Shown here: positions 1 to 18,913 of the stretch, piece after piece
How positions within the stretch are numbered: position 1 is the first letter of the stretch
How the letters are laid out: each line of letters opens with the position of its first letter
Origin: a virus
Taxonomy: Duplodnaviria; Heunggongvirae; Uroviricota; Caudoviricetes
Reading direction: 5' to 3' (one strand)
DNA: 18,913 bases
IMG/VR virus record: IMGVR_UViG_3300028969_000096
Coordinates: 1 to 18,913 of that record
The notes under the pieces: model-generated
The model's database searches: none
What the model was told of the DNA's origin: nothing
The model's input: only the letters and a program-made list of their open reading frames with translations
Translations under genes and position numbers: made by a program

Positions 1-227
1 CAACTGCAGCGTTGAAGGTTTCGTTTTTTGGCCCCTTCTATGGTGGCTATAATGTAATCAAACTGGATGATGAGTATAAGTATGCTCTTGTCAGTGGTCC
101 GAACAGAGAATACCTATGGATTCTGGCAAGGACCCCAACTATTCCAGATAAAGTAAAAGCAGACTATGTGCGAACCGCTCAAAAGTTGGGATTCAATGTC
201 AATGAATTATTATGGGTTAAACAATAA
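1..227 (+). CDS. Bacterial lipocalin (Blc-like) C-terminal fragment; 5' end lies outside the window
   Basis: The reading frame is open from the window edge to the TAA at 225-227. The translation ...FFGPFYGGYNVIKLDDEYKYALVSGPNREYLWILARTPTIPDKV...LWVKQ resembles the C-terminal motifs of outer-membrane lipocalin Blc as I recall them. Identity is from memory, not a search. Confidence 0.55.
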   Translation, partial: TAALKVSFFGPFYGGYNVIKLDDEYKYALVSGPNREYLWILARTPTIPDKVKADYVRTAQKLGFNVNELLWVKQ

Positions 228-255
228 AATCCCTACCCGAAATAATACTTATTAG

Positions 256-282
256 AAAAAAACCAGCCTTTGGGGAGGCTGG
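256..282 (-). terminator. Intrinsic terminator downstream of Q (tR'-like)
   Basis: Seen in sequence: a 7-bp perfect stem ccagcct(263-269)/aggctgg(276-282) with a 6-nt loop. On the minus strand it is followed by a run of 7 T (plus-strand A at 256-262). It lies about 100 bp downstream of the Q-like gene. Confidence 0.55.
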
Positions 283-382
283 CTAAATCAGGAAACAAGC
301 TGTTATATGATAATAACTACGTTGCGATTCCAACATTTAAAATGTTAGACTAATGAGAATCAGACAGCAACTTTTCCTTTAA

Positions 383-760
383 TTATTTCGAACAATCAGC
401 ATCCATCTCCAATCGGAGATCCAACACCATCAGCATACCCTCCACTACGCCCTCAGCTTTCTGGAGCATCCTGCCAACCCAACAATCAGATCGCCCATGC
501 TTACGTGCAAGCGCCATAAAAGTCATGCCGCCGACATAATAGTCCACCAATAAATCATGCAAATCGCTGTTGTTCTTTTTCAGACGGGCCATGCACCCGC
601 AAATGATCATCGCGTCATCGTCACAACATTGCGGGCGAGATTTTACTTTTGAAGGAATTAATCCCTTAAAACCGGCGGCAATGGACGACCAGGTCACATC
701 TTCATGATTATTAGCCGCCCACGCTCCCCAACGTTCAAGAACCATCTGAATATCACGCAT
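383..760 (-). CDS. quuD: Late-gene antiterminator Q (phage 82 / DLP12 QuuD-like)
   Basis: The translation [35 protein letters not shown]...[18 protein letters not shown]... matches what I recall of the short Q antiterminator family (QuuD, about 127 aa). I place the start at the internal ATG at 760 because GGAGAAAG sits 6 nt upstream; the track ORF extends to 775. It is the last gene of the minus-strand operon, with a terminator downstream. Confidence 0.65.
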
Positions 761-777
761 TAACTTTCTCCACAAAA

Positions 778-1773
778 TCAGGCCAGCACACCAATCGCCA
801 GTGCGCGATCGATAAAACGAAATATCAGCTCCAGCTGGGAGCCATACTTCTCTTCAAATGCCACGGTATCCGCATGCAGTTCGTCGTGGTGTTTTCTGCA
901 CAAAGGCAGCACAAAAAGGTCATGCGCTTTTGTACCCATTCCACCCTGACCATGGCCTATCAGATGATGCGGATCATCAGCTGGCTTTCCACAACATGCA
1001 CACGGCTGCGTCTTAACCCAGCGCGTGTACTGTTCATTAACCCAGCGACGACGTTTGGGGCGTAACATAAAAGACTCCGGCGACTCCGGATCCACTTTCA
1101 GCGCCAGCACCTTTTTCGCTTTATCCTGGATAATGCTGGTGGCAGGAACCGAAGGCACAAGGTCACTTTCCCGGGTGACAGACGGCAAAACAGACTTCGG
1201 TAATCTCAGTGCCTTACGGGCTGCGCTTTCCGGTAAGGCATCCGCCAGGTCATTACGAACCAGCCACCAGCACAGTTCCGGCATTGTCACGGCATGGTTA
1301 TCATTAAAATCGAGATCCCGACGGACTACAGACAACACCCAACGGGCACAGTTATCCGTTGCCATTGATTCCAGCCGCTCCGTGAACTGATCACGTAACT
1401 GATTATCGCAGTGCCAGCACAGACGGATTGCGCCCGGCGCGTGTCGCATTGTGGTCATGTTCTCGCTGTGCCAGTCGGAATGAGGCCACTGGCAGCCTTT
1501 TTCACGAAGTAACCAGCTTTCAAGACATTCCACCCCACCAGCACGACGAATCACTGCCTCATTACGGAACACGGCCCGAACGGCAGGATCATCCGCCAGC
1601 GGTTGTGATGCCGCGGGAACGGCACCACTGGCGAAAGATGAATAATGCTCCGGCTCAGGCTCCAGCAGTACACGCCCCTGCATAAACAGGGGCATCAGCT
1701 CTGAACCGGGCCTGAACAATACGATCCCCATACGCGGGGCAATTTCAGGGGTCAATAGTGCTCTCACGGTCAC
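778..1773 (-). CDS. DUF968-family protein (YdfU-like) with C-terminal Cys/His HNH-like motif
   Basis: A 331-aa ORF whose C-terminus reads [21 protein letters not shown]...[12 protein letters not shown]. It sits immediately upstream of Q, as ydfU does next to quuQ in prophage Qin from memory. The start may be the GTG at 1773 or at 1767. Confidence 0.5.
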
Positions 1774-1774
1774 C

Positions 1775-2572
1775 TCAATGAACGGTATCGAGCAGCTTTA
1801 ACAGCTCAGGGAATCGGGATTCGAAGAAATGCGGCTGCGTCTCGCGCGGATTTGCGGGACTGGTGATGTTCTTGCCGAACATGCAGCCTTTCGCTGTCAG
1901 CGACCAGAATTTTTTGATGTTGTTAATCGCGGTACGGCTGTATCGTTCGCGCTGCTCGACGATCCCCAGCTTCACCATCTGGTGATATGCCTGATTAGCT
2001 GTCAGGCGGATACCATACTGCTTCAGCAGTGCACTCAGTGACAGCGTGGGACGGCTTGAGCCATCAGGCGCGTCAGCAGGAGCATCAATGGCATAGCGCG
2101 GTGCCAGATTCGGTAAGCCAACAGCCTCCTGGAGTTTCTGACAGGCACCAAGCACTGAAGAGTTAGACAGGTTTAACTCCCGGCGCATAAAGTCCAGCAG
2201 AATCACGCCAGCCTGCATCTTGTCAGCAGCCTGCCCGGATAATTTTTCCGATGCGCTGGTTACCATATCGAAAGTACGGATCACCTTCAGATGGAATGAC
2301 GGGCTGATCCACATTGCATAGGCATACACCAGTTCTTTGCAGACATACGTCCCCTGGTTATTTCCGCCACGAATAACGTTAACTGGCTCTATATTGACCG
2401 AGTTGCAAATCTGCAACTCGCTTATTAAACGTTCAGTTTGCTCATTGCGGAGCCAGAATGCAGGCTTATGCTTATCCAGAGAACCGGCAGCCCTGTGCAG
2501 ATCGTTCAGGCTGTAACGCCCATAAGCATCACGACGAACTTCAATACCATCAATGACCATCAGATTATTCAT
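1775..2572 (-). CDS. KilA-N domain protein (antirepressor/Bro-like)
   Basis: The N-terminus MNNLMVIDGIEVRRDAYGRYSLNDLHRAAG...AFWLRNEQTERLI...YVCKELVYAYAMWISPSFHLKVI is a typical KilA-N/ORF6N domain. I chose the start at 2572 because AGGAG lies 9 nt upstream; the track ORF begins at 2605. Confidence 0.6.
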   Translation of the reverse strand: MNNLMVIDGIEVRRDAYGRYSLNDLHRAAGSLDKHKPAFWLRNEQTERLISELQICNSVNIEPVNVIRGGNNQGTYVCKELVYAYAMWISPSFHLKVIRTFDMVTSASEKLSGQAADKMQAGVILLDFMRRELNLSNSSVLGACQKLQEAVGLPNLAPRYAIDAPADAPDGSSRPTLSLSALLKQYGIRLTANQAYHQMVKLGIVEQRERYSRTAINNIKKFWSLTAKGCMFGKNITSPANPRETQPHFFESRFPELLKLLDTVH

Positions 2573-2591
2573 ACTTCGTTTCTCCTCTTGA

Positions 2592-2981
2592 TCAGGCGGC
2601 TGCACCCGCCGTTTTCTCGTACTTACTGATAGTGATCTCGACCTTCCCTTCCGGGATAACCGGTCCCCACTCCACCAGCATTCTTTTCACCTGGCTGTCG
2701 TCTTCCCACACACCCGCGTGGGTCAGGGCGTCAAACAGCGCCTTGTTATAGTTGTCCAGATCGCGGATCCGGTTATCCGGAGGAAACAACACGATCTCCA
2801 CTGAAGCAGGTGCCGACGTTGGTTTCGGCAGACGACGTAACTGCTCAACTATTGCTGTGCACGCCGCACTCTGGAATTTTCGCCCCGCCGCGCTTATCAG
2901 GCTCTTACCAGCAAATGCCACTTTGTTGGGGTGTCGCCAGTAGGTGTTCACGCTGGGTGGAAAAGGCAGAATCAGCTTCAT
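2592..2981 (-). CDS. rusA: Holliday-junction resolvase RusA
   Basis: The 129-aa product starts MKLILPFPPSVNTYWRH and contains RDLDNYNKALFDALTHAGVWEDDSQV, both characteristic of the RusA family. Its start codon overlaps the stop of the upstream gene. Confidence 0.8.
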   Translation of the reverse strand: MKLILPFPPSVNTYWRHPNKVAFAGKSLISAAGRKFQSAACTAIVEQLRRLPKPTSAPASVEIVLFPPDNRIRDLDNYNKALFDALTHAGVWEDDSQVKRMLVEWGPVIPEGKVEITISKYEKTAGAAA

Positions 2982-3304
2982 ACTTTCAGCCCCCTCTCAT
3001 GTAACCAGTGGGCTGCACGCAGCCTGGCGTTTTCCTCACCAGCAAGCAGTGCGCGGATAATCCCGGCCACCTCGCTGTCGTCGTCCTTCACCGCGGTATG
3101 AAGCGTGATGCCCCGGGCCACGCCACGCTTTATCGTGATGACGCCTTTTTTCTCCAGTGCGCGAAGATGCTCCACCGCTGCATTCACTGAACGGTATCCC
3201 AGCATGGTAGCCACCTCCTGATTGGTTGGCGGGAAGCCACGTTCTTTCTGGTAAGAAATCAGCATATCCAGCACCTGCTGCTGGCATTGAGTTAACGTCG
3301 TCAT
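2978..3304 (-). CDS. LexA N-terminal DNA-binding-domain-like protein with no S24 peptidase domain
   Basis: The product LTQCQQQVLDMLISYQKERGFPPTNQEVATMLGYRSVNAAVEHLRALEKKGVITIKRGVARGITL aligns by eye with the LexA winged-helix domain (…[32 protein letters not shown]…). No Ser/Lys peptidase domain follows. I place the start at the ATG at 3304, which overlaps the upstream TAA as TAATG. Confidence 0.55.
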   Translation of the reverse strand: MTTLTQCQQQVLDMLISYQKERGFPPTNQEVATMLGYRSVNAAVEHLRALEKKGVITIKRGVARGITLHTAVKDDDSEVAGIIRALLAGEENARLRAAHWLHERGLKV

Positions 3305-3798
3305 TAAGCCCCCACGTAATTCCCTGACAGATACCACTCTTCACCCGATACAGCGCGCTTGCTGCTTTTCCGTAAACACCGCTCACGACGCGCAAGAAAA
3401 TTGTTTCGCTCTTGCTGGGAGTGGCTTTCACGGAATGCCGCCATCCACACCGTTGCAGCACGACGGTATAAGCCCCTGGACTCCAGTTCTTCCGCCTGGC
3501 GGGTCAGGCACAAAATCACCCGGGGATCGTTAGTGCCGACATAGAAATTGCGCACAGGTCTGGATTCACGAACTGGTTGCGGTTCCGGCTCCTGCGGTAT
3601 CTCAGTCAGCCGCGGGAAATGTCTGCGTGTATCCCCTTCACAACGGTGAGCCACACGCCCACTCTGACGTAACTTGCTTGCTGACTGCAGAACGCGCTGT
3701 CGTGAGTAACCTGCAAAAGCATCCGCAATGTCTCCGGAAGTACACCCCGGATGGGCTTCAATGAATTTCTGAACGTCATTCAAAAGACTCATGATCAC
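3304..3798 (-). CDS. Putative PerC-family-like regulator
   Basis: The C-terminal motif LESRGLYRRAATVWMAAFRESHSQQERNNFLARRERCL resembles the PerC/Pch signature (GLWRRAA…W…RRE.CL) as I recall it. The start overlaps the O-like stop in an ATGA arrangement. The family assignment is tentative. Confidence 0.4.
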   Translation of the reverse strand: MIMSLLNDVQKFIEAHPGCTSGDIADAFAGYSRQRVLQSASKLRQSGRVAHRCEGDTRRHFPRLTEIPQEPEPQPVRESRPVRNFYVGTNDPRVILCLTRQAEELESRGLYRRAATVWMAAFRESHSQQERNNFLARRERCLRKSSKRAVSGEEWYLSGNYVGA

Positions 3799-4736
3799 CC
3801 CCTGAATCCTGCCGGGATCTGGCTGTAGTCCACGTTGTCGTAACTGGCTTTGAAGTACGGGTCTTCGCGTTTTTCGGTGTACGTGCTGACGGACGGCGAT
3901 AAGCGCAGGGAAAGCTCATCCCATTTTTCCCGCAGCTTCGACGGGCTGAGCACGTTACGGCACCAGAACGGATCGCGACTGACGCGGCTGTACATCTCGC
4001 AGATTTGTTTATGAGTACGACCATCCTGCACACACATCAGGCGAATTTCGTTTGCCCAGGCTATCCAGTTCGGTTCTTTGGGACGAACCACCTCGCCGTC
4101 ACATTCGGCGGCATGCTCGTACAGGGCGATGATTTTTTTCCAGAGCCACTGTGCGCAGGTCAAATCATCCTGCGTCCCCCACTGGCGCTTTTTAGGGCTG
4201 AATACAACCGCATCAGGATGGCGAGTTAAAAAATCCTGTTCAGCCGTCTGCGTGTCCGGTTGCGAAGCGTCCGGACGAGAAGTTTTTTTATCTGACGGAT
4301 CATGTTTTGATTTTACTGACGGATCCCCACCAGATTCTGACGGGTGAAAACCCGCTTTTTTGCCAGATTTCGACGCATCAAATTTTGACGGGTCAGATTT
4401 TGATGCGTCAGATTTTGACGGGTCAGAATCTGACAGTTGAGAAAATGCCGCTGCCTGAAGCTTCGCAACGTTAAGCTGATAAACATTCGACGCATTGCGG
4501 TTACCCTGGCGACGCGCCCTACGCGTTAACCAGCCTTCTGCTTCCAGCCGTGCGATAGCCGTTCTGACGGTACTCATCCCCGCGCCAATCTGGCGGGCAA
4601 TGGTTTCAATTGATGGCCAGCACACACCTTCGTCATTACTGAAATCAGCCAGGCGGGCCATAATTGCCACGCTGGATAATTTCATGCCTGATGCAGCGCA
4701 ACCATCCCATACATAGCCGGTTAATTTAGTGCTCAT
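3795..4736 (-). CDS. Replication initiator (lambda O-like) with N-terminal winged-helix and repeat-encoded linker
   Basis: The N-terminus SVAIMARLADFSNDEGVCWPSIETIARQIGAGMSTVRTAIARLEAEGWL is a winged-helix typical of phage replication initiators. The central DPSKSDASKSDPSKFDASKSG is encoded by tandem DNA iterons. GAGG lies 7 nt upstream of the ATG at 4736. Confidence 0.6.
   Translation of the reverse strand: MSTKLTGYVWDGCAASGMKLSSVAIMARLADFSNDEGVCWPSIETIARQIGAGMSTVRTAIARLEAEGWLTRRARRQGNRNASNVYQLNVAKLQAAAFSQLSDSDPSKSDASKSDPSKFDASKSGKKAGFHPSESGGDPSVKSKHDPSDKKTSRPDASQPDTQTAEQDFLTRHPDAVVFSPKKRQWGTQDDLTCAQWLWKKIIALYEHAAECDGEVVRPKEPNWIAWANEIRLMCVQDGRTHKQICEMYSRVSRDPFWCRNVLSPSKLREKWDELSLRLSPSVSTYTEKREDPYFKASYDNVDYSQIPAGFRG
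4289..4438. repeat. Iteron array, candidate phage origin of replication inside the initiator gene
   Basis: Seen in sequence: six roughly 15-bp units. Copies at 4331-4345 (cagattctgacgggt), 4364-4378, 4379-4393 (caaattttgacgggt), 4394-4408 (cagattttgatgcgt), 4409-4423 (cagattttgacgggt) and 4424-4438. Degenerate CTGACGGATC copies sit at 4292-4301 and 4316-4325. The organisation parallels ori-lambda inside O. Confidence 0.55.
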
Positions 4737-4745
4737 GACCGACCT

Positions 4746-5084
4746 CTATTTCCCTGAATTTACGACGAAACTGTTCGAGCGGGCTGAAGCACTCATGCTC
4801 ATAGCCTTCGCGGAGGTAGATAACACGTTGTGTTTCCGGTTCCCAACGAATGACTCTGACGGGCACTCCGTAGTGATCTTTGAACCAGCGGTTAACTTGT
4901 CGCAAAGGACTGTCTCCTTCTGCCGGTTGAAATCACCCACAGCCCACTCAGCAAAGCTGTGGGTTACAATTTCCCTGTCACCTGGTACATTCACTGCATA
5001 GCAATATTCCACCTTCGCTTTTCCACCCGGTACAGGAAGCGCAATCAGTTGCGAGCGACGGTAGTGTGTTGTTAAACTGTTCAT
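4746..5084 (-). CDS. Hypothetical protein (112 aa)
   Basis: The ORF fills the gap between the CII-like and O-like genes. Its ATG overlaps the upstream TGA as ATGA, and GGAG lies upstream. No recognisable motif. A competing plus-strand ORF (4729-5001) is considered less likely from operon context. Confidence 0.4.
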
Positions 5085-5743
5085 GCGTTAGTTTCTCCAC
5101 AGTCACGACACGCCACGGCGCCCGGAGCTGCACACTCGCGGGCGTCATTACTTTCTGAAATGCAAAAGATTTTGTAGACCAGTGCTGCATGCTCCTGCAG
5201 CTTCGAAATTGAGAGATACAGCTCGTCGTTAATTGCTGTCTTCTCATGCGGTTCCACTACACCGTCTTCGATTGCTGAACGAATCTGTTTTGAATAACTG
5301 CCGATCTGTTCAATGACTTCCAGCAGACGCTGGTTAATATCGGCGTTGTCCACATCCTCGACGTCAGGAAGAGACACAAATACGCCATTTGCAGACTGCG
5401 CCACAGCATCAGCAATGAAGTGAGTGCCACCAGCACGCTGTAAAACCATTGCCCATCCCAGCGGGAAAATCTGATCGCCATCGGCACGAAGGCGGTTAAA
5501 TAATGCGTTCTCTGTTACGTCCAGCCAGTCAGCAGCTTCAGCGTAACCCCCCGGCAACGCTGCGATAGTTTTTCTGACAGCTTTCACGTACCACTCAGGC
5601 TGTTTTTCTATTTTCCAGTGATGCTTACCCACGGTTAACTCCTCGTTTCTGTGGTTACGTTTACGCAGCTGAACCGCTAACTTTTGAATAGCACTCAGGT
5701 AATCCATCATTTGGATTGGGGTAAATATCAGGACGCAGTTCAT
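5081..5743 (-). CDS. Putative CII-like / YdaT-like early regulator
   Basis: The ORF lies directly downstream of the cro-like gene on the same strand. The start is uncertain (5743, or the ATGs at 5710 and 5707) and either choice overlaps the 3' end of cro. The function is assigned by position only. Confidence 0.35.
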
Positions 5744-5924
5744 GAGGGGTCACGGACCAGTTTCCCAACTCACAAAGTTGTAAAACCCGTTCTGACGGGA
5801 CTTGATTGTTAATTACCCAATTAGCGACGGATTGAGTGGACTTAAAACCAAAGTGACGGGCTACTTCAGATAAAGATTTTCCCGCAGCTTTTACTGCTTT
5901 CTCTGTGTAGTTTTGAGATGACAT
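5661..5924 (-). CDS. Cro-like HTH repressor (YdaS-like)
   Basis: An 87-aa product with the HTH KSLSEVARHFGFKSTQSVANWV. It is divergent from the cI-like gene, and the SD GGAGAAAGG precedes the ATG at 5924. Confidence 0.65.
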   Translation of the reverse strand: MSSQNYTEKAVKAAGKSLSEVARHFGFKSTQSVANWVINNQVPSERVLQLCELGNWSVTPHELRPDIYPNPNDGLPECYSKVSGSAA

Positions 5925-6040
5925 ACCTTTCTCCTCTGAAATTCAGAGGGATGATGCTACTTAAAATAGCAGAATGCAACTACTTAAAATAGAAATGACT
6001 AGCGTATGTGATGCGAGTAACCTTCTACCTATGGTAGAAG
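5925..6040. promoter_or_regulatory. Divergent cI/cro control region with candidate operators
   Basis: Seen in sequence: a 17-bp perfect palindrome cctctgaaAttcagagg (5933-5949), a second 17-bp palindrome ttctaccTATggtagaa (6021-6037), and two copies of ctacttaaaatag (5957-5969 and 5980-5992). Promoter positions were not resolved. Confidence 0.5.
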
Positions 6041-6735
6041 AACAGAAGTATCCAGATTTCGCCAAGAGACTAAACGAGCTAATGACAAACAAGGGAATTT
6101 CTGTCACCCAACTCAAAAGTCTTGTGGGCGTTACATATGAAATGGCGCGGCGATACACAATCGGCGCTGCGAAGCCTCGTGCCTCTGTCATGAATAAACT
6201 TGCATTGGCTCTGGGGGTATCAGCTTCATATTTAGAATATGGTGTTGGCGAGAGAGAAGGATGTAAGGAAATGGCAAGCATCCCCAATCCAACAAAACCC
6301 GATGTATACAGGATAGAAGTTTTGGATCTTAGCGTTAGCGCAGGACCTGGAACCTATATGCTTTCAGACTATGTTGATGTGCTCTACGCCATTGAGTTCA
6401 CAACAGAGCATGCCCGTTCTCTTTTCGGTAATCGTTCTCAAGATGATATTAAAGTTATGACTGTAAATGGCGACAGCATGTCCCCTACTCTAGTTTCCGG
6501 AGATCGACTGTTTGTCGACATTTCTGTTCGCAACTTCCAAACTGATGGTGTTTACTCTTTCGTTTATGGTAAGACGTTCCACGTTAAACGTCTACAAATG
6601 CAAGGCAACAAACTCGCCGTTCTTTCGGATAATCCAGCCTATGAGAAATGGTACATTGATGAGAAGTCCCAAGATCAACTTTATGTTATGGGCAAAGCAT
6701 TGATACACGAATCAATTAAATACAACCGGCTTTAG
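5974..6735 (+). CDS. cI-like repressor (HTH-XRE plus S24 LexA-like peptidase domain)
   Basis: HTH: FAKRLNELMTNKGISVTQLKSLVGVTYEMARRYTIG. Peptidase region: GDSMSPTLVSGDRLFVD...FHVKRLQ..., giving the Ser/Lys dyad context. The true start may be the ATG at 5995 or 6031 rather than 5974. Confidence 0.8.
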   Translation: MQLLKIEMTSVCDASNLLPMVEEQKYPDFAKRLNELMTNKGISVTQLKSLVGVTYEMARRYTIGAAKPRASVMNKLALALGVSASYLEYGVGEREGCKEMASIPNPTKPDVYRIEVLDLSVSAGPGTYMLSDYVDVLYAIEFTTEHARSLFGNRSQDDIKVMTVNGDSMSPTLVSGDRLFVDISVRNFQTDGVYSFVYGKTFHVKRLQMQGNKLAVLSDNPAYEKWYIDEKSQDQLYVMGKALIHESIKYNRL

Positions 6736-6905
6736 TTCTTCGTTTAGACTATAGAACTAAAGGTGAAAAAATAATATTTATCAAGCAAGTGCTATTACTA
6801 ATAGTTGTTTTACTCTCTTATTTTTATTAAACATTATCATTAACAATATAAAATAATCACCCAGCGTAAATTACAATATGCTGGGGGTCGAAAGGATAGA
6901 GAAAT

Positions 6906-7982
6906 ATGACAAAATCAATTTGTTTTTTTAATCATAAAGGTGGGGTAAGTAAAACCACAACAACCTTCAATCTTGGATGGGCACTTGCGGATGAAGGCAA
7001 GAAAGTATTGATGGTTGACCTTGATTCGCAATGTAATCTAACAGGAATGGTTCTTGGCTATGAAAAGATTGATGAGGGTTTAGATTCTTTTTATTCTAGC
7101 AGAGATAACTTAACTCTTGGACCTATTGTAGAATATTTGATTAATGGCGGACAACCTGAAGCATACCTTGAAAAAGAAACGGGAAAATTACACCCTACAC
7201 TGCATGAAAACCTTCTGCTTCTTCCCGGACATTTAGATGTTTCGGACTTAGATTCACAGATAAGTGTTTCTCTAAAAATTGCTGCTGGTATTCCTGCTAC
7301 AAGAAATATACCAGGGAACCTGCCAAAAATATTACAGCTAATCGCCATGAAGAATAATATTGATTACATTCTTTATGATCTCAGCCCTAATGTTGGAGGT
7401 TTAAATGAAGTAGTTCTCATGTCAAGTGACTATTTTATCGTACCTGTAGCTCCAGACTTTTTTTGCTGGCAAGCAATTCGCTCTCTCTCAAAAAATATAC
7501 CTCGCTGGCACAAAGAATTAGCATTATTTAAAGAAAATAATGATGGTAACTCTTCACAATCAATTAAAAATGCACCGCAGTTTCTAGGTATGATTCAGCA
7601 GAGATACAGGCCGCGTAAAGGAGCACCTGTAAAATCTTTCGAAAAATGGATGGCAGCTATCCGTGATGCTGTTGATTCGATCTTAGTGCCAAATCTAGAA
7701 AAAATTACCTGCATAATTCCACGAGATAAAGTGCAACATGCAATTAACAAAACAACAGTCAGTGGAGATTTATCAGCCTATGATCTTGCGCATATTTCCG
7801 ATTTCAACTCATTAATCGCAATAAGCCAACAACTAGCGACACCTGTTTTCTCCATCAGTGATCAGCAAATTCGCGATTCAGGGCAATTTGGGCATGCCTT
7901 AAATACAATGAAATCAAGCAGAGACGCCTTTAACGAACAATTTAAAGGGCTGGCTCAACGAGTTCTAGAACTTACAAAGTAA
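6906..7982 (+). CDS. ParA/MinD-family P-loop ATPase (orphan, 358 aa)
   Basis: Deviant Walker A KGGVSKTT sits at the extreme N-terminus (MTKSICFFNHKGGVSKTTTTFNLGWALADEGKKVLMVDLDSQ). A Walker B-like region follows (ILYDLSPNVGG...YFIVPVAP). There is a long C-terminal extension of unknown type. The RBS AAAGGA precedes the ATG. The gene lies in a markedly AT-rich island directly downstream of cI. Confidence 0.8.
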   Translation: MTKSICFFNHKGGVSKTTTTFNLGWALADEGKKVLMVDLDSQCNLTGMVLGYEKIDEGLDSFYSSRDNLTLGPIVEYLINGGQPEAYLEKETGKLHPTLHENLLLLPGHLDVSDLDSQISVSLKIAAGIPATRNIPGNLPKILQLIAMKNNIDYILYDLSPNVGGLNEVVLMSSDYFIVPVAPDFFCWQAIRSLSKNIPRWHKELALFKENNDGNSSQSIKNAPQFLGMIQQRYRPRKGAPVKSFEKWMAAIRDAVDSILVPNLEKITCIIPRDKVQHAINKTTVSGDLSAYDLAHISDFNSLIAISQQLATPVFSISDQQIRDSGQFGHALNTMKSSRDAFNEQFKGLAQRVLELTK

Positions 7983-7989
7983 TGCATGT

Positions 7990-8022
7990 GCCCGGCCGCA
8001 TAACCGGGCTTTACTCTTCTTT
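7990..8022 (+). terminator. Intrinsic terminator after the ParA-like gene
   Basis: Stem gcccgg(7990-7995)/ccgggc(8004-8009) with an 8-nt loop, followed by tttactcttctttc. Confidence 0.5.
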
Positions 8023-8304
8023 CTCCCTGATTAATCTCATAAAAAACTCCCTCCTCATAATTCACTATGCTCAATACCTACTCCAACTTCGTGCGATATT
8101 TTCAGTTTACAGCATAGTAAATCAGCAAAAACATTTAACTTTCAATTAATTATAGAAAAATCATAGACAACAACAAATATCTACTTTTTGTTGTTGATTT
8201 TTGCTACTTTAAGTAGCAACATAATGTAAGCTATCACGGACAGGCAGGACGCCCACGAAGTAGCCGCCGGTGGCGTATGAATGACCGGATGATTCGTTAG
8301 CAAC

Positions 8305-8327
8305 AAAAAAGCGCCCTACAGGACGCT
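8305..8327 (-). terminator. Intrinsic terminator on the minus strand
   Basis: In minus-strand RNA: AGCGUCC-UGUA-GGGCGCU, a 7-bp stem with one U-G wobble, followed by UUUUUUGUUGC. It lies about 180 nt downstream of the 8506-9009 gene. Confidence 0.45.
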
Positions 8328-8505
8328 TAGCTCTTTAACAATCTTAGTATCCCCGTAACAAAAGAGGGTTCTATGGTCATATTCTGTGCTTACGTTCATC
8401 CTAATGGATTTTTTATCAGCACCAACCAACAAGACGAATTCTGGATTCTACTTAGTAAGCAGGTCGGATGGGGACGATTCTGTCTAATCCGACCAGAATC
8501 AGAAT

Positions 8506-9009
8506 TTACAGAGAATGGAGGGCTTTTTGAATTACGTGAAATACGTCCGGCAGATGGTCAAGCCCCTGACCAAGTAATCGAATCGTCAGCTGTTTTATGG
8601 CGTCGGCAGGAAGCGTTCGAAGCTGAGAGAGTAATTTCTTCTTATCTTCAGTCGTGGCAGAAGTAGAACTATTGATGATACGTTCAAGTTCACAGAGAGT
8701 CTCATCATGCAATCTTATTGTCATAATCCCAAGAATAGCTTTAAGACCTCCATCATCACGAATGAAATCAATTCCATCTTTAGTAATTCTTAATTCAGGA
8801 ATATTTATATTTATGCCATCCAAGTAATAATCAAGAGCATTCTTAATCAAGCCATGTTCTTCGAGATAAATTAAGTTCGAAATTAGGACATTATCATCTC
8901 CAAATGCGTCACGAACAGACTGCAACGCATCATCAGAAATTTCATAAGGATGAGCATCATACAGTATTTGTAACAACTGCCTTTGTGCACTTCTATCAAA
9001 TTTGTCCAT
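8506..9009 (-). CDS. Hypothetical protein, possibly a small winged-helix phage protein (DUF2513-like)
   Basis: A 167-aa ORF with GGTGA upstream of the ATG. The N-terminal two thirds have no competing ORF. The 3' third overlaps a plus-strand ORF (8373-8666) that has a strong RBS, so the boundaries and even the coding strand near 8506-8666 are unresolved. Confidence 0.45.
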   Translation of the reverse strand: MDKFDRSAQRQLLQILYDAHPYEISDDALQSVRDAFGDDNVLISNLIYLEEHGLIKNALDYYLDGININIPELRITKDGIDFIRDDGGLKAILGIMTIRLHDETLCELERIINSSTSATTEDKKKLLSQLRTLPADAIKQLTIRLLGQGLDHLPDVFHVIQKALHSL

Positions 9010-9333
9010 CTTAAATAATCACCATGTTATTGGGGGTATCAAGATTAACCGAATCCTTGTTGTTGGGGAATAACCAGGTCCACCTCGCCTGATGTGGCTA
9101 AAAGCAGGCACATAACAGCTAAGTATTTTCAACCAGAGAGAATCCTTAGCGTTGTGGTGAATGCGGCTCAGCGCACGCGGGTTAAGGTTGAGGCTGACAG
9201 TCGACCTTCTGTGGATACCCACCCGCCTGGTGTGCAACCTTCGCCAGGCACCGGGAGGCACCCGGCACCACAACAGCCACTGCTTTGGCGGTACCAGTTT
9301 GTACACTTGCTTCCGGCTGGCACCGCTCTTTTT

Positions 9334-9422
9334 ACAAAACAGAGAAGAGCATCACCGGACGACGGGCTCATAACCCAATCCATCCGGGCGGCTGCCACCG
9401 CAGGTGTTCTTCTCTGTTTTGT
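9334..9422 (+). repeat. Long hairpin: 15-bp perfect inverted repeat flanking a 59-nt structured loop, within a roughly 450-bp non-coding GC-rich region
   Basis: Seen in sequence: acaaaacagagaaga (9334-9348) is the exact reverse complement of tcttctctgttttgt (9408-9422), with inner pairing cacc/ggtg. Immediately upstream is a terminator-like hairpin gcggtacc...ggcaccgc followed by tcttttt (9295-9333). No convincing ORF covers 9019-9470. Confidence 0.6.
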
Positions 9423-9470
9423 GGAGAAACCAACCGACCTTGCAGGGTCGATATGATGAGGAGCAGCAAA

Positions 9471-9833
9471 ATGGCTAGCGAACGCAGTACTGATGTGCAG
9501 GCATTTATCGGGGAGCTGGACGGCGGCGTATTTGAAACCAAAATCGGCGCAGTTCTCAGTGAGGTCGCTTCCGGTGTGATGAACACGAAAACCAAAGGGA
9601 AGGTCTCACTCAATCTGGAAATCGAACCGTTTGATGAGAACCGTGTGAAAATCAAACACAAACTCTCATATGTTCGCCCAACTAACCGCGGGAAAATTTC
9701 CGAAGAAGACACCACCGAAACGCCGATGTATGTCAATCGCGGTGGTCGCCTGACTATTCTGCAGGAAGACCAGGGACAATTACTGACTCTTGCCGGTGAA
9801 CCTGACGGAAAACTCCGCGCAGCAGGTCGTTAA
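9471..9833 (+). CDS. YfdP-like prophage protein
   Basis: A 120-aa product starting MASERSTDVQAFIGELDGG, with SD GAGGAG 8 nt upstream. It is the first gene of a block that matches the CPS-53 yfdP-yfdT gene order and sizes from memory. Confidence 0.55.
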   Translation: MASERSTDVQAFIGELDGGVFETKIGAVLSEVASGVMNTKTKGKVSLNLEIEPFDENRVKIKHKLSYVRPTNRGKISEEDTTETPMYVNRGGRLTILQEDQGQLLTLAGEPDGKLRAAGR

Positions 9834-9898
9834 TATCGTTCGTAATAAACTGATTATTTATCTCATCACTGAATATCTTTATATAGTGAGGACTTATT

Positions 9899-10723
9899 AT
9901 GTCTCAGAACTTAGACGCAACCGCAATTAATCAAATCCATGCCCTTATTTCTGCTCAGGGTGTTAATGAAATTATCAGTAAGATTGGTGCCGATGCTGTG
10001 GCATTGCCTGAGAATTTCCGCATTCATGATCTGGAAAAATTTAATTTAAATCGCTTCCGTTTCCGTGGTGCACTTTCCACTGCCAGCATCGATGATTTTA
10101 CCCGTTATTCTAAAGATCTTGCAGATGAAGGCACCCGCTGCTTTATCGATGCCGATAATATGCGTGCCGTCAGTGTGCTTAACCTGGGTACTATTGATGA
10201 GCCAGGTCACGCAGATAACACTGCCACTCTCAAACTGAAAAAGACAGCACCGTTCTCTGCTCTGTTGTCTGTTAACGGCGAGCGTAACTCCCAGAGGTCA
10301 CTGGCAGAATGGATCGAAGACTGGGCCGACTACCTTGTGGGCTTTGATGCTAATGGTGACGCCATTCAAGCAACAAAAGCGGCTGCGGCAGTCCGTAAAA
10401 TCACGATTGAAGCAAACCAGACCGCTGATTTTGAAGATAATGACTTCAGCGGCAAACGCTCCCTGATGGAGTCTGTCGAAGCGAAGACCAAAGACATTAT
10501 GCCAGTGGCATTTGAATTTAAATGCGTTCCGTTTGAAGGTCTGAAAGAACGTCCGTTTAAATTACGCCTCAGCATTATCACTGGCGATCGTCCTGTACTG
10601 GTTCTGCGCATTATTCAGCTGGAAGCGGTGCAGGAAGAAATGGCTAACGAATTTCGTGATCTGCTTGTTGAGAAATTCAAAGACAGCAAAGTAGAAACCT
10701 TTATTGGTACTTTCACCGCCTGA
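9899..10723 (+). CDS. YfdQ-like protein (DUF2303 family)
   Basis: A 274-aa product, the same length as K-12 YfdQ as I recall. It sits in the yfdP-Q-R-S-T-like order. Confidence 0.6.
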
Positions 10724-10735
10724 TTTCATTACTGC

Positions 10736-10757
10736 AAATGCCCCTGCGGGGGCATTT
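10736..10757 (+). terminator. Hairpin, possible attenuator or weak terminator
   Basis: A 9-bp perfect stem aaatgcccc/ggggcattt with a short loop, between the YfdQ-like and YfdR-like genes. No strong U-tract follows. Confidence 0.3.
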
Positions 10758-10850
10758 ATGGAAACGTAATTAACTCAATAATCACCGGATGGTGAGGGCT
10801 TCCTTTTACCAGAATTCAGCGCGGTGCAGTGCATATACGTGGAGAACAAA

Positions 10851-11387
10851 ATGTCATTTATTAAAACTTTTTCCGGGAAGCATTTTTATTATGACAAGAT
10901 AAATAAAGACGACATCGATATTAACGATATCGCGGTTTCCCTTTCAAATATCTGTCGCTTTGCCGGTCATCTTTCGCACTTCTACAGCGTCGCCCAACAT
11001 GCGGTTCTTTGCAGCCAGCTGGTGCCGCAGGAATTTGCTTTTGAAGCGTTAATGCATGATGCAACAGAAGCGTATTGCCAGGACATTCCCGCACCACTGA
11101 AACGCCTTCTTCCTGACTATAAACGGATGGAAGAAAAAATAGACGCCGTAATCCGTGAGGAATACGGGTTACCCCCAGTTATGAGTACACCCGTGAAATA
11201 TGCCGATCTCATCATGCTGGCAACCGAACGCCGCGATCTCGGGCTTGATGATGGCTCTTTCTGGCCTGTACTGGAAGGCATCCCGGCAACAGAGATGTTC
11301 AACGTGATTCCACTGGCACCGGGTCATGCCTACGGGATGTTTATGGAACGTTTTAACGATTTATCGGAGTTACGCAAATGCGCATGA
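10851..11387 (+). CDS. HD-domain phosphohydrolase (YfdR-like 5'-deoxynucleotidase family)
   Basis: The HD motif context is HAVLCSQLV...ALMHDATEAYCQDIPAPLKRLL. Starting at the ATG at 10851 (SD GGAGAA) gives 178 aa; the track ORF begins at 10824. Confidence 0.65.
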   Translation: MSFIKTFSGKHFYYDKINKDDIDINDIAVSLSNICRFAGHLSHFYSVAQHAVLCSQLVPQEFAFEALMHDATEAYCQDIPAPLKRLLPDYKRMEEKIDAVIREEYGLPPVMSTPVKYADLIMLATERRDLGLDDGSFWPVLEGIPATEMFNVIPLAPGHAYGMFMERFNDLSELRKCA

Positions 11388-11740
11388 ATGTTTTCGAAAT
11401 GGAAGGGTTTCTTCGCGGGAAATGTGTACCGCGAGATCTGAAAGTGAATGAAACAAATGCTGAGTACCTGTTACGTAAATTCGACGCGCTTGAAGCTAAA
11501 TGTGCGGCACTGGAAAACAAAATAATACCAGTGTCAGCTGAACTGCCACCAGCAAATGAAAGTGTTCTGTTATTTGATGCTAATGGAGAAGGCTGGCTGA
11601 TTGGCTGGCGTTCTCTCTGGTACACCTGGGGACAAAAAGAAACCGGAGAATGGCAGTGGACATTTCAGGTCGGGGACCTTGAAAACGTCAATATCACTCA
11701 CTGGGCAGTAATGCCAAAAGCACCGGAGGCTGGAGCATAA
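11378..11740 (+). CDS. YfdS-like protein (120 aa)
   Basis: Assigned by size and position in the conserved block. The start overlaps the end of the upstream gene. Confidence 0.5.
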   Translation: MRMNVFEMEGFLRGKCVPRDLKVNETNAEYLLRKFDALEAKCAALENKIIPVSAELPPANESVLLFDANGEGWLIGWRSLWYTWGQKETGEWQWTFQVGDLENVNITHWAVMPKAPEAGA

Positions 11741-12045
11741 TGACCACATTTACCAATAAAGAACTGATTAAAGAAATCAAAGAACGAATCAGCAGCCTAG
11801 AGGTTCGAGACGATATTGAGCGCCGTGCTTATGAAATCGCACTCGTATCTCTGGAAGTAGAGCCAGATGAACGCGAAGCCTATGAATTATTCATGGAAAA
11901 GCGTTTCGGTGACTTAGTAGATCGTCGGAGAGTAAAAAACGGCGATAACGAATACATGGCATGGGATATGACTCTCGGTTGGATCGTCTGGCAGCAACGA
12001 GCTGGTATCCATTTTTCAACAATGACACAGCAAGAGGTGAAATAA
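11740..12045 (+). CDS. YfdT-like protein (101 aa)
   Basis: Assigned by size and position. Its stop overlaps the next start as TAATG. Confidence 0.5.
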   Translation: MTTFTNKELIKEIKERISSLEVRDDIERRAYEIALVSLEVEPDEREAYELFMEKRFGDLVDRRRVKNGDNEYMAWDMTLGWIVWQQRAGIHFSTMTQQEVK

Positions 12046-12416
12046 TGGAGCCATACAGCCTCACACTCGATGAGGCCTGTCAGTTTCTTAAGATATCCAG
12101 ACCAACCGCCACCAACTGGATACGAACAGGCCGCCTACAGGCAACACGTAAAGATCCAACCAAGCCAAAATCTCCTTACCTCACAACACGGCAAGCTTGC
12201 ATTGCGGCGCTTCAGTCTCCGCTGCATACTGTCCAAGTGAGCGCGGGTGATGGCATAACAGAGGAAAGAAAATGTCACTCTTCCGCAGAAATGAAATATG
12301 GTATGCCTCGTATTCGCTCCCGGGCGGGAAACGAATTAAGGAATCTCTTGGCACAAAGGACAAGCGGCAAGCTCAGGAGTTGCACGACAAGCGAAAAGCA
12401 GAACTCTGGCGAGTAG
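12045..12416 (+). CDS. Excisionase-like HTH protein (Xis/AlpA-type)
   Basis: The N-terminus [31 protein letters not shown] is an excisionase-type HTH. It lies immediately upstream of int. The 3' extent is uncertain because the frame runs 145 nt into int. Confidence 0.45.
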
Positions 12417-13435
12417 AAAAGCTAGGGGATTTACCTGATGTCACTTTTGAAGAGGCCTGCCTAAGATGGCTTGAGGAAAAAGCTGATAAAAAATCTCTCG
12501 ATTCAGATAAAAGCCGGATTGAGTTCTGGCTTGAACATTTTGAGGGTATAAGGCTTAAAGATATCTCGGAGGCAAAGATTTACTCTGCTGTAAGCAGAAT
12601 GCATAACAGAAAGACGAAAGAAATATGGAAACAGAAAGTTCAGGCCGCCATCAGGAAAGGTAAAGAACCGCCTGTTTATGAACCAAAGCCAGTATCAACT
12701 CAGACAAAGGCAAAGCATCTTGCCATGATAAAGGCCATTCTCCGTGCTGCAGAACGCGACTGGAAGTGGCTGGAAAAAGCGCCTGTCATCAAGATACCAG
12801 CGGTCAGAAACAAGCGAGTCAGATGGCTGGAAAAGGAGGAAGCAAAACGCCTTATTGATGAGTGCCCCGAACCACTGAAATCTGTCGTCAAGTTTGCGCT
12901 GGCAACTGGTCTGAGAAAGTCGAACATCATAAATCTGGAATGGCAACAAATCGACATGCAGCGACGAGTTGCCTGGGTGAATCCAGAAGAGAGCAAATCA
13001 AACCGCGCCATTGGTGTGGCGCTGAACGATACCGCCTGTAAAGTGTTGCGTGATCAAATAGGCAAGCATCACAAATGGGTGTTTGTACATACCAAGGCGG
13101 CTAAGCGAGCAGATGGAACATCAACGCCTGCGGTCAGGAAGATGCGCATCGACAGCAAGACATCATGGCTATCAGCTTGTCGTCGTGCAGGAATTGAAGA
13201 TTTCCGTTTCCATGACCTCAGACACACCTGGGCAAGCTGGCTGATCCAGTCAGGCGTCCCATTATCTGTGCTTCAGGAAATGGGCGGATGGGAGTCCATA
13301 GAAATGGTTCGTAGGTATGCTCACCTTGCGCCTAATCATTTGACAGAGCATGCAAGGAAAATAGACGACATTTTTGGTGATAATGTCCCAAATATGTCCC
13401 ACTGTGGAATTATGGAGGATATAAAGAAGGCGTAA
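12272..13435 (+). CDS. Tyrosine site-specific integrase (lambdoid, DLP12 IntD-like)
   Basis: A 387-aa product starting MSLFRR. The C-terminal catalytic region reads [39 protein letters not shown], giving the R...H-x-x-R...Y signature. Its 3' end is 15 bp from the tRNA-Arg fragment. Confidence 0.9.
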
Positions 13436-13450
13436 CTGATTGAATTGTAA

Positions 13451-13495
13451 TGGTGCGCCCTGCAGGATTCGAACCTGCGGCCCACGACTTAGAAG
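13451..13495 (-). pseudogene. 3' fragment (about 45 nt) of a tRNA-Arg(UCU) gene (argU-like); prophage att core
   Basis: The reverse complement reads CTTCTAAGTCGTGGGCCGCAGGTTCGAATCCTGCAGGGCGCACCA, which runs from the anticodon loop through the T-arm and acceptor 3' strand to CCA. No matching 5' acceptor strand (GCGCCCT) or D-arm lies upstream, so this is a fragment and not a complete tRNA. Confidence 0.7.
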
Positions 13496-13917
13496 TTCCT
13501 AGAACGACATTTTAAGTCAACAACTTACCGCGCCATCTCTGCGCTCACACGTCCCACTACCTCAAAACATGTAAAGCCTTGCAAGCCATTGTGAGGCCTT
13601 ATGTGTCTCAGTTTTGTCCCTCTTTTTTGTACCAAAAAACATAGCAATTGAGGATAAACCTCATGCTATTTTCGCTTATATGCCTCTAAAGGCATGGCGC
13701 TTAAATAGATAAAAACACCACAAAAGCATAAAAAACCACACAGTAAAACCGCAACATAAAACAATAACAGATAATTAAACCAAAAACAGATAGCGCATTG
13801 TGATAATCATTCAATACTAAACAAAATATAAACAGTGGAGCAATATGTAATTGACTCATTAAGTTAGATATAAAAAATACATATTCAATCATTAAAACGA
13901 TTGAATGGAGAACTTTT

Positions 13918-14871
13918 ATGCGGGCGAAACTTCTGGGAATAGTCCTGACAACCCCTATTGCGATCAGCTCTTTTGCTTCTACCGAGACTATATCGTTTAC
14001 TCCTGACAACATAAATGCGGACATTAGTCTTGGAACTCTGAGCGGAAAAACAAAAGAGCGCGTTTATCTAGCTGAAGAAGGAGGCCGAAAAGTCAGTCAA
14101 CTCGACTGGAAATTCAATAACGCTGCAATTATTAAAGGTGCAATTAATTGGGATTTGATGCCCCAGATATCTATTGGGGCTGCGGGCTGGACTACTCTCG
14201 GCAGCCGAGGTGGCAATATGGTCGATCAGGACTGGATGGATTCCAGTAACCCCGGAACCTGGACAGATGAAAGTAGGCACCCTGATACACAACTCAATTA
14301 TGCCAACGAATTTGATCTGAATATCAAAGGCTGGCTCCTCAACGAACCCAATTACCGCCTGGGACTCATGGCCGGATATCAGGAAAGCCGTTATAGCTTT
14401 ACAGCCAGAGGTGGTTCCTATATCTACAGTTCTGAGGAGGGATTCAGAGATGATATCGGCTCCTTCCCGAATGGAGAAAGAGCAATCGGCTACAAACAAC
14501 GTTTTAAAATGCCCTACATTGGCTTGACTGGAAGTTATCGTTATGAAGATTTTGAGCTAGGTGGCACATTTAAATACAGCGGCTGGGTGGAAGCATCTGA
14601 TAACGATGAGCACTATGACCCAGGAAAAAGAATCACTTATCGCAGTAAAGTCAAAGACCAAAATTACTATTCTGTTGCAGTCAATGCAGGTTATTACGTA
14701 ACACCTAACGCAAAAGTTTATGTTGAAGGCGCATGGAATCGGGTTACGAATAAAAAAGGTAATACTTCACTTTATGATCACACTGATAACACTTCAGACT
14801 ACAGCAAAAATGGTGCAGGCATAGAAAACTATAACTTCATCACTACTGCTGGTCTTAAGTACACCTTTTAA
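13918..14871 (+). CDS. ompT: Outer-membrane protease OmpT (omptin)
   Basis: The 317-aa product MRAKLLGIVLTTPIAISSFASTETISFTPDNINADISLGTLSGK...AGLKYTF matches E. coli OmpT as I recall it almost residue for residue. An AT-rich upstream region and GGAG RBS precede it. Confidence 0.9.
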   Translation: MRAKLLGIVLTTPIAISSFASTETISFTPDNINADISLGTLSGKTKERVYLAEEGGRKVSQLDWKFNNAAIIKGAINWDLMPQISIGAAGWTTLGSRGGNMVDQDWMDSSNPGTWTDESRHPDTQLNYANEFDLNIKGWLLNEPNYRLGLMAGYQESRYSFTARGGSYIYSSEEGFRDDIGSFPNGERAIGYKQRFKMPYIGLTGSYRYEDFELGGTFKYSGWVEASDNDEHYDPGKRITYRSKVKDQNYYSVAVNAGYYVTPNAKVYVEGAWNRVTNKKGNTSLYDHTDNTSDYSKNGAGIENYNFITTAGLKYTF

Positions 14872-14890
14872 CGAAGTTAACCAGATTTTC

Positions 14891-14929
14891 TCCCCGGTGG
14901 TATTGTATAACCCCGGGGAATTTGTTTAC
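14891..14929 (+). terminator. Intrinsic terminator after ompT
   Basis: Stem tccccgg(14891-14897)/ccgggga(14913-14919) with a 15-nt loop, followed by aatttgttt. Confidence 0.4.
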
Positions 14930-15057
14930 AGTTACAAGTAGACAATATCCACTAATTTTGTAAGCATTTAACCTATGTCATAACGTGTAATCTCTTACCG
15001 CAACACAAGACCTCAATATATTCAAATCTTATCTTTATTCCGATATTCAGAGACACA

Positions 15058-16542
15058 ATGCGAAAAATAATTACTCATTTCAAAGTTGTTTTAACGTTAC
15101 TTCTACCAGTAACCGTATCTGCCCAGCAGATACAGTGGCAATCCTGTATGGCCAGTCAATTCAACCACTGGTTTGGTGAGGAAAAACCGTCTCCTGACTT
15201 ACTATGTGGTTATTTGTCTGTTCCATTAAAATATACAGACACAGGCGGAGATGCTTCTTATGAAAAAAAATCACAAGTCAAACTAGCGTTGACAAAATTG
15301 CCGGCAAAAAGCAAGCATAAAGGAAGTATCCTGATAATAAGTGGTGGTCCCGGGTTACCAGGCATAAATCCTTATATTAACTTTGACTGGCCAGTCACAA
15401 ATCTTCGTGAGTCATGGGATATTATTGGATTTGATCCTCGAGGCGTCGGACAGTCCACTCCGACAATAAACTGCCGGCAATCAGATACAGAGACTCGGGA
15501 AAACATAACCGAAAAGCAACAAGTATTAAATAAAATTAATGCCTGTATCCATAATACCGGAGCCGAAGTCATTCGCCATATCGGCTCTAACGAGGCTGTA
15601 TACGATATTGATCGTATTAGGCAAGCCTTGGGGGATAAACAACTGACAGCCGTGGCGTATTCGTATGGAACTCAAATTGCAGCCTTATATGCAGAACGTT
15701 TTCCCTACAACGTAAGATCTATCGTTCTTGATGGAGTCGTCGATATCGATGACCTGGAGGACAACTTCACATGGCAACTCAAACAGGCACAGAGTTATCA
15801 GGAAACGTTTGATCGCTTTGCATCCTGGTGTGCGCGTACAAAAAGTTGCCCGCTTTCTTCAGACAGAGATAAGGCAATAACTCAGTTCCATGAGCTATTA
15901 TCAAAATTACATCACAAACCTTTATTAGACAGTAAGGGAGAAAATATATCTTCAGATGAACTCATATCATTAACAACAGACCTTCTGCTATGGCGTTCAT
16001 CATGGCCAACCCTTGCAACTGCCATACGCCAGTTCTCTCAGGGGATTGTCAGTAATGAAATTGAAACTGCGCTCAGTGCTCCGATAGCCTCAGAAGAGTC
16101 AAGCGATGCTTCGGGGGTAATCCTCTGTGTAGATCAGGGGGATGAGCAATTAACACCAGAAGAGCGAAAATCCCGAAAAGACGCTCTTGCGAATGCCTTC
16201 CCGGCTATTAACTTTGACAATGGACGTTCCTATTCACCTGATTTTTGTGAATTATGGCCAATACATAGCGACCTGAACAAAACTCGCCTGAAAAATACTG
16301 TTCTGCCCTCTGGTTTACTGTTTGTAGCACACAAATACGACCCAACAACGCCCTGGATTAATGCCCGTAAGATGGCAGAGAAATTTTCCAGCCCGTTACT
16401 AACAATAAATGGTGATGGGCATACATTAGCTCTCACCGGAGTTAATTTATGTGTAGATAAAGCAGTTGTACATCACCTGATCACTCCACAAAAAATAGAA
16501 AATATATACTGCCCAGGAAATTCTGAAGCAGAAATACAATAA
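15058..16542 (+). CDS. Secreted alpha/beta-hydrolase (TAP-like / S33 peptidase family)
   Basis: An N-terminal signal peptide (MRKIITHFKVVLTLLLPVTVSA), the motif GFDPRGVGQS, and a nucleophile elbow AYSYGT. The product is 494 aa. Confidence 0.7.
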   Translation: MRKIITHFKVVLTLLLPVTVSAQQIQWQSCMASQFNHWFGEEKPSPDLLCGYLSVPLKYTDTGGDASYEKKSQVKLALTKLPAKSKHKGSILIISGGPGLPGINPYINFDWPVTNLRESWDIIGFDPRGVGQSTPTINCRQSDTETRENITEKQQVLNKINACIHNTGAEVIRHIGSNEAVYDIDRIRQALGDKQLTAVAYSYGTQIAALYAERFPYNVRSIVLDGVVDIDDLEDNFTWQLKQAQSYQETFDRFASWCARTKSCPLSSDRDKAITQFHELLSKLHHKPLLDSKGENISSDELISLTTDLLLWRSSWPTLATAIRQFSQGIVSNEIETALSAPIASEESSDASGVILCVDQGDEQLTPEERKSRKDALANAFPAINFDNGRSYSPDFCELWPIHSDLNKTRLKNTVLPSGLLFVAHKYDPTTPWINARKMAEKFSSPLLTINGDGHTLALTGVNLCVDKAVVHHLITPQKIENIYCPGNSEAEIQ

Positions 16543-16563
16543 TTTCAAAATATTCCGCTATTT

Positions 16564-16612
16564 GCTCCCAATGCAAAACATATATTGCATTGGGAGCATA
16601 TTCATATTTTTG
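16564..16612 (+). terminator. Intrinsic terminator after the hydrolase gene
   Basis: A 12-bp perfect stem gctcccaatgca(16564-16575)/tgcattgggagc(16586-16597) with a 10-nt loop, followed by a T-rich tract (atattcatatttttg). Confidence 0.55.
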
Positions 16613-16725
16613 TTATTCTTGTATGAAATCGTCTCATGTACACGGTCCTTTTTTCGCCGAAAACTGATATTACTTTAATCAAAAGTTGACGTGCCAGATT
16701 CGAAGTAAATTTATAAAATATCAAA

Positions 16726-17031
16726 TCAATATACATTTTGCACCTTCGAGATAGTAATGGCTATTACTGTAACATGAGTTACAAACAGCTTCATACCCAG
16801 AGCTACTGATGTATCAACACGATTCAACAATACCCGATATTTATTCCATGCCTCCAGCAACGATCTTTCTTCCTCCGTTGCGATTTCCAGATCTACAGCA
16901 TCCTGCAGTGGCGCAATATACTCACTGAATTCCTGGATGTAGAACTGTGTGGTGACGGTCTTCCAGCCATTCGGCTCCTGCTGTATCGAAGCATACCAGG
17001 CTATTTCAATATCGCTATGCTGCGGCAGCAT
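16726..17031 (-). pseudogene. Tail-fibre assembly protein fragment (TfaX-like, C-terminal part only)
   Basis: It carries the conserved Tfa C-terminal motif [37 protein letters not shown] but lacks the N-terminal domain, and the sequence after the motif diverges. Confidence 0.6.
16807..16927. repeat. Direct repeat, copy A (about 121 bp, roughly 90% identical to 17857-17977)
   Basis: Seen in sequence: the tfa C-terminal coding segment is duplicated in the same orientation on either side of the methyltransferase gene. Confidence 0.7.
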
Positions 17032-17087
17032 TTAACCCCTTGTAATTCATCGCCATAATTGATTTAATTCACAAATAAAACTATAAC

Positions 17088-17756
17088 ATGGTGAAATTAA
17101 TGAAAAAAAACACAGATGATGGGGCTAAAATTTACACACCACTTACCCTAAAGCTTTATGACTGGTGGGTTTTGGGAGTATCAAATCGGCTTGCATGGGG
17201 ATGTCCTACAAAGGAACACCTTCTTCCACACTTTCTGGAACATTTAGGTAACAACCATCTGGATATTGGTGTTGGAACTGGGTTTTACCTTACTCACGTA
17301 CCTGAGAGTAGTCTGATATCTTTAATGGATTTGAACGAAGCTAGCCTGAACGCGGCATCTACAAGGGCTGGGGAATCAAAAATTAAACATAAAATTAGCC
17401 ATGATGTTTTTGAACCTTATCCCGCGGCGTTACATGGTCAATTTGATTCCATTTCCATGTTTTACCTTCTTCACTGCCTGCCTGGAAATATATCTACAAA
17501 AAGCTGTGTAATACGCAATGCGGCGCAGGCCTTAACTGACGATGGAACTCTATACGGAGCCACAATTCTTGGCGATGGAGTTGTGCACAATAGCTTCGGT
17601 CAAAAACTGATGCGCATTTACAATCAGAAAGGCATCTTTTCAAACACAAAAGATTCCGAAGAAGGCTTAACACATATACTCTCAGAGCATTTCGAGAATG
17701 TTAAAACCAAGGTTCAAGGTACTGTAGTAATGTTTTCCGCTTCAGGGAAAAAATAG
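17088..17756 (+). CDS. Class I SAM-dependent methyltransferase (YbcY-like)
   Basis: The motif LDIGVGTGFYL is a SAM-binding glycine-rich loop. The start may be the ATG at 17100, which has GGTGA 5 nt upstream. It sits between two tfa copies, as ybcY does in DLP12 from memory. Confidence 0.6.
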   Translation: MVKLMKKNTDDGAKIYTPLTLKLYDWWVLGVSNRLAWGCPTKEHLLPHFLEHLGNNHLDIGVGTGFYLTHVPESSLISLMDLNEASLNAASTRAGESKIKHKISHDVFEPYPAALHGQFDSISMFYLLHCLPGNISTKSCVIRNAAQALTDDGTLYGATILGDGVVHNSFGQKLMRIYNQKGIFSNTKDSEEGLTHILSEHFENVKTKVQGTVVMFSASGKK

Positions 17757-17810
17757 CATCCAACCGCAGCACGTTCTTGCTTAAGACGTGCTGCGGCATA
17801 ATCCCAATGA

Positions 17811-18395
17811 TTACTCCCTGACAGGGTTCGTAGGCCACTCAATATCAGGTGCAGTTGATGTATCAACACGGTTCAGCAACACCCGATACTTTTTCCAGGC
17901 TTCCAGCAATGAGGTTTCTTCCTCCGTTGCGATTTCCAGATCTACAGCATCCTGAAGTGGCGCAATATGCTCACTGGCTACCTGCATCAGGCTGTTTTTT
18001 ATTTCTTCCGCCTCTCGGATCCGGAACAGTTTTTCTGCTTCTGCATCTTTCACCCAGGCTGTGCCGTTCCACTTCTGAAACTCCCCTTCCGGCGATAACC
18101 AGGTAACATTTTCCGGTAACGGACCGAGTTCAGAAATAAATAACTCGCCCCCTGACGCTACGTCATAAACCGTTTTACCCCGATGGTCTTCAACGAGATG
18201 CCACGATGCCTCATCACTGTTGAAAACAGCCACAAAGCCAGCAGGAATATCTGGCGGTGCAATATAGGTGCTGTTTGCTGGCAGACCTGTATGAGGCGGA
18301 ATATATGCGTCACCTTCACCAATAAATTCATTAGTTCCGGCCAGCAGATTATAAATTTTTATGGTCCGTGGTTGTTCACTCATTCTGAATGCCAT
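17811..18395 (-). CDS. Tail-fibre assembly protein (Tfa)
   Basis: A 194-aa product containing the lambda Tfa family motifs ...[38 protein letters not shown]. Its start overlaps the stop of the upstream tail-fibre gene. Confidence 0.8.
17857..17977. repeat. Direct repeat, copy B (partner of 16807-16927)
   Basis: Seen in sequence, as for copy A. Confidence 0.7.
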
Positions 18396-18913
18396 TATGC
18401 AAGCCTCACAATATAGTTAAATGCAATGTTTTTGACGGTGTTTTCCGCGTTACCAGCAGCGTTAACGGTGATGGTGTGTCCATGTGAACCAATCGCAACG
18501 GAGTGCGTGTGTGCACCAATACCGACAGTATGTGCGTGTGCGCCTGCGCTTGCAGCAGTGCCGGACAGTGAGTGGGTGTGCGCGCCAGCAGAGTTCGTAT
18601 TCGCCATCGTACCAACGCCCAGACCAACCGCCCCTTGTACCTGGTATGAGTTACTTCCGACAGCTGTAGAACCATACTGATAGGTGTCTTTAAAAGTGCT
18701 TGTATTAAACCTGCGCCCATCAACGTGCGAGTGTGCTCCAGCCGAGCTTGTAGAGCCGCTCAGACTATGCGTATGAGCCCCGGTGTTATTCGTGGATTTA
18801 GTGCCGTAATCAAACGACGATGTGGTTTTCGTACCCAAATCCGTACTGGATGCGCTGGCGCTGTGGGTGTGCGATTTAATGCCGTCCTGTTCCTGAGACA
18901 ATACGGCACGACC
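18395..18913 (-). CDS. Side tail-fibre protein, C-terminal part (gene continues beyond the window end)
   Basis: The frame is open to the window edge. The product carries repeated GAHTHS / GAHSHV / GAHAHT / GSHGHT motifs, typical of lambdoid tail-fibre C-termini, and is followed by tfa. Confidence 0.65.

What the first reader, a model, noticed from the sequence alone, without database searches (positions are those of the whole stretch)
6740..9010. Orphan ParA/MinD-like ATPase in the rexAB-equivalent slot downstream of cI, inside a low-GC island
Directly downstream of the cI-like repressor and on the same strand is a 358-aa ParA-family ATPase (6906-7982). Its Walker A sits at the very N-terminus and it has a long uncharacterised C-terminal extension. 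There is no ParB partner and no obvious parS. The segment is visibly AT-richer than the flanking prophage, which suggests a horizontally acquired moron. In lambda the equivalent position holds rexAB, an exclusion system expressed in the lysogen. Many lambdoid phages carry anti-phage cargo there. I do not know of a described defence system built on a standalone ParA-like ATPase, so this is a candidate for a new exclusion, defence or cell-cycle-interfering function. A degenerate partition module is the alternative.
Basis: partly seen in the sequence, partly recalled or inferred. Interest (0 to 1): 0.7.

Follow-up and report, generated by a model that had tools for sequence, protein, structure and literature searches.

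The report
Prophage ParA-like ATPase, probable anti-phage gene
A lone ParA-type ATPase gene sits between the repressor gene and the left operator of an E. coli lambdoid prophage, and it is most likely an untested, distant relative of a single-gene anti-phage protein (GiPD474) described in Salmonella in 2025, not a DNA-partition gene.

Summary
Window 6906-7982 (+) encodes a 358-aa ParA/MinD-class ATPase with an intact deviant Walker A at residues 11-17. It lies in a 37.6% GC island. It sits between a cI-like repressor and a newly located OL-type operator (8202-8218), so it occupies the true rexAB slot. No ParB gene or parS-like repeat array was found.

The "C-terminal extension" is not a separate domain. 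The model is one elaborated ParA fold.

GiPD474 (AEM, Nov 2025) is a standalone ParA-like ATPase downstream of cI in Gifsy-1, and it gives about 5-log protection against T4, Alf5 and Felix O1.

The window protein is only 22% identical to GiPD474. However, in Salmonella prophages its 73% orthologue and GiPD474 replace each other as a clean 1.3-kb cassette, behind 94%-identical repressors.

The family is large (at least 539 species). It recurs downstream of five kinds of phage repressor, is almost absent from plasmids, and has one clade translationally coupled to a HEPN RNase gene.

Best reading: a lysogen-expressed defence moron built on an ATP-dependent dimer switch. Function and mechanism are untested. 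It is a new variant of a known kind, of moderate interest.

The parts
5955..5994 (.). OR-type operators: two 17-bp sites (TGCTACTTAAAATAGCA at 5955-5971; AACTACTTAAAATAGAA at 5978-5994) in the cro/cI intergenic region
   Evidence: 5 strand-matches in the window against 0.2 expected; none elsewhere except 8202-8218
6031..6735 (+). cI-like repressor (HTH_3 + Peptidase_S24). The longest ORF starts at 5974, but the RefSeq start corresponds to 6031 and leaves the operators outside the coding region
6736..6905 (+). AT-rich (27% GC) spacer between cI and the ParA-like gene. It has a Shine-Dalgarno AAGGA about 9 nt before the ATG, no terminator-like site, and only a weak promoter-like match at 6828-6857. 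Co-transcription with cI or an own promoter is not resolved
6906..7982 (+). 358-aa ParA/MinD-class ATPase (RefSeq WP_000167381.1, 'ParA family protein'). Invariant across homologues: K11, K16 (deviant Walker A), D38/D40, D158. Family-specific invariant residues lie in the QQRYRPR (232-237) and DFNSLIA (299-305) stretches
7990..8009 (+). Intrinsic-terminator-like hairpin (6 G-C pairs; the following tract TTTACTCTTC is T-rich rather than a clean T run) 8 nt after the ParA stop codon. It ends the cI-ParA transcription unit before OL
8177..8222 (.). OL-type operator region: perfect palindrome TGCTACTTTAAGTAGCA at 8202-8218 inside a 46-nt stretch that is an inverted copy (78%) of the OR region. It marks the left end of the immunity region
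8309..8328 (-). Terminator-like hairpin followed by a T run on the minus strand, ending the 167-aa gene
8506..9009 (-). Separate, variable low-GC moron beyond OL: a 167-aa protein (phrog_3983) with an N-terminal winged-helix-like fold (weak matches only). It is not a partner of the ParA-like gene

Best explanation
The gene is a horizontally acquired moron of the prophage immunity region. It is probably expressed in the lysogen together with, or just downstream of, the repressor. Its most likely job is to protect the lysogen against infection by other phages, as a single-gene defence or superinfection-exclusion function.

The protein is a ParA/MinD-type switch. ATP binding should make a sandwich dimer through the signature lysine K11, with K16, D38/D40 and D158 completing the catalytic site. 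The family-specific insertions and the conserved QQRYRPR and DFNSLIA stretches would then form the surface that engages a target.

In one clade of the family this switch is translationally coupled to a HEPN RNase. There it presumably gates a toxin. In the proteobacterial clade to which the window protein belongs there is no partner. The dimer itself must then do the work, either by binding or sequestering phage DNA or a phage replication/packaging protein, or by acting through a host factor.

What is shown: the anatomy, the fold, conservation of the catalytic residues, the position between cI and OL, recurrence in immunity regions, the cassette swap with GiPD474, the HEPN coupling in relatives, and the absence from plasmids.

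What is inferred: expression in the lysogen, the anti-phage phenotype, and every step of the mechanism.
For: 1. Position. The gene lies between cI and OL, ends in a terminator-like hairpin, and sits in a low-GC island.

2. Published analogue. GiPD474 is a 361-aa standalone ParA/AAA_31 protein directly downstream of cI in Gifsy-1. By deletion, complementation and expression in E. coli K-12 it gives about 5-log protection against T4, Alf5 and Felix O1, and it is highly transcribed in the lysogen (PMC12724215).

3. Cassette swap. I recovered the GiPD474 locus (L013:5723-6808) through a primer arm. Salmonella prophages carrying the 73%-identical orthologue of the window protein (P0010) are collinear with it at 91-97% identity. 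Collinearity runs up to the 3' end of cI and resumes about 80 bp after the ATPase stop. Only the ~1.3-kb ATPase cassette differs.

4. Recurrence. The family sits downstream of five kinds of repressor:
- an E. coli S24 repressor (window)
- a Salmonella 155-aa CI
- P22-like c2 in functional phages ST160/SE1, upstream of gene 24
- a Pseudomonas S24 repressor
- an Acinetobacter Arc-type protein

5. Other mobile contexts. One copy lies in an int-AlpA-primase island next to HicAB, DarTG and a type I R-M system. Another lies beside an Abi family gene on a Pantoea plasmid. Among 134 neighbours in 19 species, PADLOC finds AbiLi (2 proteins), capP (2) and one each of MzaA, DRT UG29, RmrA, PDC-M38A and type II and IIG restriction enzymes; Pfam finds a HerA-type helicase.

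6. HEPN coupling. 25 of about 80 species-level loci form one clade at 36-41% identity. They carry an adjacent or overlapping RiboL-PSP-HEPN gene, 0-11 nt from the end of the ParA match in 21 of the 25 loci. ParA/Soj-HEPN dyads were predicted to be conflict systems in 2013 (PMC3710099).

7. Purifying selection. The catalytic residues are invariant in 38 homologues. Against the Pantoea copy dN is 0.09 with dS saturated.

8. Not a partition gene. There is no ParB. The family is on 23 of 72,556 plasmids, and the ParA_partition score is below cut-off.
Against: No member of this family has a tested phenotype.

The protein is only 22% identical to GiPD474. It scores no better against the family profile than Soj does (52.9 against 56.6 bits), although over a much longer alignment. 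GiPD474 is a distant outgroup in the tree. The inference therefore rests on position and analogy.

PADLOC has no model for it beyond 38-residue P-loop matches.

Many close-clade members sit alone beside housekeeping genes such as prfC, rpoD and dnaJ rather than in prophages or defence islands. The enrichment of defence neighbours was not tested against a background.

The standalone protein has no recognisable effector domain.

All 109 E. coli copies belong to one prophage lineage, so they count as one observation.
Confidence: 0.6

Rival explanations
1. Lysogenic-conversion or regulatory function not aimed at phages. A MinD/FleN/McdA-like switch might modulate a host process such as division-site placement, transcription-factor activity or positioning of a cellular cargo, or might fine-tune the prophage's own lysis-lysogeny control.
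For: The fold is closest to ParA, McdA, MinD and FleN, all of which position or regulate cellular components. Many family members are solitary genes beside housekeeping genes. No effector domain is present.
Against: There is a clean cassette exchange with a proven defence gene. One clade is coupled to a HEPN RNase. The gene occurs in islands with TA, DarTG and R-M systems. Its distribution is patchy and horizontally transferred, with low GC in every host examined. The terminal helix (330-357) is predicted with high confidence (pLDDT 91-96 over the last 20 residues) and shows no strong amphipathic signal, so no MinD-like membrane-targeting helix is evident.
Confidence: 0.15
2. Orphan antitoxin or anti-defence gene. 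The ATPase derives from the ATPase partner of ParA-HEPN modules and is kept by phages to neutralise HEPN-type abortive-infection toxins of hosts or rival elements.
For: Full-length relatives at 36-41% identity are coupled to HEPN genes. Anantharaman et al. 2013 proposed that the ATPase is the antitoxin of such dyads.
Against: No HEPN-coupled member was found among the enterobacterial or other close-clade loci examined. The gene sits on the lysogen-expressed side of the immunity region rather than among early lytic genes. GiPD474, in the same slot, confers defence rather than counter-defence.
Confidence: 0.08
3. Degenerate or orphan partition ATPase: a remnant of a ParABS module, or a device that lets the phage genome persist as a plasmid.
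For: The gene is annotated 'ParA family protein' or 'ParA-like partition protein' in RefSeq and PHROGs. It has a ParA fold with intact catalytic residues.
Against: No ParB gene or repeat array lies nearby. The prophage is integrated at argU with its own integrase. The family is nearly absent from plasmids (23 of 72,556, one of them a mislabelled chromosome), and those copies lie in accessory regions. The ParA_partition score is 55.8 against a cut-off of 180. No conserved neighbour exists in 26 close-clade loci. Strong purifying selection argues against a decaying remnant.
Confidence: 0.05

Closest known systems
GiPD474 (STM474_RS13505), the Gifsy-1 immunity-region defence protein of S. Typhimurium 4/74 (Bosma, Noireaux & Bowden, AEM 2025; PMC12724215)
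   Different: Identity is only 22%. GiPD474 is a distant outgroup of the window family. Its Walker A reads GGVGKT rather than GGVSKT, and it has a 22-residue N-terminal leader. GiPD474 has a demonstrated phenotype; the window protein has none. The mechanism of both is unknown.
ParA/Soj-HEPN gene dyads predicted as toxin-antitoxin or conflict systems (Anantharaman et al. 2013, PMC3710099)
   Same: The ATPase of 25 such dyads found here is a full-length homologue (36-41% identity) of the window protein.
   Different: The window protein and its whole proteobacterial clade lack the HEPN partner. The partner found here matches Pfam HEPN_RiboL-PSP, whereas the 2013 paper names the MAE_18760 HEPN family for its ParA/Soj dyads. 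The dyads themselves are untested.
Lambda rexAB (lysogen-expressed exclusion genes between cI and OL)
   Same: Same map position and the same expected expression logic.
   Different: There is no sequence or fold relationship. It is one gene rather than two, and a cytoplasmic P-loop ATPase rather than a sensor plus membrane channel.
DIP2308 of Corynebacterium diphtheriae (PDB 3pg5, structural-genomics entry with no assigned function)
Canonical ParABS / MinD / McdA positioning ATPases
   Same: Same fold, deviant Walker A with signature lysine, and Walker A' and B aspartates.
   Different: There is no adaptor-protein gene, no centromere, and about 100 extra residues. Sequence similarity is limited to the P-loop region, and the family is almost absent from plasmids.

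Membership tests
ParA/MinD (SIMIBI, deviant Walker A) ATPase superfamily | Deviant Walker A KGGxxK[ST] with the N-terminal signature lysine | tested here: met
   KGGVSKT at residues 11-17. K11 and K16 are invariant in 38 homologues.
ParA/MinD (SIMIBI, deviant Walker A) ATPase superfamily | Walker A' and Walker B aspartates and the ParA fold | tested here: met
Canonical ParABS partition system | Cognate ParB or other centromere-binding protein gene adjacent to parA | tested here: not met
   The only downstream ORF is a 55-aa frame that runs through the terminator and has no Pfam match. No ParB appears in the window ORFs scanned or in the RefSeq annotation of the identical prophage. There is no conserved neighbour in 26 close-clade loci.
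Canonical ParABS partition system | parS/centromere repeat array near the operon | tested here: not met
   The only non-chance repeats in 5850-9400 are the three operator palindromes. A single divergent site could not be excluded.
Canonical ParABS partition system | Membership of a curated partition ParA model, and residence on plasmids or near chromosomal origins | tested here: not met
   NCBIfam ParA_partition scores 55.8 bits against a cut-off of 180, with only residues 5-43 aligned. The family is found on 23 of 72,556 plasmids.
GiPD474-type prophage defence ATPase | Single ParA/AAA_31 ORF of about 360 aa directly downstream of the repressor in a prophage immunity region | tested here: met
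   The layout is as described for GiPD474.
GiPD474-type prophage defence ATPase | Close sequence relationship to GiPD474 (the paper's enterobacterial clades) | tested here: not met
   22% identity, BLASTP E=1e-13. GiPD474 scores 52.9 bits against the window-family profile and is a long-branch outgroup. The paper states no numerical threshold.
GiPD474-type prophage defence ATPase | Occupies the same locus interchangeably with GiPD474 | tested here: met
   Shown for the 73% orthologue P0010. The flanks are 91-97% identical and only the ATPase cassette is replaced.
GiPD474-type prophage defence ATPase | Reduces plating of phages when expressed alone | not testable with these tools
   This needs plaque assays.
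ParA/Soj-HEPN dyad | HEPN RNase gene immediately downstream of the ATPase gene | tested here: not met
   Absent in the window and in the whole clade at 49% identity or above. Present in 25 more distant relatives.
Lambda RexAB | Position between cI and OL | tested here: met
Lambda RexAB | Homology to RexA or RexB | tested here: not met
   A scan against all of Pfam-A returns only ParA-type families.
Systems in PADLOC-DB v2 (2023) | Full-length match to a model of a known or candidate defence protein | tested here: not met
   Only P-loop matches, of 38 and 48 residues, to two PDC-M28B models. The same holds for HEPN-linked relatives, and GiPD474 has no match.

The most novel reading that the evidence does not exclude
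The window protein may represent a large, uncharacterised family of immune ParA-like switches, found in at least 539 species across many phyla. In this family one conserved ATP-dependent dimer module serves as the sensor. It is combined with exchangeable effectors: a RiboL-PSP-HEPN RNase in one clade, an unknown ~310-aa protein in another, and none in the proteobacterial clade. In the standalone phage-borne version the positioning ATPase itself would be the effector, for example by coating or mislocalising incoming phage DNA or its replication/packaging machinery. That would be a defence principle not yet described mechanistically. GiPD474 would then be an independent, convergent or very anciently diverged instance of the same idea.
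Probability: 0.25. Interest if true: 0.7.

Novelty: new variant of a known kind. Interest (0 to 1): 0.5.

Why it matters
If the protein defends, a family of more than 5,000 database proteins now labelled "ParA family protein" or "partition protein" would be re-annotated as immune genes. This includes copies in functional P22-like phages. The GiPD474 result would grow from a single Salmonella gene into a class.

The clean swap of two very distant ParA-like cassettes at one locus, together with the HEPN-coupled relatives, gives concrete handles on an unknown mechanism. The main questions are what a DNA-positioning ATPase senses and how it stops a phage without an obvious effector.

In practice the gene is present in about 2% of complete E. 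coli genomes, and its relatives occur in Salmonella. It could therefore affect susceptibility to therapeutic or biocontrol phages.

Tried and rejected
- PADLOC, NCBIfam and PHROGs scans gave only generic ParA labels.
- Rfam on the whole window found only IS009, far from the locus.
- A search with residues 205-358 alone against 1.84 billion representative proteins found 146 hits. They match the query near their own C-termini, and most are family-length or shorter; a few are longer and their N-termini were not examined. No use of this region in another protein type was evident.
- Foldseek against viral structures was uninformative.
- I looked for a hidden partner in the window's clade. All-vs-all clustering of neighbours in about 80 loci found none for the clade at 49% identity or above. 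The 55-aa ORF at 7982-8149 overlaps the terminator and has no match.
- I tested the 167-aa gene as a partner and rejected it. It lies beyond OL, it is replaced in strains with identical cI-ParA, and it occurs without ParA elsewhere.
- A membrane-targeting helix at the C-terminus looks unlikely: the terminal helix (330-357) is predicted with high confidence and shows no strong amphipathic signal.
- Literature searches found nothing on this family. I searched for the accession, for ParA-like with anti-phage, and for ParA with HEPN, and searched inside Vassallo 2022, Rousset 2022, DefensePredictor 2026 and two 2026 NAR papers.
- Brenes & Laub 2025 is not in the searchable library and was not checked.
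- A dN/dS ratio could not be given because dS is saturated.
Full report
**What is there**

The window is part of an E. coli lambdoid prophage integrated at argU. Positions 401-13495 are 99.6% identical to strain WP8-S17-ESBL-12, where RefSeq annotates:
- Q, DUF968, KilA-N, RusA, O-like and YmfL (cII-like) genes, and a YdaS-type cro, on one strand;
- an XRE/S24 repressor, a 'ParA family protein' (WP_000167381.1), yfdP-yfdT and intD on the other.

The finding's ORF is real: 6906-7982 (+), 358 aa, with no possible N-terminal extension. It matches Pfam AAA_31 (2e-29) and CbiA. Walker A KGGVSKT is at residues 11-17. The gene is 37.7% GC (GC3 27.6%), and the island 6736-9009 is 37.6%. The flanks are 53.4% to the left and 47.5% to the right.

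**The slot**

A 17-bp palindrome, TGCTACTTWAARTAGCA, occurs at 5955-5971 and 5978-5994, between cro and cI. It occurs once more, as a perfect palindrome, at 8202-8218. That is five strand-matches against 0.2 expected, and there are none elsewhere in the window. The 46 nt around the sites are inverted copies of each other.

These sites are OR and OL. The ParA-like gene therefore lies between cI and OL, which is where lambda carries rexAB. A G+C-rich terminator-like hairpin (7990-8009) closes the unit 8 nt after the stop codon. No terminator-like site separates cI from the gene.

The 167-aa gene at 8506-9009 is on the other strand and beyond OL. It has its own terminator-like hairpin (8328-8309) and is a different unit.

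**The protein**

Thirty-eight homologues at 60-88% identity are conserved along the whole length. Invariant residues include K11, K16, D38, D40 and D158, and most positions of the family-specific stretches QQRYRPR (232-237) and DFNSLIA (299-305).

Residues 205-358, searched alone against 1.84 billion representative proteins, find only 146 hits. These match the query near their own C-termini, and no use of the region in another protein type was evident. By sequence the closest solved relative is 3pg5. Canonical ParA, Soj and MinD align only around the P-loop.

**Not a partition gene**

- No ParB gene or repeat array lies nearby.
- The curated ParA_partition model scores 55.8 bits against a cut-off of 180.
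- tblastn finds the family on only 23 of 72,556 plasmids. One of these is a mislabelled chromosome, and a Pantoea copy lies beside an Abi family gene and umuDC.

**The literature changes the picture**

Bosma, Noireaux and Bowden (AEM, November 2025; PMC12724215) described GiPD474. It is a single 361-aa ParA/AAA_31-like ATPase in the immunity region of Gifsy-1 of S. Typhimurium 4/74. Deletion restores Felix O1 plating. Expression from a low-copy plasmid in Salmonella LT2 or E. coli K-12 gives about 5-log protection against T4 and Alf5, but none against T7, SP6 or S16. The gene is highly transcribed in the lysogen, and the mechanism is unknown.

**How the window protein relates to GiPD474**

I recovered the GiPD474 locus by searching one of the paper's knockout primer arms in IMG/VR. 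L013:5723-6808 encodes MDNGRVEATDRPTE..., with GGVGKT at residues 29-34, as the paper states.

The two proteins align over about 350 residues but at only 22% identity (E=1e-13). GiPD474 scores 52.9 bits against the window-family profile and is a long-branch outgroup in a neighbour-joining tree. It is a remote relative, not a family member.

The positional link is nevertheless very tight. Salmonella prophages carrying P0010, the 73% orthologue of the window protein, have a 155-aa CI that is 94% identical to the one upstream of GiPD474. blastn shows the two kinds of locus are collinear at 91-97% identity. Collinearity runs up to the 3' end of cI and resumes about 80 bp after the ATPase stop. Only the ~1.3-kb ATPase cassette differs.

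**Distribution and context of the window family**

More than 5,000 database proteins match. A scan of one genome per species confirms at least 539 species in many phyla, at 37-70% identity over the full length.

The gene lies directly downstream of the repressor, on the same strand, in several settings:
- four different Salmonella prophages;
- a Pseudomonas prophage with an S24 repressor;
- an Acinetobacter element with an Arc-type protein;
- functional P22-like phages ST160 and SE1, between c2 (plus a DUF3024 gene) and gene 24.

In Megalodesulfovibrio gigas it follows the primase of an int-AlpA-DUF3987 island and precedes HicAB, DarTG and a type I R-M system. In Mannheimia it sits in a small island with a RepB primase and ParE.

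The pattern is not universal. Of 26 close-clade loci, only three have an S24/HTH neighbour by Pfam, and many sit beside housekeeping genes. Among 134 neighbouring proteins in 19 species, PADLOC finds AbiLi (2), capP (2) and one each of MzaA, RmrA, PDC-M38A, DRT UG29 and two restriction enzymes; Pfam finds a HerA-type helicase. This is suggestive, but I could not test it against a background.

In E. coli the gene is present at 99% identity or above in 109 of 5,426 complete genomes. All copies are chromosomal, those examined belong to the same argU prophage lineage, and one is interrupted by IS3. Related phages with other cI alleles carry different cargo or nothing in the slot (PhiR29_1 and SfV).

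**An unexpected lead: partner genes**

Clustering the neighbours of about 80 loci showed that 25 of them form one clade at 36-41% identity, in Chloroflexota, Cyanobacteria, Acidobacteriota and others. They carry a same-strand gene of about 200-250 aa that lies 0-11 nt from the end of the ParA match in 21 of the 25 loci. It matches Pfam HEPN_RiboL-PSP.

Three further loci share an unannotated ~310-aa partner. The window's proteobacterial clade has no conserved partner.

Anantharaman et al. (2013) had predicted ParA/Soj-HEPN dyads to be toxin-antitoxin-like systems with the ATPase as antitoxin. One conserved NTPase combined with variable or absent effectors is the usual architecture of conflict systems.

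**Selection**

Against the 88%-identical Pantoea copy, dN is 0.09 while synonymous sites are saturated (74% nucleotide identity). All copies examined are 38-41% GC. The gene is maintained by selection and moves horizontally.

**Interpretation**

The most likely reading (about 0.6) is a lysogen-expressed, single-gene anti-phage moron that works as an ATP-dependent dimer switch. It is analogous to GiPD474 but belongs to a different and much larger family.

The rivals are:
- a host- or prophage-regulatory role (0.15);
- an orphan antitoxin or counter-defence role derived from the HEPN dyads (0.08);
- a degenerate partition function (0.05).

Nothing here shows a phenotype, and the mechanism is inferred throughout.

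**Verdict**

The novelty is reduced by the 2025 paper to a new variant of a known kind, and the interest is moderate (0.5). What remains of value is a testable, widespread family, the cassette-swap evidence, and the HEPN connection.

Noticed in passing
window 8506-9009 (-), with terminator-like hairpin 8328-8309 and promoter-like site 9042-9015: A 167-aa low-GC gene (phrog_3983) lies antisense in what should be the PL leader. The family is small and apparently confined to Enterobacterales (28 clusters). The AF2 model has pLDDT 79. The N-terminal half resembles PadR/YjcQ winged helices, but only weakly (Foldseek E >= 0.05). E. coli strains with identical cI and ParA carry a different 171-aa gene here (WP_000559922.1), and PhiR29_1 carries a 242-aa gene. 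This is a second variable cargo slot just outside OL.
   Followed up: partly
L064-L098 (25 loci, e.g. L074:8001-9639, L078:8001-9804): ParA-like plus RiboL-PSP-HEPN gene pairs occur in Chloroflexota, Cyanobacteria, Acidobacteriota, Spirochaetes and others, with the two genes 0-11 nt apart in 21 of the 25 loci. They are untested two-gene systems whose ATPase is a full-length homologue of the window protein. PADLOC has no model for either component.
   Followed up: partly
L051:9042-9971, L052:9050-9982, L067:1132-2148: A second conserved downstream partner of about 310-340 aa, with no Pfam match, is tightly coupled to a separate clade of the ATPase family.
   Followed up: no
window 5974-6031: The longest cI ORF starts at 5974 and would overlap the OR operators. 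The RefSeq start (window 6031) is more plausible.
   Followed up: partly
window 13451-13495 and 13496-18913: After the integrase there is only a partial tRNA-Arg 3' segment (an att core copy), and ARAGORN finds no tRNA. Identity to the reference argU junction ends at 13495. It is followed by ompT (13918-14871), an alpha/beta hydrolase (15058-16542), a methyltransferase and tail-fibre-assembly genes. The arrangement looks like a DLP12-like remnant, so the prophage appears to sit in tandem with another element.
   Followed up: partly
window 17854-18052 (-): Rfam IS009 RNA (RF02111, 227.8 bits, full length) lies inside the tail-fibre-assembly gene 17811-18395.
   Followed up: no
L101 (phage ST160) 3021-3362; one upstream neighbour in alignment A2: A DUF3024 gene lies between the repressor c2 and the ParA-like gene in the P22-like phage ST160 (SE1, per its annotation notes, has the similar orf24). 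One further close-clade locus also has a DUF3024 upstream neighbour. It may be an occasional accessory gene.
   Followed up: no
protein P0096 (472 aa, metagenome): A Klebsiella-type family member is fused to an N-terminal SHOCT-like domain (PF22746). This is one of the few architectures longer than the standard ~357 aa.
   Followed up: no
hit H1, E. coli strain 550 (NZ_CP058223.1): An IS3-family element lies within the 5600-9400 region of this strain, and the ParA match there starts only at base 27 of the gene. The gene appears to be disrupted in one of the 109 carrier genomes.
   Followed up: no
L103/L104 (Pantoea agglomerans) 3384-5504: The homologue of the 167-aa protein sits downstream of a DUF3800 gene and a 157-aa gene in an island next to folD. 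This is the same chromosomal neighbourhood as the E. coli argU prophage site.
   Followed up: no

What the first reader, a model, noticed from the sequence alone, without database searches (positions are those of the whole stretch)
9019..9470. GC-rich structured non-coding region upstream of the early-left operon: candidate ncRNA or antitermination element
About 450 bp with no credible ORF lies between the low-GC island and the first early-left gene. It contains a terminator-like hairpin with a U-tract (9295-9333) followed immediately by a large hairpin closed by a 15-bp perfect inverted repeat (9334-9348 with 9408-9422). A further small hairpin (cgacc/ggtcg, 9434-9449) abuts the RBS of the YfdP-like gene. 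By position this is where a pL-proximal nutL or put-like RNA, or a phage sRNA, would lie. No N-like antiterminator gene is evident in the window, so an RNA-based (put-like) mechanism is plausible.
Basis: partly seen in the sequence, partly recalled or inferred. Interest (0 to 1): 0.6.

Follow-up and report, generated by a model that had tools for sequence, protein, structure and literature searches.

The report
Prophage small RNA plus conserved leader
The 450-base gap holds a variant of a known prophage small RNA with its terminator, then a conserved, apparently undescribed folded RNA leader before the first early-left gene; it is not the phage's promoter-proximal antitermination site, which lies about 800 bases upstream.

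Summary
The hairpins are real and non-coding. The plus strand folds far better than shuffles (z -5.15), and RefSeq annotates nothing there.

The region is composite:
- **9150-9333, small RNA.** A mosaic allele of sRNA-17 (E. coli K1 RS218; mapped there by RACE and Northern). It shares that RNA's first 15 bases and its linker and terminator. Its core is identical to an SfV-type allele that passes the Rfam STnc100 threshold.
- **9287-9333, intrinsic terminator.**
- **9334-9422, three-way junction.** It has strong covariation, and one arm copies 14 bases of the initiator tRNA anticodon arm.
- **9420-9450, conserved linear motif and small hairpin.**

The junction core also occurs in other phages upstream of RdgC-like, YfdR-like and holin genes. 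In one of them a strong STnc100 match and two terminator-like hairpins lie upstream of it.

The nutL/put reading is not supported at these coordinates. The pL operator, a conserved leader RNA and an exact rrn-type boxA sit at 8181-8341. No similarity to HK022 put was found.

Verdict: the ncRNA reading is correct and that part is essentially already known. The junction leader is apparently undescribed and its function is unknown.

The parts
9015..9042 (-). Promoter-like site (TTGATA-16-GATTAT) for the minus-strand gene 8506-9009. It occupies the left edge of the finding.
   Evidence: Consensus scan. The gene is a full-length match to phrog_3983. The match is to a consensus only.
9080..9109 (+). 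Conserved motif (a), CCAC-N4-CCUGAUGUGG-N2-AAAAG-CAGGC. It has interleaved complementary segments (CCAC/GUGG and GCCUG/CAGGC). It is either a promoter with a conserved spacer or a small pseudoknot.
   Evidence: 25 sequence variants across loci, each next to the start of a minus-strand gene wherever inspected. There is one compensatory change (GCCGG/CCGGC in L024). Its function is undecided.
9118..9150 (+). Hairpin GCUAAG...CUUAGC between motif (a) and the sRNA body. It is covered by positions 1-30 of the Rfam STnc100 model in the SfV-type allele.
   Evidence: Fold. The STnc100 hit in L101 starts at the homologous position.
9150..9276 (+). Multibranch body of the sRNA: a 9-bp closing stem GUUGUGGUG/CACCACAAC enclosing five hairpins. 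The 5' end is inferred at 9150.
   Evidence: Fold -58.1 kcal/mol. STnc100 local match of 35.6 bits at 9153-9272. The first 125 bases are identical to L101, which scores 49.1 bits full length. The first 15 bases are identical to the sRNA-17-type allele, and the first 16 match the sRNA-17 full-length primer.
9287..9333 (+). Intrinsic terminator of the sRNA: stem 9287-9297/9317-9327, T-run 9329-9333.
   Evidence: Fold. It is the reverse complement of the sRNA-17 full-length forward primer apart from one base. The stem sequence changes with pairing kept in other genera.
9334..9422 (+). Three-way-junction RNA. P1 is 9334-9353/9403-9422. P2 is 9355-9387, with an apical GGG-CUCAUAA-CCC. P3 is 9388-9401.
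   Evidence: In the alignment that also includes the small hairpin 9435-9450, 93.3% of cells are paired against 38-48% in slid controls, 14 pairs have double changes, and 0 of 500 shuffles reach this. GU/UG cells number 43 against 6 AC/CA cells. P3 indels are not multiples of three. z is -7.27.
9363..9376 (+). CGGGCUCAUAACCC, 14 bases identical to the anticodon arm of E. coli initiator tRNA-fMet.
   Evidence: tRNA sequence as printed in PMC8887418. The motif is conserved across genera, with variants CUCAUUC and a one-G deletion.
9420..9435 (+). Conserved single-stranded motif UGUGGAGAAACCAACC directly after P1.
   Evidence: Nearly invariant in alignment A2. A one-mismatch copy at 5086-5101(-) sits just upstream of an ORF start, so it resembles a ribosome-binding region.
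9435..9450 (+). Small GC hairpin just before the yfdP Shine-Dalgarno (GAGGAG 9458-9463; ATG 9471).
   Evidence: Fold. Two of its 5 pairs show double changes. Similar hairpins with UUGCAG/UGGCAG/GUGCAG loops precede other first genes.
8181..8225 (+). Outside the finding: candidate pL with an operator-like palindrome CTACTTTAAGTAG (8204-8216) and a CATAAT -10-like hexamer (8220-8225).
   Evidence: The same 13-mer occurs twice in the cI-cro intergenic region. Sequence. In other immunity types, canonical TTGACA-N16/17-CATAAT promoters occupy this place.
8229..8306 (+). Outside the finding: conserved pL-proximal leader RNA ('P element').
   Evidence: Found downstream of many different promoter/operator sets (43 distinct core sequences). 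One helix covaries strongly (UA11/GC8/CG6; GC14/UA7/AU3). It is a single copy in the window.
8330..8341 (+). Outside the finding: exact rrn-type boxA GCUCUUUAACAA, preceded by hairpin 8309-8328, which also reads as a minus-strand terminator.
   Evidence: Exact single match in the window. It recurs after the P element in several loci. Terminator scan. The rrn boxA consensus is from memory.

Best explanation
The interval is a composite non-coding "operon head", not a nut or put site.

**1. Left edge (about 9015-9045).** It belongs to the promoter of a minus-strand accessory gene.

**2. Small RNA (9150-9333).** This encodes a prophage small RNA of the sRNA-17 / STnc100 kind: a multibranch body closed by GUUGUGGUG/CACCACAAC, ending in an intrinsic terminator. 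Motif (a) and the hairpin at 9080-9150 may hold its promoter or a 5' precursor part. In a lysogen I infer that this RNA is made and ends at 9333. Its terminator would then also shield the excision and integration genes downstream (yfdP to int) from transcription.

**3. Leader (9334-9470).** This is the 5' leader of the first early-left gene: a three-way-junction RNA, a conserved linear motif and a small hairpin next to the ribosome-binding site. It would be transcribed only by polymerase that passes the terminator. The likeliest source is pL at about 8.2 kb after induction. I propose that the conserved leader RNA at 8229-8306 and the boxA at 8330-8341 make that polymerase termination-resistant.

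**4. Role of the junction.** Its 20-pair stem with an A-rich 5' arm and U-rich 3' arm most likely acts as a second barrier and/or an RNase III processing site that frees the mRNA from the upstream RNA. The conserved arms probably bind a factor.

**Shown:** the structures, their conservation, the strand, and the homology to sRNA-17 and STnc100.

**Inferred:** expression of this allele, read-through from pL, and the role of the junction.
For: **Small RNA**
- The sRNA-17 full-length primers match the 5' closing stem and the terminator.
- The 194-base mEp460-type homologue aligns with window 9150-9333. The first 15 bases are identical, as are the last 75 or so apart from one substitution and a T-run length difference. 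The interior differs.
- NCTC86, which is identical to the window here, is listed by those authors as a degenerate sRNA-17.
- STnc100 scores 35.6 bits in the window. It scores 49.1 bits, against a threshold of 47, in L101, whose core is identical.
- STnc100 copies are transcribed in EHEC and one was confirmed by Northern blot (PMC5331693).
- Replacing the interior of sRNA-17 with a cat cassette raised yfdP from 0.49 to 47 reads and yfdR from 0 to 8.5 (PMC7719688). This fits an element sitting directly upstream of yfdP.

**Junction**
- Covariation and slid controls support the fold.
- GU/UG cells outnumber AC/CA cells 43 to 6, which points to the + strand.
- The core recurs upstream of YfdP, RdgC-like, YfdR-like and holin genes.
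- In L238 an 84.4-bit STnc100 match and two hairpin-plus-T-run sites lie upstream of it.

**pL location:**

**Modularity:** loci exist that lack single modules (L034, L008, L016, L025).
Against: - No transcript data exist for this allele. Its interior differs from the mapped sRNA-17, and the window copy misses the Rfam threshold.
- The terminator stem carries an A.C mismatch.
- The 5' end at 9150 is inferred from another allele and could be a processing site.
- The yfdP increase in the deletion mutant may be read-through from the inserted cat cassette, so it says little about natural regulation.
- Nothing shows that the P element or boxA confers read-through. The pL -35 is poor, with a 20-base spacing to the best TTGATT.
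- The late-operon version of the junction has only a 5-bp closing stem. So neither the terminator role nor the RNase III role can be the function shared by all copies.
Confidence: 0.65

Rival explanations
1. A late-promoter-style unit at the head of the early-left operon. Motif (a) would be a promoter with a conserved factor-binding spacer, the sRNA body its leader, and 9287-9333 its terminator. A phage antiterminator such as Q, or another factor, would let this transcript run into yfdP-int. The terminated product would be the small RNA, as the 6S RNA is for lambda pR'-tR' (that comparison is from memory).
For: - The same order (STnc100, hairpin-plus-T-run sites, junction, first gene) lies upstream of the holin in other phages. 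In L238 a gene I read as Q-like by eye lies further upstream.
- Motif (a) marks the left edge of plus-strand modules. It is followed within 0-2 bases by AT-rich -10-like hexamers in most variants.
- In L025, motif (a) is followed almost directly by the terminator.
Against: - Motif (a) matches the sigma-70 -35 poorly, and the promoter scan did not report it.
- It is absent upstream of the late-region STnc100 in L238 and from the mEp460/RS218 allele.
- No Q-binding or pause element has been identified.
Confidence: 0.15
2. One reading: the structured RNA in 9019-9470 is itself a cis-acting processive antiterminator (put-like or nutL-like) that lets polymerase pass the terminator at 9333 and those beyond.
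For: - No N-like gene was found.
- Motif (a) has interleaved helices and an A-rich linker, followed by a hairpin. HK022 putL also has interleaved pairings (3-7 with 15-19, and A9-G35 and G12-U32) and a second stem (PMC9378689; my reading of the topology).
- The element sits upstream of a terminator.
Against: - It lies about 850 bases from the candidate pL, with a gene between.
- No sequence similarity to putL or putR.
- There is only one copy of motif (a) in the window and none in the early-right operon.
- Only one compensatory change supports the pseudoknot.
- The body 9150-9333 is a discrete, terminated sRNA in RS218.
- The boxA-like CGCUCUUUUUAC in the terminator's 3' arm is not conserved in other genera.
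Confidence: 0.08
3. The junction and its flanks are a regulatory sensor for the first gene, that is an attenuator or a translational operator. A protein or the ribosome would bind the initiator-tRNA-like arm and the UUGCAG-type hairpins to set translation or stability of yfdP.
For: - The loop nucleotides are nearly invariant while the stems covary.
- A similar small hairpin lies directly before the Shine-Dalgarno of unrelated first genes.
- The tRNA-fMet anticodon-arm identity.
Against: - No partner has been identified.
- The loop is not consistently complementary to the start regions.
- Variants lose one G of the GGG/CCC stem, and L029 replaces the loop altogether.
- A 20-pair P1 is unlike known riboswitch switching helices.
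Confidence: 0.1
4. Decayed or unannotated coding DNA. Small proteins would be encoded here, for example the minus-strand ORF 9398-9168 that begins at the AUG opposite the CAU loop.
For: - Partial PHROG matches: phrog_3651 to residues 1-41 of the minus-strand ORF, and phrog_33599 to residues 78-114 of ORF 9094-9456.
- Some phage records annotate hypothetical proteins here.
Against: - No Pfam match.
- Only 37-41 residues match, and they coincide with the conserved RNA modules.
- Insertions in P3 are not multiples of three.
- Both arms of the stems change together.
- The ORFs end at different places in different genera, and L029 lacks the AUG, by my reading of the sequences.
- RefSeq annotates nothing.
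- These PHROGs are probably built from spurious ORF calls over the RNA.
Confidence: 0.02

Closest known systems
sRNA-17 of E. coli K1 RS218 (mEp460-like prophage; PMC7719688)
   Same: Same locus, directly upstream of yfdP. Same 5' start (CGUUGUGGUGAA), same closing stem, and the same linker and terminator. The identical NCTC86 sequence is listed by the authors as a degenerate copy.
   Different: About 110 bases of the interior are unrelated in sequence. This copy is 184 bases against 193. Expression, ArcA control and phenotypes were shown only for the RS218 allele.
STnc100 (Rfam RF02076) and the related PasD prophage sRNAs
   Same: Closing stem UGGUG.../...CACCA and the conserved hairpin CCGGGAGGCACCCGG before it. 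Prophage location upstream of a terminator. The SfV-type allele with the identical core passes the family threshold.
   Different: The window copy scores 35.6 bits against a threshold of 47. The typical STnc100 seen here (L238) lies in the late region upstream of the lysis genes, not upstream of the early-left operon. No function is established for the family.
HK022 put RNAs
   Same: A phage lacking an N-like gene, with structured RNA upstream of terminators. Motif (a) has a loosely similar interleaved-helix layout.
   Different: Put lies immediately after pL and about 270 nt after the pR start, in two similar copies, and binds polymerase. Here there is no sequence similarity, no second copy, and a distance of about 850 bases from pL. 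The element that is put-like by position is the P element at 8229-8306, and a profile of it does not match put either.
Lambda nutL (boxA plus boxB) and the rrn antitermination leader
   Same: A hairpin followed by an exact rrn-type boxA exists in this prophage just after pL.
   Different: It is at 8309-8341, outside the finding. No N gene and no boxB-type pentaloop were seen. Inside the finding, the only boxA-like string is the E. coli-specific 3' arm of the terminator.
Lambda pR'-tR' 6S RNA and the RNase III site in the lambda N leader (both from memory)
   Same: A short terminated leader RNA at an operon head, and a long stem between the promoter-proximal signals and the first ribosome-binding site.
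   Different: Neither relationship was tested. The junction has three arms and conserved loops, unlike a simple RNase III hairpin.
tRNA-anticodon-arm mimics in mRNA leaders, such as the thrS operator (from memory)
   Same: A leader hairpin that copies a tRNA anticodon stem-loop, here that of tRNA-fMet.
   Different: No synthetase or initiation-factor gene is nearby and no binding is shown. The rest of the junction is not tRNA-like, and ARAGORN finds no tRNA in the window.

Membership tests
STnc100 (Rfam RF02076) | Covariance-model score at or above the curated gathering score of 47 bits | tested here: not met
   The window scores 35.6 bits, a local match to model positions 31-147, and gave no hit at gathering threshold. 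The SfV-type allele L101, identical over the first 125 bases, scores 49.1 bits full length. The window copy is therefore a borderline relative rather than a clean member.
STnc100 (Rfam RF02076) | Prophage-borne, discrete RNA of about 200 bases ending in a terminator | tested here: met
   Prophage context. Terminator at 9287-9333. Predicted length is 184 bases from 9150, or about 215 from about 9120.
sRNA-17 (E. coli K1 RS218) | Sequence homology to the 193-base RACE-mapped RNA | tested here: inconclusive
   The ends match: the first 15 bases, and the last 75 or so apart from one substitution and a T-run difference. The interior does not. The authors class the identical NCTC86 sequence as degenerate sRNA-17.
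sRNA-17 (E. coli K1 RS218) | Position directly upstream of yfdP in a lambdoid prophage | tested here: met
   The mEp460 match covers query 240-452, adjoining yfdP. yfdP and yfdR are the genes most raised in the deletion mutant.
sRNA-17 (E. coli K1 RS218) | Expression as a stable RNA under ArcA control | not testable with these tools
   Needs a Northern blot or RNA-seq of a strain carrying this allele.
HK022 put RNA | Sequence or profile similarity to putL/putR | tested here: not met
   Short-word blastn of 9019-9470 against the HK022 nun-cI-cro region gave only chance-level words. The putL and putR sequences read out show no alignment.
HK022 put RNA | Location just downstream of the early promoter(s), in two copies (left and right) | tested here: not met
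   The candidate pL is at 8181-8225. The finding starts about 800 bases later. Motif (a) is single-copy in the window.
HK022 put RNA | Protein-independent suppression of terminators through the polymerase beta' zinc-binding domain | not testable with these tools
   Needs read-through assays and rpoC mutants.
Lambda-type nut site | boxA followed by a boxB hairpin, in the leader of an N-dependent operon | tested here: not met
   The exact boxA occurs only at 8330-8341. No N-like protein was seen among the ORFs between cI and yfdP.
tRNA or tmRNA gene | Cloverleaf recognised by ARAGORN | tested here: not met
   0 genes in the window. Only the anticodon arm is copied.

The most novel reading that the evidence does not exclude
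The three-way junction would be a new class of phage leader RNA placed at the heads of antitermination-controlled operons, both early-left and lysis. It would work by mimicking the anticodon arm of initiator tRNA. It could engage the 30S P site or IF3 to set translation of the first gene. Alternatively it could act as a decoy or sensor for nucleases that cut tRNA-fMet in the anticodon loop, such as enteric VapC toxins (that activity is recalled from memory).
Probability: 0.12. Interest if true: 0.8.

Novelty: new member of a known kind. Interest (0 to 1): 0.5.

Why it matters
- **A link between two named RNAs.** sRNA-17, whose authors found no Rfam relative, and the STnc100 family are tied together through a mosaic allele. 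Both sit in a recurrent cassette of small RNA, terminator, three-way junction and first gene. This cassette occurs at the early-left head here and, in other phages, upstream of the lysis genes.
- **A caveat for published phenotypes.** Replacing such small RNAs with a cassette may act through polar read-through into phage genes. The 90-fold rise of yfdP in the sRNA-17 mutant fits that possibility.
- **Testable regulation in N-less phages.** SfV/ST64B-like phages may control early-left transcription with a conserved pL leader RNA plus a host-type boxA. Both elements now have exact coordinates.
- **A defined target.** The junction with its initiator-tRNA-like arm is widespread, supported by covariation and apparently undescribed.

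Tried and rejected
- **Put homology.** Blastn of the region against the HK022 immunity region and a profile of the P element against HK022 found nothing.
- **Second copies.** No second copy of motif (a), the P element or boxA occurs in the early-right operon.
- **Sigma-54 promoter in motif (a).** GGCAC is present, but the GC element is off by one and is not conserved (variants).
- **Sigma-70 promoter in motif (a).** The fit is weak (and by eye).
- **A uORF starting at the GUG/AUG of GUGGAG.** Its length ranges from 3 to more than 60 codons and its frame is not conserved (sequences).
- **Minus-strand small protein from the AUG opposite the CAU loop.** Rejected on covariation, the GU bias and variable ends.
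- **boxA-like CGCUCUUUUUAC in the terminator.** It is E. coli-specific.
- **RfaH ops-like GGCGGUAC at the terminator's 5' arm.** It mismatches the ops core as I recall it, and it varies between genera.
- **Pas sRNAs.** PasB lies among structural genes, so it is not this locus.
- **Mapping the published EDL933 STnc100 coordinates onto NZ_CP008957.** This failed, probably because the paper used a different assembly.
- **RS218 record.** It is not in the collection, so mEp460-type loci were used instead.
- **My first two motif searches** returned nothing because of my own spacing errors. They were replaced by a regex search.

Full report
**1. Observation.**
- The terminator-like hairpin pairs 9287-9297 with 9317-9327 and has one A.C mismatch. 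The T-run is 9329-9333.
- The 15-bp inverted repeat 9334-9348/9408-9422 is exact.
- The small hairpin is 9435-9439/9446-9450.
- GC rises to 0.56-0.57.
- The plus strand folds at -178.1 kcal/mol (z -5.15, 0 of 100 shuffles). The minus strand gives z -2.15.
- No RefSeq feature lies under the interval.
- It occurs in 2782 of 5426 complete E. coli genomes and in 74 phage records, including SfV, SfII, SfIV, ST64B and mEp460.

**2. Context.** The window is an SfV/ST64B-like lambdoid prophage. In window coordinates it reads as follows.
- Q to cro lie on the minus strand (383-5924).
- cI is at 6031-6735.
- A ParA-like ATPase is at 6906-7982.
- A minus-strand gene lies at 8506-9009 (phrog_3983).
- The gap follows, then yfdP, yfdQ, yfdR, yfdS, yfdT, xis and int.

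**3. Where pL is.** The 13-mer CTACTTAAAATAG occurs twice between cro and cI. A palindromic relative, CTACTTTAAGTAG, sits at 8204-8216, followed by CATAAT at 8220-8225.
- From 8229 runs a conserved "P element". The same element follows many different, immunity-specific promoter/operator sets elsewhere, several with canonical TTGACA-N16/17-CATAAT (43 distinct core sequences).
- One of its helices covaries strongly.
- An exact rrn-type boxA, GCUCUUUAACAA, lies at 8330-8341. It recurs after the P element in other loci.
- So the promoter-proximal signals lie 700-850 bases upstream of the finding.
- A profile of the P element does not match HK022 put, and the window holds one copy only.

**4. Dissection by comparison.** I fetched loci anchored on YfdP homologues from species-representative genomes, mostly enterobacterial genera, and from IMG/VR. 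Their upstream regions resolve the gap into modules that come and go independently:
- motif (a), 9080-9109;
- a hairpin, 9118-9150;
- a multibranch domain, 9150-9276;
- a terminator, 9287-9333;
- a three-way junction, 9334-9422;
- a conserved linear motif, 9420-9435;
- a small hairpin, 9435-9450.

L034 has only the last three. L008 lacks the terminator and the junction. L016 lacks the junction. L025 lacks the multibranch domain.

**5. The small RNA.**
- Rfam gives only a sub-threshold STnc100 match in the window (35.6 bits). The SfV-type allele L101 passes at full length (49.1 against 47 bits), and its first 125 bases are identical to window 9150-9274.
- A paper on E. coli K1 RS218 describes sRNA-17. 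It is 193 bases, mapped by RACE and Northern blot, and lies in an mEp460-like prophage (PMC7719688).
- Its full-length primers are CGTTGTGGTGAATGCGCAGGC... and the reverse complement of ...GTACACTTGCTTCCGGCTGGTACCGCTCTTTT. These are the start of the closing stem and the terminator of this module.
- The mEp460-type homologue (194 bases in L072) shares the first 15 bases with the window. It also shares the last 75 or so, apart from one substitution and a T-run length difference. The interior differs.
- The authors list CP019778.1 (NCTC86) as a degenerate copy. NCTC86 is identical to the window over this interval.
- They found no Rfam relative, and the mEp460 allele indeed gives no STnc100 hit. 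The window allele bridges the two names.
- STnc100 copies are transcribed in EHEC and one was confirmed by Northern blot. Their function is unknown.
- In the sRNA-17 replacement mutant, yfdP rose from 0.49 to 47 reads. That fits its position directly upstream, and possibly read-through from the inserted cassette.

**6. The junction.** I aligned 20 distinct sequences from several genera and counted the pairs of the structure, including the small hairpin.
- 93.3% of cells are paired, against 38-48% when partners are slid.
- 14 pairs have changes on both sides.
- 0 of 500 shuffles reach the observed values on four of the five measures.
- GU/UG cells outnumber AC/CA cells 43 to 6, so the plus strand is the folded one.
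- P3 varies in length by amounts that are not multiples of three.
- Partial PHROG matches coincide with the RNA modules, and Pfam finds nothing. I read those PHROGs as built from spurious ORF calls.
- The apical part of P2, CGGGCUCAUAACCC (9363-9376), is identical to the anticodon arm of E. coli tRNA-fMet. ARAGORN finds no tRNA in the window.

**7. Distribution of the junction core.** The 20-base core occurs in at least 120 IMG/VR stretches.
- 85 of the 120 have a YfdP homologue downstream.
- The others have RdgC-like, YfdR-like or excisionase-like genes (named by eye from their N-terminal sequences).
- With a short closing stem, the core also lies upstream of proteins I read as holins, which begin lysis cassettes.
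- In L238 an 84.4-bit STnc100 match lies about 240 bases upstream of that copy, with two hairpin-plus-T-run sites between them.
- No paper in the searched library holds the core sequence.

**8. Motif (a), the linear motif and the small hairpins.**
- Motif (a) is nearly invariant, with variable bases only in the predicted loops. It has one compensatory change.
- It lies just right of the start of a minus-strand gene wherever I inspected it. An AT-rich hexamer usually follows.
- It may be a promoter with a conserved spacer, or a pseudoknot. I could not decide.
- A near-copy of UGUGGAGAAACYAAC sits just upstream of another ORF's start at 5086-5101(-).
- Hairpins with UUGCAG, UGGCAG or GUGCAG loops recur in P3 and before the Shine-Dalgarno of each first gene.

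**9. Mechanism.**
- Shown: the structures, the strand, conservation, modularity and homology.
- Inferred for the lysogen: the small RNA is made and stops at 9333, which also insulates yfdP-int.
- Inferred after induction: polymerase from pL becomes termination-resistant at the P element and boxA. It crosses more than 1 kb of untranslated RNA and the terminator, then transcribes the junction leader and the operon.
- The long P1, with an A-rich 5' arm and a U-rich 3' arm, suggests a second barrier or an RNase III site.
- The conserved arms suggest a bound factor.
- Because the late-operon copies have a short P1, the shared function must lie in the arms.

**10. Verdict.** The "ncRNA" reading is right and largely already described. 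The "nutL/put by position" reading is not supported. What is new is the bridge between sRNA-17 and STnc100, the recurrent cassette, and an apparently undescribed junction RNA with an initiator-tRNA-like arm.

Noticed in passing
window 8181-8306: Candidate pL/oL followed by a conserved leader RNA of about 75 bases (the 'P element'). The same element is found after many different immunity-specific promoters. One of its helices covaries. It matches no Rfam family, and no paper in the searched library holds its sequence.
   Followed up: partly
window 8309-8341: A hairpin that reads as a terminator for the minus-strand gene, immediately followed on the plus strand by GCUCUUUAACAA. By memory of the consensus, this is an exact rrn-type boxA. 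It recurs after the P element in other loci.
   Followed up: partly
window 6906-8149: A ParA-like ATPase (PF13614, phrog_164; weak PADLOC PDC-M28B match) plus a 55-aa ORF lie between cI and pL. In lambda, rexAB occupies this position (from memory). This may be an accessory or defence gene pair.
   Followed up: no
window 8373-8666 (+) versus 8506-9009 (-): A 97-aa plus-strand ORF with a good ribosome-binding site is the first ORF after pL and boxA. It has no family match and overlaps the 3' end of the minus-strand phrog_3983 gene. It has no arginine-rich N-like motif.
   Followed up: partly
window 17854-18052 (-): Full-length Rfam IS009 match (227.8 bits), outside the prophage arm studied here.
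   Followed up: no
window 5086-5101 (-): UGUGGAGAAACUAACG, a one-mismatch copy of the leader's linear motif, sits just upstream of the ATG of ORF 4746-5084(-) in the early-right operon. The motif therefore resembles a ribosome-binding region or a module-boundary sequence.
   Followed up: partly
L119, L238-L247 (for example L238:3495-3578): The junction core with a short closing stem lies 120 bases upstream of holin-like genes. Hairpin-plus-T-run sites precede it, and in L238, L243 and L244 an STnc100-type sequence lies further upstream.
   Followed up: partly
L028:about 2600-2830 and L030:about 2620-2830 (Providencia): A CsrA-like ORF (MLILTRR...; recognised by eye) occupies the place of the sRNA body, between motif (a) and the terminator.
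   Followed up: no
L072:139-327 (-): C4 antisense RNA (83.6 bits) and isrK (67 bits) lie side by side about 2.7 kb upstream of yfdP in the mEp460-type locus.
   Followed up: no
L101:1950-2120 and 2605-2865; L019:2100 and 2631: Tandem repeats of the motif (a) module within one leader, each just right of a minus-strand gene. The first L101 copy carries an sRNA-17-type 5' part that runs into an ORF.
   Followed up: partly
window 9094-9456 (+) and 9168-9398 (-): phrog_33599 and phrog_3651 match only the stretches that overlie the conserved RNA modules. These families are probably built from spurious ORF calls over this non-coding region.
   Followed up: partly
L005 and L012 (E. coli): Some E. coli carry yfdP (98% identical) with an unrelated upstream region. 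Only the last 19 bases of the leader are kept.
   Followed up: no

What the first reader, a model, noticed from the sequence alone, without database searches (positions are those of the whole stretch)
13436..13540. tRNA-Arg 3' fragment as a junction between two prophage modules (tandem or composite prophage)
Only the 3' 45 nt or so of a tRNA-Arg(UCU) gene is present. The integrase 3' end is 15 bp away on one side. On the other side are ompT and a tail-fibre remnant, an arrangement that from memory mirrors the DLP12 right end in K-12 (tfaD-ybcY-tfaX-...-ompT-pauD). This suggests the left lambdoid element integrated into the displaced att fragment (attR) of a pre-existing DLP12-like prophage, or recombined with it. 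The left element has lost its late genes: Q and tR' abut a Blc-like gene fragment.
Basis: partly seen in the sequence, partly recalled or inferred. Interest (0 to 1): 0.5.

Follow-up and report, generated by a model that had tools for sequence, protein, structure and literature searches.

The report
attP site of a DLP12-type phage
The half tRNA-Arg gene is the ordinary attachment site (attP) of a DLP12-family temperate phage that integrates into the E. coli argU gene; the integrase on one side and ompT plus tail-fibre genes on the other are the two ends of one phage genome, a well-known arrangement.

Summary
Window 13451-13495 (tRNA sense on the minus strand) is the 3' 45 nt of argU tRNA-Arg(UCU), 15 nt after the integrase stop. 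No complete tRNA is present.

The junction is an attP-configured site (P-O-P'): a 47-bp core flanked on both sides by phage DNA.
- It matches, bar one base, the attP of the isolated phages Turner and Kati and the middle junction of a head-to-tail double lysogen at argU in E. coli E28.
- Each half of the window differs by one base from one of the two ends of a single intact 45-kb argU prophage in E. coli FDAARGOS_1289. Only the Q/lipocalin module at 1-560 differs.
- 2533 of 5426 complete E. coli genomes have the empty site (argU next to envY), so both int and ompT are phage cargo.

- Two different elements: the flanks are one phage type.
- A tail-fibre remnant: the tail-fibre assembly gene is intact and the tail-fibre gene is open to the window end.
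- Lost late genes: the lipocalin gene is merely cut by the window edge.

The window alone cannot show whether it comes from a tandem lysogen or from free or circular phage DNA. This is known biology and of low interest.

The parts
13451..13495 (-). 3' 45 nt of tRNA-Arg(UCU) argU (tRNA positions 32-76, with the A73 discriminator variant); not a functional tRNA
   Evidence: 45/45 to FDAARGOS_1289 argU and 44/45 to K-12 argU and pauD. ARAGORN finds none. Rfam tRNA 24.8 bits, below the 29-bit gathering score.
13449..13495 (.). 47-bp att core (common sequence O), shared by attP, attB, attL and attR
   Evidence: Alignment of ten att sites. 47 bp is also reported for DLP12 in PMC6379469.
12272..13435 (+). 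intD-type tyrosine integrase, 387 aa, intact. Its 3' end together with 13436-13448 forms the P arm (int side).
   Evidence: Pfam Phage_integrase 5.5e-47. 100% aa identity to the Int of the FDAARGOS_1289 and E28 prophages and 99.2% to K-12 IntD.
11961..12416 (+). Excisionase-like ORF (HTH_17 domain) overlapping the int start. The true start codon is uncertain.
   Evidence: Pfam HTH_17 2.1e-8. Same position as the SfIV excisionase gp29, which overlaps int. xisD is at this position in K-12.
13496..13917 (.). P' arm and AT-rich ompT upstream region. Phage DNA that is absent from the empty argU site.
   Evidence: Identical in the attR of FDAARGOS_1289, E28 and K-12 and in the attP of Turner and Kati. 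Absent from the reconstructed attB found in 2533 genomes.
13536..13620 (.). 85-nt non-coding block in the P' arm, conserved with thrW-integrating Shigella phage SfIV. Candidate binding region for Int arm-type sites or an accessory factor (inferred).
   Evidence: 94% identity to SfIV, against 64-71% for int and 62% for the core.
13918..14871 (+). ompT outer-membrane protease, phage cargo next to attP
   Evidence: Pfam Omptin 3.9e-130. 100% aa identity to FDAARGOS_1289 ompT. Present in phages Turner and Kati at the same place.
15058..16542 (+). alpha/beta hydrolase cargo gene; K-12 has appY at this position
   Evidence: Pfam Abhydrolase_1 3e-33.
17088..17756 (+). class I SAM-dependent methyltransferase (ybcY-like) cargo gene
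   Evidence: Pfam methyltransferase families. Matches K-12 ybcY at 97.7% nt.
17811..18395 (-). intact tail-fibre assembly gene (194 aa)
   Evidence: Pfam Caudo_TAP 4.1e-44. 100% aa identity to FDAARGOS_1289.
18395..18913 (-). 3' end of the side tail-fibre gene, open to the window end
   Evidence: Pfam Phage_fiber repeat. 100% nt identity to the 3.4-kb tail-fibre gene of intact prophages.
383..757 (-). late antiterminator Q (125 aa), part of a swapped Q/late-promoter module
   Evidence: Pfam Phage_antitermQ 1.3e-50. The divergent patch at 401-560 against FDAARGOS_1289 is shown. The exact protein is in 24,625 collection blocks.
1..227 (+). 3' part of a lipocalin (Blc-like) moron gene, cut by the window edge and not a genuine gene fragment
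   Evidence: Pfam Lipocalin_2 profile positions 70-146 of 146. A full 525-nt gene in strain 2452 and in 11 other contexts.

Best explanation
The tRNA-Arg fragment is the core of an attP-configured attachment site (P-O-P') of an apparently intact DLP12-family lambdoid temperate phage that integrates into argU.

The phage carries a copy of the 3' 45 nt of argU (plus 2 nt) directly downstream of int. The IntD-type tyrosine integrase recombines this core with the identical sequence in the host argU gene. Integration rebuilds a complete argU from the host 5' part and the phage 3' part (attL, next to int). It also displaces the host's own 3' part to the far end of the prophage (attR, the pauD pseudo-tRNA next to ompT).

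In the window both arms are phage DNA: int, xis and the early genes on one side, and the accessory region (ompT, hydrolase, methyltransferase) and tail-fibre genes on the other. The DNA is therefore in the vegetative or circular gene order. That order exists in free or excised phage genomes and, equally, at the internal junction of head-to-tail tandem lysogens at argU.

Shown here:
- the identity of the core and of both arms;
- the existence of all four att forms (attB, attL, attR, attP) in public genomes;
- that the strand-exchange point lies to the anticodon side of base 13454.

Inferred from family knowledge: the exact crossover (probably the anticodon-loop end of the core), the use of arm sites, and activity.
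For: 1. Ten att sites were aligned. The window junction equals the attP of phages Turner (PP925837) and Kati (PP925833) and the middle junction of the E28 tandem, bar the A73/G73 base. Its left flank equals the phage side of attL in K-12, E28 and FDAARGOS_1289. Its right flank equals the phage side of attR in the same genomes.

2. FDAARGOS_1289 carries one intact 45-kb prophage between argU and envY. Window 561-13495 has 1 mismatch to its int-to-Q end. Window 13449-18913 has 1 mismatch (the discriminator base) to its ompT-to-tail-fibre end.

3. Turner holds int-core-ompT-hydrolase-methyltransferase (window 12033-17796, 99.5%) and Kati int-core-ompT (window 9026-14921, 97.9%, with appY next) as one contiguous stretch. 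In both, further small ORFs, a DNA invertase and then the tfa and tail-fibre genes follow.

4. An empty attB, reconstructed as K-12 minus DLP12, is contiguous (tRNA-Arg next to envY) in 2533 of 5426 complete E. coli genomes, many at 100% identity. Both int and ompT therefore belong to the insert.

5. In FDAARGOS_1289, attL carries the window's T at 13454 and attR carries the host's C. This places the exchange point between 13455 and 13495.

6. int is intact and an excisionase-like ORF is present.

7. Literature: the DLP12 47-bp att at argU (PMC6379469); the epsilon34 attP, 43 bp of argU just downstream of int (PMC2629481); and Shigella Sf phages that carry conversion genes next to int-attP (PMC3851460).
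Against: The window ends before any second att copy, so its replicon context is unknown.

No arm-type site motif could be shown statistically. GTCCCAY occurs 4 times against 3.5 expected.

Among complete E. coli chromosomes, a junction with full-length int and the window's upstream genes (yfdR to yfdT) was found only in E28. The exact junction was absent from IMG/VR and from the GTDB representative genomes. The direct comparators are therefore few: two phage isolates, one tandem lysogen, one short metagenome contig and 78 decayed junctions.

Recombination activity was not tested.
Confidence: 0.9

Rival explanations
1. Tandem lysogen: the window comes from a bacterial chromosome in which two DLP12-family prophages lie head to tail at argU, and the fragment is their internal junction. 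This is a sub-case of the attP reading and is the supportable part of the first reader's idea.
For: E. coli E28 has two identical 45-kb copies between envY and argU. Its middle junction is 99.9% identical to window 12900-14100, and window 3301-17930 is 99.2% identical to E28 across it. A further 78 complete genomes keep a decayed version: ompT, methyltransferase, a tfa fragment, a 5'-truncated int, the core, a second ompT, then a full prophage. Tandem arrays at this site are therefore real and can be old.
Against: Nothing in the window distinguishes this from free or excised phage DNA. A junction with intact int and the window's upstream genes occurs in only 1 of 5426 complete genomes. No flanking argU or envY lies within the window.
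Confidence: 0.45
2. One reading: a different lambdoid element that has lost its late genes integrated into, or recombined with, the attR of a pre-existing degraded DLP12-like prophage. The two flanks would then be unrelated modules.
For: The right flank resembles the K-12 DLP12 right end. The Q/lipocalin module at 1-560 differs from that of the FDAARGOS_1289 prophage, so the left element is a mosaic. Decayed tandem arrays do exist in other strains.
Against: Both flanks are within one base of the two ends of a single intact prophage. The same int-core-ompT-hydrolase-methyltransferase order occurs in free phages. The tfa gene and the tail-fibre 3' end are intact. The lipocalin 'fragment' is cut by the window edge, and lysis genes follow the full gene in 12 of 12 sampled contexts, with packaging genes as well in 11. 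The integrase is IntD itself, 99.2% identical in protein to K-12 IntD.
Confidence: 0.07
3. Assembly chimera: a short-read assembler joined the attL and attR ends of a single prophage across the 47-bp repeat, or assembled reads from spontaneously excised circles, so the junction is not in the main chromosome.
For: The core is a 47-bp exact repeat present at both prophage ends. Both flanks are near-identical to the ends of one prophage. The window ends lie in sequences that recur in many prophages: lipocalin/Q in 1131 genomes and tfa/tail fibre in 4943 genomes. Draft contigs typically break in such repeats.
Against: The same junction exists in independently sequenced phage isolates, in a chromosome-level assembly and in a metagenome contig. 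No artefact is therefore needed to explain it. No read data are available.
Confidence: 0.07
4. A genuine but degenerate tRNA gene or tRNA-like gene carried by the phage. GenBank annotates an 84-nt 'tRNA-Pro' at this spot in phages Turner and Kati.
For: The GenBank feature tables of PP925837 and PP925833 call a tRNA-Pro here. Rfam gives a weak tRNA hit at 13462-13545.
Against: ARAGORN finds no tRNA in the window or in the Turner and Kati loci. The Rfam score is below the gathering threshold, needs a 29-nt insertion and has no acceptor stem. The real homology is 45/45 to the 3' part of tRNA-Arg and stops exactly at position 32.
Confidence: 0.01

Closest known systems
DLP12 cryptic prophage of E. 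coli K-12 and its att sites (argU attL, pauD attR)
   Same: Same integrase (99.2% aa). Same 47-bp core, with one base different. Same 15-nt int-to-core spacing. Same right-end genes: ompT and the ybcY, tfaX and tfaD homologues.
   Different: K-12 has the two recombinant sites, attL and attR, 21 kb apart around a defective prophage broken by IS elements. The window has the unrecombined P-O-P' form. Its closest relatives are intact 45-kb prophages and viable phages. It also has an alpha/beta hydrolase where K-12 has appY, and lipocalin where K-12 has nmpC.
Escherichia phages Turner (PP925837) and Kati (PP925833), isolated lambdoid phages
   Same: Contiguous int, core and ompT in both, followed by hydrolase and methyltransferase in Turner. 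99.5% identity (Turner, window 12033-17796) and 97.9% (Kati, window 9026-14921) across the junction. The attP is identical bar the discriminator base.
   Different: The early regions differ: Turner has Gam/RecT/Exo, while the window has the yfdP-T and ParA type. Small ORFs and a DNA invertase lie between the methyltransferase and tfa. Their records annotate the core as 'tRNA-Pro', which ARAGORN does not support.
Tandem lambda-type polylysogens (B-O-P' ... P-O-P' ... P-O-B'); natural example E. coli E28 at argU
   Same: The internal junction of a head-to-tail double lysogen is a reconstituted attP. The E28 middle junction matches the window.
   Different: Whether the window's source holds two copies cannot be seen from the window.
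attP of Salmonella phage epsilon34 (argU) and of thrW-integrating P22 and Shigella SfI/II/IV/V
   Same: A tRNA 3' fragment directly downstream of a related tyrosine integrase, with lysogenic-conversion cargo next to attP (PMC2629481, PMC3851460). An 85-nt P'-arm block is 94% identical to SfIV.
   Different: The thrW phages carry a tRNA-Thr core. Their int is only 64-71% identical in nucleotides. Their cargo is gtrABC rather than ompT.

Membership tests
Phage attP site of a tyrosine (lambda/P22-type) integrase targeting a tRNA gene | Lies next to an intact tyrosine integrase gene | tested here: met
   int 12272-13435 matches Pfam Phage_integrase at 5.5e-47 over the full-length domain. Its stop is 15 nt from the core.
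Phage attP site of a tyrosine (lambda/P22-type) integrase targeting a tRNA gene | The core sequence is identical to the 3' part of the target tRNA gene (attB) | tested here: met
   The 47-bp block 13449-13495 includes 45/45 identity to argU of FDAARGOS_1289 and 44/45 to K-12 argU.
Phage attP site of a tyrosine (lambda/P22-type) integrase targeting a tRNA gene | Both flanks are element DNA that is absent from the unoccupied chromosomal site | tested here: met
   An empty site with argU directly followed by envY is contiguous in 2533 of 5426 genomes. The two flanks equal the two ends of one prophage.
Phage attP site of a tyrosine (lambda/P22-type) integrase targeting a tRNA gene | The same junction is present in free phage genomes | tested here: met
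   Phages Turner and Kati.
Phage attP site of a tyrosine (lambda/P22-type) integrase targeting a tRNA gene | Arm-type Int sites and accessory-factor (IHF, Xis) sites in the P and P' arms | tested here: inconclusive
   An 85-nt P' block is conserved at 94% with SfIV although int is only 64-71% identical. No repeated motif is significantly enriched.
Phage attP site of a tyrosine (lambda/P22-type) integrase targeting a tRNA gene | Int-dependent recombination with attB | not testable with these tools
   This needs an in vivo or in vitro recombination assay. Indirect support: attL and attR products with the expected allele distribution at 13454 exist in FDAARGOS_1289.
Internal junction of a tandem prophage array | An attL (complete argU) and an attR (envY side) flank two prophage copies on the same replicon | not testable with these tools
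   The window ends in the lipocalin gene and in the tail-fibre gene, and the source record was not found. A precedent exists in E28.
Functional tRNA gene | A complete cloverleaf with both acceptor-stem strands | tested here: not met
   ARAGORN finds 0 genes. Rfam tRNA scores 24.8 bits, below the 29-bit threshold, with no acceptor stem. Homology to argU stops at position 32.
pauD-type attR pseudo-tRNA (K-12) | A core flanked by chromosomal (envY-side) DNA on the side away from ompT | tested here: not met
   The window has the int arm there. The attR sites of K-12, E28 and FDAARGOS_1289 diverge from the window immediately left of 13449.

The most novel reading that the evidence does not exclude
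The window comes from a chromosome with a stable head-to-tail double lysogen of an intact ompT-carrying phage at argU. Such arrays would duplicate ompT. Seventy-eight complete genomes keep two chromosomal ompT copies from a decayed array. Their internal attP would allow phage production by cos-to-cos packaging without Int/Xis excision. They could therefore be a recurrent route to ompT dosage change and to prophage persistence at this locus.
Probability: 0.3. Interest if true: 0.3.

Novelty: already known. Interest (0 to 1): 0.1.

Why it matters
It matters mainly for annotation.

- An att core should not be read as a broken tRNA gene. In the GenBank records of phages Turner and Kati it is called a 'tRNA-Pro'.
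- An int gene facing ompT across a half tRNA does not by itself show two different prophages.
- ompT and the neighbouring hydrolase and methyltransferase genes are cargo of a still-viable phage family. They sit next to attP, in the same position as the O-antigen conversion genes of Shigella phages.
- About half of complete E. coli genomes have the argU site empty.

None of this changes current understanding of site-specific integration.

Tried and rejected
1. Complete tRNA: rejected by ARAGORN and by Rfam at gathering and permissive thresholds.

2. Finding the source record: not achieved.
- The exact 72-nt junction pattern gave 0 hits in IMG/VR and 0 in the GTDB representatives. It gave one 1.8-kb metagenome contig at 97.6% identity.
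- No complete E. coli genome or phage record holds the whole window. The best is E28, at 91% coverage.
- Look-ups by exact Q and DUF968 proteins gave only relatives. The nearest architecture is L029 from GCA_000351285.1, with 35 differences, all in 129-575.
- Every protein encoded between 561 and 18913 is identical to its FDAARGOS_1289 counterpart, so no rare allele was available to trace the source.

3. Arm-type site motif: GTCCCAY is not enriched, and the short direct and inverted repeats around the core are no better than chance.

4. Phage 2H10 as a third free-phage comparator: rejected, because it has a different integrase in the opposite orientation.

5. Literature search for tandem prophages at argU with ompT: nothing relevant was found.

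Full report
**The observation**

The sequence at 13451-13495 is the reverse complement of the 3' 45 nt of E. coli argU tRNA-Arg(UCU), tRNA positions 32-76. It matches 45/45 to the intact argU of strain FDAARGOS_1289. It matches 44/45 to K-12 argU and to the K-12 DLP12 right-end copy. The single difference is the discriminator base, A73 in the window and G73 in K-12.

With two further bases, the block common to all att forms is 47 bp (13449-13495). This is the size published for DLP12 (PMC6379469).

The integrase ORF (12272-13435, 387 aa, Pfam Phage_integrase 5.5e-47) stops 15 nt before the fragment, as intD does relative to argU in K-12.

No complete tRNA exists here. ARAGORN finds none, and Rfam at gathering threshold finds none. 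A permissive scan gives a sub-threshold tRNA hit (24.8 bits against 29) that relies on the T arm and a 29-nt insertion.

**What flanks the fragment**

- Left of the core, window 12177-13498 is 99.2% identical to K-12 intD plus the argU 3' end.
- Right of it, 13449-14921 is 96.7% identical to the K-12 pauD-ompT end of DLP12.
- Window 16802-18249 is 97.7% identical to the K-12 tfaX-ybcY-tfaD region.

In K-12, however, those two flanks sit 21 kb apart at the two ends of the prophage. In the window they are joined through the core.

**The decisive comparisons**

1. An alignment of ten att sites shows three things.
 - The window junction equals the attP of the isolated phages Turner and Kati, and the middle junction in E. 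coli E28, bar the discriminator base.
 - Its left arm equals the phage side of attL in K-12, E28 and FDAARGOS_1289.
 - Its right arm equals the phage side of attR in the same genomes. The attL and attR sites diverge completely on their chromosomal sides.

2. FDAARGOS_1289 has one apparently intact 45-kb prophage between argU and envY: int, early genes, Q, porin, lysis, terminase, head, tail, tail fibre, tfa, methyltransferase, hydrolase, ompT.
 - Window 561-13495 has one mismatch to its int-to-Q end.
 - Window 13449-18913 has one mismatch, the discriminator base, to its ompT-to-tail-fibre end.
 - All encoded proteins in those ranges are identical.

3. In Turner, int-core-ompT-hydrolase-methyltransferase is one contiguous stretch (window 12033-17796, 99.5%). 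In Kati, int-core-ompT is contiguous (window 9026-14921, 97.9%), with appY next. In both phages, small ORFs, a DNA invertase and then the tfa and tail-fibre genes follow.

4. A synthetic empty site (K-12 with DLP12 removed) is found contiguous, with tRNA-Arg next to envY, in 2533 of 5426 complete E. coli genomes, many at 100% identity. Both int and ompT are therefore insert DNA.

All four att forms are thus documented, and the window holds the P-O-P' form.

**Mechanism**

[quoted passage not shown] - Integration rebuilds the gene at attL from the host 5' part and the phage 3' part.
- The host's own 3' part is displaced to attR.

A natural marker supports this. In FDAARGOS_1289 the functional argU at attL carries the phage allele T at window position 13454 (A73), while attR carries the host allele C (G73), which is also the allele of the empty sites. 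The exchange point therefore lies between 13455 and 13495.

The exact crossover is inferred from my own knowledge of this integrase class. It is probably at the anticodon-loop end, where the identity block stops at tRNA position 32. It was not tested.

An intact int and an excisionase-like ORF (HTH_17) are present. The literature describes the same design for epsilon34: 43 bp of argU just downstream of int, with DLP12 Int as the closest relative (PMC2629481). The Shigella Sf phages likewise carry their conversion genes next to int-attP (PMC3851460). ompT occupies that cargo position here.

**Tandem array or free phage**

An attP-configured junction occurs in free or circular phage DNA and also in the middle of head-to-tail polylysogens.

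E. coli E28 is a natural example of the second case. It has two copies with identical protein accessions between envY and argU, and its middle junction is 99.9% identical to the window's.

Seventy-nine of 5426 complete genomes have a contiguous int-core-ompT. The three examined apart from E28 are decayed arrays: ompT, methyltransferase, a tfa fragment, a 5'-truncated int, the core, a second ompT, then a full prophage. Only E28 has the full-length int with its upstream early genes at the junction.

The window stops inside a lipocalin gene on the left and inside the tail-fibre gene on the right, so no second att copy can be seen. I could not find the source record. I therefore leave tandem array against free or excised phage open, at roughly even odds.

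- *Two modules.* The two sides are the two ends of one phage type, not two different modules.
- *Tail-fibre remnant.* The tail-fibre assembly gene is intact (194 aa, Caudo_TAP 4e-44). The tail-fibre gene is open to the window end and identical to that of intact prophages. The small tfa and dinI fragments between the hydrolase and the methyltransferase are fossils inside the accessory region. They are also annotated in the full-length prophages of E28 and FDAARGOS_1289, and the stretch that holds them is 99.5% identical in phage Turner.
- *Lost late genes.* Window 1-227 is the last 226 nt of a 525-nt lipocalin gene, Pfam Lipocalin_2 positions 70-146 of 146. Elsewhere it is a complete gene lying antisense between Q and the lysis genes, where DLP12 has nmpC.
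- *What follows the lipocalin gene elsewhere.* In the ten contigs sampled for this exact Q protein, holin, lysozyme, Rz and Nu1 follow it, and the large terminase subunit is also seen in eight of the ten. The same is true in the relative that has the window's DUF968-Q-lipocalin order (L029). In strain 2452 only a truncated lysozyme gene follows. The apparent fragment is a window-edge artefact.
- *The left-end difference.* The only real difference from the FDAARGOS_1289 prophage is a swapped module at 1-560, comprising the Q C-terminus, the late promoter region and the moron. This is ordinary lambdoid mosaicism.

**Comparison with known systems, and novelty**

The closest known objects are:
- the att sites of K-12 DLP12, with the same Int and core but in recombined form around a defective prophage;
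- phages Turner and Kati, with the same attP;
- classical tandem lambda lysogens, with the same internal junction logic;
- the attP sites of epsilon34, P22 and the Shigella Sf phages, with the same design and either the same or a different tRNA core.

One modest extra is an 85-nt non-coding block in the P' arm (13536-13620). It is 94% identical to thrW-integrating SfIV although int is only 64-71% identical and the core 62%. This fits a conserved protein-binding arm, but I could not demonstrate repeated arm-type motifs.

Everything essential here is textbook site-specific recombination at a well-studied locus. Novelty: already known. Interest: low.

Noticed in passing
window 13454; L008 (FDAARGOS_1289) 1470-1514 versus 46650-46694: The phage-borne core carries A73 as the discriminator base, where K-12 argU and the empty sites have G73. 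After integration the host's only argU gene carries the phage allele (A73), and the original G73 3' half sits in the attR pseudo-tRNA. Phage integration therefore silently swaps the discriminator base of tRNA-Arg(UCU).
   Followed up: partly
L006 (phage Turner) 6391-6474; L007 (phage Kati) 5936-6019: The GenBank records annotate an 84-nt 'tRNA-Pro' exactly on the attP core. ARAGORN finds no tRNA there, and Rfam is sub-threshold on the equivalent window sequence. This is most likely a mis-annotation of the argU fragment. ompT and the hydrolase are labelled 'hypothetical protein' in these records.
   Followed up: yes
L010 (FDAARGOS_1267) 17633-21961; L022 (04-00955); L023 (2014C-3338): These chromosomes carry two full-length ompT genes about 2.4 kb apart, about 94% identical in nucleotides. 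They are separated by a methyltransferase gene, a tfa fragment, a 5'-truncated int and the att core. This looks like the decayed remains of a tandem prophage array at argU. About 78 of 5426 complete genomes appear to have this structure, and envY is missing next to it.
   Followed up: partly
L002-L004 (E. coli E28, NZ_CM143889.1 about 3,694,000-3,784,000): A perfect head-to-tail duplication of a 45-kb DLP12-family prophage, with identical protein accessions in both copies, lies between envY and argU. It is either a genuine double lysogen or an assembly duplication. No read data were available to check.
   Followed up: partly
window 13536-13620: An 85-nt non-coding block in the P' arm is 94% identical to thrW-integrating Shigella phage SfIV, although the integrase genes are only 64-71% identical and the cores differ. 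It is a candidate conserved arm for Int or accessory-factor binding. Its function is untested.
   Followed up: partly
window 17854-18052 (minus strand): The Rfam family IS009 (RF02111) matches at 227.8 bits, full length. It lies entirely inside the tail-fibre assembly gene 17811-18395, so this 'RNA family' overlaps a conserved phage coding sequence.
   Followed up: no
window 1-560: A mosaic breakpoint lies inside the Q gene. The C-terminal third of Q, the region downstream of it and an antisense lipocalin moron form a module found in 1131 complete E. coli genomes. It replaces the quuD/porin (nmpC-like) module of the otherwise identical FDAARGOS_1289 prophage.
   Followed up: yes
window 6906-7982: A ParA-family ATPase gene (358 aa) sits just beyond the repressor gene, between it and the yfdP-T genes of this integrating lambdoid phage. 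It is conserved in E28 and FDAARGOS_1289. Its role in an integrating phage is unclear.
   Followed up: no
E. coli genome collection: 2533 of 5426 complete E. coli genomes have argU directly followed by envY. They have no DLP12-type element and no ompT at this locus. The K-12 arrangement is therefore found in only about half of complete genomes.
   Followed up: partly
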